The notes below the pieces were generated by a model. That model did not search any database. It was given only the letters and a program-made list of their open reading frames with translations, and was not told the origin of the DNA. Below, piece by piece: positions 1-64,000 of a stretch of 64,000 nucleotides of DNA (within the stretch, counting starts at the first letter, position 1; the number at the start of each line of letters is the position of its first letter). Origin of the DNA: Alphaproteobacteria bacterium. GTDB taxonomy: Bacteria; Pseudomonadota; Alphaproteobacteria; JBFXJJ01. Made by a program: the position numbers and the translations under genes. The DNA is taken from the NCBI GenBank assembly GCA_050175015.1, contig JBFXJJ010000005.1, positions 108,953-172,952 of the forward strand, given 5' to 3'.

Positions 1-761
1 AGGAAAAAGACCGCAAAAGAAAGTCGGTAATAACAATTGATAGTATAAGAGAAATCAAAGATTTTCTGGCTTTAACTTCTTTTTTCGGCGGCTATAGGAT
101 AGTTATTATTGATACCGCTGATGACTTAAATGAACAAGCTGCCAATGCTCTTTTAAAAATCTTAGAAGAACCACCTAAAAAAGTTATTATGATATTAATC
201 AGTAATAACCTTGGAAAAATAAAACCGACTATTTTATCTAGGTGCCGTAAAATATATATGAATAAGCCTTATTATTCTATTGCAACCCATATTATAAAAA
301 CGTTTATTCCTGATTGCTTGGATAATGATATTAGTAAAGCTTTAATGCTAGGCAATGGAAGTATAGGTTTAGCCTTAGAAGTTCTTTCCAGCAATGGAAT
401 TGAAATCTGCCAAAGATTTGCCAATTTATTTGCTAAACTGCCGTTAACTAAACCAGCTGAAATTAATGATTTTGCCGAATTTATTACCAGTGATGATACA
501 AACTATAAAATGGCCAAAAATCTTATTCCTGATGTCTTGTCGAGAGCAATAAAAAATGATGTTCAAAAAAATCATAGCTCATTAGAAAATATTATAGTTG
601 ATAATATGATTAAACAGGGTTTAGATATAGAAGATTTACTAAATATAAGAAATGAAATCTGCCTTAAATTTGAGTTAACTGATAGGCTTAATCTTGATAA
701 AAAATTGGCAGTTATGGACATTTTTTTTAAAACTACTGAGGTCATAAAAACAAAATGCTAA
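1..761 (+). CDS. holB: DNA polymerase III delta-prime subunit, 5' part outside window
   Basis: Frame open from base 3; encodes IIDTADDLNEQAANALLKILEEPP and PTILSRC clamp-loader motifs; upstream of tatD. Confidence 0.9.
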   Translation, partial: EKDRKRKSVITIDSIREIKDFLALTSFFGGYRIVIIDTADDLNEQAANALLKILEEPPKKVIMILISNNLGKIKPTILSRCRKIYMNKPYYSIATHIIKTFIPDCLDNDISKALMLGNGSIGLALEVLSSNGIEICQRFANLFAKLPLTKPAEINDFAEFITSDDTNYKMAKNLIPDVLSRAIKNDVQKNHSSLENIIVDNMIKQGLDIEDLLNIRNEICLKFELTDRLNLDKKLAVMDIFFKTTEVIKTKC

Positions 762-1534
762 TTGATAGCCATTGCCATATAGATTTTGAAAAACTGCAAA
801 CTAACATCACAAAAGTTATGGCAAATGCCCAAAATTCTGGGGTCGAGAAGATGCTTAGTGCAGGGGTTACAATAAAAGCATTTCCTAATCTTTATGACAT
901 AATTTCAAATTATGATAATGTTTTTTGCTCAGTCGGAACTCACCCTCATTATGCGGGTGATGAAGATGAAAAAAAAGTTACGCTAGAAGAGTTGATAGAA
1001 TTCTCAAAACGACCCAAAGTAATTGCTTTTGGAGAATGCGGCTTTGATTTTTATTATAATCATTCTAGCAAAAGTGAACAGGAAGAGATTTTAATAAAAC
1101 ATATTAATGCTGCTCAAGAAACAGGTCTTCCAATTATTATTCATACTCGTGATGCCGATGAAGATGCCGCCAGAGTTCTAATTGAATCCTATAAAAATAA
1201 AGAATTTAAAGGCGTTATTCATTGCTTTACCTCAGGATATGATTTTGCTATGAAGATGCTTGATGTTGGTTTCTATATTTCAGCCTCAGGCATTATAACT
1301 TTCAATACGGCTGATGAAATTAGGCAAACTATAAAAGAGGTTCCTCTGAATCGTCTTTTGGTGGAAACAGATTCTCCTTATTTAGCTCCAATACCTCATA
1401 GAGGCAAAACCAATGAGCCTTCTTTTGTTAAACTAGTTGCTGAAAAATTGGCAGAAATCAAAGGGGTTTCACTAGAAGAAATCAGTAATATTACATCTCA
1501 AAATTTTATGCGACTTTTCGAAAAATGCCAATGA
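755..1534 (+). CDS. tatD: TatD family deoxyribonuclease
   Basis: DSHCH, GECGFD, IIHTR, GVIHCF, LVETDSPYLAP motifs. Confidence 0.95.
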   Translation: MLIDSHCHIDFEKLQTNITKVMANAQNSGVEKMLSAGVTIKAFPNLYDIISNYDNVFCSVGTHPHYAGDEDEKKVTLEELIEFSKRPKVIAFGECGFDFYYNHSSKSEQEEILIKHINAAQETGLPIIIHTRDADEDAARVLIESYKNKEFKGVIHCFTSGYDFAMKMLDVGFYISASGIITFNTADEIRQTIKEVPLNRLLVETDSPYLAPIPHRGKTNEPSFVKLVAEKLAEIKGVSLEEISNITSQNFMRLFEKCQ

Positions 1535-2325
1535 AAACAAAAATAAGAATACTGGGCTGCGGAACAGCAAATGGAGTACCTTCGATTGCTCGAGGTTATG
1601 GCTTATGTAATCCAGATAATTTAAAAAATACAAGAACACGAACTTCCATAATTGTTGAAACCGAAACAACTAGAATTTTAGTTGATGCTGGACCAGATTT
1701 AAGAATGCAGCTTCTTGATGCTGGAATAAATCAAGTTGATGCCGTTTTGTTTACTCATGATCACGCGGATCATTTACATGGAATAGATGATTTGCGGGAA
1801 ATTAATCGTGTTACTGGTCATAAAATTCCAATATATGGCAGTAATGAAACAATGAAAACCATAGCAACAAGGTTTAGCTATGTTTTTGCTGCTAATAATA
1901 ATATGGAAGAAATTTTAGAGCAGCCGATATATCAACCTAATCTTGTAAAAAATATTATTGAAAACGATACAATGTTTAAAATTGGAGACATTGAGGTTAG
2001 GGGCTTTACTGCTAATCACGGCTGGCAAAAAGTTACAGCATATCGTTTTAATGATATTGTTTATATGACAGATACAGTCGAAATCTATGATATGGAAGCT
2101 GAATACTTAAAAAACATTAAGCTTTTTATTGTTGGTTGCGCATCTTATATCAAACACCCAATTCACGCTAATGTTGAAATGGTATTAGATTGGGTTAATA
2201 AGCTAAAACCTGAAAGAACTATTTTAACTCATATGGGATCAGGCTTAGATTACGATAAGCTAATTTCAGAATTACCCAAAAATGTTGAGCCGGCTTTTGA
2301 TGGTATGGCGATAATCGTTAACTAG
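1525..2325 (+). CDS. MBL-fold metallo-hydrolase (PhnP/YycJ-like)
   Basis: ILGCGT start, THDHADHLHG metal motif; usual neighbour of tatD. Confidence 0.9.
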   Translation: MPMKTKIRILGCGTANGVPSIARGYGLCNPDNLKNTRTRTSIIVETETTRILVDAGPDLRMQLLDAGINQVDAVLFTHDHADHLHGIDDLREINRVTGHKIPIYGSNETMKTIATRFSYVFAANNNMEEILEQPIYQPNLVKNIIENDTMFKIGDIEVRGFTANHGWQKVTAYRFNDIVYMTDTVEIYDMEAEYLKNIKLFIVGCASYIKHPIHANVEMVLDWVNKLKPERTILTHMGSGLDYDKLISELPKNVEPAFDGMAIIVN

Positions 2326-2499
2326 ATTTTTTTACAAATTATTCCAAAGCATTTATAATCCTATCACACGCTATCTTATTTATATGAAATACAAATAAAA
2401 TAAGATTACAGATTAAACATAAAAAAATAAATCGTTATAAATCAATCCATTAGAGTGCGCATGTTACACAAGAATACTATCTTGAATCTGCACCATATT

Positions 2500-2527
2500 A
2501 CTATTCATAATATATATTATGCGACAA
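2500..2527 (-). other. Candidate XerCD dif-like site
   Basis: Minus strand TTGTCGCATAA-TATATA-TTATGAATAGT; 11-6-11 layout with CGCATAA and TTATG inner arms as in dif; intergenic. Confidence 0.55.
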
Positions 2528-2686
2528 TCGGATATGGGGCGTAAAACCCCCATTTCGGAATTGTGTATGCTTTTGTTTATATGGTATTTTATTTAAAGAG
2601 ATTTTATAATTACATCTTACGTTTAAATTTCGGATAATATCTTTTTGATAGCAAACTACAGCTCTTTAATTTTCTAGGAGAACAAA

Positions 2687-3439
2687 ATGAAAAAAATAAA
2701 AGTCATCGCAGGCATCGTTATTGTTTTAATTATTGGCGGCATTATATTTGCTCCATCTTTAGATGATATAATTAAAAAATCTATTGAGTATTTTGGAAGC
2801 AAGGTTACAAAAACCGAAGTTAAATTAAAAAAAGTAGATTTATCTTTAAAAGACGGAAAACTGTCCCTCTATGATTTTTATATCAAAAATCCCAAAGGCT
2901 TCTCTAATAATAAAATGATATCTTTCGGTAATATTACTGTTGATATTGATGTCAAATCATTAACATCTGATGTTATAAAAATAGAAACTATCCTAGTATC
3001 TAAGCCATCAGTTTTATTTGAGATGGGCAAAGAAAAGAGCAATCTAGCAACACTTCTTGATACTTTATCTTCATCTTCAGACACCTCACCTGAGCCTGAG
3101 AAGAATGAAACCAAAGAAGCTCCAGCTGAAGGCAAAAAAATAATAATAAAAAAACTCACCGTTGAAAAAGGCTCAATTGGCATTAATATAAGATCTTTAG
3201 GCGACAAAAAATTAACGGTTCCATTGCCTTCTATTACTATGACAAATATAGGTGAAGACAAAAAAGGTGCATCCCCCTCTGAAATAGCTAAACAGATTGT
3301 ACAGAAAATAACATCTGTCGCTCAAAATGCTGCGATATCTGCAGATGCCGTCAAAAATGCTTTGGGTAATATTTCGGATAATATTAAAAATGGTGCATCT
3401 AATGTAACCAATTCTATTAAAGGATTCTTTAATAAATAG
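2687..3439 (+). CDS. AsmA-like/DUF748-like membrane-anchored protein
   Basis: N-terminal TM anchor, NPKGF motif, beta-rich body; GGAG RBS. Confidence 0.6.
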   Translation: MKKIKVIAGIVIVLIIGGIIFAPSLDDIIKKSIEYFGSKVTKTEVKLKKVDLSLKDGKLSLYDFYIKNPKGFSNNKMISFGNITVDIDVKSLTSDVIKIETILVSKPSVLFEMGKEKSNLATLLDTLSSSSDTSPEPEKNETKEAPAEGKKIIIKKLTVEKGSIGINIRSLGDKKLTVPLPSITMTNIGEDKKGASPSEIAKQIVQKITSVAQNAAISADAVKNALGNISDNIKNGASNVTNSIKGFFNK

Positions 3440-3473
3440 GCGCACTAGCTAAAAATTAATATACAAAATAATA

Positions 3474-3507
3474 AAAAGAGGAGAGCTTTCCGCCCTCCTC
3501 TTTTTTT
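3474..3507. terminator. Bidirectional intrinsic terminator
   Basis: AAAAGAGGAG...CTCCTCTTTTTTT hairpin between convergent genes. Confidence 0.75.
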
Positions 3508-3577
3508 GTAGCATACGTTATTTGTATCAATTTTAATTTGCTTACGATTAAATGCTAAACGCTCTAAACGATTTATT

Positions 3578-4597
3578 TTAATAATTATTAGCGATGTCTA
3601 TAATAGCTCTATACGTTCCCGTCACAGCTAAAGCTAATTTATCATAATCGAGAGTGTCTGGTAAATCGGTTGCTTTATGATAATTAGGATTACGATAAAA
3701 AGCCGTATCAGTAATCATAACTGATGGTATTTTGTCCGCATAATTTAGGTGATCTGAAAACATTAATCCAGGGATAATACTGGGAGCCACAAGTAGTTTT
3801 GCTGGAAGTTTTGTGCTTGAAAGCCCTTTGTATACATTATGTACAAGCTTGCGCCCCTTTATATTGCCAACAACGGTTATAAAATCACCGACATCACCAT
3901 AAATATATTTCATAAATGAAACAGGATATTTTTGAGACCCCTTCTCTGTTCTGTAATAGCCAAGCATTTCCAATGCAATCATTGCTGTTGTTTTTGGCTT
4001 TTCTTTAGAAATTAATTGGTAATGCCTAGCGCTTCCCATATTGCTTGTTGCGAAAAACGGCGGTTCCTCATTAGCATAAAAAACCATATCTATCTGCTTG
4101 TTTAATTTTGGATTGTTTTGTTTTAATAATTTTGCAATTTCTAGTAAAGCGGCAACCGCACTAGCATTATCATCTGCTCCAGGATTATTGACTGTGTCGT
4201 AGTGAGCTCCAACAATAATTCGTTCTTTTTGATTACCATCGCCATAAGAAACTATAAGATTAGTAAACTTCTCATTACTATTAAATGGTGAACCAAGCGC
4301 AAATTCTTGCTTAGTTACTTTATAGCCGCTTTGAGTAAGGCTTTTTTCTATGTAGGCTGTCGCTTCATCTAAATCTTTTCTAAAAAACCAGCAACGTTTT
4401 AACGACGCTAAATAATTAACATCTTTTTTTATTGCAGCAATATCTGGAGATACTTCAACCCAAGTCGTTGATTCTTGAATATTTTCTTTAAGCCCAAAAT
4501 CAAACATAAAATAAACAGAAGCGCTTAAAACGAGCGAAATAACAAGAATTTTTTTGGTAATTTGATAAAATGTGGTGTTTAATTTTTTATTACGCAT
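3578..4597 (-). CDS. M28 family metallopeptidase
   Basis: VGAHYDT, PGADDNASA, NEEP, SDH, YH zinc-ligand motifs; N-terminal TM. Confidence 0.88.
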   Translation of the reverse strand: MRNKKLNTTFYQITKKILVISLVLSASVYFMFDFGLKENIQESTTWVEVSPDIAAIKKDVNYLASLKRCWFFRKDLDEATAYIEKSLTQSGYKVTKQEFALGSPFNSNEKFTNLIVSYGDGNQKERIIVGAHYDTVNNPGADDNASAVAALLEIAKLLKQNNPKLNKQIDMVFYANEEPPFFATSNMGSARHYQLISKEKPKTTAMIALEMLGYYRTEKGSQKYPVSFMKYIYGDVGDFITVVGNIKGRKLVHNVYKGLSSTKLPAKLLVAPSIIPGLMFSDHLNYADKIPSVMITDTAFYRNPNYHKATDLPDTLDYDKLALAVTGTYRAIIDIANNY

Positions 4598-4617
4598 AAA
4601 AGTTCCTTTTTACAAAA

Positions 4618-4657
4618 AAATAAGCGAGAAAACATTTTTTGTTCTCTCGCTTATTTA
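4618..4657 (-). terminator. Intrinsic terminator
   Basis: AAATAAGCGAGA...TCTCGCTTATTT hairpin with T-tract on minus strand. Confidence 0.65.
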
Positions 4658-4695
4658 ATTAGCAGTTTTATCAATATCAATTCAATATAAAAAGC

Positions 4696-5328
4696 TTATC
4701 TTGTTTTTGCTTTCATCATCTGAGCAACATTAACAGCATTTGGTTCGGGATTAAATTTTATCCAGCTTTTTAAAGTCTTTTCATCCACACCTTGGGCTTT
4801 ATCTAAATTTTTCAACCCCCAAAAACTAGGTATAAGTCTTTCCCTGCGTCCGTGCCTTGAACACTCAAAAACTTCAGCGTAAAGATTAGTTCCAGTAAAA
4901 TCAGCATTTGCCACATCACTACCATCTAAATTTGTTATATGTGGTGTTATTACAGAATTTTTAAAAATAACACTTGTTAAATCGCATTTCGCCAAATCTG
5001 GATATATCGGATACTTACTTGTTTTTTGGGGTACTATCTTAGAATTTTCAAAACTTGCACCTGGAATTTTTGCTCCTGGAATTGTTAAGCCTTGGAAAAC
5101 TTTGTTACTTAAATCAGCTTTAGGAAGTTCAACGCCTTCTCTAACAGCTTGCTCTAGAACTCTTTGAAAAGTTCCTCTGCCCTCATATAGAATTTTGCCA
5201 TCTAAATCATTGATATATGTTGTTTCTCGAAAAAGATCAATAAGACCTTTTTTACCACAAGGATATGATTGAGCATTTTTTGCTTCAAACTCTGTAACTC
5301 TTTCTTTTGTCATCATCGCAGACTCCAA
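4696..5328 (-). CDS. Pentapeptide-repeat-containing protein
   Basis: ADLSN, AKIPG, ASFEN, CDLTS, ADFTG, TNLYA repeats. Confidence 0.65.
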   Translation of the reverse strand: MESAMMTKERVTEFEAKNAQSYPCGKKGLIDLFRETTYINDLDGKILYEGRGTFQRVLEQAVREGVELPKADLSNKVFQGLTIPGAKIPGASFENSKIVPQKTSKYPIYPDLAKCDLTSVIFKNSVITPHITNLDGSDVANADFTGTNLYAEVFECSRHGRRERLIPSFWGLKNLDKAQGVDEKTLKSWIKFNPEPNAVNVAQMMKAKTR

Positions 5329-5467
5329 GTTTAAATAGATAATTTATCATTAAATATAGTTTAATTAGTTGATATTGTCAACTTTTATGTCAATTTTATT
5401 GACGCAAAAACATAAAAAAACAAAATTTAATTCCTTACTTGGTATAAAGTGTTAGCATAATATTTTA

Positions 5468-7534
5468 TTAGAAGGGATAAAGTTCGGGTAAATCAGCATT
5501 TTTTTGTCGTTTATTATTTTGGGCTTTAAATTCATTATATGCTTTTTTAAATACGACAGAAAAATTGTGGCTATCCCATTCATAATTATTGCCATAAGCA
5601 CAATCGGCTAAAATAACAACTTCGGCTTCCAACTCGATAGAAGACAATCTGGCTGCAATTTCGTAAGGATTTTTAGGGGGATTATCTGACCACATCACCT
5701 CTCCCCATTCCACAAGAGATTTATAAACCAACTTGGCGTTGTTTTCTTGGCAATACTGCCAGATTTTAAGCGATGCCAAATTGTTATTTTTTATTCTTAA
5801 CTTTTTTAAGACATAAAAAAACAGCAAAAGGAGAAGAACCAATAACGATGATATAAAGCAGATAACAATTCCCTTTTTATCAATACGCTTAAATTTTGAT
5901 GTTTTTTCTTCCTTTTTAATTTCCTCCGCCGTTTTTTCAATAATATTAATAGTTCTTCCTGCAATAATTTCTTGGCTTTTTTCTTCGGTTTGCAAATTAA
6001 ACCAATCAAGATATAAACCTGGTATTTTTTTTAAGCCTTCTTCATAAAAAAGATAAATAATGGTCTTAGTTTTTATGCCGATTATACCTCTCTTATCAAA
6101 CGTATTCTGACTCTGATTGTGAGAAACATAAGTCTTTACGCCCTCAATTTTATCAACTTCAAAATCAGGTAGCTGTTCGGCAGAAAGTCCTGATGCTCTA
6201 ATCTCTATTGTTTGACGCAAGGCTTTTCCCTGCTCAAAATTATCATCTTTGCTATCCCAGTTAGAACTGACAGAAAGGCTATGTGCAGGCAGCCAATATT
6301 TTGCTTCAAGCGACTGAGGCTGAGGTTTAACATTGATTGTAATGTCGTTGCTGCTGATATTAACTATTTCTCTGTCATTTGTTATTGTTTTAACTGCTAT
6401 GGACGGTATTTTTAAAATGCCGCTTTTTTGTGGAAAGATAACATATTTTTTAACTATCACGTTATAATTGGTATCATCAATTTTCTCTTGCGTATTAACG
6501 ACATCACTAGTTGGATAAATTAAAAAATTATCCAAAACCGGTTCTTCAATATTAACCTTATTAATGCCTAAAGCGTCATAAAATTTTACGGTCATTACAA
6601 CCTGTTCTTGCAAATATGGCGTTTTATTATCAACATCAATACTAGCAAAAAGATTAGATTTATTTTGAACATTTGAGATATTATGGCTTTCATAAACCAT
6701 AAAATCCCCGCCTTTAATCAACATTTTTTGAGGAGCATTATTCGCAATATTCCAATAGCCAACATAGGTTTCAGGAATTATGACCGCACCTGTTTTGTTG
6801 GGAAAGTAAGAATATACAAAATCTTTTACTGCCATTAAGGTGTTATTAAAATAAGTTGTTTTGATAACGCTTGAGGTTTTATTAACTGTAATGTTTTCAG
6901 GTTCAATGATATTGATATCATTAGGAATCTCTTCGGCGATAGTTCCAAGAGCAATCAGGCTTATGTTTCTGGTAACAACTTGATTTTCAAAGAAATGAGG
7001 CGGATTTTTCTCCCAACTATCGATTATTTCTAAATTTTTAAATAACGGCAGATTTTCTTTAACGGCAATTTCTGGCTTTGGTTGGACATTAATTGTTACT
7101 TCTCGGCTGGTAAGCTTAACTTTAATGTTGTTTTGAGAAATAAGCCCTTCAAAATAAGACGGCAATATGGTTATTTTCCCCGTTTTATTTGGAATAACAG
7201 CAAATTTTTGTTCAACTATGTTATAGTTTTTGCCATTGACCTTTTTTTTGGTCATTGTGGGACGGTTGGATAATTGGGCAATAAAATAACCGTTTTCTTG
7301 CGGCGGAAAACTTTGACCTGTAATAATGCCGACACTATCAATTATTCTGATTGTATAAATGGTTTCGGTCTTTAAGTATGGTTTTAAATTGTCAACTTCA
7401 ACTTCAATAGAAACGCCAAAAGATGAGCTGTTATCATCGGTTTGAGATAAAGCCTTTACATTTTGCAGCATAAGAAACACGGTGCAAAAACAAAAAAACT
7501 TTATTAAAAATCTAAAACTCATTATGCCCACCAT
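5468..7534 (-). CDS. batD: BatD family protein with duplicated BatD-like unit
   Basis: Signal peptide, two similar VDN.(K/T)PYL...F.(I/V)(I/F)P.K(T/S)G units, C-terminal TM, LPELYP end; last gene of moxR-VWA operon. Confidence 0.75.
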   Translation of the reverse strand: MVGIMSFRFLIKFFCFCTVFLMLQNVKALSQTDDNSSSFGVSIEVEVDNLKPYLKTETIYTIRIIDSVGIITGQSFPPQENGYFIAQLSNRPTMTKKKVNGKNYNIVEQKFAVIPNKTGKITILPSYFEGLISQNNIKVKLTSREVTINVQPKPEIAVKENLPLFKNLEIIDSWEKNPPHFFENQVVTRNISLIALGTIAEEIPNDINIIEPENITVNKTSSVIKTTYFNNTLMAVKDFVYSYFPNKTGAVIIPETYVGYWNIANNAPQKMLIKGGDFMVYESHNISNVQNKSNLFASIDVDNKTPYLQEQVVMTVKFYDALGINKVNIEEPVLDNFLIYPTSDVVNTQEKIDDTNYNVIVKKYVIFPQKSGILKIPSIAVKTITNDREIVNISSNDITINVKPQPQSLEAKYWLPAHSLSVSSNWDSKDDNFEQGKALRQTIEIRASGLSAEQLPDFEVDKIEGVKTYVSHNQSQNTFDKRGIIGIKTKTIIYLFYEEGLKKIPGLYLDWFNLQTEEKSQEIIAGRTINIIEKTAEEIKKEEKTSKFKRIDKKGIVICFISSLLVLLLLLFFYVLKKLRIKNNNLASLKIWQYCQENNAKLVYKSLVEWGEVMWSDNPPKNPYEIAARLSSIELEAEVVILADCAYGNNYEWDSHNFSVVFKKAYNEFKAQNNKRQKNADLPELYPF

Positions 7535-7539
7535 AAAAA

Positions 7540-9711
7540 TTATTGGTATCGTTTCATAGAATGTATCATTTTTAATTTATGACGAAGCAATGCTTCAGGA
7601 TCTTCTGGGATACGATTTAGAAGATTCTTGGAATTTTGTTCATCTTCTGACGGCGGTTTTTCTGATTCTTTATAGTTACCGCCTGTTTTGTTGGTATTAT
7701 TATCACCTTTACCGCCCTTGCCTTCACCATCACTTTGGTTATTAGTATCGCCCCCTGTGGAGTTGCTTAAATCTTGCTGCTTATCATTTTGACCGCTGTT
7801 TTGGTTGTTATTCGAATTGCTATCAGATTGATTGTTATTTTGACCATTGCCATTAGCATTATTGTTTTGGTCTGAAGAAGCGCCGCCCTTACTGTTCTTA
7901 TTATCTTGATTAGAGCTGCCTCCAGATGTTGAGTTGTTACTATTATTGTTTGCTGAATTGCCGCCACCATTTGAATTATGATCGTTAGACTTGTTTTGCT
8001 CTTGGTCGTTATTATTATTTGATTGTTTCTGGTCATTATCAGAGTTATTGCTGCCAGAACCGTTATTGTTATTATTGCTTCCGCCATCAGAATTATCGCT
8101 AGACCCGCCGCCAGATGCTCCGCCGTTGTCCGAGTTTCCGTTTCCGTTTCCATTATTATAGTTATTTTCAGAATTATTATCAGAGCTATTATCACCTGAG
8201 CTTGAGTTTCCTCCGTTGTTCCCATTTTCGCCTTGGTTTTGGTTATCTGATGACGAGTTTGAGCCGCCATTTCCCTTGTTATTGCCCCCATTAGCATCAC
8301 CGCCGTTGCCGCTGTGTTTATCATCATTATTATTAGCAGAGCTGTTGTCTTTTCCGCCGTTCCCATTTTCGTCAGGATTAGTATCCTTAGATTGCGGCGG
8401 ATTATCTTCTAAAAGCTTTTTGATAATATCACGATTAAAAATAGCATTGCTGTGGTTAGGATTTAATGAAATAACCTCATCATAGGCTGCAATAGCTTCT
8501 TCAAACTTTTGAGACCAAGCTAAGGCATTGCCTAAATTATAAAGATATGTTTCATCGTGATTTTTAGAATATTCTAAGATGGCGTTATTGTAATCCTGAA
8601 GACGGTAAAAAGCTTTGCCTCTAAGTAATGGATTTTTTAAATAATCCAAACTGATACTGGCTTTACCCTCATCAATTAGTTTAATTCCAAGCTGTTCTTT
8701 AGAAAGTAATAAGGTTCTGTAATCAAAGGCATTAGCACTTTTGTTTAAGCCTAAAAAAGCAATAAAAACAACAACTCCAAGAAAATCTTTGCGAAACAGC
8801 GGTAATAAAGCAAGCAAAATGACTGGAATCAAGATATACCCGTTATCTTTTGATTTTGTTTCTTTAGTTGTTATCGCGTCTTTAACGCCTTTAAAAAACA
8901 AGAGCGTTTTTTTAGGACTTAATAGCTGTTCAATATCAATATTATCTTCGGCTTCGATAAATACCCCTCCGCCTAACATTGCCAATTTTTGCAATAGGCT
9001 GTGATCTTCTTTGCCTAAGGCTAATACTGATGTTATGCACCCTTTCCTATATGAATCTTGAGCCGTATCAAGCATATCATCATCTGCGTCTGATGGGTTG
9101 TCCGTCAACAGTATAATATTTCCTGAAGATGCGTAGGATTGTTTTATGAGCTGGCAGCTAAAATCAATCGCCCTATCTATCTTTTTACCTTGCGAAGGCA
9201 TAATGCTTGAGTGCAAAAGCGGTAGAAAATTCTTAATGATTTCATTATCATCGGTAAGAGGTGTTATTGCATATGGTTCATCGGTAAAAATTACTAACGA
9301 TTTTTCTTGATTGTTAAGTTTTTCTAAAATGTCGTTGAGTTTAAACCAAGCTTTGATTAAACGGCTAGGATTTTCATCGGTGGTATTCATACTAGAAGAC
9401 ATATCTAAGGCAATAACAGTGGGCGGTTCACTTCCCAAAAACTGCTCTCCTGTTTTTTGATATGAAAAGCCCGCAAGAGCTAAAATTAATAATATCCAAG
9501 CTGTTATAAGAAAAAAATTGATTTTAATATTTTCCTTAGTTCTTTTGGCTATCTGATGATTCAACAGATGTTTTTGGCACACTTTAAGCCAATTATTATG
9601 CTGTTTACTGGCATTTTTTATAAGTTTGGGAATAAAGAAAATAAGCCCTAAACCCAATAGCCAGTAAGGTCTGATAAACGATATTTCGGTAATATTTATA
9701 ATATCTACCAT
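7540..9711 (-). CDS. VWA + TPR protein (BatB/BatC-like fusion) with long N/G/S-rich linker
   Basis: DMSSSM MIDAS motif, LLTD, YNLGNALA TPR, IPEDPEALLRHK C-terminus. Confidence 0.85.
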   Translation of the reverse strand: MVDIINITEISFIRPYWLLGLGLIFFIPKLIKNASKQHNNWLKVCQKHLLNHQIAKRTKENIKINFFLITAWILLILALAGFSYQKTGEQFLGSEPPTVIALDMSSSMNTTDENPSRLIKAWFKLNDILEKLNNQEKSLVIFTDEPYAITPLTDDNEIIKNFLPLLHSSIMPSQGKKIDRAIDFSCQLIKQSYASSGNIILLTDNPSDADDDMLDTAQDSYRKGCITSVLALGKEDHSLLQKLAMLGGGVFIEAEDNIDIEQLLSPKKTLLFFKGVKDAITTKETKSKDNGYILIPVILLALLPLFRKDFLGVVVFIAFLGLNKSANAFDYRTLLLSKEQLGIKLIDEGKASISLDYLKNPLLRGKAFYRLQDYNNAILEYSKNHDETYLYNLGNALAWSQKFEEAIAAYDEVISLNPNHSNAIFNRDIIKKLLEDNPPQSKDTNPDENGNGGKDNSSANNNDDKHSGNGGDANGGNNKGNGGSNSSSDNQNQGENGNNGGNSSSGDNSSDNNSENNYNNGNGNGNSDNGGASGGGSSDNSDGGSNNNNNGSGSNNSDNDQKQSNNNNDQEQNKSNDHNSNGGGNSANNNSNNSTSGGSSNQDNKNSKGGASSDQNNNANGNGQNNNQSDSNSNNNQNSGQNDKQQDLSNSTGGDTNNQSDGEGKGGKGDNNTNKTGGNYKESEKPPSEDEQNSKNLLNRIPEDPEALLRHKLKMIHSMKRYQ

Positions 9712-10721
9712 CTAGCTTGTTTCTCCCGAAAATAAAATGCTGCCGACATTATTGATATAATTAAAGCTAAGGATAAGAAATAATGATAAATCTCAATTTT
9801 AGGTCTAATTATAAAATCGTCCTCATTGAGCGGTTCTAAGCTGTCTATAATATTATAAACCTCAACAAGCTCTTCGGTAGTTTCTGCCTTGAAAAACGCT
9901 CCTCCCGTTTTAACGGCTATCTGCTTAAGTTCAGCTTCATCATAATAATCATTTAAGTTATTAATTATAACGCCGTCTGGCGTTCTTAAGGTTTCTTTGT
10001 TTGACCCAAAACCAATAGTATAAACTTTAATCTTGCTCCTAACGGCTAAGCTTATTGCTTGTTCAACTGAAACATTGCCAATATTACTATGACCATCACT
10101 AAGCAAGATTATCGCTTTTTGTTTGCTGTCTCGTTCATAAAGATTTTTTACAGCAAGGGCTAGGGCGTCTCCTGTAGCGGTTTGCGGTCCTGCCATAGCA
10201 GGAAAAGCGCTAAAAAGCATTTCTTTAATAGTTTTTTTATCTAAAGTAAGCGGAACATATAAATAAGGTCTTGTTCCAAAAAGGATTAACCCTATTCTAT
10301 CACTAATTCTGCGTTCAACAAAATCGCTGCTGATTTTTTGTGCGATTAAAAGTCTTTCGACATATTGTTCGTCAATCTTATAATCAGGAATAGACATACT
10401 GCCTGATATATCTAAAACCAGCATTAAATCACGTGATTTGTTATTTAAAATTTTAGGACTGCCGATAATACAGGGCCTAGCTCCCGCAACCACGATTAAG
10501 GACCATATTAGATACATCATAAAAATTATAATTTGATTAGGTCTTATTCGATACCTGCTGTAAACACCTTTTAAGTTTTTTACCTCATAAAAGAAAGGAA
10601 CCTTCATTGCCTCACCTTTACCTTTATTAGATGAAGCCGAGAACAGCCTTATAACAAATGGTAAAGGCAGCAATATAAACATTTTATACCAGATAAAATC
10701 AATCATAAAAGCCTTATCCAT
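9705..10721 (-). CDS. batA: VWA domain protein (BatA-like)
   Basis: LDISGSM, DRIGLILFG, ILLSDG, VYTIGFG. Confidence 0.85.
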   Translation of the reverse strand: MDKAFMIDFIWYKMFILLPLPFVIRLFSASSNKGKGEAMKVPFFYEVKNLKGVYSRYRIRPNQIIIFMMYLIWSLIVVAGARPCIIGSPKILNNKSRDLMLVLDISGSMSIPDYKIDEQYVERLLIAQKISSDFVERRISDRIGLILFGTRPYLYVPLTLDKKTIKEMLFSAFPAMAGPQTATGDALALAVKNLYERDSKQKAIILLSDGHSNIGNVSVEQAISLAVRSKIKVYTIGFGSNKETLRTPDGVIINNLNDYYDEAELKQIAVKTGGAFFKAETTEELVEVYNIIDSLEPLNEDDFIIRPKIEIYHYFLSLALIISIMSAAFYFREKQARW

Positions 10722-11236
10722 TCTTTAACAAATACATTAATATTGTTTATACAATCTTTTGTTTTATCGTCTTTTTTTGGTTTTAAATATCCTGCGCAGC
10801 TTATTAATAAAACAATGTTTTTATCTAGGTTTTTAACCTTGCTGCGGCTTAAGATAAAATCACCCCATTTTTTTTCATACAATAAGGCAACTTCACCTTT
10901 TCCAAAGGCAACAATAGCAACCCGTTTGAGCAAAATAGAAATCTCACTTGCAAACGGTGCTATTTCCTCATCATATTGATGTTTTTCAAATAATTTTTCT
11001 AACCGTTGAAGCGCAATTCTTTTAGCCCGCCCCAGCCGTCCTTGATAGCAAAAAAAATTCCGCCATAGCCACATAAAGATTAATATAAATAAAACCAAAA
11101 CAGGAAGATACCAAATTGGGGCTAAAGGAAAAAATGAAGCATCATCAGAAAAGTGAATATCTTTTAGTTGAATTAGACTATCAAATATTTTTTTATCCAT
11201 ATTATCTGGAATATCAATAGGGTAATTTTCAATCAT
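10703..11236 (-). CDS. DUF4381-like membrane protein
   Basis: QLKDIH...FPLAPIW motif, LLKRVA; position in moxR operon. Confidence 0.75.
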   Translation of the reverse strand: MIENYPIDIPDNMDKKIFDSLIQLKDIHFSDDASFFPLAPIWYLPVLVLFILIFMWLWRNFFCYQGRLGRAKRIALQRLEKLFEKHQYDEEIAPFASEISILLKRVAIVAFGKGEVALLYEKKWGDFILSRSKVKNLDKNIVLLISCAGYLKPKKDDKTKDCINNINVFVKEWIRLL

Positions 11237-12309
11237 AAAGATGCCTTCAGTCTATTGTCATAATGCCCAGAAGATACAATAGAAACCGAATTTCTTTTTT
11301 GAGTATATAAACTAGAATAAAGTTCTGCCGCTAAATCATCATCGGTCCTGATTGTGATAAAACTAATACGATATTTATTGCAGAAAAGTCTTATCTTCTG
11401 TTCCTTATCACTAAACAATTTCACATAAGCTTGGCGCCAGTTTTCGTCATCAGCCCGCATCAAAGCGATGTTTTTACCATCAGAAATACGGTAAACGCCA
11501 TAAGGTGGCGGCTCTTTTTCTAAAATATCATAAACCTTAATGCAAACAACATCACAGTGCGCCTTCAAATACAATAATTGCTTCTCAACATCTTCATTAT
11601 AATCTGAAAAATCGCTGATAACAAAAACAAGGCTTCCTGATATGGCATTTTTTTTAATTTCTGCCAAGCTTTTAGATAAGCTGGCTGTAGATTTGGCATT
11701 GCTATCCAGCGAACCTTCGACTATAGCATTAAAAAGCCCCATAAGCCTTTTTCTACTGCGGTGCGCTTTAATCATAACGGCTTTTGAAGCGGATAAAACC
11801 AGCCCTCCAATACGATCGTGGTTTTCTAAAGCCGACCAGCCTATAATCGCACTTATTTTAGACGCTATAACTGACTTAAATGCGGTTCTGGTTGCGAAAC
11901 GCATTTGTGGTCTTAAATCAGTTAAGACTAAAACCATACGTTCGCGCTCTTCGTGAAAAACCTTAGTATGAGCTTGCCCCGTCTTGGCTGTAATACGCCA
12001 GTCTATGCATCGAATGTCATCGCCTTCCTGATAGATGCGGACTTCATCAAACTCCATTCCTCGACCACGAAACGGCGATCTATAAGCTCCCGAGCCATAT
12101 GTTCCAACTTTTTTGGTTGGCTTATTTAAAATGTTTTTGCCATTTAAGCGAACGGCAAGCAATTCATCTATCGTTACAGCGATACCTTGCTTATTATTGT
12201 TTTTACTTGATTTATGATACAAAAGTCCTTTTTCAGTTTTTAATATCTTTAAGAGTTTATCAAAAACTGTTTTAAATGATTTTGTTTGTTTTTTCAGCTT
12301 CTTAACCAT
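11233..12309 (-). CDS. DUF58 family protein
   Basis: GRGMEFDEVRIYQEGDDIRCIDWRITAK, VISDF. Confidence 0.92.
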   Translation of the reverse strand: MVKKLKKQTKSFKTVFDKLLKILKTEKGLLYHKSSKNNNKQGIAVTIDELLAVRLNGKNILNKPTKKVGTYGSGAYRSPFRGRGMEFDEVRIYQEGDDIRCIDWRITAKTGQAHTKVFHEERERMVLVLTDLRPQMRFATRTAFKSVIASKISAIIGWSALENHDRIGGLVLSASKAVMIKAHRSRKRLMGLFNAIVEGSLDSNAKSTASLSKSLAEIKKNAISGSLVFVISDFSDYNEDVEKQLLYLKAHCDVVCIKVYDILEKEPPPYGVYRISDGKNIALMRADDENWRQAYVKLFSDKEQKIRLFCNKYRISFITIRTDDDLAAELYSSLYTQKRNSVSIVSSGHYDNRLKASL

Positions 12310-12327
12310 AAATCATTAGAACCTACT

Positions 12328-13317
12328 TTAAGGAAGCGGAACTCTGTTTAACAAAACATCAATAAAGCTGTCAGGTGTAACCCCTTCAGCCTCAGCTTCA
12401 AAAGTCAATAATATTCTATGCCTTAAGGCATCGTGAACAACAGCGTGAACATCTTCAGGAGAAACAAAATCTTTTCCCAGCAGCCAAGCTCTTGCTCTAG
12501 CTGTACGGTCTATTGCAATCGTTCCTCGAGGTGATGCTCCATAGTTAATCCATCTTGCCAATTTATCGCCATATGGCGCTGGATTTCTTGTCGCTACAAC
12601 TAGCTGCACGATATATTCTTCTAAGGCCGGAGCCATATGTATTTCTAAAGCCGCATCTCTCGCATTAAAAATTGTTTCTTGAGGAATTTTTAAGAAAACG
12701 GGAGGCGGAACTTTTTTGGCTTCATCTCTGACAAGACTTAATATTTTTCTTTCAGATTCAACATCAGGCTGTCCTATTTTTACATATAAAAGAAAACGGT
12801 CTAATTGAGCCTCAGGCAAAGGATATGTCCCTTCCTGTTCAATAGGATTTTGGGTTGCCATAACCATAAAAAGACGAGGTAATTTATATGTTTTATTGCC
12901 AACTGTGGCTTGTCTTTCTGCCATTGCTTCTAAAAGTGCCGACTGCACTTTTGCAGGTGAACGGTTAATTTCATCGGCTAAAATAAGATTATTAAAAATA
13001 GGCCCTTGCCTAAACACGAATTCACTAGTTTCTGGTTTAAAAATATCACTGCCTGTAATATCGGCGGGAAGCAAATCAGGTGTGAATTGGATACGGCATG
13101 ACTTACCTTCAATTACATCACTAAGCTCTTTTATCGCTTTTGTTTTAGCAAGTCCAGGAGCGCCTTCCACTAGCAAATGACCATCTGCAATTAAGGATAT
13201 AATGATTTTTTCAACTAAATCATTCTGCCCAATAATTCTGGTTTTCATATATTCTAAAAGTCGAGATATGTCTTTTTGGGCTTTTTGAAATTTTTCATTA
13301 TTCTGAGACATTTCCAT
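12328..13317 (-). CDS. moxR: MoxR family AAA+ ATPase
   Basis: EGAPGLAKT, RIQFTPDLLPADITG, LADEINR, ATQNPIEQEGTYPLPEAQLDRF. Confidence 0.95.
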   Translation of the reverse strand: MEMSQNNEKFQKAQKDISRLLEYMKTRIIGQNDLVEKIIISLIADGHLLVEGAPGLAKTKAIKELSDVIEGKSCRIQFTPDLLPADITGSDIFKPETSEFVFRQGPIFNNLILADEINRSPAKVQSALLEAMAERQATVGNKTYKLPRLFMVMATQNPIEQEGTYPLPEAQLDRFLLYVKIGQPDVESERKILSLVRDEAKKVPPPVFLKIPQETIFNARDAALEIHMAPALEEYIVQLVVATRNPAPYGDKLARWINYGASPRGTIAIDRTARARAWLLGKDFVSPEDVHAVVHDALRHRILLTFEAEAEGVTPDSFIDVLLNRVPLP

Positions 13318-13327
13318 TTTTTATTTC

Positions 13328-14269
13328 CTAACCAATTTTCCTTATCAAAAGTTCATCAAGTTCTTTTTCTGCTTTTAATCTCATTTCTTCCAAATGGGTA
13401 ATTTTTAAAAGATTGATAGCTTTGCGGTAATTTTTAATCGCTTTTTCGAAAGGATTATCAATATTATCTCTGTCGGCAGCTTCTGCCCGTGCTAAATGAA
13501 GCATAGCCTCAGCTTGTCCCATAGGATTTGATGCTTTCTCAAAAAGATATACAGCTTTAGCTAAAGCTTTTTTGGAGTTTCTAATATCGCCGATGGAACG
13601 CCTTAAGATACCTATACCTGTAAGCGAGCTTGCTTCGCCAATTAAATCGCCGTTTTCCCTAAACAAAACAACGCTTTTTTCTAAGACATCGTGAGCAATA
13701 TCATTTTTCTTCAAAAGCATACAAATTCTAGCCATTGCAAGCAATGCTAAAGCTTCATTTAAGGTGTTGCCGCCCTTATGATAATAATTAGCCGATTTCT
13801 TGTATTCGTCCATGGCACTATCTTCCTGCCCTGCTCGTAAAGATATCGATGCTCTTAAATCATAGCCTTTTGCTATTCCGATATAATTTGTCTCTTGTTT
13901 AAAAATTTCGATTGCAGATAAAACAGCATCTTTCGCTTTTGTTATATCTTCGGCTTCGATAGCCGTTTCGCACAATTTTAGTAAGATATCACCTCTGGCA
14001 TTATTATGTTCTGCATCATTTAAAATATTTTTAGCATATTCATAAAGTTCTGATGCTCTAGATAGATTTTTCTGTGCAAATTCAACATCAGCACACCTTA
14101 CTATAGCCTCAGCTTCACCGAAAGTATCACCGTTATCTTTATATAGTTTTGCCGCCATATTAAAAGCTTCTTTGGCTTGTTCAAGTTCATCTTTGTTAAA
14201 CAAGTCTTCGCCTTCATTGGCGATTCTAGCTGCTTTTGTTACATAGTTGCCATCTAAAGTTCTAGGCAT
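13328..14269 (-). CDS. Tetratricopeptide-repeat protein
   Basis: Helical ~40-aa repeats (GDTFGEAEA, GDLIGEASSL, NPMGQAEAM); heads the moxR operon. Confidence 0.7.
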   Translation of the reverse strand: MPRTLDGNYVTKAARIANEGEDLFNKDELEQAKEAFNMAAKLYKDNGDTFGEAEAIVRCADVEFAQKNLSRASELYEYAKNILNDAEHNNARGDILLKLCETAIEAEDITKAKDAVLSAIEIFKQETNYIGIAKGYDLRASISLRAGQEDSAMDEYKKSANYYHKGGNTLNEALALLAMARICMLLKKNDIAHDVLEKSVVLFRENGDLIGEASSLTGIGILRRSIGDIRNSKKALAKAVYLFEKASNPMGQAEAMLHLARAEAADRDNIDNPFEKAIKNYRKAINLLKITHLEEMRLKAEKELDELLIRKIG

Positions 14270-14411
14270 TGTAAAAAAACTCCCCTTATTTATTATTTTC
14301 CCTTTGTACCTTAATATAGTATATTAATAATACTTTTGCTAGAGTTTGTAGCAATCTTGTTTTAAGATAGGAATTCCTAAAAAAGTTTTAACAAATGTGG
14401 TAATCACTTAA

Positions 14412-16625
14412 ATGAATGATATTTTTGAGCTTTCAGACAGCGACAATAATAACAGCTTAACTTATCAAGAGCCACTATGGCTTAAAACTCTAAACCCAGA
14501 ACAAAGAGAAGCTGTCATACATACCAATGGCCCACTCTTGGTTTTATCTGGCGCAGGTACGGGAAAAACCCGTGTGCTTGTTTCTAAACTTGCCTATATC
14601 ATTTTTAATAAAATTGCTAATCCATGGAATTGCTTAGCTGTTACTTTCACAAACAAAGCTGCGAATGAAATGAAAGCCCGTGTTTCTGAAATGACAGGCG
14701 TTGAAGTTTCAGCTTTATGGCTAGGAACTTTCCACAGTATCTGCGCTAAAATCTTAAGACGACACGCTGAAAAAGTTAGCTTAAAATCTAACTTCACAAT
14801 TATTGATGATAACGATCAAAAACATCTCATTACCACAATTATGCAGGAATTTGGGCTTGATACTAAAAAGTTTCTCCCCAAAGCTATGGTTGGAATCATA
14901 AGCCGCTGGAAAGACCAAGCTCTTACGCCTGATAAAGTAACGCCTTATGTTATCGGTTATGATTTTGCTGATGGTTTTGCTTTAAAAATCTATAAAGAAT
15001 ACAATAATCGCCTAAAAACTATGAATTCGGCTGATTTTGGCGATTTAATTTTGCTCTGCATTAATTTATTCACCGCTAACCAAGACATCTTGAACCTTTA
15101 TCAAGATAAATTTCGCTACATAATGGTTGATGAATATCAAGACACTAATGTCTCGCAGTATTTGTGGTTAAGACTGCTGGCAATGAAATATAAAAATATC
15201 TGCTGTGTTGGAGATGATGATCAATCAATTTACTCTTGGCGCGGCGCCGAAATATCAAATATTTTAAATTTTGAAAAAGACTTTAATAGCGCCAAAACCG
15301 TAAGGTTAGAAAGAAACTATCGTTCTACTAAAAACATATTAGATGGAGCATCTAATTTAATAGCTTTCAACAAACAGCGGCTTGGCAAAAGGTTGTTTCC
15401 CGCTTTTGAAAAAGATGAAGAAAACGAGCAGATTAAAGTTATCAAAAGTTTAAGCAGCGAAGATGAGGTTACATCTATTATTGAGGAAATTGAAAGCGAA
15501 CAGCGCCATAAAACTCCGCTTTCTCAAATGGCTATCTTAGTGAGAACAGCTGCCCTCACCCGTAATTTTGAAGAAAAATTGGTGGCTTATGGTATTCCAT
15601 ACAGAGTTATAGGCGGACTTCGTTTTTATGAACGTATGGAAATAAGAGATGTAATTGCATATTTACGAATTTTGCTGCAGCCAGATGACAGCCTTGCCTT
15701 TGAACGTGTTATTAATAAACCTAAAAGAGGCATTGGCGATAAGACTTTAGATACAATTAAAGATTATGCTAATCGCAATAACTTATCTTATTTTATGGCA
15801 GCTTACCAACTAATTGAAAATAAAGGGCTACCCACAAAAGTTTCCAAAACAATCGATGAGCTAATAAAAGACTTTGCTCGGTGGCATAATATGCTTGATG
15901 ATAAGTCACCTAGAGAACTCGTAAAAATCATACTTGAAGAAACTGGCTATCTTGAAATGTGGCAAAAAGATAAGTCTCAAGAAAGCGCCTCCAGAGTTGA
16001 AAACATAAAAGAACTTTTAAGTGTTCTAGATGACAATTTTGCAAGTATCGCTGCCTTTTTAGATCACGTAAGCTTAGTAATGGATAAAAATTCTGATAAT
16101 TATGGAACAGATTATCTCTCCATTATGACCATTCACGCAGCAAAAGGACTAGAATTTGACAATGTTTTTCTGCCAGCTTGGGAAGAAAATATCTTTCCCC
16201 ATTCAATGACACTCTCAGAAAATGGCGAAAATGGCGTTGAAGAAGAAAGACGCCTTGCTTATGTTGCTATAACCAGAGCAAGGAAAAAGGTCTTCATTTC
16301 CTTTGCCTATAGCCGCTTCATATACGGTAATTGGCAAAACAACGTTCCATCAAGATTCATTGATGAAATAGGACTTGATAATATTGTTTCTGATAAAGAC
16401 ACTAACCAATTCTCACAATTATCAGAAATGTCTTTTGACTGGCAGCGTATTTATGCTAAAAAAGCACAAATTCAAAATAATGTTTTCCACATAGGAGATA
16501 AAGTCTTCCATAAACGTTTTGGTAATGGCACAATTATTAGTATGGATTGTGATAAATTAGAAATTGACTTTGATGACAGTGGCTTGAAAAAAATAATATC
16601 TAGTTTTGTGGAAGTTCTAAGATGA
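14412..16625 (+). CDS. uvrD: UvrD/PcrA SF1 DNA helicase
   Basis: GAGTGKT, VDEYQDTN, GDDDQSIYSWRGA, NYRST, TIHAAKGLEF, EEERRLAYVAITRA. Confidence 0.95.
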   Translation: MNDIFELSDSDNNNSLTYQEPLWLKTLNPEQREAVIHTNGPLLVLSGAGTGKTRVLVSKLAYIIFNKIANPWNCLAVTFTNKAANEMKARVSEMTGVEVSALWLGTFHSICAKILRRHAEKVSLKSNFTIIDDNDQKHLITTIMQEFGLDTKKFLPKAMVGIISRWKDQALTPDKVTPYVIGYDFADGFALKIYKEYNNRLKTMNSADFGDLILLCINLFTANQDILNLYQDKFRYIMVDEYQDTNVSQYLWLRLLAMKYKNICCVGDDDQSIYSWRGAEISNILNFEKDFNSAKTVRLERNYRSTKNILDGASNLIAFNKQRLGKRLFPAFEKDEENEQIKVIKSLSSEDEVTSIIEEIESEQRHKTPLSQMAILVRTAALTRNFEEKLVAYGIPYRVIGGLRFYERMEIRDVIAYLRILLQPDDSLAFERVINKPKRGIGDKTLDTIKDYANRNNLSYFMAAYQLIENKGLPTKVSKTIDELIKDFARWHNMLDDKSPRELVKIILEETGYLEMWQKDKSQESASRVENIKELLSVLDDNFASIAAFLDHVSLVMDKNSDNYGTDYLSIMTIHAAKGLEFDNVFLPAWEENIFPHSMTLSENGENGVEEERRLAYVAITRARKKVFISFAYSRFIYGNWQNNVPSRFIDEIGLDNIVSDKDTNQFSQLSEMSFDWQRIYAKKAQIQNNVFHIGDKVFHKRFGNGTIISMDCDKLEIDFDDSGLKKIISSFVEVLR

Positions 16626-17935
16626 CTGAAAATTTAAAACAGCCGACAAAAAAGATTATTAAAAAAATTATTCGCAGGGTTGTAAAAAAAGCTGACGATA
16701 ATCATCAAGTTATTGCCCAAGAGAACACTAATAACCAGCAAAATCAACTTGAAAACCAAGCCAGTTTAGAACACCAAAATCCAGCGCCGTTAGGCAATCA
16801 AGAGCAGACACACCAAGAAGATAAATTAGGCATGGCATCAATGTTTTCCCGTATGATGGAAGGACAAGGCGCCATAACAGAAGAAGATTATAAAATCCAA
16901 GAAGAAATTGTTAAAAAAGAGCAGCTTATATTAGAAGAAGAAAAAAAATTATTGTTAGCAAAAGCTGCGACACAAAAAGCTTATGAAACTAATGCTAAAT
17001 TTGATGAAAGCGGTTGGGGAGGATATTTTTTTGAATTTGCTTCCGCTGCTTTTTTTGTAGTCTGCCAGAACCAAATTATTTATGTGAACAAAAAAGCACC
17101 AGAACTTTTGCATTATCGCTTTGAAAGTGATTTATTAGAAAAGAAATTTATTGATTTTATCGATGATAGCTCAAAATCATTATTCGAAAACTCTATAGAA
17201 ATTTTACTTGAAGAACACAAGACTATAGGAATTAGATTAGTTGGCAATGGTGGACGTAAAATAGATGTTGTTATTTCAGCTAGACATGTTCTTGATGATA
17301 ACTACTTTACATATTTGATAGAAGCTGTTGATATTACGCCTTTGAGAAAATTAGAAGAAAAAAATCAAAAAAATGAAGAGTTGTTAATCAAAGCATCAGG
17401 CTATGATACCATTACGAATCTACCAGAACGTAAGTTTTTTGACGACAGGCTAGAAAAGTTAATTGCAAGGTCTTTACGCTTTGCTGATGGCAAATTAGAA
17501 AAAATAAGAACCCTTGTCGCAATCTTGATTGTTGATATTGACGCTTTTTCAGAAATAGAAAAACTTTATGGCAAAACCACAGCTGACAAACTGCTTGCAG
17601 CCATAGCTGTAAGACTTTCTTCTTGCGTTGATGAGGCTGATACCGTTGCCAAAAATCAAGATGGTGATCAATTTTTATTGATTATAGAAGGCTATCCAAG
17701 CTCTAATAGAATTATTACAACGGAAGATGACATCAAAAATATTGCTGAATATATTTTGAAAACACTAAAAAAACCTTTCAATATTATGGGGGAAGATATT
17801 GAAATCAGATGCAGCATAGGTATTAGTTATTTCCCTAAACACGGGCGTACTTCCCCTCTTCTTCTACGCATTGCTCAAAGTGCCCTTGATGCTATCAAAA
17901 GCTCTGGAGGCAATCAATATTTGATTGCAGGATAA
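16622..17935 (+). CDS. PAS + degenerate GGDEF domain protein
   Basis: PAS ending DIT, YDTITNLP, VDID, active-site position reads DGDQF, SIGIS; ATGA overlap with uvrD. Confidence 0.8.
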   Translation: MTENLKQPTKKIIKKIIRRVVKKADDNHQVIAQENTNNQQNQLENQASLEHQNPAPLGNQEQTHQEDKLGMASMFSRMMEGQGAITEEDYKIQEEIVKKEQLILEEEKKLLLAKAATQKAYETNAKFDESGWGGYFFEFASAAFFVVCQNQIIYVNKKAPELLHYRFESDLLEKKFIDFIDDSSKSLFENSIEILLEEHKTIGIRLVGNGGRKIDVVISARHVLDDNYFTYLIEAVDITPLRKLEEKNQKNEELLIKASGYDTITNLPERKFFDDRLEKLIARSLRFADGKLEKIRTLVAILIVDIDAFSEIEKLYGKTTADKLLAAIAVRLSSCVDEADTVAKNQDGDQFLLIIEGYPSSNRIITTEDDIKNIAEYILKTLKKPFNIMGEDIEIRCSIGISYFPKHGRTSPLLLRIAQSALDAIKSSGGNQYLIAG

Positions 17936-18013
17936 TTTTTTTAATTATGCCTAAGATAAGTTCTTGACAAACCATAGAATAAACTTGTAAATATTTTTCT
18001 TGAGAAAATTTAT

Positions 18014-18090
18014 GGCGGCTTAGCTCAGTTGGTTAGAGCACAGGAATCATAATCCTGGTGTCCCCAGTTCAAATCTGGGAGCCGCTACCA
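18014..18090 (+). tRNA. tRNA-Met (CAT), elongator type
   Basis: GGCGGCT/AGCCGCT acceptor stem, CAGGA-ATCATAA-TCCTG anticodon arm, GTTCAAATC T-loop, encoded CCA. Confidence 0.93.
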
Positions 18091-18095
18091 AAATT

Positions 18096-18140
18096 AAAAA
18101 GAGGTTTCAAGTTTTTTATCTTGAAACCTCTTTTGTTTTT
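18096..18140 (+). terminator. Terminator after tRNA
   Basis: AAAAGAGGTTTCAAG...CTTGAAACCTCTTTT hairpin. Confidence 0.8.
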
Positions 18141-18227
18141 TTCATAACTTCCCCTGTTACTTTTTTAAATCAAAAAAGTTGTTACGTTACAAAAAACGTT
18201 AAATTAGATTGTTTTTAAATACCATAC

Positions 18228-18265
18228 AAAAAATCCGCTGTTTTTTTTATTGCAGCGGATTTTTG
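18228..18265 (-). terminator. Terminator of RTX gene
   Basis: AAAAAATCCGCTG...CAGCGGATTTTT hairpin. Confidence 0.75.
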
Positions 18266-18294
18266 TTATTTAGATTATTAAGCTGGTCAATAAA

Positions 18295-21200
18295 CTAAAC
18301 AGCTCTGGCGTGCCAGGTTTGCTCAAGTGTTGAAGCTAATGCATTGTTCAAGGTTTCGTCTTCGCTTATACTAGACATTCCTTGAGGATTAAATGATGAC
18401 ATCGCCTGTACCAACAAATCTACGCTGCTGCGATCAAGTTCAAAGCCGTCAGATATTGTAAACTGATCAATTTGAGCATCATCACTGCCATACCAGTTAT
18501 TAAACACGATAGCATCACTACTGCCCATAATTGATACTTTAAGGTTTTGTCCTTGTTGACTGAACCACAATTCATCATAATCAGCATTTGATATGTTCAT
18601 AATATCCGTGCCATCAGCATCTTGATTAACAATGCTGTCAACACCATCACCTCGTGCAAACTCATAAGTATCATTGCCAGCGCCACCGTAGAGCGTATCA
18701 TTACCGTCACCGCCACGTAAAGTATCAGCACCAGCACCGCCAATTAACACGTCGTTATCAGCTCCGCCTTCAAGAATATCATCTCCGGCATCACCTCTTA
18801 GGTAATCATTAGCCGAACCACCGAGTATGGTATCATTGCCGTTGTTACCATAAGCAACAACTCGAACCGTTGAGTTGGAACCATTAATAACGTCATCTCC
18901 GGCTGAACCAATAACATTCTCAATTGAAGTTGCCGCTAGGTCTAAAGTCATTGCTGTTTGCAGGGTTGCAACATCGGAACCTTCACCACCATTGATCTCA
19001 ATGTCATCGCTGTCAATGTAAAGACTATCATTACCGTCGCCGCCACGTAAAGTATCAGCACCAGCGCCGCCAATTAACACGTCGTTATCAGCTCCGCCTT
19101 CAAGAATATCATCGCCGGCATCACCTCTTAGGTAATCATTAGCCGAACCGCCTAGTATGGTATCATTGCCGTTGTTACCATAAGCAACAATTCGAACCGT
19201 TGAGTTAGAACCATTAATAACGTCATCTCCAGCTGAACCATTAACATTTTCAATTGAAGTTGCCGCCAAGTCTAAAGTCATTGCTGTTTGCAGGGTTGCA
19301 ACATCTGAACCTTCACCCCCACTTATTTCAACATCATCGCTGTCAATGTAAAGACTGTCATTACCGTCGCCGCCACGTAAAGTATCAGCACCAGCACCGC
19401 CAATTAACACATCGTTATCAGCTCCGCCTTCAAGTATATCATCTCCGGCATCACCTCTTAGGTAATCATTAGCCGAACCGCCTAGTATGGTATCATTGCC
19501 GTTGTTACCATAAGCAACAACTCGAACCGTTGAGTTAGAACCATTAATAACGTCATCTCCAGCTGAACCATTAACATTCTCAATTGAAGTTGCCGCCAAG
19601 TCTAAAGTCATTGCTGTTTGCAGGGTTGCAACGTCGGAACCGTCGCCGCCATTGATCTCAACATCATCGCTGTCAATGTAAAGACTGTCATTACCGTCGC
19701 CGCCACGTAAAGTATCAGCACCAGCTCCGCCAATTAATACATCATTATCAGCTCCGCCTTCAAGAATATCATCTCCGGCATCACCTCTTAGGTAATCATT
19801 AGCCGAACCGCCGAGTATGGTATCGTTGCCGTTGTTACCATAAGCAACAACTCGAACCGTTGAGTTGGAACCATTAATAACGTCATCTCCCGTTGAACCG
19901 TTAACGTTCTCAATTGAAGTTGCCGCTAGGTCTAAAGTCATCGCTGTTTGCATAGTTGCAACATCGGAACCTTCACCACCATTGATCTCAACATCATCGC
20001 TGTCAATGTAAAGACTGTCATTACCGTCGCCGCCACGTAAAGTATCAGCACCAGCGCCGCCAATTAACACATCGTTATCAGCTCCGCCTTCAAGTATATC
20101 ATCGCCAGCATCGCCTCTTAGGTAATCATTGCCGCCAAAGCCATAGATAATATCGGAATCAGATGTGCCATAAATAACATCACGTTCTTCTGTGCCTATA
20201 ATCTCATTCGGAGCGGCTGTTAATGTTGGATCTGTTAAGTCTATATCTCCGCCGTTTTTATCCTTTAAAAATTCAACAACAGCATTAGCATCAGAATAAT
20301 GGTTTTGAACACGCATTGTATCGTTACCATCATTTATCGATAAAACTAAATCATTGCCATCACGGGTGAACGTAACATCAGTAACCGAAAGTCCTGTCTT
20401 GAGCATAATAACATCGGCAACATCTCCTGTTTCGATAATAGTATCGTGATCAGAACCTGTGCCAAACAAATAAGTGTCAAATGAACCATGGCCACCCATT
20501 AAAATGTCGTTGCCTTCACCTCCGTCTAGAATATCATTACCAGCGAGGGTTATTAAAGTGTCATCGCCTGTGCCGCCAAATACATTGTCATCACCCGTGC
20601 CACCGGTAATATTATCATCACCACCCATACCAACTAACGTGCAGCCTAAATCATTGCCCGTTAAAGTTTCAGCTTCATCGGTGCCGTATTGTGGGAGGTT
20701 GGTTAAATCGCCAATATTAATAGAAAAATCATCAAAATTAATTTTCTCAATACGGTAGCCACTATCAGTAAGATCATATTGTCCGTATATATCAACGTGT
20801 TCAAAAGTGCTGTTGAGATAGATCTTCATTGTAGTATTTTCTTGAAAGAACGTAACATTTGAAGCAGATAAGCCTCCTGTAATGTAAAGAGTATCATAAC
20901 CTGATTCTTCTCTTATGGTATCAACTCCATAACCTATACCAAAAATATATGTGTCGTTATTAGAACCTCCTCGAAGATTATCATTCCCAGATCCGCCATC
21001 TAGAGTATCATTGCCTTCGTCACCATAAAGGACATCATTTCCAGAACCACCATACAAAATAACATCATCACTATCACCATAGAGACGGTCATCATCATCA
21101 CCGCCATATAAAATATCATGACCTTTTCCAGCATAAAGGCGATCATTTCCACTGCCTCCATCTAGAATGTCATCACCGTCGTCACCATAGAGATGGTCAT

Positions 21201-23505
21201 CGCCACTGCCGCCATATAAAATATCATTGCCTTTATAGCTATTTATAATGAGGGCAACTGTAGAATTAGAGCCATCAATAATATCATTGCCTGTAGAGCC
21301 GCGCGCTTCTTCAATGTTAGAAGCAGTTAAATTAATGAACATAGCTTCTTGTAAAATGACTGCGTCGTAGCCATCTCCACCATCTATTATTGTATCTGCG
21401 GCATCAATGTATAAAATATCATCACCAGCTCCACCATAAAGTTCGTCAGCGCCAGAGCCTCCGACCAAAGTATCATCACCTGCACCGCCATAGATTTTGT
21501 CAGCGCCAGTGTCGCCATTTAAGCTGTCATTGCCAGTGCCTCCTTTAAGAGTATCATTACCTTCTCTGCCAGTTATAGTGAGGTCAGCAGCTGAGTTAGA
21601 ACCATCAATAATATCATAACCTGTAGAGCCAAGAGCCTTTTCAATATTGGAGGCCGCTAAATCAAAGGTAATTGCTTCTTGTAAATAAACAGTGTCTATG
21701 CCGTCGCCGCCATCTATTATTGTATCTGCGGCATCAATTTGAATTGTATCATTGCCAGCCCCGCCATAAAGTTCATCAGCGCCAGAGCCTCCGACCAAAG
21801 TATCATCACCAACTCCACCCTTAAGTGTGTCATTGCCGTCATTCCCAGCTAAAGTAAGACCTACCGTTGAGTTGGAACCATCAATAATATCGTCGCCTGT
21901 AGAGCCATAAACTTTCTCAATATTGGATGAAGTTAAATCAAAAGTTCTTGCTTCTTGCAAATATGCTGTATCATCTCCATCACCACCATCTATTATGGTA
22001 TCGGCAGCATCAATATATAATTTATCATTTCCAGCCCCGCCATAAAGTTCATCAGCGCCAGATTCGCCATAAAGAGTGTCTCTTCCAGAACCACCATATA
22101 TTTTATCGTTGCCATTTCCTCCACGAAGACGTTCCCCTGTGGAGTTGGCATACATTATATCTGCATCATTGTTGAAGGTGATTTTTTCAACTAAATTTCC
22201 TCCAAAGTGGTTTTTAACCGTTATCTGGTCTTGGCTGTCAATTTTATTGATAACCAAATCATTATCAGAGCAAGTTTCTACATAATCTTCAATATTACCT
22301 GTTATCTTTATCGTATCAGTTCCGCTTTCATCATAGATACGGTCTTGACCATCGCCAGCAACAAATTGATAGATATTGTTTTCTGTACCGCCAAGCAGAA
22401 TATCATCACCAATTCCGCCATTTAAGGTCTTAGCGCTGCTGGTGCCATAAATTATGTCAGAATTGTTATTAAAGGATATTTTTTCTATGGCACTACCATC
22501 AAAGTTATTGGTAACAGTTATTTTATCTCCTGTTGTGTTTTCAATAACTAAATCATTGCCAGAGCGGTAGGCGTTATAATCTGCAATATCTTCATTAACA
22601 ACTATGCTGTCATTATCACCACTGTCATCAAATATGGTATCTTCCCCATCACCTGAGTTAAAAACATAAGTATCGTTTCCTGCCCCACCATTAAGAACAT
22701 CGTTGCCCGCAAAACCTATGATTTTATCATCACTTGTTGTGCCAATAAGAGTTTCTGCACCATTGTTTCCTATCAACAATTTGCTGCCATTATCTCTTGT
22801 TGCAGAAACCGAGACACTTAAACTTGCTTCATCGTAATTTACAGAAAAATTGTTAGCATCTCCGATTTCGAAAATAATATTATTAAGTTTTTTTGCTGTT
22901 AACTCATTGTATAAATTATCTATTGCTTGGAATCTTAAAACACTAAGAGGACCGTTATCCTCTATAAATCCGTTAGGGTTAGTTCCATGAAAACCGTTAT
23001 TAGAAAAAGACTCTAAATAATAATCTCTGCCATCTTTTTTGGGAATTGAGCTATAAATATTAGTATTGAAATTAAATTTGCCAAGGAGAAATGAAGTAAA
23101 AGTGTTGCAACAAGGTCCTTCGGTGTCATAATCAATCCCCTCACCATTTAGTCTTAAGCCATCCATTAATTTGGCATAAAATAGAGCTTTTTTAAAGCAT
23201 TCTATTGCAACATCAGAAGATTCTAGATGGACATATCTTGCATTAAAATATTCTATTTCTGCTGTATTGGTGCCACTACCCCAAACAAAGTTTGAATCAT
23301 AGCTGGTTTGATATATATCTCCAGAAAATGTTTCAAATTTAAATTTCATACCTTCTGTGAGATTACCTTTAGTTACTTCAACATTAGTTATTTTTATACT
23401 ACCATCATCTTTTGTTTCGACTAGCCGAAAACCACTATGGCGGCTCATATCTACTAACGGAACATCAAAATCTTCAAAAAATATTTCAAAACTGTAACTA
23501 ATCAT
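18295..23505 (-). CDS. Large RTX calcium-binding T1SS substrate with a unique ~240-aa N-terminal head
   Basis: Many GGxGxDxLx nonapeptides; C-terminal LWFSQQGQNL...LVQAMSSF RTX tail; no Sec signal. Confidence 0.93.
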   Translation of the reverse strand: MISYSFEIFFEDFDVPLVDMSRHSGFRLVETKDDGSIKITNVEVTKGNLTEGMKFKFETFSGDIYQTSYDSNFVWGSGTNTAEIEYFNARYVHLESSDVAIECFKKALFYAKLMDGLRLNGEGIDYDTEGPCCNTFTSFLLGKFNFNTNIYSSIPKKDGRDYYLESFSNNGFHGTNPNGFIEDNGPLSVLRFQAIDNLYNELTAKKLNNIIFEIGDANNFSVNYDEASLSVSVSATRDNGSKLLIGNNGAETLIGTTSDDKIIGFAGNDVLNGGAGNDTYVFNSGDGEDTIFDDSGDNDSIVVNEDIADYNAYRSGNDLVIENTTGDKITVTNNFDGSAIEKISFNNNSDIIYGTSSAKTLNGGIGDDILLGGTENNIYQFVAGDGQDRIYDESGTDTIKITGNIEDYVETCSDNDLVINKIDSQDQITVKNHFGGNLVEKITFNNDADIMYANSTGERLRGGNGNDKIYGGSGRDTLYGESGADELYGGAGNDKLYIDAADTIIDGGDGDDTAYLQEARTFDLTSSNIEKVYGSTGDDIIDGSNSTVGLTLAGNDGNDTLKGGVGDDTLVGGSGADELYGGAGNDTIQIDAADTIIDGGDGIDTVYLQEAITFDLAASNIEKALGSTGYDIIDGSNSAADLTITGREGNDTLKGGTGNDSLNGDTGADKIYGGAGDDTLVGGSGADELYGGAGDDILYIDAADTIIDGGDGYDAVILQEAMFINLTASNIEEARGSTGNDIIDGSNSTVALIINSYKGNDILYGGSGDDHLYGDDGDDILDGGSGNDRLYAGKGHDILYGGDDDDRLYGDSDDVILYGGSGNDVLYGDEGNDTLDGGSGNDNLRGGSNNDTYIFGIGYGVDTIREESGYDTLYITGGLSASNVTFFQENTTMKIYLNSTFEHVDIYGQYDLTDSGYRIEKINFDDFSINIGDLTNLPQYGTDEAETLTGNDLGCTLVGMGGDDNITGGTGDDNVFGGTGDDTLITLAGNDILDGGEGNDILMGGHGSFDTYLFGTGSDHDTIIETGDVADVIMLKTGLSVTDVTFTRDGNDLVLSINDGNDTMRVQNHYSDANAVVEFLKDKNGGDIDLTDPTLTAAPNEIIGTEERDVIYGTSDSDIIYGFGGNDYLRGDAGDDILEGGADNDVLIGGAGADTLRGGDGNDSLYIDSDDVEINGGEGSDVATMQTAMTLDLAATSIENVNGSTGDDVINGSNSTVRVVAYGNNGNDTILGGSANDYLRGDAGDDILEGGADNDVLIGGAGADTLRGGDGNDSLYIDSDDVEINGGDGSDVATLQTAMTLDLAATSIENVNGSAGDDVINGSNSTVRVVAYGNNGNDTILGGSANDYLRGDAGDDILEGGADNDVLIGGAGADTLRGGDGNDSLYIDSDDVEISGGEGSDVATLQTAMTLDLAATSIENVNGSAGDDVINGSNSTVRIVAYGNNGNDTILGGSANDYLRGDAGDDILEGGADNDVLIGGAGADTLRGGDGNDSLYIDSDDIEINGGEGSDVATLQTAMTLDLAATSIENVIGSAGDDVINGSNSTVRVVAYGNNGNDTILGGSANDYLRGDAGDDILEGGADNDVLIGGAGADTLRGGDGNDTLYGGAGNDTYEFARGDGVDSIVNQDADGTDIMNISNADYDELWFSQQGQNLKVSIMGSSDAIVFNNWYGSDDAQIDQFTISDGFELDRSSVDLLVQAMSSFNPQGMSSISEDETLNNALASTLEQTWHARAV
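18700..20130 (-). repeat. 330-bp (110-aa) tandem repeat in RTX gene, four full copies plus a partial
   Basis: TC(A/G)CCTCTTAGGTAATCATT recurs at 18791, 19121, 19451, 19781, 20111. Confidence 0.92.
22221..22748. repeat. Shared RTX linker, copy 1 (in full-length gene)
   Basis: Near-identical DNA to 24304-24831 and 26410-26878; encodes IGTTSDDKIIG...KIDSQDQI. Confidence 0.93.
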
Positions 23506-23550
23506 AACTTATATCCTTGTAAAAAGTATTATTGTTAAATAACCAAATTA

Positions 23551-24108
23551 TTATTTTGTAACTTTATATTTATGCTTTTTAGTAAAAGGTATTAATATAT
23601 ATAAAAGTGGCATAAATAATTGTAGTTCGATAAGAGCCGATGTAATGTTACCTGGTAATTCTGGGTATTCCCAATGGTTAAAAACTTTTCTTACGCTGAA
23701 ACAATATAAACCTATTCTTAACGCTACAAAAAAAACCATAGATAGTTGTTGTAATGAAATTATAAACAAAATCATTTTTTTATTTAGATACTTAAGCATA
23801 AAATATCCTGCAAGACATAATCCAAAACAAACAAGAATTGTAATATTACTTTTAAGAATATAATAAGTTGGAGGGCATACATGATCTGGAGCTTTATCGG
23901 ATATAATAGTATTTGTAATTATATAATAATTAAAACTAAATGTTAGACAAAGCGAGCATCCAAAAAATAATATAAATGAGCCATTTTTTATAATTTTTTT
24001 GATTTTATCTTTTTTAAGTGAGAACTTTTCATTTTTTAAGTTGTTATTTTTAATGTTTATCTCTCCATAATTGGTTTTATATATTTCTTCTCTATTAAAA
24101 TCACTCAT
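23551..24108 (-). CDS. Multi-TM membrane protein, putative immunity partner of head 1
   Basis: About four hydrophobic segments, very AT-rich, ends 45 bp before RTX start. Confidence 0.6.
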   Translation of the reverse strand: MSDFNREEIYKTNYGEINIKNNNLKNEKFSLKKDKIKKIIKNGSFILFFGCSLCLTFSFNYYIITNTIISDKAPDHVCPPTYYILKSNITILVCFGLCLAGYFMLKYLNKKMILFIISLQQLSMVFFVALRIGLYCFSVRKVFNHWEYPELPGNITSALIELQLFMPLLYILIPFTKKHKYKVTK

Positions 24109-24167
24109 AAAAAATACTCTCTAATTTCAAGTGTTAACTTTTTACTGAAGATAACTATACTCTATAT

Positions 24168-24277
24168 TTAATCTAAAATGCACATAATTTTTTGTTATAT
24201 TTTACTAACATAAGGCTACCGTGGGTTGAGTAACAGTATTTACAATTTCAGCTCTAAATAATTACTAATACAGCCGC
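24168..24277 (-). promoter_or_regulatory. Conserved cassette leader (copies at ~26274-26383 and ~28968-29050)
   Basis: TAATTTTTTGTTA...GGTTGAGT...GCTCTAAATAATTACTAA block precedes three cassette membrane genes. Confidence 0.65.
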
Positions 24278-25570
24278 CTAAGAGGCTATTTTAAAATGTG
24301 ATTTTATCTGGTCTTGGCTGTCAATTTTATTGATAACCAAATCATTATCAGAGCTGGTTTCTACATAATCTTCAATATTACCTGTTATCTTTATCGTATC
24401 AGTTCCGCTTTCATCATAGATGCGGTCTTCGCCATCACCAGCAACAAATTGATAGATGTTATTCTCTGTGCCGCCAAGCAGAATATCATCACCAATACCG
24501 CCATTTAAGGTCTTAGCACTGCTGGTTCCATAAATTATGTCTGAATTGTTATTAAAGGATATTTTCTCTATGGCATTACCATCAAAGTTATCAGTAACAG
24601 TTATTTTATCTCCTGTTGTGTTTTCAATAACTAAATCATCGCCAGAGCGGTAGGCGTTATAATCTGCAATATCTTCATTAACAACTATGCTGTCATTATC
24701 ACCACTGTCATCAAATATGGTATCTTCCCCATCACCTGAGTTAAAAACATAAGTATCATTGCCAGCACCACCATTAAGAACATCATTGCCTGCTAAGCCT
24801 ATAATTTTATCATCACTTGTTGTGCCAATAATAGTGTTATTTAAATTTTCGCCGATAAAATAACTTTTATTACCAACCGTTATTTTTAAGCTAACATCTC
24901 TATTTTCACTATCAGTGTAACTTTCATCCCCCATCCATTCAAAAGTTACATTTTCTAAATCTGTAAGAGCTCCTTCGTAATTATTAAAAAACACAGCACT
25001 CATATCTCTTATTGCTGTTGCAATCAAAACATCTTGCCCCGTGTTGCCATCAATAAAACTGCTAAACCTTCCTGGAAATTGACCGTCGAAAGTGTCAAAA
25101 ACATTTATACCATTAAAATAAGTAGAGGCCATTGTCTGTGTCCAAGTATTACAATTGGGACCTGTGGCATCATAATCAAGCAAGCCAAACGATGTTGATA
25201 GTGAACTTCTTAATTTGGCATCAAAAACAAGTTTATTATATGCTCTTAAAGCATCATTACCTTGAAAAAAGATGAATGTTTGAGCATTATAATTTGTTAT
25301 AAATTCTTGAGTTGTGTCTCTTTCTCTATCATTAACATAAGTTTTAACTCCCCAAATAATTTCATTTCCTTGGTTATCTATATATGTTTGTCCTGAAGAT
25401 TCGACAAAAGCAAAATCAATATTGCCATCGACAACGATTAAATCAATTGCTTTTACAGTCAAACTTCCATCATCATTAGTTATTAATAAATCATAGCCAG
25501 AGTGCATAAGAGTGGTTTGAGGGGCATCAATTGATCTGGTATGAGCACGCAATTCGTAAGTAACAGACAT
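24278..25570 (-). CDS. Orphan RTX cassette 2: alternative head + shared linker, truncated
   Basis: Own AGGAG RBS; ~245-aa head, then the linker, ending SQDQIKSHFKIAS; lacks RTX C-terminal secretion tail. Confidence 0.85.
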   Translation of the reverse strand: MSVTYELRAHTRSIDAPQTTLMHSGYDLLITNDDGSLTVKAIDLIVVDGNIDFAFVESSGQTYIDNQGNEIIWGVKTYVNDRERDTTQEFITNYNAQTFIFFQGNDALRAYNKLVFDAKLRSSLSTSFGLLDYDATGPNCNTWTQTMASTYFNGINVFDTFDGQFPGRFSSFIDGNTGQDVLIATAIRDMSAVFFNNYEGALTDLENVTFEWMGDESYTDSENRDVSLKITVGNKSYFIGENLNNTIIGTTSDDKIIGLAGNDVLNGGAGNDTYVFNSGDGEDTIFDDSGDNDSIVVNEDIADYNAYRSGDDLVIENTTGDKITVTDNFDGNAIEKISFNNNSDIIYGTSSAKTLNGGIGDDILLGGTENNIYQFVAGDGEDRIYDESGTDTIKITGNIEDYVETSSDNDLVINKIDSQDQIKSHFKIAS

Positions 25571-25588
25571 AAAAAACTCCTTCTAAAA

Positions 25589-26209
25589 TTAATTAATAAT
25601 TATTCCGAAAAATAAATAAATGAATGTTGGTAAAAACATTGCAAAAACAAAACAGATATATGTTGCTATTCTCAGATATGTTTTATTATTGACGTTGAGC
25701 TTTTTGCCAAAATTGGTAAAAAAGAAGAGCAAACCGAATAATGAATTTATAATATCAGCAAACCAGCTATATTTGTGGGCAAAACTAAATAATATAAAAC
25801 CAAAATGACAGAAAAAGTTTTTTAATGATATTTGACCTATATATTTAACACATAATTCTTTTTGATAATCCCGCATCCCAAAAGATACTGCAGAAGGATT
25901 ATTTATTTTGACAAGCATTATTATTAACATAATAAAAAATGTTATTAGTGAGATCATAGCAATAATTTTTATAAAGATTTCTTTTGAAAAAGCGTTATAT
26001 GCGAGGTATACAAAGACAATCCAAGTTAGGCTATATAAAAAAGCAATGTTCCAGTTTAATCTCATTCCTGTAGATAAATTATTTATAAGCATAAAAACAC
26101 TAAAACAAAGCAATAAAAACAACCATATTATGGATAAAATTTTAAGTACTTTGGTTATTTTTAGCTGTTTAATGCTATTCAAATTTATGCTTTTGTTAAA
26201 TGTTTCCAT
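25589..26209 (-). CDS. Multi-TM membrane protein, putative immunity partner of head 2
   Basis: Five to six hydrophobic segments; ends 18 bp before cassette 2. Confidence 0.6.
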   Translation of the reverse strand: METFNKSINLNSIKQLKITKVLKILSIIWLFLLLCFSVFMLINNLSTGMRLNWNIAFLYSLTWIVFVYLAYNAFSKEIFIKIIAMISLITFFIMLIIMLVKINNPSAVSFGMRDYQKELCVKYIGQISLKNFFCHFGFILFSFAHKYSWFADIINSLFGLLFFFTNFGKKLNVNNKTYLRIATYICFVFAMFLPTFIYLFFGIIIN

Positions 26210-26383
26210 TATTATATCCTTAAAATAATAAAATTTGTTTTCTGCAAAATATCGTTACACAATATATGCCGTTTTAATCTAAAATGCACATAATTTTTTG
26301 TTACATTTGTCCAACATAAAACCATCTTAGGTTGAGTGATAGCGTTTACAATTTCAGCTCTAAATAATTACTAATACAGCCGT

Positions 26384-27878
26384 CTAAGAGGCTATTTTAA
26401 AATGCGATTTTATCTGGTCTTGACTGTCAATTTTATTGATAACCAAATCATTATCAGAGCTGGTTTCTACATAATCTTCAATATTACCTGTTATCTTTAT
26501 CGTATCAGTTCCGCTTTCGTCATAGATGCGGTCTTCGCCATCACCAGCAATAAACTGATAGATATTGTTTTCTGTACCGCCAAGCAGAATGTCATCGCCA
26601 ATACCGCCATTTAAGGTCTTAGCACTGCTGGTGCCATAAATTATGGCTGAATTGTTGTTAAAGGATATTTTCTCTATGGCATTACCATCAAAGTTATCAG
26701 TAACAGTTATTTTATCTCCTGTTGTGTTTTCAATAACCAAATCATCGCCAGAGCGGTAGGCATTATAATCTGCAATATCTTCATTAACAACTATGCGGTC
26801 ATTATCACCACTGTTATCAAATATGGTATCTTCCCCATCACCTGCATTAAAAACATAAGTATCATTGCCAGAACCACCTAAGAGGATATCGTCAAAACTA
26901 CTACCAGTTATATTATCTTCACCGTCCCCTCCAATAAAAACTATACCATTTTTCTCATAATCACTTATATTTGGAACATCAAAAAAACCATAAACAGGCA
27001 TATCAGATGAAGAAAGTGTATCTCCGTTATTAGTACCATATATAATCGGACGATCTTGAACGTCAAGAAATCTGGTAATCCCAGAATTTCATAAATTGTT
27101 TAATAAAGTATCTCCTCCTAGTTTCATAAGAGTTAATTTTTCAATAGGATTAATAATTTGTGAACTTGTTATAAAATTATTTTCAGCATCAAAATCATCT
27201 TGAGTATATGGCTCTCTTGCTAAAGGAACTTGTGTAAATTCAATTTCAACTTTTCGGCCTATTTTAGATGGATCAATATTATTTTTAATAAAAGCATTGC
27301 CAATGCTTGCCGTAAAATCATCACTTTGTAAGTCAAAATTTTCTTTATAATATGTACCATCTTCTAATTGATAATCATGTAAGGGGGCTACAGCTAAATT
27401 TAAAATGCTTCTATTTCCATTCGCATCAACAGTAAAGCGTATAGCATCTTCTAATTTAAAGGATGTTGATCCCCAAACGTAAAATCTTTCAAGATAATCA
27501 TTAAATCCCATACTGTCATCGTAAAAATCATACTGTTCTATATTAAATATAAACGAAGTAAGTTTTGGATTTAAAAGATTACAAAGATGATCCGCTATCT
27601 GTTCCTTATCAAAATCTCCACTTGGAACGTCATATTTATATGTTCCATCAGAATTTTTTTTAAAAAAACGCTGGATTATTTTAAACTGTGACGCAACAGC
27701 AAATCGGCCTGCTCCATTAGTCATAAAATTAGCACCATCAACTTCTATTGAAACAACATCCGCTTCTGGTCTAAAAGCTTTCTGAGGTTAAATCGCTGGG
27801 AGTTGTTTCTTGTCCATATAAATATAAATTTGTTATTGTTTCTGGGGTAAGTCTATGAGTGTCATTATAAATAGTCAT
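26384..27878 (-). pseudogene. Orphan RTX cassette 3 with frameshift and nonsense codon
   Basis: GGAG RBS + ATG 27878 (MTIYNDTHRLTPETITNLYLYGQETTP); frameshift near 27772; in-frame TGA 27089-27091; frame continues into linker ending SHFKIAS. Confidence 0.85.
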
Positions 27879-27915
27879 TTTTATATTCTCCTAAAAGTCA
27901 CATTTATTATTAGCG

Positions 27916-28887
27916 TCATCGAAAAATCTCGCTCCATTCGACTTCAACAAATTCGCCACAATTAGTAATTACAACAATTCCTTTAGCAAAAGTTTCATAC
28001 CCTATACTACCATCTTCGTTCTCGTATCGTTTAAGATAGCTAAAAAAAGCAGTATCGGCAGCTTTACCTCGCAATTTAAGATTAGTGAAAACTTTAGGGC
28101 AACCATCATAATCTCTCCAGAAAGAAGGGCTGTCTTGGCAATCAAAGACAACAAAACCAGGATTAATTGTTAAAAATTCTTGGACATTATTATATTTAAT
28201 CAGTCTCTTTTTTACTCCATTAATAGTAGTGTAATCTTTTTGATTTTTAATTATTGAAGATATTAGAATTTGCGTCTTATTTTCTTCAGATAACCAACGC
28301 ATTTTTTTAAAGCAAAATCCTGAATAATTAAGACCACAAACAATAATTAAAATTGCTAAAGGAATGAATAGAGGGATAATATATATTTTTTTAACACTCG
28401 GTTTGGAATGTTTGTTTATATTAACCTCTTCGTCCTGTTTTCTATTTATAAATAATTTCAATCCAAACAGCGGCAAAAAAATAAAAATAGTAGATAGTAT
28501 TATTAAAAACATCACCAATAAAAAAATTGAGCATATTATTGTCAAAATAGTATTAGAAAAGCCTACAAAACTAAGCAAATGGCTTATAAAGAACCATAAA
28601 ATCATATATAAGCGCATGCAATATTCTTCAGCTGATACAAAAAGAAAACAAAGTATAAGTATGAACAGGAATGCTCTAACAGTTCTATCATTCAAAAATA
28701 CTATGGTTTTTCTTAACATTTTATTTTCTCTAGATAATAAAAGTCTTATGTTTATGGAACAGCTTTTTGATTGTTTTTCTTTTACATTCAGCGTTGTATC
28801 TTGCTTTGTTTTATCAAATTCATCTGAATTTTTTTCGATAACATTTCCAGAGATATCTTCGATTGTTTTATTGTCATTGTTAGTCAT
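27916..28887 (-). CDS. Membrane protein with soluble C-terminal domain, putative immunity partner of head 3
   Basis: TM segments, then LNYSGFC...ITNCG domain; ends 37 bp before cassette 3 start. Confidence 0.6.
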   Translation of the reverse strand: MTNNDNKTIEDISGNVIEKNSDEFDKTKQDTTLNVKEKQSKSCSINIRLLLSRENKMLRKTIVFLNDRTVRAFLFILILCFLFVSAEEYCMRLYMILWFFISHLLSFVGFSNTILTIICSIFLLVMFLIILSTIFIFLPLFGLKLFINRKQDEEVNINKHSKPSVKKIYIIPLFIPLAILIIVCGLNYSGFCFKKMRWLSEENKTQILISSIIKNQKDYTTINGVKKRLIKYNNVQEFLTINPGFVVFDCQDSPSFWRDYDGCPKVFTNLKLRGKAADTAFFSYLKRYENEDGSIGYETFAKGIVVITNCGEFVEVEWSEIFR

Positions 28888-29056
28888 TTAAAGCTATAAC
28901 CTTTACTTAGAGACGTAATATGCAAAAATTGCTTTATAGCTTATACCCATTTGAACTTAAAGCCGTGTAATTTTTTTGTTATATTTTGCTAACAAAATGA
29001 TACTATAGGTTGAGTTGAGAAGAGCTGTTTTTGGCTCTAAATAATTACTAAAAATA

Positions 29057-29160
29057 TTATGCCGCAGATTTAATTTTTGATGTTATTTTATCACCATTTG
29101 ATAAAATGGTGTTATCGTAGAAAAGTTTTGTTCTTGTTCTGTTAAAGGTGTTTCGCTCAT
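29057..29160 (-). pseudogene. Possible vestigial head of a fourth cassette
   Basis: GGGGAG RBS and ATGA-coupled start after ankyrin gene; MSETPLTEQEQ, then another frame LSNGDKITSKIKSAA*. Confidence 0.4.
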
Positions 29161-30791
29161 AGATTAACTCCCCAATGATTAGTATTTTTTTTATCTTTAA
29201 ATAAGTAGATTATTATAAAAAATAAAAAATTTGATAAATGAATAAAAAATAAAAAAAACATAGTATATGTCATAGCTGAATATGGTATTTCAATTTGAAG
29301 CTTTTTAGGATCACAAAACATCAAAAATAAAGAGAACATGCTTAAAGAATAAAAAATAATTAAACCTGAAAACAAGGTTGTTATTGGTGGATTATTTTTT
29401 TGTAAATCTATTTTAGTAAAAAAAGCATCTATTGGAAACACAGTTGAACATATTATAATGATTAAAAGATAAACATAAATATAACTATCTGAGCTTAAAT
29501 GTCTTATAGAAAAAGTTTGTTTATTGTAGTCGAAAAGCCAAACGTTCTTCCATATATCAGTTAAATAAATAGGACCGCTACAAGAATTGCCATAGTAAGC
29601 CCTGATAAAATCACCTATAAAAATAGCAATAAAAAATACCCAAAATGCAATTTCTCCTTTTTTTGATTTGCCTAAAAAACATTCCTCATGTTGAGGCATA
29701 CGATATCTAAAAAAAGTAGACACAACAAAAATTAAAGCTAAGGTAACAGGGATAGTAGCTATAGCATATTGGTTTTTCTGCCATAGCAATACAACCTGTA
29801 ATAAGATTATGTAGGAAACACTAAAAACACTATAACAACGATAAAGCAACCCTGTTTTAAATTTATTGATGGCTTTATCTGCTGTCTCACCGTTATTATC
29901 CTTAATATTAGCATCGGCTCCAGCATCAATAAGCGTTTGCATAATTTCAATATTATTATTAGTGCTGGCTATAAATAAGGCGGTTTGCCCTTCATTGTCT
30001 TTAATATTAACCTTTGCTCCATTAGCAATAAGTAACTTTACAACATCTAAACGATTGAAAGTCGTCGCATAAAATAAAGCCGTACATCCATTATTATCAA
30101 GAGCATTAATATTGGCTCCAGATTTTATCAAAAAATCAACAATGTCTTTATTTTTCGAGGCTAACATCAATGGAGTAATGCCGTCATTATTCACTTGATT
30201 GATGTCAAGTCCGAGATTTAAAAATGTTTTTATAATTTCAGGATTAGAATTGCAGGCAGCAAGATGAAGCGCTGAAGATGCTTTTGCTGTTTTATCATTA
30301 ACATTTGCTCCTAATCTAATTAAAGTTTTTATAACTTCAGGGTTTTTATTAAGCCTAGCTGCAAGTAATATGGGGGTTATCTCATGTATGAAGAATTTGT
30401 GCTTTGTTTCATCAAATTCAATGTTAACACCTTTAAACTTAATATTAAGATTATCTCCTGATTTAACGGCTTTTTCTATGTGCTCAGAGGAGCCATAGAT
30501 TATAATATCTAAAAAACTTTTTTGAAAAAAACCTAATTTTTGAAAAAAACCTAATATATCGGCCAAAATTGATAGAGGAATATAACTAATAATAAAAGAA
30601 AAAACGAAGTAGAAAATTATTTCTTCAATAGAGAAAGATTGGAAAAACTTGAAAAAAATTAAAGCTACATATAAAGGTGTATATATTAAAAGCCACATAG
30701 ATAGAAAGATTCTATTAAAATTCAGCGAATTGAATCTAAGAGATAATTTATCTTTAGAAAAAAGATTTAGCAGCAAATAGCGTATGTTCAT
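29157..30791 (-). CDS. Ankyrin-repeat multi-pass membrane protein
   Basis: TPILLAA, SALHLAA, GITPLMLA, GCTALFYA, GQTALFIA repeats between TM regions. Confidence 0.85.
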   Translation of the reverse strand: MNIRYLLLNLFSKDKLSLRFNSLNFNRIFLSMWLLIYTPLYVALIFFKFFQSFSIEEIIFYFVFSFIISYIPLSILADILGFFQKLGFFQKSFLDIIIYGSSEHIEKAVKSGDNLNIKFKGVNIEFDETKHKFFIHEITPILLAARLNKNPEVIKTLIRLGANVNDKTAKASSALHLAACNSNPEIIKTFLNLGLDINQVNNDGITPLMLASKNKDIVDFLIKSGANINALDNNGCTALFYATTFNRLDVVKLLIANGAKVNIKDNEGQTALFIASTNNNIEIMQTLIDAGADANIKDNNGETADKAINKFKTGLLYRCYSVFSVSYIILLQVVLLWQKNQYAIATIPVTLALIFVVSTFFRYRMPQHEECFLGKSKKGEIAFWVFFIAIFIGDFIRAYYGNSCSGPIYLTDIWKNVWLFDYNKQTFSIRHLSSDSYIYVYLLIIIICSTVFPIDAFFTKIDLQKNNPPITTLFSGLIIFYSLSMFSLFLMFCDPKKLQIEIPYSAMTYTMFFLFFIHLSNFLFFIIIYLFKDKKNTNHWGVNL

Positions 30792-31086
30792 ATGGCAATC
30801 CGTGTTTAAATTTAATCTTTAAGTATTTTATAACTCTTTTTTTTTATGACTATCAACTAAAAAGAGAGATAAAATTGTGATTTTTTTAGATTCGTTATAT
30901 TTTAATGGTAAAACAGGCTAGTTTTTATCGTTTCAGCTTTGTTGATAGAGCGTCATCTTATGTTAAAAAAATGTAACAAAGCCACTAATTATAGAAGATT
31001 TTTATCTTTTTATTATTTTAATTCTTGAGTGTTGTTTAGCTTTTTTGTAAGTTACTTTTAGTTTTCAACTAAAGGTTTTATTTAGA

Positions 31087-33279
31087 ATGGTCTCCCAAAT
31101 AATCTCTCCCAATTTTGAAGCATCAAAAAGCGAACAAAAAGCCCCCAATCTTGATACAGGATTGATTGCTCTGGTTATGATTGGCCGCTTTTTTGAACGT
31201 CCTGCTGATCCTTTCCAAATTAAGCATAGTTTAGGCAAAGGTGAGTTACTGCTTTCGGAAATAGATATTCTGCGGGCAGCAAAGCTGCTTGATTTAAAAG
31301 CCAAAGCTATCTCTTCTGATTTTGACCGTATTGCCTCCAAAACGCCGCTGCCTTGTATTGCTCAGAGCAATGATGGGGAGTGGTTTATTATTGGACGGGC
31401 TGCGGAAGATAAAATCTTAATTCATAAGCCTGGGCAAAAAAATCCAGAAATCATCGCTAAAGAAGCTTTTATGAGTTTATGGTCTGGGCGTTTGATTCTT
31501 TTTACCAGCCGCAAAACCACCGTTGGCGGACGCCGCCGTTTTGATGTCTCGTGGTTTATTCCTGCGGTTGTTAAATATCGCCGTTTATTTGCCGAGGTTC
31601 TTCTGGCATCGTTTTTCTTGCAACTCTTTGCTCTAGTTTCACCTTTGTTGTTTCAGGTTATTATTGATAAGGTTCTGGTGCATCACGGCCGCAGCACGCT
31701 TGATGTTATCTTTTTTGCTTTATTATCTATCGCCATTTTTGAAAGTGTTTTAGGCGCACTTCGCACTTATGTGTTTTCGCATACGACTAACCGAATTGAT
31801 GTCGAACTTGGAACACAGTTGTTTCGGCATTTAACAGGACTGCCTTTGGCTTATTTTGGCGCCCGCCGTGTTGGTGATACGGTTGCTCGTGTCAGAGAGC
31901 TTGAAAATATCCGCAGTTTTTTAACTGGTTCGGCTTTGACATTAGTAATCGATCTTGCTTTTACATTCGTCTTTTTTACAGTGATGTTTTATTATGCCCC
32001 TATTCTTTCTTGGATTGTGGTTGGCTCTATTCCTTTTTATGTTGTCTTATCCTTGCTAATTTCACCGCTCCTGCATCAAAGAGTTGAAACCAAATTTAAG
32101 CACGGCGCAGAAAACCAAGCCTTTTTAGTAGAAACCATTACAGGAATAGAAACCGTTAAAGCTATGGCTTTGGAACCACAGTCTCACCGCCGCTGGGAAG
32201 AACAGCTTGCGGCTTATGTTGCTAGCTCTTTTAAGGTTAGCAATCTTGGCAATGTCGGACAGCAGACAATTCGCTTAATTCAAAAAGCGACTTCAGCTTT
32301 AACTCTGTTTTTTGGCGCCAAATTGGTTATGGATAACAGCTTGTCCGTTGGGCAGCTTGTAGCATTTAATATGCTGGCGGGCAATGTTTCTTCCCCAATC
32401 CTGCGTTTAGCTCAGGTGTGGCAGGATTTTCAGCAAGTTAGAATATCGATTGACCGTTTAGGTGATATTTTAAATAATCCTCCTGAGCCTTCGGTTGAAA
32501 CTGGTAGAGCTCCTACAACAGCGCTTAAAGGTCATGTTGTTTTTGAAAATGTTTCTTTTCGTTATGATCCTTCGGGTTCACGCATTTTATCCGATATTAA
32601 ACTTGATATTATGCCTGGTGAAACTATCGGCATTGTTGGTTCCTCAGGTTCGGGCAAAAGTACGCTCACCAAACTAATTCAGAGACTTTATATTCCAGAG
32701 CAAGGACGGATTATGGTTGATGATATTGATATTTCAACCGCAGATCCTGCTTGGCTCAGAAGGCAGATAGGTGTCGTTTTACAGGAAAATATGCTGTTCA
32801 ACCGCTCGGTTAGAGATAATATTGCTATTACCAATCCTTCCGTTCCTATGGAACGGGTCATTGAAGCTTCTAAGCTTGCAGGAGCTCATAGCTTTATTGC
32901 GGAACTTTCTGATGGTTATGACACAATAATAGGCGAAAGAGGTACCTCGCTTTCGGGCGGTCAACGCCAGAGAATTGCAATCGCTAGAGCTTTGCTTACC
33001 AATCCCCGAATTCTAATATTTGATGAAGCAACTTCCGCTCTCGACTATGAATCTGAAAAAGCAATTCAAGATAATATGGAGAAAATCTGTCAAGGCAGGA
33101 CAATGTTTATTATTGCGCATAGATTATCAACGGTGCGAAGCTGTTCTCGCATTATTGTGATTGAACGCGGCGAAATTGTTGAAATCGGAAGTCATAAGTC
33201 ATTATTAAAATCAGGCGGGCGCTATGCTAACCTGTGGCGCTGCCAAACTGATGATGCCGTTAAAGAGGTGTCATTATGA
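31087..33279 (+). CDS. hlyB: Type I secretion ABC transporter, HlyB family
   Basis: C39-like N-domain without the catalytic Cys (LDTGL), GDTVARVRELENIR, GSSGSGKST, LSGGQRQR, IFDEATSALD. Confidence 0.95.
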   Translation: MVSQIISPNFEASKSEQKAPNLDTGLIALVMIGRFFERPADPFQIKHSLGKGELLLSEIDILRAAKLLDLKAKAISSDFDRIASKTPLPCIAQSNDGEWFIIGRAAEDKILIHKPGQKNPEIIAKEAFMSLWSGRLILFTSRKTTVGGRRRFDVSWFIPAVVKYRRLFAEVLLASFFLQLFALVSPLLFQVIIDKVLVHHGRSTLDVIFFALLSIAIFESVLGALRTYVFSHTTNRIDVELGTQLFRHLTGLPLAYFGARRVGDTVARVRELENIRSFLTGSALTLVIDLAFTFVFFTVMFYYAPILSWIVVGSIPFYVVLSLLISPLLHQRVETKFKHGAENQAFLVETITGIETVKAMALEPQSHRRWEEQLAAYVASSFKVSNLGNVGQQTIRLIQKATSALTLFFGAKLVMDNSLSVGQLVAFNMLAGNVSSPILRLAQVWQDFQQVRISIDRLGDILNNPPEPSVETGRAPTTALKGHVVFENVSFRYDPSGSRILSDIKLDIMPGETIGIVGSSGSGKSTLTKLIQRLYIPEQGRIMVDDIDISTADPAWLRRQIGVVLQENMLFNRSVRDNIAITNPSVPMERVIEASKLAGAHSFIAELSDGYDTIIGERGTSLSGGQRQRIAIARALLTNPRILIFDEATSALDYESEKAIQDNMEKICQGRTMFIIAHRLSTVRSCSRIIVIERGEIVEIGSHKSLLKSGGRYANLWRCQTDDAVKEVSL

Positions 33280-34694
33280 TTAAGCCTAAAATGCCTGAAA
33301 AAATTTTGAGCATAGCTTTAAAAGCAAAGACGTTTTTTATTACGGTTTGGCAGTTTTTACAATCTCTTGCCGAAGGACCCGAGCAAAAGACTTTAGAAAA
33401 ACAGTTTTTACCTGCCGTTTTGGAAATTACAGAAACGCCGCCCTCTCCTCTTGGCAGAACTATGATTTATGTAATTATAACCGTCTTTACGACAGCCTTG
33501 TTATGGGCAACTTTTTCTAAAGTTGACATTGTAGCGATTGCTCCAGGAAAGTTAGTTCCAAGCGGTTATAGTAAAATAATTCAGCCGCTAAAAATTGGCA
33601 TTATTGCTAATATTTTTGTGGAAGACGGGCAAAAAGTTGTCAAAGATGAACCTCTGATTGAAATCAGAGCCGAAGAAACTGGGGCTAATAAAATTCGTCT
33701 GGGGCAGGAGCTTAAGTTTGCTAAGCTTGATGTTGCAAGGCTTTCAGCGCTTCTAGAGCCTATTCCCGAAAAGGCATTCAATCCAGATGATGTAGAATCT
33801 GAACTGCTATCCCAGCATAAAACATTGCTAATCGGAGAACTAGAAAAGTATCGTGCCAGCTTATCGGTTATTGAAAAACAAATTGTGCAAAGTGAAGCCG
33901 AAAAAGCGGTATCTGAAGCCGAAATCAGAAAAATTGAACGTATGCTACCCAATCTTAAAGAAAGGGTGGACGCTAAATATAAGCTGAAAGAACAAGGAAT
34001 TGTTGCTCCTATGACATATTTAGAATTAGAACAAGATTTGATTGATTTAGAAGAGCAGCTTAATATTCAGAAAAAAAGTGTCGCCGAAATTAAAGCGCAG
34101 CTTGAAACTCAAAAAATGCAATATACTGAAACCAAAAACTCATTTAAAAATGATGTGCTTTACCGCATTAATGAAGCTCGCAACAATGTCTCGATGCTAA
34201 AAGAAGAATTATCTAATGCTGAGTGGCTAGAAGAAATGACAACTATAAAGGCTCCAGAAGCCGGCATTATTCAAGAGTTGTCAGTTCATACTGTTGGCGG
34301 AGTTGTTACAGAAGCTCAGCCGTTAATGAAACTTGTTCCCAAGGATAGTGTTTTAGAAGTCGAAGCTATGGTGCTAAACAAAGATATCGGCTTTGTTAGG
34401 GAAGAACAGCAGGCAGTAATCAAAATCGATAGTTTTCCTTTCACCAAATATGGCACAATCGATGCAACCGTTATTGATATATCACCTGATGCGATTGAAA
34501 ATGAAGAACTGGGATACGTCTATAAGGCAAAGCTTAGCCTTGCAAAAGACCATCTGATGGTAGAGGGCAAAAAAGTTATGCTCTCCCCGGGTATGACTAT
34601 CGTCGCCGAAATCAAAACAGGACAACGACGCCTTATCGAATTCCTGCTCTCCCCTATGATTAAATATACCGCCGAAAGTATGAGAGAAAGATAA
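33276..34694 (+). CDS. hlyD: Type I secretion membrane fusion protein, HlyD family
   Basis: FLPAVLEI.ETPPSP, coiled coil, FPFTKYG, LSPGM...EIKTGQRRLIEFLLSP...RER. Confidence 0.95.
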   Translation: MIKPKMPEKILSIALKAKTFFITVWQFLQSLAEGPEQKTLEKQFLPAVLEITETPPSPLGRTMIYVIITVFTTALLWATFSKVDIVAIAPGKLVPSGYSKIIQPLKIGIIANIFVEDGQKVVKDEPLIEIRAEETGANKIRLGQELKFAKLDVARLSALLEPIPEKAFNPDDVESELLSQHKTLLIGELEKYRASLSVIEKQIVQSEAEKAVSEAEIRKIERMLPNLKERVDAKYKLKEQGIVAPMTYLELEQDLIDLEEQLNIQKKSVAEIKAQLETQKMQYTETKNSFKNDVLYRINEARNNVSMLKEELSNAEWLEEMTTIKAPEAGIIQELSVHTVGGVVTEAQPLMKLVPKDSVLEVEAMVLNKDIGFVREEQQAVIKIDSFPFTKYGTIDATVIDISPDAIENEELGYVYKAKLSLAKDHLMVEGKKVMLSPGMTIVAEIKTGQRRLIEFLLSPMIKYTAESMRER

Positions 34695-34738
34695 CTTTGT
34701 TGCCTAAACTAAGCTACTCTAAGAGCTGCTACCAAATT

Positions 34739-34768
34739 AAAGCTAGAGATTATTCTCTAGCTTTTTTT
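34739..34768 (+). terminator. Terminator after hlyD
   Basis: AAAGCTAGAGA-TTAT-TCTCTAGCTTTTTTT. Confidence 0.8.
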
Positions 34769-34933
34769 ATTCAAAACTTTGTTTCATTAACTATCTTAGA
34801 GCCAAGATTTAATCATTTGCTTTAAAAAAATATCCAAAATAACATTTAAGCATTATAAGACTTTGACATTAAGCTTTATAGTTCTTATTTTCTAATAAAA
34901 ATTATAATAATATTTATCTCAAGGCATCAAAAT

Positions 34934-35707
34934 ATGAAACAAAATATAGAAAATTTAATCGATATTATGGCACTTTTGCGCACCCCAGAAAAAGGCTGTC
35001 CTTGGGATATAAAACAGAGTTTTGATACTATAGCGCCTTACACCATTGAAGAAGCCTATGAAGTTTATGATGCTATCGAAAAAAATGATATGGCAGCGTT
35101 AAAAGATGAGCTGGGAGATTTATTGCTTCAGGTAGTATATCATTCCCGTATGGCAGAAGAACAAAATATCTTTAGTTTTAATGATGTTGCCGCAATTATT
35201 TGTGAAAAGATGATTAGAAGGCACCCCCATGTTTTTGGAGAATCTGATAAAAAAGATTGGCATGAAAAACCAATGGCATCATGGGAAACCCAGAAAGCCA
35301 AAGAAAGGCAAAAACAAAAAACTTTAGACGGTGTTGCACTTGCTCTCCCTGCTCTTATGAGAGCCATAAAACTTCAGGCAAGAGCCGCTAGAGTTGGCTT
35401 TGATTGGCCTGATGTTAAACAAGTGTTTGATAAGATTAAAGAAGAAATCTTGGAACTAGAAGTCGAAATTGAAAATAACAACCAGATAAATATTGTTGAT
35501 GAAATGGGCGACTTGCTTTTTGCGCTTGCTAATCTTGCTCGCAAATTAAATGTTGATGCTGAACAGGCTTTAAGAAAAACTAATCAAAAATTCATTAATA
35601 GGTTTGAATATATTGAAAAAAAACTGGCTGAAAAAGGACAGAAGCCTGAAGATGCAACTTTAGATGAAATGGAAGCTTATTGGCAGGAAGCTAAAAAATA
35701 TACCTAG
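34934..35707 (+). CDS. mazG: Nucleoside triphosphate pyrophosphohydrolase
   Basis: GCPWD, IEEAYEV, DELGDLLLQV, RRHPHVF, GFDW. Confidence 0.95.
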   Translation: MKQNIENLIDIMALLRTPEKGCPWDIKQSFDTIAPYTIEEAYEVYDAIEKNDMAALKDELGDLLLQVVYHSRMAEEQNIFSFNDVAAIICEKMIRRHPHVFGESDKKDWHEKPMASWETQKAKERQKQKTLDGVALALPALMRAIKLQARAARVGFDWPDVKQVFDKIKEEILELEVEIENNNQINIVDEMGDLLFALANLARKLNVDAEQALRKTNQKFINRFEYIEKKLAEKGQKPEDATLDEMEAYWQEAKKYT

Positions 35708-35933
35708 AACGAAGTTCGTTCATATGAGAGGTTTTAAGGTTGTATAAAAAGTTTTGCTTTTGCTTTTACAAAAAGCAAAGCTGTTGGCAAGCATTTACCG
35801 TAAGGCAAAAAAATTCGTATAATTAAATAGCTTGTATTCTAAAAACGGCTTTTTATTTAAAATTTTCTGTTTTGTAAACTTTTGTTATATTTTATTACAA
35901 TATATTAACAATAATAATTAGTAAAATAACATT

Positions 35934-36020
35934 TTATTGCAAAATATTATAACCATAATTAGGATAAAACATAGTTATGGTTAAAAATAATATCATTATA
36001 AAATTAAATTTACTAAACAT
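35934..36020 (-). CDS. Inverted start/signal-peptide module of locus 1 (28-aa OFF-state peptide)
   Basis: GAAAGG RBS; MFSKFNFIMILFLTITMF-YPNYGY-NILQ*; YPNYGY is encoded by the inverted repeat. Confidence 0.8.
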   Translation of the reverse strand: MFSKFNFIMILFLTITMFYPNYGYNILQ

Positions 36021-36537
36021 GGTCTTGACCTTTCATAAAAATGGTAACAAGATTTTAATTTATATTTGTTTTAATTCTGCGCTAGTTTCTAGCAATTATC
36101 AAGAATAAAAAATGCGCGAAATATTATTTTTTTAATATTTAAGATTTAATTTATTAAAATTTGTTACAAAACTATAAACTACAAAGAAGTTTTAAATTGA
36201 ATATAAAAGCAGATACTTCCTATTGAGTAATACATTGAAATTATTGTATTTTATTCCAAGCAAAACTGTTGGGTAACTTGAGGGTAACATTATTTACTAT
36301 AATTTAAAAATATAGCAAAGATGTTTTAAGATTAATATATTGATAAATAATATTTTATTACCATATTTATAAATATTTTAGGGTAACATATAGGTAACTT
36401 TTAAATATTATTTTTTAATATAATTATTTTTTGCATAAATTTAACAATCACATAACACATTGATTTATAATATTTTTAATATAAATATTTTTATTAAAAT
36501 GCTTTAATTTTAAGGATATATCCTAATTATGGTTATA
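35948..36537. promoter_or_regulatory. Invertible switch 1 (19-bp IRs, 552-bp internal segment), OFF orientation
   Basis: TATAACCATAATTAGGATA 35948-35966 and TATCCTAATTATGGTTATA 36519-36537; promoter-like TTGATA-N17-CAGAAT on minus strand 36102-36074. Confidence 0.85.
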
Positions 36538-39227
36538 GTCAAACAGCCATCACAACCTGCTCAGAATTACAGGCGATAAACAATAATCCATCTGGAGATT
36601 ACTATCTAACAAATAATATCGATTGTACTAGCATTGAAAATTTCGAACCTATAGCGTCTTTTTCTGGCTACTTTAATGGTATGGGGTTCACCATATCAAA
36701 TCTAAAAATCAGTCGAAGTTCACAAGACAATATTGGACTGTTTGGCTCTACTAACAATGCTGTTATTATTAATGTTGTATTATCTAATATTAATATAAAG
36801 GGGCAAGCTAATGTTGGCGGATTAGCGGGGTATATGAACAAGTCCTATGTTAACGGCGTTAAAATTTCTGGCTTGGTTGAAAGCAGCAGTTCTTGTGTTG
36901 GAGGTTTATCGGGACGCACAGACAACACTGGTATCTATAGCTGTTCTTTTATTGGTCATAGCAAAGGTCTTAGTGTTGATACAGGTGGAATAGTAGGATA
37001 TTTCCTTACAAATTCAAGTCTTTCTAATAGTTATGCTTCAGGTGTAGTTGAAGGCACGGGATTGGTTGGAGGTTTAGTTGGACGTATGGAAATGAATACG
37101 TCTATAACTAACAGTTACGCAGATAGCTCTGTTACAGGAAGTGATCTGCATGTCGGAGGCTTGGTAGGCTGGCAGGCTTCATCTTCTGTAATTAATAGAA
37201 GTTACGCCGCTGGCGCTGTTTCGGGACCAGAAGGATACGTTGGAGGTTTAGTTGGTTGGGATTATGATAACACTCTGACTGTTACATCATCTTATTGGGA
37301 TATGCAAACTTCTGGACAAGCGACAACAGCAGGAAACAAGGGGACAGGATTAACTACCACTCAAATGAAAACACAAAGCTCTTTTGTTGATTGGAATTTT
37401 GTTGATGTTTGGAAAGCACCAGAAACTAACTATGCAAAATTAAGTTGGGAAGAGACCGTTCCAATTTCAACCTGCGAGGGACTCCAAAATATAAGCAACA
37501 ACCTTGGCGGCAGTTATTATTTAGTAAATGACATTGATTGCAGCGATACAGTTAACTGGAATAGTGGCAAAGGCTTCAGACCTATTGGGCTAAGTGATTT
37601 TTGGAACATAAGTTCTTTTCGTGGAACATTTGATGGTAAAGGTTACAAGATAACAAATCTTTATATTAATAGAACGGACGCCAGCTGTGATCTTGGTTAT
37701 GGATTGTTCGGTTACGCTATACAGGCCATCATTCAGAATGTGGGAATTGAGCAAGCTAATATTAAAGGGCGTTGGATAACAGGAGCATTGATTGGCTTGG
37801 CTACCAGTAATGTTTTTGTAACCAATTGCTATTCTTCAGGAGATATTTCTGCACTAAAACAAGGGGGGCTTGCTTGCGGGCATGACGGCTTATCTCGTGC
37901 TGGAGGACTAATTGGCCAATTGTGGAGCAGCAACTCTAGAATTTATAATGTTTATTCTAATGCTAAAGTCAGCGGTACAGGTGAAGAAATTGGAGGTTTA
38001 GTTGGAGTATTTTATGGATATGCCAATTCAACATCTTATATAAAAAATTCGTATTCTACAGGACTTGTTGCCTGCTCTACCAATTACTGCGGCGGTTTTT
38101 TGGGGCATTTATATGAAAACGCTTATATTATCAACAGTTATTGGGATATGCAAACTTCAGGAAAAGCCTCAAGTGCTGCGGGAGTTGGCAAATCTACATC
38201 AGATATGAAAAGTAAAAGCACATTTTCAGGCTGGGACTTTACTAATGTTTGGTATCTTATTTACGGTGATTATCCACGATTAAAAACCCCCTATCCTGTT
38301 TGCACAGGCTGTGCAGTATTAGAAGATGGCGTGTGTGTAGCGGGCGGCAGTTGTTCTGGTGAACACCCGACGTGTAATGTTACGGGCTGGGTTGGACTTT
38401 GCGAATGTTCATCTAGCACTTGCGGTGATGGTCGAGCTTGTTCTGACGGTGTTTGCGTAAACTGTGATTCTGACTCAGCTTGCGGAGCTTGTGGTTGTGG
38501 GACATCTCAAAAACCAACGGGAACAGGCGCTTGTATGAACAACAGTATGTGCTGCCCTGGCGAATGCAATATGGCAACGGGGGCTAACTCTTGCGGTTAT
38601 AGCGACGACTTATGCCCAACAGGTGTATCCTGCAATCGCTCAACCCTTTCCTGTTGTGCAAATGAGCTTCCTTATTGGCGAAGTGAAAATTGCCGATCTT
38701 GTTCATCGACCAGTGGACTTTCTGGAAATTGTCAAACGCCTGGTATGATGTGCAACTCTCGTTACGACTGTATCGTATGTCTAGCTAATAGCCAGTGTAC
38801 TTGTGAAGACGGTGAAGTAGCAGACGGTATGGGTGGCTGTGTTGAACCTTACTGTTACAGTGACAGCGAATGCGGAGTTGATGAATGCGTTAATGCTGGC
38901 TTGTATAATGCTTTTTGCTCTAACTGCAGTTCAGTAAACAAAGTATGGCACAGCACTTCTTGTGAGAGCTGTCCTGCTGGTTCGGTATATTCTAACGGCG
39001 TTTGCGTATGCTCTGACGGCAAGATGTGGAACTCAGCCAACAATCTGTGCTTATCTCGAGGCGTTATCAGCTCAGGCGGCATCTTAGACTTAAAAACATC
39101 TAATACCATAAATGCGTCAGATGAGAGATACGCCAGAATTAAACGTAAAATGAACCGCATAACCAGCAGTGCTTACGCTGGAGCAGCGCAGAAAAAAATT
39201 GAAGAGGAGGAGGAATCCCAAGAGTAA
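36519..39227 (+). CDS. GLUG-repeat, Cys-rich exported protein body (headless until switch 1 inverts)
   Basis: Frame open from 36498 with no ATG until 36681; repeated VGGLVG motifs, SYWDMQTSG, Cys-rich C-terminal third. Confidence 0.85.
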   Translation, partial: YPNYGYSQTAITTCSELQAINNNPSGDYYLTNNIDCTSIENFEPIASFSGYFNGMGFTISNLKISRSSQDNIGLFGSTNNAVIINVVLSNINIKGQANVGGLAGYMNKSYVNGVKISGLVESSSSCVGGLSGRTDNTGIYSCSFIGHSKGLSVDTGGIVGYFLTNSSLSNSYASGVVEGTGLVGGLVGRMEMNTSITNSYADSSVTGSDLHVGGLVGWQASSSVINRSYAAGAVSGPEGYVGGLVGWDYDNTLTVTSSYWDMQTSGQATTAGNKGTGLTTTQMKTQSSFVDWNFVDVWKAPETNYAKLSWEETVPISTCEGLQNISNNLGGSYYLVNDIDCSDTVNWNSGKGFRPIGLSDFWNISSFRGTFDGKGYKITNLYINRTDASCDLGYGLFGYAIQAIIQNVGIEQANIKGRWITGALIGLATSNVFVTNCYSSGDISALKQGGLACGHDGLSRAGGLIGQLWSSNSRIYNVYSNAKVSGTGEEIGGLVGVFYGYANSTSYIKNSYSTGLVACSTNYCGGFLGHLYENAYIINSYWDMQTSGKASSAAGVGKSTSDMKSKSTFSGWDFTNVWYLIYGDYPRLKTPYPVCTGCAVLEDGVCVAGGSCSGEHPTCNVTGWVGLCECSSSTCGDGRACSDGVCVNCDSDSACGACGCGTSQKPTGTGACMNNSMCCPGECNMATGANSCGYSDDLCPTGVSCNRSTLSCCANELPYWRSENCRSCSSTSGLSGNCQTPGMMCNSRYDCIVCLANSQCTCEDGEVADGMGGCVEPYCYSDSECGVDECVNAGLYNAFCSNCSSVNKVWHSTSCESCPAGSVYSNGVCVCSDGKMWNSANNLCLSRGVISSGGILDLKTSNTINASDERYARIKRKMNRITSSAYAGAAQKKIEEEEESQE

Positions 39228-39326
39228 CTTAGAAAATACCCAAAGTTTTGGTCTCGCTTTTAAAAAAGCGAGTGCCGTCTGCAAAGACAATAAGCCTATA
39301 GCTTATAAAAAATACTAATTAAAGAT

Positions 39327-39430
39327 AAGGAGGTGATAAATAGAAATTTAAAAAAACTTTGCAAGAACAAACCCTGATAAAAAAACGAGGAAGCTTTGCT
39401 TTAAGGTTAAGCTTCCTCGTTTGTTTTTTT
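39327..39430 (+). repeat. Conserved 3' element: perfect SD, invariant 52-bp core, terminator
   Basis: 39327-39378 identical to reverse complement of 60987-61038 and of the copy ending 63985; followed by CGAGGAAGC...GCTTCCTCG hairpin. Confidence 0.85.
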
Positions 39431-39490
39431 CATAGCAATTATTTAAGCCATTCTAACCGAAACAAGCTGTCCTTCATAAAAAATCTATAG

Positions 39491-40789
39491 CTATGCGGTC
39501 TCTGAATAGCTCATTGTTTTTTGCTGCAAAAAATTCTCAACTTTTTGTAAATCAGACAACGAAATCAAGGTTTCAAGATTAACATATTCGTCATCATCTA
39601 ATCGAGAAACTACTTGAGATTTTTTATATATAAAGGCGATTGCATCACCTGCATAAACAGGAATTTTGAAATTATGAGAAATTGCTTCTTTCGTAAGCTC
39701 AGAATCAATAAGTTTTAGAAGCTCCTCTATCCCTTCCCCTGTTATCGCTGACACTGCGGTAACTTTATATTTGCGTTCCTGAATATTCATAACTTCTGTT
39801 TTATGGTCATCTGGAATAAGATCTATCTTATTAAATACTTCAATAAGACCGTGTTCAACTTTATCTTGGAGACCTAAATTGCAAAGCACCTGCTCAACGT
39901 CTTTTTTCTGATAAATACTGTCTTTATGAGAAATATCTCTTATATGAAGAATAATGTTAGATTGCAGCACCTCTTCTAATGTTGCTCTAAATGCCATAAT
40001 AAGTTCTGTCGGCAAATCGGAAATAAAGCCAACCGTATCAGATAAAATAACTTTTTTCCCTGATGGGAGATTAAGCAGTCTCATCGTAGGATCAAGCGTT
40101 GCAAAAAGCTGATCTTTGGCAAAAACATTAGCAGCCGACAAATAGTTAAAAAGCGTTGATTTTCCAGCATTAGTATAGCCAACCAAAGCAACTACAGGAT
40201 AGGGGACTTTCTGCCTCGATTTACGGTGAAGTTCTCTGGTTTTTTTTACATTTTCTAATTGTTTTTTTATTTTGGCAATGCGTTCGCCAATAAGCCTGCG
40301 GTCAATTTCAATCTGGGTTTCACCAGGACCACCGATAAAGCCTAAACCACCGCGTTGTCTTTCCAAGTGGGTCCAACTGCGAACTAAGCGGCTTTTTTGA
40401 TATTCTAAGTGAGCCAATTCAACTTGAAGAATACCTTCTCTTGTTTTTGCTCTAGCGCCGAATATTTCTAAAATTAGCGCGGTACGATCAATGACCTTAC
40501 AATTCCAGGCTTTTTCAAGATTTCTCTGCTGAACTGGAGACAAGCTACAATTTATTATCGCAAGCTTAATTTCATCATCTTGAATTCTTTGAGCAATTAA
40601 ATCTATATTTCCTTTGCCCAGTAATGTTGAGGGCTTTATCTGTTTAATCAAAAAGCCGAGACTAAAAACAATTTCTTGTTCAATCGCTTCAGCTAAACCA
40701 CACACTTCAGCTAAACAAGATGTTATATCTCGGCTTTCTTTGTCATCACTAAAATAAGGATGAATTACACAAGCTTTATTTTTAAGCAA
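39491..40789 (-). CDS. hflX: GTPase HflX
   Basis: GGPGETQIEIDRR, GYTNAGKST, FATLDPT, DTVGF, NKID. Confidence 0.96.
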   Translation of the reverse strand: MLKNKACVIHPYFSDDKESRDITSCLAEVCGLAEAIEQEIVFSLGFLIKQIKPSTLLGKGNIDLIAQRIQDDEIKLAIINCSLSPVQQRNLEKAWNCKVIDRTALILEIFGARAKTREGILQVELAHLEYQKSRLVRSWTHLERQRGGLGFIGGPGETQIEIDRRLIGERIAKIKKQLENVKKTRELHRKSRQKVPYPVVALVGYTNAGKSTLFNYLSAANVFAKDQLFATLDPTMRLLNLPSGKKVILSDTVGFISDLPTELIMAFRATLEEVLQSNIILHIRDISHKDSIYQKKDVEQVLCNLGLQDKVEHGLIEVFNKIDLIPDDHKTEVMNIQERKYKVTAVSAITGEGIEELLKLIDSELTKEAISHNFKIPVYAGDAIAFIYKKSQVVSRLDDDEYVNLETLISLSDLQKVENFLQQKTMSYSETA

Positions 40790-40791
40790 GG

Positions 40792-41043
40792 CTAAACTTC
40801 TTGAAAATCTTTATCTTCTTCAAATAGTTGAATTGGAGTAACTGGCATAATCGTTGAAATAGCATGCTTATAGACAAGCTGCGAATGCCCATCTCTTCTA
40901 AGCAACATAGAAAAACTGTCAAACCACGTAATAATGCCTTGAAGCTTAACTCCGTTTATTAAAAATACCGTAACAGGAGCTTTATTTTTCCTCACATGGT
41001 TTAAAAAAACGTCCTGTACACTCTGGTTTTTATCTGTTGGCAT
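40792..41043 (-). CDS. hfq: RNA chaperone Hfq
   Basis: [27 protein letters not shown]. Confidence 0.97.
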
Positions 41044-41248
41044 CTCTTATCCTTTAAATTAAATGTATATTCTAGCATCAAGTATATACTAAAGATTATA
41101 ACTATCACAAAAAATATCTTTTATTACCACTATTTTTTCAAAAAAGATATACTTTTTTATTTGAAGTATTTGTAATACATTTTTTTATAATTTCAATCTC
41201 TAGTTATGTTATTTTTTGTTACATTTTTTTGTTATTGTAAAAAAATGA

Positions 41249-42625
41249 TTAAAAATACTCTAAACCTACAGAAAAGAATTTTTCGACATTCTTGACCGAA
41301 CCCGTTGCGGCAAAAACCACGATACGGTCTCCGACTTCAATTTCAGTAAGTCCTGTAGGATTAATTACTTGGTCATCTCGCACAATAGCACCAAGCATAA
41401 CTCCGGGAGGAAACCTAATATCTCTCAATGGTTTTCCTATTAACGGCGAAGTTTCTAACGCATCCGCCTCTATAATTTCACCAAAACCCTCATGGATAGA
41501 ATAAGCTGAATGTATCCGCCCTTTTCTAACTTTTTGAAGAATGGTTGAAACCGTTATAGCTCTTGGGTCAATAACCGTGTCAACTCCAAGATTGTGAATC
41601 AAGCTATTATAAGTAGGGTTATTAATCAAGGTTGCCGTTCTTGGCACACCAAAGCGTTTAGCTAACAGAGATGACAAAAGATTGACTTCGTCATCATTTG
41701 TAACCGCTATTGTTGCTTCTGAAGAATAAATCCCCGCTTCCTGCAAGATATCACTTTCTAAAGCATCACCATTAATGACAACGGCTTCTTCCAATTCCGC
41801 AGCAATCATTTTGGCTCTGTCTGAATCTATTTCAATAACTTTACAATATAAATTATTACTTTTCTTTTCTAATTCTTTAGCCATACAAAAGCCAACGCCG
41901 CCGCCGCCAAAAATTAATATTCTTCTGGCCTCAGCAGCTTCACAGCCGAATGTCGACATAGCTCTTTCAGTCTGCTTTGAATCGACAACGAAATAAACCT
42001 CATCATCTTTTTTAATTTGCTCATCAGCTTTAGGCAAAATTGGCTTGTTGTCTCTTATAATTCCAACTATCACCATATTTAAATCTGGAAACAAGTTAGA
42101 AATTTGTCGCATAGGGGTATTTATAACAGGACATTCGTCGCTGCATCTAACGCTAATCAACCTTACCTTATCATCTACTAAAGGTATTACTTCAATAGCC
42201 CCAGGGATCTCGAGTTTACGAATAACAGCTTTAGCAATTTCTACTTCTGGAGAAATAATAACATCTACAGGCATATTGTCATCGTCGTAAAGGCTTGCCC
42301 ACAATGGTTGGAGATAATCCTGGGAACGAATCCTCGCAATTTTAACTGGAACGTTAAACAAAGAGTGTGCAACTTGGCACGAAACCATATTTATTTCGTC
42401 GGTGTTCGTAACCGCAATAAGCATATCAGCATCACGGGCGCCTGCCCTTTCTAAGACCTTAGGATGAGACGCGTGTCCAAGTACCGTTTGTACATCTAAA
42501 TTACTGCTAATTTTTTCAATTAGTTCTGAACTGTTATCAATTATGGTAACATCGTTATTATCGCTTAACAAATAACGTGCAATAGTTGAACCTACCTGTC
42601 CAGCTCCACAAATAATAACCTTCAT
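41249..42625 (-). CDS. trkA: Trk potassium transporter NAD-binding subunit
   Basis: MKVIICGAGQVG and a second GGGGVG RCK domain. Confidence 0.95.
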   Translation of the reverse strand: MKVIICGAGQVGSTIARYLLSDNNDVTIIDNSSELIEKISSNLDVQTVLGHASHPKVLERAGARDADMLIAVTNTDEINMVSCQVAHSLFNVPVKIARIRSQDYLQPLWASLYDDDNMPVDVIISPEVEIAKAVIRKLEIPGAIEVIPLVDDKVRLISVRCSDECPVINTPMRQISNLFPDLNMVIVGIIRDNKPILPKADEQIKKDDEVYFVVDSKQTERAMSTFGCEAAEARRILIFGGGGVGFCMAKELEKKSNNLYCKVIEIDSDRAKMIAAELEEAVVINGDALESDILQEAGIYSSEATIAVTNDDEVNLLSSLLAKRFGVPRTATLINNPTYNSLIHNLGVDTVIDPRAITVSTILQKVRKGRIHSAYSIHEGFGEIIEADALETSPLIGKPLRDIRFPPGVMLGAIVRDDQVINPTGLTEIEVGDRIVVFAATGSVKNVEKFFSVGLEYF

Positions 42626-44007
42626 TATTTATCCCCTATAATGCCTAACATTTTTAATTTACGGTGCAGTGCGGAACGTTCCATTTCCACCTGTCTCGCC
42701 GTTTCTGAGATATTGTCACCACATCTAGCTAATTTTGCTAGTAAATATTCTTTTTCAAACATATCTCTAGCCTCTCTAATAGGCAATGACATAATTTCAC
42801 TTTTTTTATCCCAAGAAAAAACCTTTGGAGCTGCGGAATAAATTTCTGAAGGAAGCATATTGATGGTTATTTGATTCCCTGAAACTTCTGAAGACATAAT
42901 CAAAATCCAGTCTATAATGTTTTTTAACTGCCTTACATTTCCAGGCCAGTCATAAGACTGCATAGCCATTAACGCATCTTCAGCGAAAGTTTTAATATTC
43001 TCATTAGCAATATTGTTAGATTTTCGCATAAAATATTCAGCTAATTTAGGAATATCATCTTTCCTTTCTTTAAGACTTGGCATTTTAATCGGAACAACAT
43101 TAAGCCTATAAAATAAATCTTCCCTAAATTTATTATTTCTAATAGCTTCTTGTAAATTACGGTTAGAGGTTGCTATTACTCGAACATCGACCTCAATTTT
43201 TTTATTTCCCCCAACTCTAAAAAAAGTCTGTTCCTGAAGAACTCTAACTATTTTTCCTTGAGTCTCAATAGGCATATCCGCAACTTCATCAAGTAGTAAT
43301 GTTCCACCATGAGCTTGCTCAAAAAAACCTGTTTTGGCATCGGATATATCGTTATCGCTTTTTTCTTTACCAAAAAGCTCTAGCTCCATTCTTTCTGGAT
43401 GCATCCCTGCACAATTAATAACGACAAAAGGATTGTTTTTTCTTCTTGAAAGCTTATGAATAAGTCTTGCAGCAACTTCTTTGCCAGATCCCTGCTCACC
43501 AGTGATAAGCACTCTGGAATTAGTTGGAGCAACCAGCTCAATATTTTTACGAACCGCATTTATTATTGCTGAGAAACCTATCAAATCTTCATCTGGAGAA
43601 AATCTTTGTTTAAGTTCAATATTTTCACGCTTAAGATTTGCGTTTTCAATAGCCCTTTCAACAATCAACAAAAGGCGATCAGATTTAAAAGGCTTTTCAA
43701 TATAATCATAGGCGCCCTTTTTGATAGCAGCAACCGCTGTTTCAATATTGCCATGACCACTAATCATAACTACAGGAAGATATGGATATTCCTTGTTTAT
43801 CTCCGATAGAATATCAAGACCGTCAAGCTTACTGCCTTCTAACCAAATATCAAGAATGACAATATCTGGCCTCTTCGTTCTTAATGCTTCAAATGCAGTT
43901 TCAGAATTATTAGCCTCACGAATGGTATACCCTTCGTCGCTTAAAATTCCTCCAATTAACATTCTTATATCATCTTCATCATCAACGATAAGAATATTTT
44001 TACTCAT
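42625..44007 (-). CDS. ntrX: Response regulator NtrX
   Basis: Receiver (LDIWL, ISGHGNIETAV), AAA+ lacking GAFTGA, FREDLFYRLNV, MERSALHRKLK. Confidence 0.93.
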   Translation of the reverse strand: MSKNILIVDDEDDIRMLIGGILSDEGYTIREANNSETAFEALRTKRPDIVILDIWLEGSKLDGLDILSEINKEYPYLPVVMISGHGNIETAVAAIKKGAYDYIEKPFKSDRLLLIVERAIENANLKRENIELKQRFSPDEDLIGFSAIINAVRKNIELVAPTNSRVLITGEQGSGKEVAARLIHKLSRRKNNPFVVINCAGMHPERMELELFGKEKSDNDISDAKTGFFEQAHGGTLLLDEVADMPIETQGKIVRVLQEQTFFRVGGNKKIEVDVRVIATSNRNLQEAIRNNKFREDLFYRLNVVPIKMPSLKERKDDIPKLAEYFMRKSNNIANENIKTFAEDALMAMQSYDWPGNVRQLKNIIDWILIMSSEVSGNQITINMLPSEIYSAAPKVFSWDKKSEIMSLPIREARDMFEKEYLLAKLARCGDNISETARQVEMERSALHRKLKMLGIIGDK

Positions 44008-46206
44008 CTAGCTGTCCATATTTTTAAAACGTAATGAAACTTTAGCTCCGCCATTTTCATTATCATCTATTAGCAATTCACCCTTATGGTCTTCCATAAT
44101 CTTTTTCACAATAGCCAAACCTAAACCTGTTCCTTTGGCTCTTGTAGTTACATAAGGTTCGGTTAACTTTTCCCTTGTTTCTTTATCGGGTAATCCTTTG
44201 CCGTTATCAATAACCGTTATTTTTATATAATTTTTTTCATTTAATACAAGTATTAAAATGTTTCCTTTAAAATTTTCTTCATGTTTTTCTTTATCATGTA
44301 CTGCTTCAATAGCATTTTTTATAATATTAGTAACAGCTTGGTTTAGCTGTCTATTATCACAACGCATATAAATCTTAGGTTCTTCAATTTTAGTCTCAAA
44401 AGTTATTTCAGGATATGCTGTTTTTTGTAGAAAAACTGCACTTTGTACAATTTCACAGATATTATATTCTTTCATTTGAGGAGCAGGCATACGTGCAAAA
44501 GCTGAAAATTCGTCAACCATACGCCCAATATCAGCAACCTGCCTAATAATTGTTGCTATGCAAGTATCAAAAGTCTCAACATCTTCCTTAATCTGCTTTT
44601 TATATTTCTTAGAAAGCCTTTCTGCCGAAAGCTGAATAGGAGTTAAAGGATTTTTGATTTCATGTGCAATGCGCCTTGCAACATCTGCCCAAGCAGCCTT
44701 TCTTTGTGCTTGCTCTAATTCTGTAATGTCATCAAAAGTAAAAACATAACCAACGACTTCGTTGTTACGCATTTCTGCAGCAAGCCTAACCAATAATATT
44801 TTATCATTAGCTTTAATTTCACCATTAAATGGCTTGCTCGGCTTATCATATACGATATCAAAAGCATTAGTAAATTCAGGTATTGCTTTGATAATATGAA
44901 GTTCTTTAAGCTCTTCTGGCTGGCGGCTTAACAAATCACAAGCCGAACGATTAATAATTGAAATATTGCCATTGCTATCAAGTCCGACAACTCCAGCAGA
45001 TACTCCGGCCAAAACCGTTTCTATGAATCTACGGCGTTTATCAATCTCATAATTAGTTTCAACCAACCGTTCTCTTTGCGACAAAAGCTGGCTAGTCATA
45101 CGGTTAAAAGCACGACTTAATATACTCAACTCATCAGCGTAGGAATTTTCCTCAACTTTAACTTCTAAATCGCCTTCTCTAACTTGCCCTGCAGCATCAA
45201 TTAAAGCCGTAATAGGCTTTAAAAGCTGCGTTGCTAAATTAAGTCCAATCCACATTGAAGCGGTTAGCAGTAACAGAGCCGCCAAAATAAAAATCATCGA
45301 AAAGGTTATTTCGATATTTGAGCGTTGTCCTTCTAATCTTTTATATTCAGATACCGATTTGTTAGCCCTGTCCATATGAGCAAGAACTCTTGGATCAACA
45401 AAACGTCCAACATACAAATAAAAATCGCCTACCGTATCAAGTTTAGCTAAAGCTCGAACTCTATCTGAAGTCTCGCCAGTTAAAACCGCTATTTCACCTC
45501 TGTTAGCCTTATCAACCGCCCAATAAGGAACTTCTTCAAAACGCAATGAAAAGGTATAGCCCGTGTAAGCTATAACCTTACCATCAATATTAAAAATTAC
45601 GGCTTCGTTAAGTCCTTGCTCCATTGATGTTGTGGTTAACACCTGTTTAATTTGATTAACATTAAAGCCTGAGTGATAAATTTCTCTATTAATAGCATTA
45701 GCAACGACTAAAACATCTCCCGTAATAATTTGGCGATGTTCTTTTAAATACGCCTCTGCAACAATAAGCGATTCATTAACTGCTGTTTTAACATTATCAC
45801 TAAACCAGCTTTGCAAGCCGGCGTTAAAAAATAAGGCTGAAAATACTGCTACTAAAATAGTAGGTGTTGCCGCAACTAATCCAAACAAAAAGACTAATCT
45901 CACTTGCAACTTAGAGCCTGCTTTGCCCTCTTTTCTAGCTCCCCAAACCTGAACCATTCTTCTTATGATAACGATACTAAGAATTAAAAGTATTGTTAGA
46001 TCAATATTAAGTAGAATTAAAACCTTTTTAGAATCATATTCTCTAGAATCGGCCTGAGTTAAAGCAAAATATGTGGCCAATCCAGATATAACGGCACAAA
46101 AAGAAAGACCTATGGCTAATTTTCGTGAAAGGTTATTTTTTCTTGCCCAAATGCCAAGTTTTAAAAAAAGACGGCTTTTTTGAAAATCAGTTTTGCCAAT
46201 AACCAT
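44008..46206 (-). CDS. ntrY: Sensor histidine kinase NtrY
   Basis: TM/HAMP/PAS, AWADVARRIAHEIKNPLTPIQLSAERL, EPYVTTRAKGTGLGL. Confidence 0.93.
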   Translation of the reverse strand: MVIGKTDFQKSRLFLKLGIWARKNNLSRKLAIGLSFCAVISGLATYFALTQADSREYDSKKVLILLNIDLTILLILSIVIIRRMVQVWGARKEGKAGSKLQVRLVFLFGLVAATPTILVAVFSALFFNAGLQSWFSDNVKTAVNESLIVAEAYLKEHRQIITGDVLVVANAINREIYHSGFNVNQIKQVLTTTSMEQGLNEAVIFNIDGKVIAYTGYTFSLRFEEVPYWAVDKANRGEIAVLTGETSDRVRALAKLDTVGDFYLYVGRFVDPRVLAHMDRANKSVSEYKRLEGQRSNIEITFSMIFILAALLLLTASMWIGLNLATQLLKPITALIDAAGQVREGDLEVKVEENSYADELSILSRAFNRMTSQLLSQRERLVETNYEIDKRRRFIETVLAGVSAGVVGLDSNGNISIINRSACDLLSRQPEELKELHIIKAIPEFTNAFDIVYDKPSKPFNGEIKANDKILLVRLAAEMRNNEVVGYVFTFDDITELEQAQRKAAWADVARRIAHEIKNPLTPIQLSAERLSKKYKKQIKEDVETFDTCIATIIRQVADIGRMVDEFSAFARMPAPQMKEYNICEIVQSAVFLQKTAYPEITFETKIEEPKIYMRCDNRQLNQAVTNIIKNAIEAVHDKEKHEENFKGNILILVLNEKNYIKITVIDNGKGLPDKETREKLTEPYVTTRAKGTGLGLAIVKKIMEDHKGELLIDDNENGGAKVSLRFKNMDS

Positions 46207-46227
46207 TCAACTTACTCGTAGGAAAAT

Positions 46228-47196
46228 TTATATAAAGAATTCATTTATCATATTTTTTGCTATATCTAAAGACGTAATTAAATTAAATCTTTCTCTAAAC
46301 TCTGTTGCGTTCTTAAAATTGCGGCTGTACCAGCAAATGTGTTTGCGAGCTATTTTTATGCCATTCCTAATCCCATAATATTGCAAAATCTCATCATAAT
46401 GTTCTAAAACAATTTTTCTCTTTTCTTCATTTGAAAACTCTGGTTTTGCAAATAATTCCCCTTCATTTAAAGCTTTAGAAATATCTGATACAGCCCACGG
46501 ACGTCCAAGAATTCCACGCCCAATCATAACCCCGTTGCAATTAGTTTTAGAAATCATATTCATAGCATCTTGAGAAGAATAAATATCGCCATTGCCAATA
46601 ACTGGAATTGATAATTTATTCTTTACTGCGGCAATAACATCAAGATTTGCAATCCCAGAATACATTTGCTCCCGTGTTCGACCGTGAACAATAACGGCAT
46701 CAGCCCCTTCCGACTCGGCGATATGTGCTATCTCTGGAGCATTAATGTTTTTCTCGTCCCAACCAGAGCGAATTTTTACGGTTAACGGGATATTAATTGC
46801 ATTTCGCGCAGCTTTAACAATAGCGCCAACCCTGGCAGCATCTTTCATTAATGCGGCACCGCTGATATTAGTTATAAGCTTGCGTACAGGACACCCCATA
46901 TTAATATCGATAAGGCTTGCCCCGCTTGCTTCGCTCATTTTAGCAGCTTCAGCAATCGTTTCAGGATCGTTGCCAACGATTTGAACAGCTATTGGGTATT
47001 CATCTTGGTATGTTTTAGCTCTATTTATAGTTTTTTTATGAGATCTTACTATAGAATTTGCCGCAATCATCTCTGTGAAAAGCAAGGCTTTAGAGAATTT
47101 TCGCACCATAATACGAAAAGGTCTATCGGTTACGCCAGCCATAGGTGCAACCATAATCTTGTCATTTAATTCTAAAGAGCCTATAAAAAGAGACAT
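46228..47196 (-). CDS. dusB: tRNA-dihydrouridine synthase B (NifR3)
   Basis: APMAGVTD, DINMGCP, VHGRTR, GNGDI. Confidence 0.95.
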   Translation of the reverse strand: MSLFIGSLELNDKIMVAPMAGVTDRPFRIMVRKFSKALLFTEMIAANSIVRSHKKTINRAKTYQDEYPIAVQIVGNDPETIAEAAKMSEASGASLIDINMGCPVRKLITNISGAALMKDAARVGAIVKAARNAINIPLTVKIRSGWDEKNINAPEIAHIAESEGADAVIVHGRTREQMYSGIANLDVIAAVKNKLSIPVIGNGDIYSSQDAMNMISKTNCNGVMIGRGILGRPWAVSDISKALNEGELFAKPEFSNEEKRKIVLEHYDEILQYYGIRNGIKIARKHICWYSRNFKNATEFRERFNLITSLDIAKNMINEFFI

Positions 47197-47239
47197 AATT
47201 TCGTAACTTATAATATTTTTTAAAAAAACTGAACCTTAA

Positions 47240-48388
47240 ATGAAAAAGAAATGTATAGCACTGATTGTTGCCGCAGGTAAAGGACACCGTTTTGGCAACG
47301 AGCTTCCTAAACAGTATCATCAATTAGGAAATAAAATGGTCTTAGCTCAAAGTCTAGGAATATTTGCTAACCACTATCTCGTTGATGGAGTTGCCGCCGT
47401 TATTAATTTTGATGATATGCCTTTTTACGAAATTGCGGCTCAAGGTTTAAACTTGCTGCCACCTATTAAAGGCGGTAAAACGAGGCAAGATTCAGTTCGC
47501 CTTGGGCTTGAGGCTATCAAAGAACAGCAGCCTGACATCGTTTTAATCCATGATGGCGCCAGACCGTTTATAAGCTATGATTTAATCACTAATACCATCG
47601 AAGCTCTTAATGACTATGATGGCGTTATTCCTGCTATCCCTGTTAAAGATACTTTAAAAAAAGTTCAGAATAATATCATAACCCAAACCGTAGATCGTAA
47701 TGAATTATGGCGGGCGCAAACTCCGCAAGGCTTTAACTTTGAAAAGATTAGAACAGCTCATTTAAAAGCGCAAAATTTAGAACTAACAGATGACGCCGCC
47801 GTATTTGAGTATAGCGGTCTTGATGTTCTCATTATTAACGGCGATGAAGGTAATGAAAAAATAACCCTTAAAGAAGATTTAGAAAAATTCAATATTGGTA
47901 AAGAAAACAGCCGTGATACCAAAATTGGAAGCGGATTTGACGTTCACCAAATATGCAATGATAAAAAAATGTATCTTTGCGGAGTTGAAATTGATTGTCC
48001 TTTCGGGCTTAAAGGACATTCTGATGCCGATGTCGCTTTGCACGCCTTAGCCGATGCTCTTTTTGGCGCTGTAGGTGCTGGTGATATTGGTCTTCATTTT
48101 CCACCCTCCGATGATAAATGGCAAGGCGCCGCCTCAGAAATATTTGTAAAAAAAGCGGTAGCCACCATATCAGCTATGGGGGGAACAATTAACAATATTG
48201 ATTTAACCATAATCTGCGAAAAACCTAAAATATCAAATTACAGATTGGCAATGTTAAAAAAATTATCAGAAATCACAGGACTTTCACCTTCCAATATAAG
48301 CTTAAAAGCAACAACAACAGAAAAACTAGGCTTTACAGGACGAGGCGAAGGTATCGCAGCTCAAGCAGTTGCGGCTATAAAAATTTAA
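47240..48388 (+). CDS. ispDF: Bifunctional IspD/IspF
   Basis: AAGKGHRF, IHDGARP, QTPQGF; GFDVH, GHSDADV, KATTTEKLGFTGR. Confidence 0.95.
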   Translation: MKKKCIALIVAAGKGHRFGNELPKQYHQLGNKMVLAQSLGIFANHYLVDGVAAVINFDDMPFYEIAAQGLNLLPPIKGGKTRQDSVRLGLEAIKEQQPDIVLIHDGARPFISYDLITNTIEALNDYDGVIPAIPVKDTLKKVQNNIITQTVDRNELWRAQTPQGFNFEKIRTAHLKAQNLELTDDAAVFEYSGLDVLIINGDEGNEKITLKEDLEKFNIGKENSRDTKIGSGFDVHQICNDKKMYLCGVEIDCPFGLKGHSDADVALHALADALFGAVGAGDIGLHFPPSDDKWQGAASEIFVKKAVATISAMGGTINNIDLTIICEKPKISNYRLAMLKKLSEITGLSPSNISLKATTTEKLGFTGRGEGIAAQAVAAIKI

Positions 48389-48539
48389 GTTCTATGCCTA
48401 AAATTTTAATCAAACGATTGAAAGCTGTTGCTTCCTAAAAAACAAAGAAACCTTTTAGTTTGAGGCTTTTATGTTTAATTATACAAATCTATCTTAAGAC
48501 ATAGTTCCGCTATCGAAACATTAAAACTACAATGGAAGT

Positions 48540-48857
48540 TTAAATGGTTTCCTGACCTATCCAATTTAAGAAATCTTCACTACCGCCATTGATTGGCAAT
48601 GATATTATGCAGGGACACTCATAACTATGATGCCTTTTTACCTCGTCTAACACGTCACTTAATAAAGTTTTTTTGGTTTTGACAATCATTGCGGTTTCTT
48701 TATCGTTCTTTATTTCGTTACGCCAGCGATATATTGATGTTATATCACCTAAAATATTGGCACAGGAAACCAATTTTTTTGCCACTAGATTCTGGGCAAT
48801 AATAACAGCTTCATCTTTAGTTGATGCCGTTATGTAAACCACGATGTAATCTGACAT
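48540..48857 (-). CDS. cutA: Divalent-cation tolerance protein CutA
   Basis: SCANI, SIYRW, HSYECPCII; start placed at MSDYIVV. Confidence 0.9.
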   Translation of the reverse strand: MSDYIVVYITASTKDEAVIIAQNLVAKKLVSCANILGDITSIYRWRNEIKNDKETAMIVKTKKTLLSDVLDEVKRHHSYECPCIISLPINGGSEDFLNWIGQETI

Positions 48858-48916
48858 ATTTAAGCCTTCATAAATAATTGCAATATTGTTTGTTAAAGAT
48901 AACATTTTTTAGGAAA

Positions 48917-49903
48917 TCAAGCTGTCAAATTAACATCATTACTCTGATATAAATATGAAATATTTTTTGTATTTTGAGGAACTAATGGAATAATTTTGCT
49001 ATAAGCTGAAACCCCTATTTTCTGTGTACTGATACTTTGAGAATATCCATCGGCTAAAGACGTAACTCCATCATTCTCTTTTTCATCTGTTTTCTCTTCT
49101 GCGTCTTGTTTTTTCAGTTCCTGTTTGGCTTCGGTTTTAACTTTTTCCGCAGTCATTGCAACTTGCTTGTCAGCTGCTGATGGTTCCATCGGAGCAAGAG
49201 CGGCTTTCTTTACAATCTCCATTTTTTGAATGGTGGCTTCAGGATTATCATTAACTGGAGAGGTGTCAATTTTGACTTCGCCCTCTACGGCATATTGGTT
49301 GCCATCAGGACCTTCTTCCATAGTATAGCTAGGAGCTCCCGCATATCCTCCTCCAGCCATTGTATGAGCCTGCTCGTGCTGTCTTACTTCACGATCAGTC
49401 TTCTGCAAATCATCGACTTGCTGCTCCTCGTCATCTGTTAACTCTTCAGATTCTCCAGATGAGACAGAATTGGAAGCTTGAGCTGGTGGAGAACCACCTT
49501 GATTCGCTCCCCCTACGCTATCAACTTCTAAATTTTCGGAATGTGATTGCTGTAAAATCTCACCACCATCGTCATTTTCTTCTGTTAAATCTGAGTTCGT
49601 TTGATTTTGTTTCTTATTTTTAGAATTAGTTAACTCTTCATCTATATCATCATCTAATGAAGCATATTCTTGAACCGAATATAAAGAAGATAAACTCACA
49701 GGAGGTATTTCATTAAAGGCATTTATTAAAGAATCGCTTTGCTTAATGTCAGAAGTATCATCAAGCAATGAAAATTTAGATAAGTCTTGTGTGGCGTCAG
49801 AAGATTTTTGAGTTTTTTTGCTCGCAGCGGAGGATATAGGCGACACAGGGTCGCTTATATTCATCATTGTTTTCAAAAATGATGTTCCAACCTTATTTAT
49901 CAA
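48917..49903 (-). CDS. SprA-related family protein
   Basis: DREVRQHEQAH, GPDGNQYAVEGEV, AALAPMEPSAAD. Confidence 0.8.
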   Translation of the reverse strand: MINKVGTSFLKTMMNISDPVSPISSAASKKTQKSSDATQDLSKFSLLDDTSDIKQSDSLINAFNEIPPVSLSSLYSVQEYASLDDDIDEELTNSKNKKQNQTNSDLTEENDDGGEILQQSHSENLEVDSVGGANQGGSPPAQASNSVSSGESEELTDDEEQQVDDLQKTDREVRQHEQAHTMAGGGYAGAPSYTMEEGPDGNQYAVEGEVKIDTSPVNDNPEATIQKMEIVKKAALAPMEPSAADKQVAMTAEKVKTEAKQELKKQDAEEKTDEKENDGVTSLADGYSQSISTQKIGVSAYSKIIPLVPQNTKNISYLYQSNDVNLTA

Positions 49904-50037
49904 AGCTTTTCCTATAACTTTGGAGCAATTAAAACTTAAAGATTGTATTATATCTTATTTTTTATTATAAATCAATTTTATGTAGGGTGATAAAGTTTTA
50001 CTTTATTTGTCTTAAATTTATCTTTATAAGCAGTATT

Positions 50038-50493
50038 ATGAAAAAAAATGTTCTTATAATTAATGGTCCTAATTTAAACCTTTTAGGTAAAAGAGAACCA
50101 AATATTTATGGAAGTACAACTTTGAATGAAGTTAAGGAAAAATGCCAGGATAAGGCATCTTCCTATAACACTGAGGTTGTATTTTTTCAATCTAACAAAG
50201 AAGGGGAAATAATTGATGTTATTCAAGATGCCCCTAACAAATACAATGGCATAATCATTAATCCTGGGGCATACTCTCATACCTCTATAGCTATTATGGA
50301 CGCTTTAAAAGTCGTCAAAATGCCAATTATTGAAGTTCATATCAGCAATATTTTTAAAAGGGAAGAATTTCGCCGTCATTCCTACGTTTCGCTCGTAGCT
50401 GATGGCGTAATCTGCGGTTTAGGAACAGCAGGATATGAACTCGCCTTAGACGCTATTATTAAAATCATCAACCAGCATGGAGATAAATTCTAA
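50038..50493 (+). CDS. aroQ: Type II 3-dehydroquinate dehydratase
   Basis: NGPNLNLLGKREP, INPGAYSHTS, EVHISN; start placed at MKKNV. Confidence 0.96.
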   Translation: MKKNVLIINGPNLNLLGKREPNIYGSTTLNEVKEKCQDKASSYNTEVVFFQSNKEGEIIDVIQDAPNKYNGIIINPGAYSHTSIAIMDALKVVKMPIIEVHISNIFKREEFRRHSYVSLVADGVICGLGTAGYELALDAIIKIINQHGDKF

Positions 50494-51000
50494 ATGCCTA
50501 ATACAAATCCCAATACTAATAATTCAATATCAGATAAAAGAACCATTAAAGAATTAGCCAAAATAATTGAAGAAAACGGGCTTACCGAAATTGAATATGA
50601 AACTGAGACTTTCAGAGTTAGAATGGCTAAAAATCCTATTGTAAGCAACTATATAAGCAGTGTTCCAACTGCTCCAGTTGTTGCTGCAGCTCCGCAAGCC
50701 ATTACAGCTAAAACTGATACTTCTGCTAATGTGGCTCCTGCTGCTAACAATGATTATGCTAATAATCCTAATGTAGTAAAATCACCTATGGTTGGTGTTA
50801 TTTACTTGTCTCCAGAACCTGGAGCACCATCTTATATAAAAGAAGGCGATTCTGTAAGCGCAGATCAAACATTGCTCTTAATTGAGGCAATGAAAACCTT
50901 TAACCCTGTAAAAGCTAACAAAAATGGCAAAATCACCAAAATTTTAGTAGGTGATGGTATGCCTGTTGAATATGGTGAACCTCTTTTGGTTTTGGAATAA
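50494..51000 (+). CDS. accB: Biotin carboxyl carrier protein
   Basis: SPMVG, IEAMKT biotinylation motif. Confidence 0.96.
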   Translation: MPNTNPNTNNSISDKRTIKELAKIIEENGLTEIEYETETFRVRMAKNPIVSNYISSVPTAPVVAAAPQAITAKTDTSANVAPAANNDYANNPNVVKSPMVGVIYLSPEPGAPSYIKEGDSVSADQTLLLIEAMKTFNPVKANKNGKITKILVGDGMPVEYGEPLLVLE

Positions 51001-51003
51001 AAA

Positions 51004-52353
51004 ATGTTTGAAAAAGTACTTATAGCAAATCGAGGCGAAGTCGCTTTAAGAATTCATCGTGCTTGCCGAGAAATGGGCATCAAAACGGTTGCCGTTCATT
51101 CCGTTGCTGACGAAGAAGCAATGCATGTAAAACTTGCAGACGAATCTGTTTGTATTGGTCCATCTAAGGCCAGTGAATCATATCTTAATAAAGCCGCAAT
51201 TATTTCTGCGGCTCTGATTACTGGAGCTGATGCTGTCCACCCTGGATATGGGTTCTTGTCAGAAAACGCCGATTTTGCAGAAATGGTAGAAGCCCATGGA
51301 ATAACCTTTATTGGTCCTACCCCTGAGTTAATTAGGACAATGGGCGATAAAGTTCTTGCTAAAAAAGCCGCTATTGAAGCTGGTCTTCCTGTTGTTCCTG
51401 GTTCTGATGGTGCGATTGAAACCACCGATGAAGCTTTAAAAATTGCTGAAGAAATTGGTTATCCGGTTTTAATTAAAGCTGCGGCAGGCGGCGGCGGACG
51501 TGGCATGAAATCTGCTAACAATGCCAAAGAATTAAAAGAAGCATTTTCTGTAGCTTCAACTGAAGCAAAAGCGGCCTTTGGTGATGGCACCGTTTATATG
51601 GAAAAATATCTTCAAAAACCAAGGCATATTGAACTTCAAATTATTGCTGACCATCATGGCAATGTAGTTCATTTAGGAGAAAGAGACTGCTCCATTCAAC
51701 GTAAACACCAAAAAATGATTGAAGAAGCTCCGTCACCCTCACTTAATATGGAACAGCGCAATAAAATTGGTGATGTTGTATGTAAAGCTATCAAAAAACT
51801 AGGGTATCGCAATGCAGGAACCATCGAATTTTTATATGAAGATGGCGAATTCTATTTCATTGAAATGAACACTAGACTTCAAGTGGAACACCCCGTAACT
51901 GAAATGATAAGCGAAATAGACATCGTTAGAGAACAGATTAGAATTGCGAGCGGTGCTCCGCTTAGTTTTTCACAAGAGGATTTAATTCTTAGAGGCTGTG
52001 CTATTGAATGCCGTATTAATGCTGAAAATTCAGAAACTTTCATACCTTCTCCTGGAAAAGTTACTAATTGGCACGCTCCAGGTGGTTTGGGTGTTAGAGT
52101 TGATTCTGGAATTTATTCTGGATACAGGATTCCGTCGAATTACGACAGTATGATTGCCAAACTTATCGTTTATGGCAGAACCAGAAATGGTTGTTTGATG
52201 CGCCTTAGACGGGCTTTAGAAGAATTTGTGGTTGAAGGTGTTGATACAACAATTCCTATCCATCAAGAAATCATTTCTGAGCCTGATTTTATTAACGGCA
52301 ATTACAATATTCATTGGTTAGAGAATTTTATTAAGAGAAAAAACAAAAGTTAA
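51004..52353 (+). CDS. accC: Biotin carboxylase
   Basis: ANRGEVA, HPGYGFLSEN, GGGGRGM, EMNTRLQVEH. Confidence 0.97.
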   Translation: MFEKVLIANRGEVALRIHRACREMGIKTVAVHSVADEEAMHVKLADESVCIGPSKASESYLNKAAIISAALITGADAVHPGYGFLSENADFAEMVEAHGITFIGPTPELIRTMGDKVLAKKAAIEAGLPVVPGSDGAIETTDEALKIAEEIGYPVLIKAAAGGGGRGMKSANNAKELKEAFSVASTEAKAAFGDGTVYMEKYLQKPRHIELQIIADHHGNVVHLGERDCSIQRKHQKMIEEAPSPSLNMEQRNKIGDVVCKAIKKLGYRNAGTIEFLYEDGEFYFIEMNTRLQVEHPVTEMISEIDIVREQIRIASGAPLSFSQEDLILRGCAIECRINAENSETFIPSPGKVTNWHAPGGLGVRVDSGIYSGYRIPSNYDSMIAKLIVYGRTRNGCLMRLRRALEEFVVEGVDTTIPIHQEIISEPDFINGNYNIHWLENFIKRKNKS

Positions 52354-52372
52354 TTTATAAAGAGCTCACCAA

Positions 52373-53035
52373 ATGGAAGAACTTACTCCTATTTTGGTTT
52401 TAAAAGCCTATTTGCTGGGCGTGTTTCCTATGGCACGCTCGGCAAATGAGGAAGAAGTTGTCTGGGTTTGTCCAGAAAAAAGAGGTATAATTCCCCTTGA
52501 TACTTTTCATATATCAAGAACAACCAAAAAAATTATAAAAAAGCATACCTTTGAGATAAAGTTTAATCAAAACTTTAAACAAGTCATAAATCTATGCGCA
52601 GCAAAAACGAATAAAAGACCAGATACTTGGATAAACGCCCCGATTAAAAACATTTATATCGACTTATTTGATATGGGATTTGCGCATAGTGTAGAATGTT
52701 TTTTAGACGGCAAAATGGTTGGAGGTCTTTATGGCGTATCACTAGGCGGAGCATTCTTTGGAGAAAGTATGTTTAGCCGTGCTGACAATGCCTCAAAAGT
52801 CGCATTATGCTATCTAATAGCTAGGCTTAAAGCTTGTGGTTTTACCTTATTAGATGCTCAATTTTTAACTACACATTTAGAACAATTTGGCAGTATCGAA
52901 ATTTCTAAAGAAGATTATTTAGAGAATCTTAATCAAGCAACTCAAATTCAAGCATCTTTTAATAACTGCTCATTTGATGCGGTTGAACAAGTTATGCATA
53001 ATATGCTCTACAACAACGCAAACCACAACGCATAA
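52373..53035 (+). CDS. aat: Leucyl/phenylalanyl-tRNA-protein transferase
   Basis: GVFPMA, AHSVE, GGLYGV, FFGESMFS, ASKVAL. Confidence 0.95.
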   Translation: MEELTPILVLKAYLLGVFPMARSANEEEVVWVCPEKRGIIPLDTFHISRTTKKIIKKHTFEIKFNQNFKQVINLCAAKTNKRPDTWINAPIKNIYIDLFDMGFAHSVECFLDGKMVGGLYGVSLGGAFFGESMFSRADNASKVALCYLIARLKACGFTLLDAQFLTTHLEQFGSIEISKEDYLENLNQATQIQASFNNCSFDAVEQVMHNMLYNNANHNA

Positions 53036-53176
53036 ACAGTCCATTTTAGTATTTGCCTAACAGCAAATGTCTGCTAACAGCCTCGCTTTTAGTAAAAATT
53101 TATTTCCTAAGCACAAGAACGCTTTAGCAAATTATATTATCTGAAAATTATGATAAAAAATACCGTATTATAAAAT

Positions 53177-53764
53177 TTAATCGTCTAAATCAGATATTTC
53201 TTCATCTGGCTCATTGGTAATAATAGCATTCTTAAGATTACTTCTTTTGCTTTCTGCTTCGGCATAATCCTTAGCGTCTTGCTCATTTCCACATTTCAAG
53301 ACCCAAATATCATATACCGAGTGCTCTATTGCAGAAAGAGCGGGACTTGATGAAAACATCCAACCAGAAAAAACTTTAACCGGCTTTTCACTAGGCTTTC
53401 TTTCAGATATTTTTAAAAACGCTGAATTTTCAGGAGTTTCTTCAGGAGGCGTTTTAAAGCAAGCTTTTGCCATAATTTCTAAAGTTCCAAAATGAACCAC
53501 ATAATCTTTATATAGTTCACCCTCTTTATCATATTCTGCTTCTTGATATGAGCTTGCACCATCTTCCTGCAAAGTTTTTTCTTGATCTATTTTAGAATCT
53601 AACTTAGGGGCAACAGGAGCAATAATAAGGCTGCTTTTTCCTGTAATTTTATCAAGAGCCCTTAAAACAACGTGTGTTGTTTTTATTTCAGATGCAAAAG
53701 CAGAAAAACTGAGCAAAACAAACACCGATATTAATACAATAAATTTCTTATAATTTTTCATCAT
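53177..53764 (-). CDS. DUF2155 domain protein
   Basis: LRALDKITG, FSGWMFSSSPALSAIEHSVYDIW. Confidence 0.9.
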   Translation of the reverse strand: MMKNYKKFIVLISVFVLLSFSAFASEIKTTHVVLRALDKITGKSSLIIAPVAPKLDSKIDQEKTLQEDGASSYQEAEYDKEGELYKDYVVHFGTLEIMAKACFKTPPEETPENSAFLKISERKPSEKPVKVFSGWMFSSSPALSAIEHSVYDIWVLKCGNEQDAKDYAEAESKRSNLKNAIITNEPDEEISDLDD

Positions 53765-53768
53765 TCGT

Positions 53769-54215
53769 TTATTTCTTTGTAACTAAAAAAATGATTTCCC
53801 CGACCGTATCTTCTAAAGACTTGTAATCATTAGTCTTAGAAATTTTTTCATCAGGTTTTAACATATCTTTAGATTTTCCAGGCTCAAGCCTAACATAATT
53901 GCCACCAAGGACACCATCTCCAGAAATATTTGCAATTGTATCTATTGGCAACGCTACGTTATTATTAATAGTCATCTCAATATTGGCCAAATAAGTATCT
54001 TTATCAAGTTCTCTTTTAGTAACAGAACCAACCTTAATACCACTGATTCTAACATCTGTTCCAACATCAAGACCACCAGCTTTAGCAAAAGTAGCTTTTA
54101 CTTTATAACCGTCAACCGTTTTTAAATCCGCTTTCTTATATGCAAATGTTAAGAAAAATGCTGCAACAGCAATAACTAAAATGCCTAAAACGGTCTCGAC
54201 AGGATTACGATTCAT
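53769..54215 (-). CDS. mlaD: MlaD/MCE family protein
   Basis: ETVLG, GLDVGTDVRISGIKVGSV, GVLGGNYVRLEPG. Confidence 0.9.
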   Translation of the reverse strand: MNRNPVETVLGILVIAVAAFFLTFAYKKADLKTVDGYKVKATFAKAGGLDVGTDVRISGIKVGSVTKRELDKDTYLANIEMTINNNVALPIDTIANISGDGVLGGNYVRLEPGKSKDMLKPDEKISKTNDYKSLEDTVGEIIFLVTKK

Positions 54216-54715
54216 TATTGTTCTCCATTATTTTCTTTTGGTGGCAAGCCTCGGAGGCTACGACCAATAGCAATTATTTTATCCAGCAAATCTTCTACTA
54301 ACATTGCATCTTGAGTATATGTAATAGCTCCACCATCAGGAATCATTTCATACATTCCGCCCGGCTCAATAGAAATATATTTCTTGCCCAAAAGCCCATT
54401 GGTATGAATTGAAGCACTGCTGTCTTCCGGCATTTGAATGTATGATGGCAAAGAAATTTTAACATCTACTCCATAATTATCATTAAGGTTTATGGCAACA
54501 ATTTTCCCAATATCTAAACCAGCTACTCTCACTTTATCTCCAGCAAGGATACCATCCGTTTTATTAAAGTGAGCGCTAATTACATAATTTTGGCTATGGA
54601 TATTCTTAAATTTAGCCGTACCTTTAGGAAACAACAATATTACGGCAAGAGAAACAGCCAAGGTTAAACTGCCGACGATAAGCTCTCTGTTTTCTTTAGA
54701 TATTGATTTAAACAT
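54215..54715 (-). CDS. mlaD: Second MlaD/MCE family protein
   Basis: GDKVRVAGLDIG, GLLGKKYISIEPGG. Confidence 0.85.
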   Translation of the reverse strand: MFKSISKENRELIVGSLTLAVSLAVILLFPKGTAKFKNIHSQNYVISAHFNKTDGILAGDKVRVAGLDIGKIVAINLNDNYGVDVKISLPSYIQMPEDSSASIHTNGLLGKKYISIEPGGMYEMIPDGGAITYTQDAMLVEDLLDKIIAIGRSLRGLPPKENNGEQ

Positions 54716-54884
54716 ATAATCAAAACACCCAAAATAATTAAAATAATTAATCTTTGTTAAAACAAAATATGATTTAAAATAATAACATTTTGTATCATTA
54801 ATTAGGATATAAGGTATAGTTTTTTTTATAAAATTATGGCAAAAAATATTTTTAATACCTTGAGGGTAGTAATTTAGGTTATTT

Positions 54885-56681
54885 ATGCAAGAAAATTTAT
54901 CAAAACCACCTCAAAAGTTTTTTATATCGAATGATAGGCTTGAAAAGAATAAATACATTTCAAAACGCTTATTATTAGGAATAATTTTGGGTATATGCGC
55001 CCTAATACCTTTTATATCTCTATTTCTAAATGGCTCTGAAAATATTTTGGTTGCTGGATTTGCTAAGATTTTCATCTCTTGGGGAGAAATATTAAATAAT
55101 AATCAGCCTCAAAACGAAACATATAATTACTTTCAAGCAATTACACCAATATTATATAAAATCATTATAAAAACCGTTATTATATTAAACTGTAGCCCTA
55201 ACTTCGTTATAACTTTTATATTAGCGCCTATTTGCAATATACTTTTTGCCATATCCTGCTTTGCACTATTGCAAAAAATAACAGGAAAGCCCTTTTTTGC
55301 ATTCCTTGCAAGTTTAGCTGTTTTAGCAATTATGGATATTAATGGCATCATTTTGGCAGGATCTCCCAAAGGTTTAAGCCTGCCATTTTTAATAATGTTT
55401 TTTTACTTTAATGTCAGCAAAAGTTTTGTTGGCAAACTGATTTCAATTGCATTAGCAATTAATTTATACCCGCCTTTTGCCTTATTAATTCTGTTAACTA
55501 TGATTTTTCAAGACAATATTTTTAAAGATATTATTAAAATAAAAAAACTTAGTCTTAATAATGGATTATTTATTGCTCTAGTATTTGAAATTTGTTTAAG
55601 CATCTATTTTTATTATAAAAGTGCTTTAACTTATGGCAATATAGCGTTTCTTAATCAAGCTTGGGATATGAATGTTTTTCATTCAGGACAATTCTTTGAC
55701 TTTTTTAACCATAACATAAAAGCATTTTTGTTTACAAATCAGAGAAGCGCTTTTATGGCAGGAATTGGCTCTTCCTATGGTTCAATATGTTCCATATTTC
55801 TTACTGCACTAATATTATTTATCAATATGTTAACACACTTTTGTTCAACAAAAAAGTTAAGTATTTTTATTCCCAAAGACGCCGCATTATTTCATAATAT
55901 ATTCAAAGCAGTAATAGTTTTTTATCTCTTGTCTTCCCTGTTTTCCTTTATTTTTTATTTACCATCAGCTGTTACGGCAACAGTGTTACTAATAATAACG
56001 CCGATTAATGGTTTTCTAATTGCAGCAGGCAAAAACGATTATATGTTCTTTAGAAAAAACAATTTATTACAAAAAATATCAGCTTTGCTTATATTATTAT
56101 TGTCTATCGTAGTTCTTTATAATGCGGGCGAAACAAGCCTGAAGAGACGGCTATTATCTCAAGATGAAGTTGAACTGGCTAATTTTATTAAAAACAATTC
56201 TTCTAAGCAACCCACTGTCATTGCAGGCTTAAGCCCCGCTCTTGGAAATTTAGAAATTGCAGCCAATGTCCAGACTATAGGCTCACGCCATCACTTAATG
56301 CCATTTAGCAGCGATTTTTTCATAAAACAATTCAATCAAATTAGTGAAATGTTGAATGCTATGTTTAGTTTTGATAAGCAGCTGATTGATATTTTTATAT
56401 CTAAAAACAACATATCTTATCTGTTGCTTGATAACACAACTCAAAAAACTAATCTTGATGCCGAAACCATTTATAATAATCCTGAATATAATTGGTATTT
56501 TAAAACATTTAAGCCAACTAAAGGCGCAACTCCTGCCTTTTTAAAATATCAAAATTCGTGTCTAAGTCTTAAAAATTCTAGTTTTATTTTGATTGATGCT
56601 CAATGTCTTCTTGATGCTAAAATAAAAACTTCGCCTCAAATACCAAAAAAGACTAGAAGAACGCCGTTTATTGTTAAATAA
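54885..56681 (+). CDS. Polytopic membrane protein, possibly GT-C-like
   Basis: About 11-12 hydrophobic segments and a soluble C-terminal tail; family assignment is a guess. Confidence 0.5.
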   Translation: MQENLSKPPQKFFISNDRLEKNKYISKRLLLGIILGICALIPFISLFLNGSENILVAGFAKIFISWGEILNNNQPQNETYNYFQAITPILYKIIIKTVIILNCSPNFVITFILAPICNILFAISCFALLQKITGKPFFAFLASLAVLAIMDINGIILAGSPKGLSLPFLIMFFYFNVSKSFVGKLISIALAINLYPPFALLILLTMIFQDNIFKDIIKIKKLSLNNGLFIALVFEICLSIYFYYKSALTYGNIAFLNQAWDMNVFHSGQFFDFFNHNIKAFLFTNQRSAFMAGIGSSYGSICSIFLTALILFINMLTHFCSTKKLSIFIPKDAALFHNIFKAVIVFYLLSSLFSFIFYLPSAVTATVLLIITPINGFLIAAGKNDYMFFRKNNLLQKISALLILLLSIVVLYNAGETSLKRRLLSQDEVELANFIKNNSSKQPTVIAGLSPALGNLEIAANVQTIGSRHHLMPFSSDFFIKQFNQISEMLNAMFSFDKQLIDIFISKNNISYLLLDNTTQKTNLDAETIYNNPEYNWYFKTFKPTKGATPAFLKYQNSCLSLKNSSFILIDAQCLLDAKIKTSPQIPKKTRRTPFIVK

Positions 56682-56714
56682 TATATAAAATTTAATTTTT
56701 TAGAGGTCACAACT

Positions 56715-57380
56715 ATGAAAATAAAAACTATTGTTTTTTCTTTTTTCCTTTTAGGAATAGCAGGTTGTTCTGCAACCTATACCGCGGTATCAAAAAAAGA
56801 TTTAATTGTTCAAAGCAAAATGAACAAAACCATTTTTTTACAACCAGTTTCTCCAGCAAAGAGAGTTGCTTTTATTGAAGTAAGAAATACGTCTGCTTCC
56901 CCTGAGTTTGATATGTCAAAAGAAGTTAAAGAGGCAATCGCAGCAAGAGGTTACCGTATAACTGACGATCCTGAAGAAGCAAATTTTCTACTTCAAGCCA
57001 ACGTTTTGCATATATCATATGATGGAGAATCATCTGGCAGCGCAATTGGAAGCGCCTTGACTGGGGGCGCTATAGGTGGCGCAACTGGAGCCGCCGTATC
57101 AAACGGATCAACCTCAACCGCAATTGGAGGAGCCCTTGTGGGTGGATTAGCCGCAACGGTTGCTGATGCTATGGTCAAAGACGTTACATTCAATATCATT
57201 ACTGATATCCGCTTATCACAAAGAAATTTTAATGCTGATGATATCAATGAAAATCCAGACAACTGGAAAAGATACACTGCCCGCATTATCAGTACCGCCA
57301 ACCAAGTTAATCTTAAATTAGAAGAAGCCATACCAGAGCTAAAAAAAGGCATTGCTAATTCTATAGCTGGTGTATTTTAA
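56715..57380 (+). CDS. traT: TraT-family outer-membrane lipoprotein
   Basis: IAGC lipobox, TIFLQPV, GYRITDDPEEANFLLQANVL, glycine zipper, STANQVNL. Confidence 0.85.
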   Translation: MKIKTIVFSFFLLGIAGCSATYTAVSKKDLIVQSKMNKTIFLQPVSPAKRVAFIEVRNTSASPEFDMSKEVKEAIAARGYRITDDPEEANFLLQANVLHISYDGESSGSAIGSALTGGAIGGATGAAVSNGSTSTAIGGALVGGLAATVADAMVKDVTFNIITDIRLSQRNFNADDINENPDNWKRYTARIISTANQVNLKLEEAIPELKKGIANSIAGVF

Positions 57381-57709
57381 TTATTTAAAATCAATATGTT
57401 ATTAACTTAAAAACGAACGGGGCTTAAATAAGCCCCGATTCTATTAAGTCCCTCAAAAGACGAATCAACACCCCATAAAAAGTTTCATAAATCAATACTT
57501 AAAAAAAAAATTTTAAATAATTCATATTTTTTTATAAAAAGTTCTTTTAAATCAACATTAAAGCTTTGGGTACAAAACTATATGTAGGGTCATATGAAAT
57601 TTATAAACACTATTTTTAGTATTTTTTTCTGGACATCAGAACATTAATTTTAAATATATGCTTTATGAATTTGATTTTTTATCTTTGTTATTGTTTTTGA
57701 GGAGTTATT

Positions 57710-58372
57710 ATGCAAGAAGCATCAATTGAAGCCGTTGTTGGCCCTATGTTTGCAGGCAAAACTACCACTCTAATTTCCAGAGCAGAAAAATATAGCAACG
57801 AAGCTATAGTATTTAAGCCTTCTTTTGATACTCGTTATGCTTTAACCGATATAAAATCACATAATGGCAAAGTTTTTCAGGCAGTAAGTGCTTCAAGTGT
57901 TCAAGATTTATCTGTTCCTGAAAATATAAAAACCGTTATTATCGATGAAGTTCAATTTTTTACCGAGCCATATTTCAAAGGAAATATTATCAATGCCATA
58001 ATGGACTTGAAGCGCCGAGGTATCACAGTAATATGTGCAGGTCTTGATAAAAACTGGCAAGGTCAAGACTTTGATATAACATCAAAAGTCATTAACATTG
58101 CAGACAGAATCACCATTCTTAAAGCAAAATGTGCCGTTTGCGGCGAACCTGCCGGTTATTCCTTTAAAAAAAGCGGCTCAGACGCTGAAATTGAACTAGG
58201 AGCCGCTGATATTTATGAGCCTAGATGCCACAAACATTTTTATAATTTCACCCAATATGTCGGTGATTTAAGATGCATTGATGCAAAAAAACTTTTTTCA
58301 AACAATGCCTTACTGGAAAGTATCTTTGGACTTCCTCCTGCCAATGAAAACAACCATTTAGATAACGCCTAA
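57710..58372 (+). CDS. tdk: Thymidine kinase
   Basis: GPMFAGKTT, IDEVQFF, CAGLD, CAVC, YEPRC. Confidence 0.95.
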   Translation: MQEASIEAVVGPMFAGKTTTLISRAEKYSNEAIVFKPSFDTRYALTDIKSHNGKVFQAVSASSVQDLSVPENIKTVIIDEVQFFTEPYFKGNIINAIMDLKRRGITVICAGLDKNWQGQDFDITSKVINIADRITILKAKCAVCGEPAGYSFKKSGSDAEIELGAADIYEPRCHKHFYNFTQYVGDLRCIDAKKLFSNNALLESIFGLPPANENNHLDNA

Positions 58373-58505
58373 GGTTTAAGCTAAACTTATTAAAAAATCG
58401 ACAAAATAATTTGCGATAAATATTGCGCTTAAGAGGTTTTCCGAGTATAATTCTTTCTCAATATTAAAGGGTTTTTACAATTTTAAGCTTGTATTTAAGG
58501 GTTTA

Positions 58506-60572
58506 TTGCAAATGGCAAACAATGTTTTAGAAAATATAAATAATATTTTATATGCCAAAGAAGTTCAAAAATACTTAGAATCTTTTGCTCCATTATCTGC
58601 AATAGAAACTATGGGAAAAATAAAAGATATCTGGGAAAAAGAAGGTTTTCTTGAGCCTTCAGAATTAACTGCAAAACTATATAAAATGCAGCTGACTGAA
58701 AAAAATGGAACAGCTCTTTTTAAAAAAGAAAAACTCGTTGATAACATTATTAATGCCGGCTCTCCAAAGGATAAACTAACAGGTTTTGAAGCTAAACCTA
58801 AAACTCCGTTATTAACTGGTTTAGCCCATCTCTACGGTTTAGAAACTGGTAATCCTGTGGCTATTGTTGAAGGCGATTTCAGCAATATGGGCGGTACAAA
58901 TAATAAATATCGTGAAGAAATGAAAAGCTCTAGAGCTTTTGATGGTTTTGCAGAATGTGACTTAGCTGCACGTATTTCTGCCCGCCTCTCTCTCGAACAA
59001 TTACAAGAATTAGCCGCCTCTAAAAATAACGAACTTTCATCTAAAGGTGAAAAACCAAATTGCAAGGTTTTTGCTGTACGCTCTGGCGGTGATGAAATAC
59101 GAATGATTGTTACTGGCATTAAGGTTTCTGATGTTGATGACTTTATTAATGCTAAGGTTCATCCTCAAATTGAAGAATTTACTGCTTGTGCTGGTCTTCA
59201 CGATCACCCACATACCAAAGATCCAACCAATCCTTATAGAACAGGTTTTGGTCTTGCTTTTGCGGTCGATGATTTATCTAACCCTAAATTGGATCCGTTA
59301 AATATTGTTGAAGCTTTAGATAAGCGTATTAAACTGGCAAAACTCGATTTAGGATACAAACGCAAAGGTAAAGTAGCACCAGAAATTGAAACCGCAGTTC
59401 GCTCCGAGATGCAAAAGCAAGGTATTGATGCCGCAAAAATCAATCAAGCCATAAAAATGATGCGTGCAGATGCTTTAAAAAGTTCTGCTAAATATCAAAA
59501 AATGAAACACGGCGTTGCTCCTCTTGATTTTATTCATCAAGCTCGCGATGATAAACAAGGTGAAACAGCTTACGGAAAACTTGCCAATCTTGAAATTAAG
59601 AAACCTAAGTTGCTGTTTGGCAAAATAAAAACTGAACGTGAGTTTTTCGAAAATCCTGATATTACAAGAAAGAATCAAGTTAGCAGTTATCTTGATATGA
59701 TTCTTGGTGCTAATAAGAACGATGCCGATAGATTAATCGCCGTAAAAGCTCTTGAAGCTACAAGAGATATTGACCCACCTACTGGCTTAAACGCTGTTAA
59801 AAGTTTATATGATGATACGGATATGTTCATCTCTGATAGTAAGCAATTAAAAAAAGCTGCGGCTGAAAAAGGACAAATACTCGATGAAGCAAAACCTAAG
59901 GCGGTTCACATTGAACTTGGCAACCTAGCTGGAATCAACGAAATATCACACCAGCACGCCGATGCCGTATTAAAAGATTTTGCTGATATTGCTAAGAAAA
60001 ATGCCAAAGAACTTGGGCTTGGAGATTATGACTTTGCGTTTTATCACGAAGGTGGCGGTAAAATTAAAATGCTGGTTCCGCCTTATGTTAAGTCAGGTAA
60101 AGACAGTAACGAATATGCTCCTGTTTCTAGCGATTTAGTAGAAAAATTCTCTAAAAAAATGGGCGTAGATATTGAGCAAAGAATTAATAGAAAACCTCTT
60201 TTTGACTATTTCTCAGAAAAAGGCTTATCGGTTGATGATAATGATGGTAAACCTTTGAAATTAGGCAATGGGGAACCTATTTATAATGTTTCTAAGCCCA
60301 AAGAAAAGAAATGTTTTAGCGATATCCCTCACCCAAAGCGTCCTTGGGAAAGAGGCATTGCAGTAACAACTGTTGGCGTTGATTTACAGCCTAATGTTAA
60401 AGGTGAAACTCAGCTTAAAAACCTATCTCTTAAAGCTGAAGCTTTAATTCTTAAAAAACGTGATAACGTTAGGCAAATAGCACAAGAAAATGAAGAATCT
60501 GCTAAACGAGCTTCTTCGCCTGAATTAATGAAAGGTGGCTTATTATGCAAAATAATCGACAAAGGGAGATAG
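58506..60572 (+). CDS. Hypothetical protein with two GGDEF-like (palm) domains
   Basis: LLTGL...EGDFSNMGGTN...RSGGDEI and DPPTGL...IELGNLAGIN...HADAVLK...EGGGK. Confidence 0.55.
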   Translation: MQMANNVLENINNILYAKEVQKYLESFAPLSAIETMGKIKDIWEKEGFLEPSELTAKLYKMQLTEKNGTALFKKEKLVDNIINAGSPKDKLTGFEAKPKTPLLTGLAHLYGLETGNPVAIVEGDFSNMGGTNNKYREEMKSSRAFDGFAECDLAARISARLSLEQLQELAASKNNELSSKGEKPNCKVFAVRSGGDEIRMIVTGIKVSDVDDFINAKVHPQIEEFTACAGLHDHPHTKDPTNPYRTGFGLAFAVDDLSNPKLDPLNIVEALDKRIKLAKLDLGYKRKGKVAPEIETAVRSEMQKQGIDAAKINQAIKMMRADALKSSAKYQKMKHGVAPLDFIHQARDDKQGETAYGKLANLEIKKPKLLFGKIKTEREFFENPDITRKNQVSSYLDMILGANKNDADRLIAVKALEATRDIDPPTGLNAVKSLYDDTDMFISDSKQLKKAAAEKGQILDEAKPKAVHIELGNLAGINEISHQHADAVLKDFADIAKKNAKELGLGDYDFAFYHEGGGKIKMLVPPYVKSGKDSNEYAPVSSDLVEKFSKKMGVDIEQRINRKPLFDYFSEKGLSVDDNDGKPLKLGNGEPIYNVSKPKEKKCFSDIPHPKRPWERGIAVTTVGVDLQPNVKGETQLKNLSLKAEALILKKRDNVRQIAQENEESAKRASSPELMKGGLLCKIIDKGR

Positions 60573-60721
60573 AAGACTTAGGCGGAAATAAGCCTTCTGA
60601 TAAAACCAACACTGAAATTGTTGATGAAGCTCTTGAGACTTATTACGAAAGAGGAGAAGAATCTCCTATGGTCAGAAATTTAAAAAAACGCTTAAAAGAA
60701 GATGAAATAGACCAAGCTTAA
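60545..60721 (+). CDS. Small acidic 58-aa protein overlapping the upstream gene
   Basis: AAAGGTGG RBS; MQNNRQREIEDLGGNKPSDKTNTEIVDEALETYYERGEESPMVRNLKKRLKEDEIDQA. Confidence 0.5.
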   Translation: MQNNRQREIEDLGGNKPSDKTNTEIVDEALETYYERGEESPMVRNLKKRLKEDEIDQA

Positions 60722-60926
60722 TAAGTGCCGCATTTTTTAATAATAATTTGTCTTTAATCTCTTATAACGCATATTTTACTTAGAGTATTTTGCGTTTAAT
60801 TATATCTGTTATGACAATATAAAAAAGTTTTGATTTTAGTCTTACAAAAGCAAAAGTTGTTTATTAAGACTTAGCCGCAAGGCAAAACAAGAGCAAACAA
60901 CTAGTCGCAAAAGGCACTAAACACCA

Positions 60927-61038
60927 CAAAAAAAGCGAGAGATTTCTTAAAGATTTAGGTCATTTAAGGAATCCCTCGTTTTTTAAATCAGGGTTTGTTC
61001 TTGCAAAGTTTTTTTAAATTTCTATTTATCACCTCCTT
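60927..61038 (-). repeat. 112-bp direct repeat, copy A (SD element + terminator)
   Basis: Identical by eye to 63874-63985. Confidence 0.92.
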
Positions 61039-61186
61039 ATTTTTTCTTTTTTTATAAGCTAGAAGCTTGTTGTCTTCGCAGACGGCGCTCGCTTTTTTTA
61101 AAAGCGAGAGCAAAACCTTGTTTCTTTGATTGTTTAAGCAATAACCTATCTCAAACGTTCGCCGCCCTCGCAAAACTCTTTTATTC

Positions 61187-63184
61187 TTATGGCACTGCCT
61201 CAACTTCTTTATCGGCAAAACCCGCATAAGCACTGTTAGTAATCCTGTTCATTTTACGTTTAATACGATCATACCGACTTTCAGGTGTGTTCTGTGTTGC
61301 CTTGCTTTTGGTATCAATAACACCTTTGGTCGAGATTAGACTTTTCTTAGCACAAATGTTGCTGGCTGAGTTCCACAATTTTCCATCGCTGCAAAGGCAG
61401 ATACCATTATGATACGTCGAACCACTAGGACAACTCTCACACGATCCACTAACCCAAACCTTGTTAGTTGAACTGCAATTTGAACAAAAGGCGTTATATT
61501 GCCCTGCATTAATACATTTATCGACACCGCATTCACTATCCGCAAAGCACAAAGGTTCAACGCAACCTCCTGAACCGTCAGCGACAAAACCATCATCACA
61601 AGTACATTGCATATTGGCAAAACAACTTACGCAATCATAATTGGAGTTGCACATCATACCTTGTGTTGTGCAATTACCAGAAAGTCCACTGGTAGAAGAG
61701 CAAGAACGGCAATTTTCACTTCGCCAATAAGGAAGCTCATTCGCACAACAAGAAAGGGTTGAGCGATTGCAGGATACTCCTGTTGGGCATAAGTCATCAC
61801 TGTAACTACAGGAATTTGCGCCTGTTGCCTTGTTACATTCACCTACACAGCACAAACTATTGTTCATACAAGTTCCCGTTCCCGTTGGTTGTTGTGAGGT
61901 TCCGCAACCACAAGCGCCACAACCATCAGAGGCATCACAGTCAGCACAAGTTCCTGTTGCCGAACAGCTTCGTCCCGCATCGCAGCTTGATGATGAACAT
62001 TCACAAATACCGTTGTTATTTGTTACAACACAGTTTGGGTGTTCTCCTGAGCAACTATCACCAGCTACGCAGATGCCGTCATTCATAACTGCACATCCCG
62101 TGCAGTTTTGTTTTCTCAATTCAGGGTAATTGTTGGTTGGCATATACCAAACGGTATCAAAATCCCAGCCCGAAAACGTATTTTGTGTTTTCAGGTCTGT
62201 CGTAGTTTTACCTATACCTCCTGAACTTGTTGCTACACCGGAAATCTGAGTATCCCAATAGCTGTTAATGCCACAGGAACCGCTACACAAAGCAATTAAG
62301 CCGCCTACATATCCATTGACACCACTGCTTCCATTATAGCTACCATAACCACTGCCACTTCCTCCTGCTCCAGCTCTAGCTCCAGAAACAGCAACCACAG
62401 CATAACTATTATTGATACTATTAGAAGAAGAATATCCCACAAGACCACCAACATAACCTCCACCGCCGCCGCCGCCGCCAGCACCACCATAGTATCCATT
62501 ACTACCATTGCCACCATTGGCTCCAGACGCAACTCCTGTAACATATACATCATTTAAAATAGTACTGTTTGCATAACCTATTATGCCGCCAATAGCACCG
62601 CCACTACCGCCACCAGCACCACCATAACTCCAAGTATTAATGCTCGCACCGCTACCGCAACCACCACCGCCATTACCAAATCCTCCACTGCCACCAGAAC
62701 CACAATTGGCATTGCCACCATTGCCACCTCTACGATTACTGATATCTCCGTAACCGCTAGAATCACTATAAACTCCACCACAGCCACATCCTCCCCGACC
62801 AGAAGCACTGCCAACACCGCCAACTCCAACCGAACCACTTGCTGAATTGGTGCCATTTTGCCCATTAGCACCAGAAAAATTAATCCCAGACAAACCGATA
62901 TTAAAAATTTCAGCGCCGTCAGTATATCCAAAAAGACCGATATAATAATTAGTTGGCCTGTTGATTACCAAATTACTTATTGCAAATCCTCTGCCATTAA
63001 GCTTACCTAGAAAAGGTGCCGTTTTACTACCAATAGGCACAAAGCCAGCGCCGCTATTCCAATTGATGGTATCACTGCAATCTATATCGTTTGCGAGGTA
63101 GTAGCTGCCTGCAAGATTATTGCTCATTGCTTGCAGTCCTACGCAGGTTGTAATGACTGTTTGACTATAACCATTACTAGGATA
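61187..63184 (-). CDS. GLUG-type, Gly-rich and Cys-rich exported protein body (headless until switch 2 inverts)
   Basis: YPSNGYSQTVITTC continues in frame into the 646-aa ORF; Cys-rich part and RY.RIKRKMNRIT.SAYAG tail shared with locus 1. Confidence 0.85.
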   Translation of the reverse strand, partial: YPSNGYSQTVITTCVGLQAMSNNLAGSYYLANDIDCSDTINWNSGAGFVPIGSKTAPFLGKLNGRGFAISNLVINRPTNYYIGLFGYTDGAEIFNIGLSGINFSGANGQNGTNSASGSVGVGGVGSASGRGGCGCGGVYSDSSGYGDISNRRGGNGGNANCGSGGSGGFGNGGGGCGSGASINTWSYGGAGGGSGGAIGGIIGYANSTILNDVYVTGVASGANGGNGSNGYYGGAGGGGGGGGYVGGLVGYSSSNSINNSYAVVAVSGARAGAGGSGSGYGSYNGSSGVNGYVGGLIALCSGSCGINSYWDTQISGVATSSGGIGKTTTDLKTQNTFSGWDFDTVWYMPTNNYPELRKQNCTGCAVMNDGICVAGDSCSGEHPNCVVTNNNGICECSSSSCDAGRSCSATGTCADCDASDGCGACGCGTSQQPTGTGTCMNNSLCCVGECNKATGANSCSYSDDLCPTGVSCNRSTLSCCANELPYWRSENCRSCSSTSGLSGNCTTQGMMCNSNYDCVSCFANMQCTCDDGFVADGSGGCVEPLCFADSECGVDKCINAGQYNAFCSNCSSTNKVWVSGSCESCPSGSTYHNGICLCSDGKLWNSASNICAKKSLISTKGVIDTKSKATQNTPESRYDRIKRKMNRITNSAYAGFADKEVEAVP

Positions 63185-63744
63185 TATCCTATGTTTTTAA
63201 GCATTTTAATAAAAATTTTTTGATTAAAAATATTAAAAATCAATATGTTATGCGTTTGTTAAATTTTGGTAAAAAAGGGTTATATTAAAAAATAATGTTT
63301 AAACGTTACCTATATGCTACCCTAAAAAGATATAAATTTTCATATAAAACACCTTAATATCAATATGTTATATAAAAACAATATTTTTTAAATAACATAT
63401 TTTAAGAAAGAATAGATACCCGTATGTTACCCATCAGTTATTTTTATAAAAATATTTAGTTATTTCAATGTGTTATCTTTGTTGTTTTTTGTTGTTAAAA
63501 TGCAAAAAAGATTGTTAAAAAGATGTTACAAAAAGTTTAAGAATAAAAAGCTACCAAAACTTTTTTATCCAAATTAGCTGCTTAGTTAAAAAATATTATA
63601 CTTGCCAAAGTCGCAAAATCACGGCAAAATAAAGCCAAGTATAATAATATATTTTAATGAAAGGATAAGGTTATGAAAAATAAATATAAGCTTATTAGTA
63701 TAATGTTTTTGATTATAACGCAGCTGTATCCTAGTAATGGTTAT
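63167..63744. promoter_or_regulatory. Invertible switch 2 (18-bp IRs, 542-bp internal segment), OFF orientation
   Basis: ATAACCATTACTAGGATA 63167-63184 and TATCCTAGTAATGGTTAT 63727-63744; promoter-like TTGCCA-N17-CAAAAT 63602-63630. Confidence 0.85.
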
Positions 63745-63783
63745 TATTTATTGTTAAAAAATGTTTCATATATTAAAATATGA
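63673..63783 (+). CDS. Inverted start/signal-peptide module of locus 2 (36-aa OFF-state peptide)
   Basis: AAGGATAAGG RBS; MKNKYKLISIMFLIITQL-YPSNGY-YLLLKNVSYIKI*. Confidence 0.8.
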   Translation: MKNKYKLISIMFLIITQLYPSNGYYLLLKNVSYIKI

Positions 63784-63873
63784 CATTTTTATTAAATATT
63801 TATTATTAATATGGTTTTTATATTATTTTTTTCATTTATGCAACTTTATTTTTAGTTTTAAATCTTAGACTCG

Positions 63874-63985
63874 CAAAAAAAGCGAGAGATTTCTTAAAGA
63901 TTTAGGTCATTTAAGGAATCCCTCGTTTTTTAAATCAGGGTTTGTTCTTGCAAAGTTTTTTTAAATTTCTATTTATCACCTCCTT
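63874..63985 (-). repeat. 112-bp direct repeat, copy B
   Basis: Identical by eye to 60927-61038. Confidence 0.92.
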
Positions 63986-64000
63986 TTTATTTAAATCGCC

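Follow-up and report, generated by a model that had tools for sequence, protein, structure and literature searches.

How can a bacterial gene of 665 codons be expressed when it lacks a usable start, and when the promoter-like site, ribosome-binding site and signal-peptide start that lie beside it all point the other way? This is the question raised by a locus, here called locus 2, near the end of the 64,000-nucleotide stretch of DNA that we analysed (the window). A sequence-only reading of the window had proposed that the segment in front of the gene is invertible and that it belongs to a genome-wide family of switches of the same design. Here, we describe the anatomy of the locus, its relatives elsewhere in the genome and the enzyme that may act on it, and argue that locus 2 probably belongs to a set of 14 private ON/OFF switches, which would control secreted, adhesin-like proteins of an uncultured alphaproteobacterium through a form of phase variation operated in trans. 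Phase variation by inversion is already well known; what is unusual here is the front-end unit, the family of spacers and the class of enzyme.

Anatomy of locus 2

Locus 2 is bracketed by an inverted repeat whose two 18-nt arms are 100% complementary and lie 542 nt apart (Table 1), just as the sequence-only reading had described. When up to three mismatches are allowed, the arm 18-mer occurs four times in the window, these being both arms of locus 2 and of a second locus, locus 1, situated 27 kb away; shuffled versions of the window contain a mean of 0.13 occurrences, and none of 100 shuffles gets to four. The gene frame, on the minus strand, opens with YPSNGYSQTVITTC and runs uninterrupted from the repeat over 665 codons; as a stop lies four codons upstream of the repeat in this frame, the gene is left without a usable start. 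Between the arms, and again where the sequence-only reading had placed them, are a promoter-like site, a ribosome-binding site and a signal-peptide start (MKNKYKLISIMFLIITQL), all facing away from the gene. The last of these has three lysines within residues 2-7 and a mean hydropathy of 2.30 over residues 8-18, with its ATG exactly 54 nt ahead of the repeat. The block around the promoter-like site (CTTGCAA...GCAAAATAAAG) is conserved in the cassette alignment; the -10 hexamer of the site is weak, and promoter-like matches in the locus 2 region are not enriched, numbering 11 against 10.0 +/- 3.3 in shuffles. No second gene was found downstream of the outward-facing promoter-like sites of the two loci in the window.

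Table 1. Features of loci 1 and 2, with positions given in the window
Feature	Position	Strand	Remarks
Locus 2 gene body, no start	61187..63184	-	665 codons open from repeat-encoded YPSNGY
Locus 2 gene-side arm	63167..63184		Core site ATAACC-ATTACTA-GGATA(T); codes Y-P-S-N-G-Y, putative signal-peptide c-region
Locus 2 IHF-consensus site H1, AATCAATATGTTA	63238..63250	+	54 nt off gene-side arm; conserved alignment column
Locus 2 arm-type repeat pair 1, GTTACCT-N4-GCTACCC	63305..63322	+	
Locus 2 IHF-consensus site H2, TATCAATATGTTA	63358..63370	+	
Locus 2 arm-type repeat pair 2, GATACCC-N4-GTTACCC	63415..63432	+	
Locus 2 third IHF-like site, relaxed, TTTCAATGTGTTA	63463..63475	+	Cassette alignment column
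Locus 2 promoter-like TTGCCA-N17-CAAAAT	63602..63630	+	Faces away from gene as assembled
Locus 2 ribosome-binding site GAAAGGA	63659..63665	+	
Locus 2 signal-peptide start	63673..63726	+	18 codons, n- and h-regions; ATG 63673
Locus 2 outer (off-side) arm	63727..63744		
Locus 2 OFF-state ORF	63673..63783	+	36 codons: signal-peptide start, YPSNGY and 12 more
Terminator-like hairpin	63870..63886	+	Outer flank, downstream of outward-facing promoter-like site
Locus 1 cassette	35949..36536		Arms 35949-35966 / 36519-36536, 552 bp between; OFF
Locus 1 gene body	36519..39227	+	902 codons from repeat

In the assembled orientation the cassette would fire outward and yield a 36-residue peptide only, a state that we call OFF. 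Were the two arms to recombine within their spacers, the cassette would be inverted and the 18 signal-peptide codons joined, via the repeat-encoded Y-P-x-x-G-Y, to the gene, thereby turning it ON; for locus 2 the predicted product is an in-frame precursor of 683 residues (18 + 665), the length anticipated in the sequence-only reading. The repeat itself would code for the c-region of the signal peptide, with cleavage likely to fall just past it, between G-Y-S/A and Q, and since the cut would come directly after the repeat, the mature protein should bear no scar. The unit flipped in this way is a whole expression front end, signal peptide included, and to code the recombination site in a stretch of the signal peptide that is lost on cleavage would be a neat answer to the problem of having a DNA site inside a protein. 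With promoter-like site, ribosome-binding site, ATG and signal peptide all on the segment and none of them in the body, orientation would be expected to set the expression of the adjoining gene.

A family of 14 loci

The predicted family exists: a search of the genome finds 14 loci, comprising 13 complete cassettes and one split over two contig ends (C11:2 / C21:110). A scan for arm pairs spaced 400-900 bp apart returned 13 pairs, of which 12 are cassettes and one is a chance pair; the thirteenth complete cassette, at C4:93716, has a degenerate repeat, and a cassette profile search recovered the same 14 loci and nothing more. Across the 13 complete loci the arms are 526-567 nt apart, and in every one the repeat is in the same reading frame on its two sides and the signal-peptide ATG, facing away from the gene, stands 54 nt from the repeat, a spacing that had been pointed out for loci 1 and 2 (in locus 1 the minus strand encodes the signal-peptide start, from 36020 down to 35967). 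Counted from the repeat, gene bodies have open frames of 522 to 902 codons in 12 of the complete loci and of 1594 codons in the split locus. The exception, C21:16223, has a body decayed to 36 codons and a cassette with a weaker signal peptide and neither a ribosome-binding site nor a strict IHF site.

The bodies, with DNA of about 35% G+C, share 30-77% pairwise identity, and that they stay open in spite of such divergence argues that they are maintained as coding sequence; several family genes stop at contig breaks of this metagenome-derived assembly. Cassettes, whose median identity across the family is 52%, occur solely before this one gene family and every time at the same codon, and what stays constant despite the divergence is the half-sites, the promoter-like site, the ribosome-binding site, the GYTACCC pairs and the IHF-consensus sites discussed below. 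The sequence-only reading had judged chance or a single misassembly to be unlikely; both are excluded. Its repeat consensus has a narrower reach, holding for loci 1 and 2 and not for the rest of the family, which follows TATCCT-N6-GGTTAT.

Core sites and private spacers

Each arm has the pattern of a tyrosine-recombinase core site, ATAACC-N7-GGATAT, in which inverted half-sites surround a 7-bp spacer; the half-sites, ATAACC and ATATCC, match at five of six bases, which taken alone is weak evidence. In tyrosine recombinases, partner sites must share identical spacers. The 14 loci have 14 different spacer hexamers, with between-locus differences averaging 2.57 of 6, yet within each of the 14 the spacer is identical in the two arms, whereas random re-pairing of the arms over 200,000 trials matched at most eight loci. 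Even the youngest pair of cassettes (C10/C17, 93.6% identical) differs by one spacer base, altered in both arms. Mismatches between arms are confined to positions 13, 17 and 18, in the outer half-site, which remains attached to the flank; the one exception is the degenerate C4:93716 locus, in which the inner half-site is damaged. At C19:30470 there is also a solitary core-like site, but it falls within an unrelated coding sequence and was set aside as chance.

As the spacer is unique to each locus and identical spacers are needed, each cassette would recombine with itself alone, and 14 dispersed loci could thus not scramble the chromosome. The set, 14 sites with 14 spacers and a perfect match within every locus, lends itself to asking, as a natural experiment, whether spacer identity acts as a code for insulation.

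Orientation of the cassettes

As assembled, 13 of the 14 loci are OFF and one is ON. Where C21 begins, the cassette profile aligns with the repeat and outer flank on the plus strand (E 4e-9) and the gene-side repeat and inner end on the minus strand (E 1.2e-5); these parts are collinear in the other 13 loci, so that the interior of the C21/C11 cassette is inverted with respect to its conserved outer flank. Contig C11 begins 1 nt ahead of the unique repeat that it has in common with C21, and C21 continues unbroken through that repeat, so that any sign of heterogeneity at this locus is confined to one side. For locus 2, a contig of run X1, the one public run that contains the locus (possibly the same read set), covers 61712-63901 in the OFF orientation with no differences. 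No inverted junction at locus 2 was present among the run X1 contigs, and no single locus was found in both orientations. Loose contig ends at 63143 and 63186, considered as a signal of inversion, belong to paralogue contigs, the letters past 63186 matching the cassette at C11:86366.

Proteins of relatives from other datasets (P0004, P0006 and P0009) are all three without a signal peptide. Together with the 13 OFF loci, this fits a strong OFF bias and fits equally well loci that no longer flip. Switchability is supported indirectly, by the co-variation of spacers in all 14 loci and by the one oppositely oriented locus; present-day inversion and its frequency are inferred. If the single ON locus reflects a rule, surface proteins would be expressed one at a time in this deep-branching, probably host-associated alphaproteobacterium.

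Arm-type repeats and a candidate recombinase

Every cassette has two GYTACCC repeat pairs, at about positions 120/131 and 229/240, interleaved with IHF-consensus sites of the form ATCAA-N4-TTA at fixed cassette positions of about 54, 174 and 276. Scored with the IHF consensus, the 7,117 bp of cassette sequence contain 18 strict matches, every one of them on the same strand; shuffles give 2.25 on average and never more than 8. At the third position locus 2 has no strict match and five other cassettes conform to the strict consensus, strict matches near ~265-281 being seen in the cassettes C6:50706, C11, C13 and C27. The genome encodes three HU/IHF-family proteins (PF00216).

Clusters of at least three same-strand GYTACCY sites within 160 bp are found at 13 places in the genome. 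Twelve of these are cassettes, and the thirteenth, C1:265048-265196, is separated by 36 nt from the downstream ATG of an integrase gene. This gene (C1:263738-265012, 424 aa) stands alone, adjoins no cassette and has xerD on one side and lptF/lptD on the other, with no tRNA nearby. Its product scores over the cut-offs for PF13356 (Arm-DNA-bind_3, E 4e-13), PF14659 (Phage_int_SAM_3, E 1.4e-6) and PF00589 (Phage_integrase, E 5.8e-19), so that it combines an N-terminal arm-binding domain with core-binding and catalytic domains, and its catalytic motifs align with XerH. The closest homologues in the genomes searched, at 63% and 55% identity, show a GTTAGCT-N4-GTTAGCT pair in the corresponding position ahead of the ATG, and in one case the pair is repeated at a distance of 10 kb, like the two ends of an island; of nine loci retrieved from other genomes that contain a GTTACCC-type pair, two have it directly upstream of an integrase homologue. 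Extended homology between the cassette and the region upstream of the integrase was considered and dropped, the profile matching one arm pair only.

By virtue of the shared motif, the C1 integrase is most likely the recombinase, and all 14 switches are probably run by this one captured enzyme. Four integrase protomers would sit on the four GYTACCC arm sites of a cassette, and IHF would bend the DNA between them, thereby allowing integrase to bridge to the four core half-sites. A fuller evolutionary scheme, which we put forward tentatively, is that a lambda/P4-kind island integrase and copies of its arm-site region were domesticated to give a trans-acting master invertase of at least 14 insulated switches, each with a miniature attP-like scaffold of four arm and three IHF sites, a private 7-bp spacer serving as address code, and a core site within the tolerant signal-peptide c-region.

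Alternative explanations

It may be that the switches are real and that another recombinase flips them, whether the tandem pair on C39, a 354-aa integrase or Xer, with the GYTACCC/IHF-like array acting in transcriptional control or as the binding region of another protein. Candidates are plentiful: the genome has 17 PF00589 matches, among them two tandem simple tyrosine recombinases of 317 and 332 aa on the 3.9-kb contig C39, and about 12 other tyrosine recombinases exist besides this pair. There are three integrases of 354 aa, one of which sits at a distance of 3.7 kb from the decayed cassette at C21:16223. None of these genes lies near the cassette motif, however, and the sole non-cassette cluster fronts the C1 integrase, homologues of which have analogous pairs in the same place; moreover, four arm and three IHF-consensus sites at fixed spacing are the layout of an arm-binding integrase. 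We therefore regard a different tyrosine recombinase as unlikely, even though the inversion switches described in the relevant part of PMC8138268 use simple enzymes of this kind. For a serine invertase system (Hin/Gin/Mpi) there is no candidate gene, PF00239 having no match in this 99.4% complete genome while the control search was positive in 12 of 14 reference genomes.

The loci could also be fossils that once inverted and are now locked mostly OFF, their genes silent or decaying, as 13 OFF loci out of 14, three leaderless relatives out of three, the decayed body at C21:16223 and the damaged half-site at C4:93716 would allow. Twelve bodies nevertheless remain open over long frames at about 35% G+C and 30-77% identity, spacers match within every locus though diverged between loci (including a change that followed the C10/C17 duplication), one locus is in the ON orientation, and C21:16223 displays what relaxation looks like, the other loci being unlike it; we consider fossil switches improbable. 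Much less credible still is a miniature transposon disrupting the 5' ends of genes, for which a ~540-bp element with terminal inverted repeats in 14 copies might be mistaken. The terminal repeats vary among copies and agree inside each, the repeat is in frame on both sides with the missing promoter, ribosome-binding site and signal peptide supplied at a fixed 54 nt, the copies stand before one gene family only and at the same codon, and interiors that are ~52% identical are unlike those of a recently mobile element. That the assembler made the inverted arrangement has a negligible likelihood, for although this is a metagenome assembly in which family genes end at contig breaks, the same arrangement recurs at 13 loci of differing sequence, and the separately built X1 contig agrees over its whole length with locus 2, perhaps from the same read set.

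Comparison with known systems

In the E. coli fim switch, a tyrosine recombinase (FimB/FimE) inverts a promoter-bearing segment, with IHF taking part. The cassettes described here likewise bear a promoter-like site, and fim differs in being a single locus, in moving the promoter only and in having adjacent recombinase genes without an arm-binding domain. Heterobivalent integrases of the lambda / P4 type use 7-mer direct repeats at helical spacing, interleaved IHF sites and a core site with a 7-bp spacer. The present system has the same elements (arm-binding domain, 7-mer repeats, interleaved IHF-consensus sites and 7-bp-spacer core), but whereas lambda / P4-type enzymes integrate and excise mobile elements beside tRNA genes, as the closest homologues here still do, this integrase gene is alone among housekeeping genes. 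With the motif placed between inverted core sites, as it is at 14 chromosomal loci, inversion and not integration would be the outcome to expect. The relevant part of PMC8138268 lists fim as a tyrosine-recombinase switch and treats arm-binding tyrosine recombinases, being typical of mobile elements, as markers of them; a housekeeping use of such an integrase, if true, would blur that marker rule, which matters for genome annotation.

The mpl (P35) lipoprotein genes of Mycoplasma penetrans have one invertible promoter per gene (PMC3047005, citing Horino et al. 2009). In the summary given there, they resemble the present family as a set of many paralogous surface-protein genes, each with its own cassette and distinct inverted repeat, for which a recombinase encoded elsewhere is presumed to act in trans. 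What inverts in mpl, by the same summary, is a promoter between 12-bp repeats, whereas here it would be ~540 bp with ribosome-binding site, start and 18 signal-peptide codons; further differences from mpl as outlined there are a repeat inside coding sequence, the arm-type and IHF-like arrays, and an arm-binding candidate enzyme. M. penetrans is a mollicute, the host here an alphaproteobacterium. A recombination site within coding sequence is shared with vsa of Mycoplasma pulmonis and mba / UU172 of Ureaplasma, which, as outlined in PMC3047005, operate within one locus as one expression site among silent genes or as a two-gene toggle. Here, in contrast, each gene has a private ON/OFF cassette, and instead of a single shared expression site of the M. 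pulmonis vsa type, all 13 complete loci have their own cassette and spacer.

'Partial intergenic' invertons and other gene-altering inversions also have one arm in a gene and the other outside it (PMC10028968, PMC9881135). They come to light in genome-wide surveys, and the inversions surveyed in the main texts of these papers mostly exchange downstream (C-terminal) parts while the upstream part stays fixed, shufflons and hsdS being examples. The same main texts contain no mention of a signal peptide, and the supplementary tables could list a similar case.

Search in other genomes

The motif pair did not exceed background in the 40 nearest genomes, which are related at class level only; a single match in one of them (G022), located behind a peptidase gene, seems to be fortuitous. 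One or two matches occur in 10 of 400 further genomes of the class, about as many as with the reversed-pattern control, and this genome has 19. A two-pair pattern found nothing in a scan of genome contigs, and in metagenome contigs it returned two stretches without relation to the cassettes, one an IS21-like element and the other a tandem repeat. No related genome carrying the switch system emerged from these scans, and a similarity search for related loci with the integrase gave two weak matches.

The putative secreted proteins

The locus 1 protein scores 40.1 bits against PF05342 (cut-off 27.7) and 32.3 bits against PF07581 (cut-off 20.5), and that of locus 2, which is 51% identical to it, matches no Pfam family at E <= 0.01. 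In the body of the latter, the N-terminal half is GLUG-like and rich in glycine, the C-terminal half is rich in cysteine, and a charged tail is conserved. A similarity search with the gene body reached 76 loci encoding distant GLUG-type proteins, mostly of DPANN archaea and CPR bacteria, at no more than 57% identity over short segments, and comparison of the cysteine-rich half with a protein atlas gave no usable match by features, with TM-scores all below 0.4.

Distant homologues, among them P0011, P0014, P0017, P0020, P0024 and P0053, have an ordinary signal peptide right before I-[ST]-T-C-x-x-L-Q, and as the body here has the same motif, what it lacks is exactly a signal peptide. A lipoprotein reading was rejected, the first cysteine (I-T-T-C) following threonine and not G/A/S, and the homologues having the same motif past their own cleavage sites. 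A signal peptide followed by YPxxGY is present in none of the 61 proteins retrieved, YPxxGY itself occurring only in P0009, a leaderless protein from another dataset, and in P0010, from this genome. Signal peptide and adhesin-like domains together suggest a location at the cell surface, the likely destination of these proteins. Gene callers would mis-annotate such genes systematically, and because they place starts at internal methionines, the secreted repertoires of uncultured bacteria may be under-counted; the annotated starts of P0001, P0002, P0004 and P0006 are at internal methionines.

Anatomy of the cassettes at loci 2 and 1

Locus 2 consists of a cassette, namely a segment with a promoter, a ribosome-binding site (RBS) and a signal-peptide start between two inverted-repeat arms, and an adjoining gene body that lacks a start of its own. 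The sequence-only reading had described a perfect 18-bp inverted repeat bracketing 542 bp, and both coordinates and complementarity match to the base; the promoter, RBS and signal-peptide start that it placed within the segment, pointing away from the gene, were all located (see table; bare coordinates are window positions). In this orientation, termed OFF, the 18 codons of the start run into YPSNGY in the repeat and through 12 further codons to a stop at 63783, and the body frame meets a stop codon four codons upstream of the repeat. In the opposite orientation, ON, the start would be fused to the body, and the count of 18 + 665 codons confirms the 683-residue product predicted for the flipped locus. 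Locus 1 repeats this anatomy on the opposite strand and is OFF too. Allowing three mismatches at most, the 64-kb window contains four copies of the 18-mer, arranged as the inverted pairs 35949/36519 and 63167/63727; shuffled windows held a mean of 0.13 occurrences, and four were reached in 0 of 100 shuffles. A 688-aa open reading frame (58506-60572, + strand) with no Pfam family at E <= 1e-4 lies just upstream of locus 2.

Features of locus 2, the cassette interior, the downstream repeat and the candidate recombinase
Feature	Position	Strand	Description
Locus 2 arms	63167-63184 / 63727-63744		18 nt, 100% complementary, 542 nt between; repeat search
Promoter-like TTGCCA-N17-CAAAAT	63602-63630	+	Inside the 542 bp of locus 2
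GAAAGGA	63659-63665	+	Inside the locus 2 cassette
ATG of locus 2 signal-peptide start	63673	+	Opens 18 codons, MKNKYKLISIMFLIITQL, abutting the repeat exactly
Locus 2 body	From arm to 61187	-	665 open codons, starting YPSNGYSQTVITTC...
Conserved cassette order	From gene-side arm		IHF-consensus ~54; GYTACCY pair ~120/131 (11 bp apart); IHF ~174; GYTACCY pair ~229/240; IHF-like ~276
Conserved cassette order, continued	After IHF-like site ~276		Promoter block, then GAAAGGG, then ATG
40-bp repeat copies	60999-61038, 39327-39366, 63946-63985; starts of C2, C4, C8, C17; end of C7
Candidate integrase	C1:263738-265012		424 aa; two GYTACCY pairs in front of ATG

A family of cassettes across the genome

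That a single switch design recurs as a genome-wide family, as proposed from the window, is supported by 14 loci, identified by a scan for inverted arm pairs and a cassette profile in the source genome (2.53 Mb in 49 contigs, numbered with the prefix C; the window covers C5:108953-172952). The scan, which sought 18-mers ending in AGGATA with an inverted partner (at most three mismatches) 400-900 bp away, returned 13 pairs, 12 of them cassettes; the other, C6:93914, was rejected as a chance pair (three mismatches, 813 bp). A thirteenth cassette lies at C4:93716-94290, where the inner half-site is damaged, and a fourteenth is split between two contig starts, C11:2 and C21:110, whose repeat is unique in the genome. 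The profile, built from the 12-cassette alignment, matches these 14 loci alone across the genome. All 13 complete loci have a stop-free 54-nt frame that starts with the ATG, abuts the outer arm and faces away from the gene, and in 12 of them the body frame is open from the other arm for 522 to 902 codons (1594 at C11:2), the exception being C21:16223-16795, where the body has decayed to 36 codons.

Six of the 13 bodies reach contig ends. A 40-bp repeat, TCTTGCAAAG...CACCTCCTT, follows family stop codons by ~100-150 nt; six of its eight exact copies in the genome lie within ~55 nt of a contig end, including one at the end of the contig from which the window comes. The conserved 3' parts of family genes break the assembly and, given the bodies and repeats at contig ends, the family may be larger than assembled.

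The arms as probable recombination sites

In each arm, ATAACC - 7 bp - GGATAT, a spacer separates the inverted half-sites ATAACC and ATATCC, which agree in five of six bases. At the six variable spacer bases all 14 loci differ from one another (mean 2.57 of 6 differences), and the spacer is identical in both arms of the same locus in 14 of 14 cases; when arms were re-paired at random in 200,000 trials, at most eight loci matched. The youngest cassette pair, on C10 and C17 (93.6% identical), differs by one spacer base, altered in both arms. Within-locus arm mismatches are confined to positions 13, 17 and 18 (the C4 locus excepted), which lie in the outer half-site, the part that a crossover in the spacer would leave attached to the flank.

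Tyrosine recombinases such as lambda Int, Cre and FLP recombine only partner sites whose spacers are identical, and strand exchange there makes the spacers uniform. The spacer pattern is the trace that ongoing site-specific recombination would be expected to leave; a frozen rearrangement or the terminal repeats of a transposon would not be expected to leave it. Private spacers together with the identity requirement mean that 14 dispersed sites of one enzyme could not recombine with each other.

Orientation of the cassettes

The whole cassette profile is collinear in 13 loci, whereas at C21:110 two parts of it fall on opposite strands: model stretch 606-684 aligns with C21:106-184 (+ strand, E 4e-9) and stretch 31-140 with C21:127-18 (- strand, E 1.2e-5). 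Right of this repeat lies outer flank, which scores 105 when aligned to the outer flank on C13 and no more than 26 against gene flanks; on the left, signal-peptide codons are absent and their place is taken by the inner end that elsewhere borders the gene, including the first ATCAATATGTTAT site. The inverted interior at this one locus gives a consensus state of 13 OFF and 1 ON. The 1594-codon gene with the same unique repeat lies on a contig, C11, that begins 1 nt before that repeat; this start would be a branch point of the assembly graph if reads held both junctions, C21 itself being unbroken at the repeat. This DNA was found in a single public sequencing run, X1, stored as contigs and perhaps the source of the assembly; one of its contigs spans 61712-63901 in the OFF orientation with no joint reported and, as contigs drop minority forms, is neutral on inversion. 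We think it likely that the loci are functional inversion switches; the design is elegant and testable.

Cassette interior and candidate recombinase

Although median identity among the cassettes is only 52%, their alignment shows common islands of conservation in a fixed order. The 7,117 bp of cassettes contain 18 strict matches to the IHF consensus (scored as WATCAANNNNTTR), all on one strand, whereas shuffled cassettes average 2.25 and never exceed 8; the matches occur at 2.5 per kb versus 0.17 per kb genome-wide. Three HU/IHF-family genes are present. The decayed C21:16223 cassette has lost its RBS and has no strict IHF site and a weaker, less hydrophobic signal peptide, its spacer still being equal in both arms. 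Their loss beside a decayed gene suggests that selection preserves them in the other cassettes.

No serine recombinase is found in the genome, which is 99.4% complete, and the tyrosine-recombinase catalytic domain has 17 matches. Thirteen places in the genome have a cluster of at least three GYTACCY sites on one strand inside 160 bp, and 12 of these are cassettes; the thirteenth (C1:265048-265196) comprises two pairs and ends 36 nt upstream of the ATG of an integrase on C1. With 373 single sites in the genome, we estimate that a cluster of this kind would not arise by chance. The C1 integrase has Arm-DNA-bind_3, SAM-like core-binding and catalytic domains, and its catalytic Arg, His-x-x-Arg, His and Tyr motifs align with XerH. 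Its neighbours are xerD on one side and lptF/lptD on the other, with no tRNA gene or small Xis-like ORF nearby. Its 58% identical paralogue (C4:203513-205020) has repeats of another sequence, three copies of CAGGAACC, before the ATG and a tRNA 3'-end fragment ~190 nt upstream, and resembles a typical island integrase that uses other arm sites.

The closest homologues among 400 other genomes of the class, in G002 (63% identical) and G159 (55%), both adjoin tRNA-like sequence and have a GTTAGCT-N4-GTTAGCT pair at the matching position ahead of the ATG; a second copy of the pair in G002 lies at a distance of 10 kb, which is what two island ends would show. A GTTACCC-type pair stands directly upstream of an integrase homologue in two of nine loci from other genomes (G302 and G088). 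With such pairs before homologues elsewhere, the GYTACCC pairs are best read as putative arm-type sites of this integrase subfamily that spread into the 14 cassettes. The TACCCAT..GTTACCC pair of G302 occurs twice, 21 kb apart (G302:C1:4888615 and 4910008), one copy ~35 nt before the homologue (26% identity), and looks like two island ends.

Four arm sites, four core half-sites and the four protomers of a recombinase tetramer would fit together, a hypothetical stoichiometry. Two tandem simple tyrosine recombinases (C39:138-2086; 332 and 317 aa), on a 3.9-kb contig, are alternative invertase candidates; that the C1 integrase runs the switches seems to us slightly better than an even chance. The C39 pair may belong to a mobile element.

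Encoded proteins and the missing signal peptide

The bodies are mutually 30-77% identical. Every intact one starts Y-P-x-x-G-Y-(S/A)-Q, followed in 12 of 13 by T-A/V-I-T/S-x-C and at C11:2 by Q-S-C-T-T. Distant homologues in other organisms (e.g. P0011, P0014, P0017, P0020, P0024 and P0053) have an ordinary N-terminal signal peptide and then I-[ST]-T-C-x-x-L-Q within ~10-25 residues. The 18 cassette-encoded residues have one to three Lys/Arg near the N-terminus and a hydrophobic stretch of mean hydropathy 2.0-3.2 in 12 loci with intact genes (1.33 in the decayed locus). The family bodies lack a signal peptide of their own and are predicted to obtain one from the cassette; with the repeat-encoded Y-P-x-x-G-Y-S/A it would form a leader of ~25 residues with small residues at -3 and -1 of the predicted cleavage site. 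Judged from these features, predicted secretion of the family is well supported, and we infer surface exposure.

In Pfam, the locus 1 protein exceeds the thresholds of the Peptidase_M26_N and GLUG motif models; the locus 2 protein, 51% identical to it, has no Pfam family at E <= 0.01, and a protein atlas comparison gave no recognisable relative of the cysteine-rich C-terminal half. Three family proteins from other datasets (43-54% identical) have no signal peptide, two starting at an internal Met and one reading in from upstream of YPKYGY, and look OFF too. Gene callers start P0001, P0002, P0003 and P0030 (source genome) and P0004 and P0006 (other datasets) at the first internal Met past the repeat, e.g. 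MSNNLAG..., so that annotated family proteins appear cytoplasmic and truncated.

Relation to known switches and to the organism

In M. penetrans, many genes each have a private invertible promoter and a private repeat (PMC3047005); a private switch per gene is common to both systems, but here the signal peptide rides on the cassette. Surveys report hundreds of 'partial intergenic' invertons (PMC10028968), and where inversion alters a gene, a single upstream part is usually retained while the downstream parts are exchanged (PMC9881135); the phrase 'signal peptide' is absent from the main text of both papers. In a published classification of tyrosine recombinases, enzymes that bind arm sites are attributed to mobile elements, and switches fall among the other recombinases (PMC8138268). 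Nothing pertinent came up in literature searches on inversion switches driven by an arm-binding integrase or on alphaproteobacterial switches of this kind, which is no proof that none is in print. The system described here joins a private cassette for each gene to a cassette-borne signal peptide whose c-region contains the core site, and adds insulation by spacer code and an interior resembling attP; the candidate integrase paired with that interior is probably domesticated.

Pattern scans of two large sequence collections, of genome and metagenome contigs, gave no second instance of the cassette, and the nearest genomes compared are all related at class level only. The organism's HflX is alphaproteobacterial; no record exceeds 59% identity to it, and its best matches include uncultured Alphaproteobacteria, Rickettsiales, Rhodospirillaceae and Candidatus Odyssella. 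A 544-aa protein (29157-30791, - strand) has ankyrin repeats flanked by hydrophobic stretches, and together with ~35% G+C and only distant relatives hints at a host-associated lifestyle. The window also encodes a 1736-aa RTX-repeat protein (18295-23505, - strand) with 19 HemolysinCabind stretches, and a type I secretion pair, an ABC transporter with a C39 peptidase domain (31087-33279, + strand) and an HlyD-family protein (33276-34694, + strand), which ends 1.2 kb before the locus 1 cassette.
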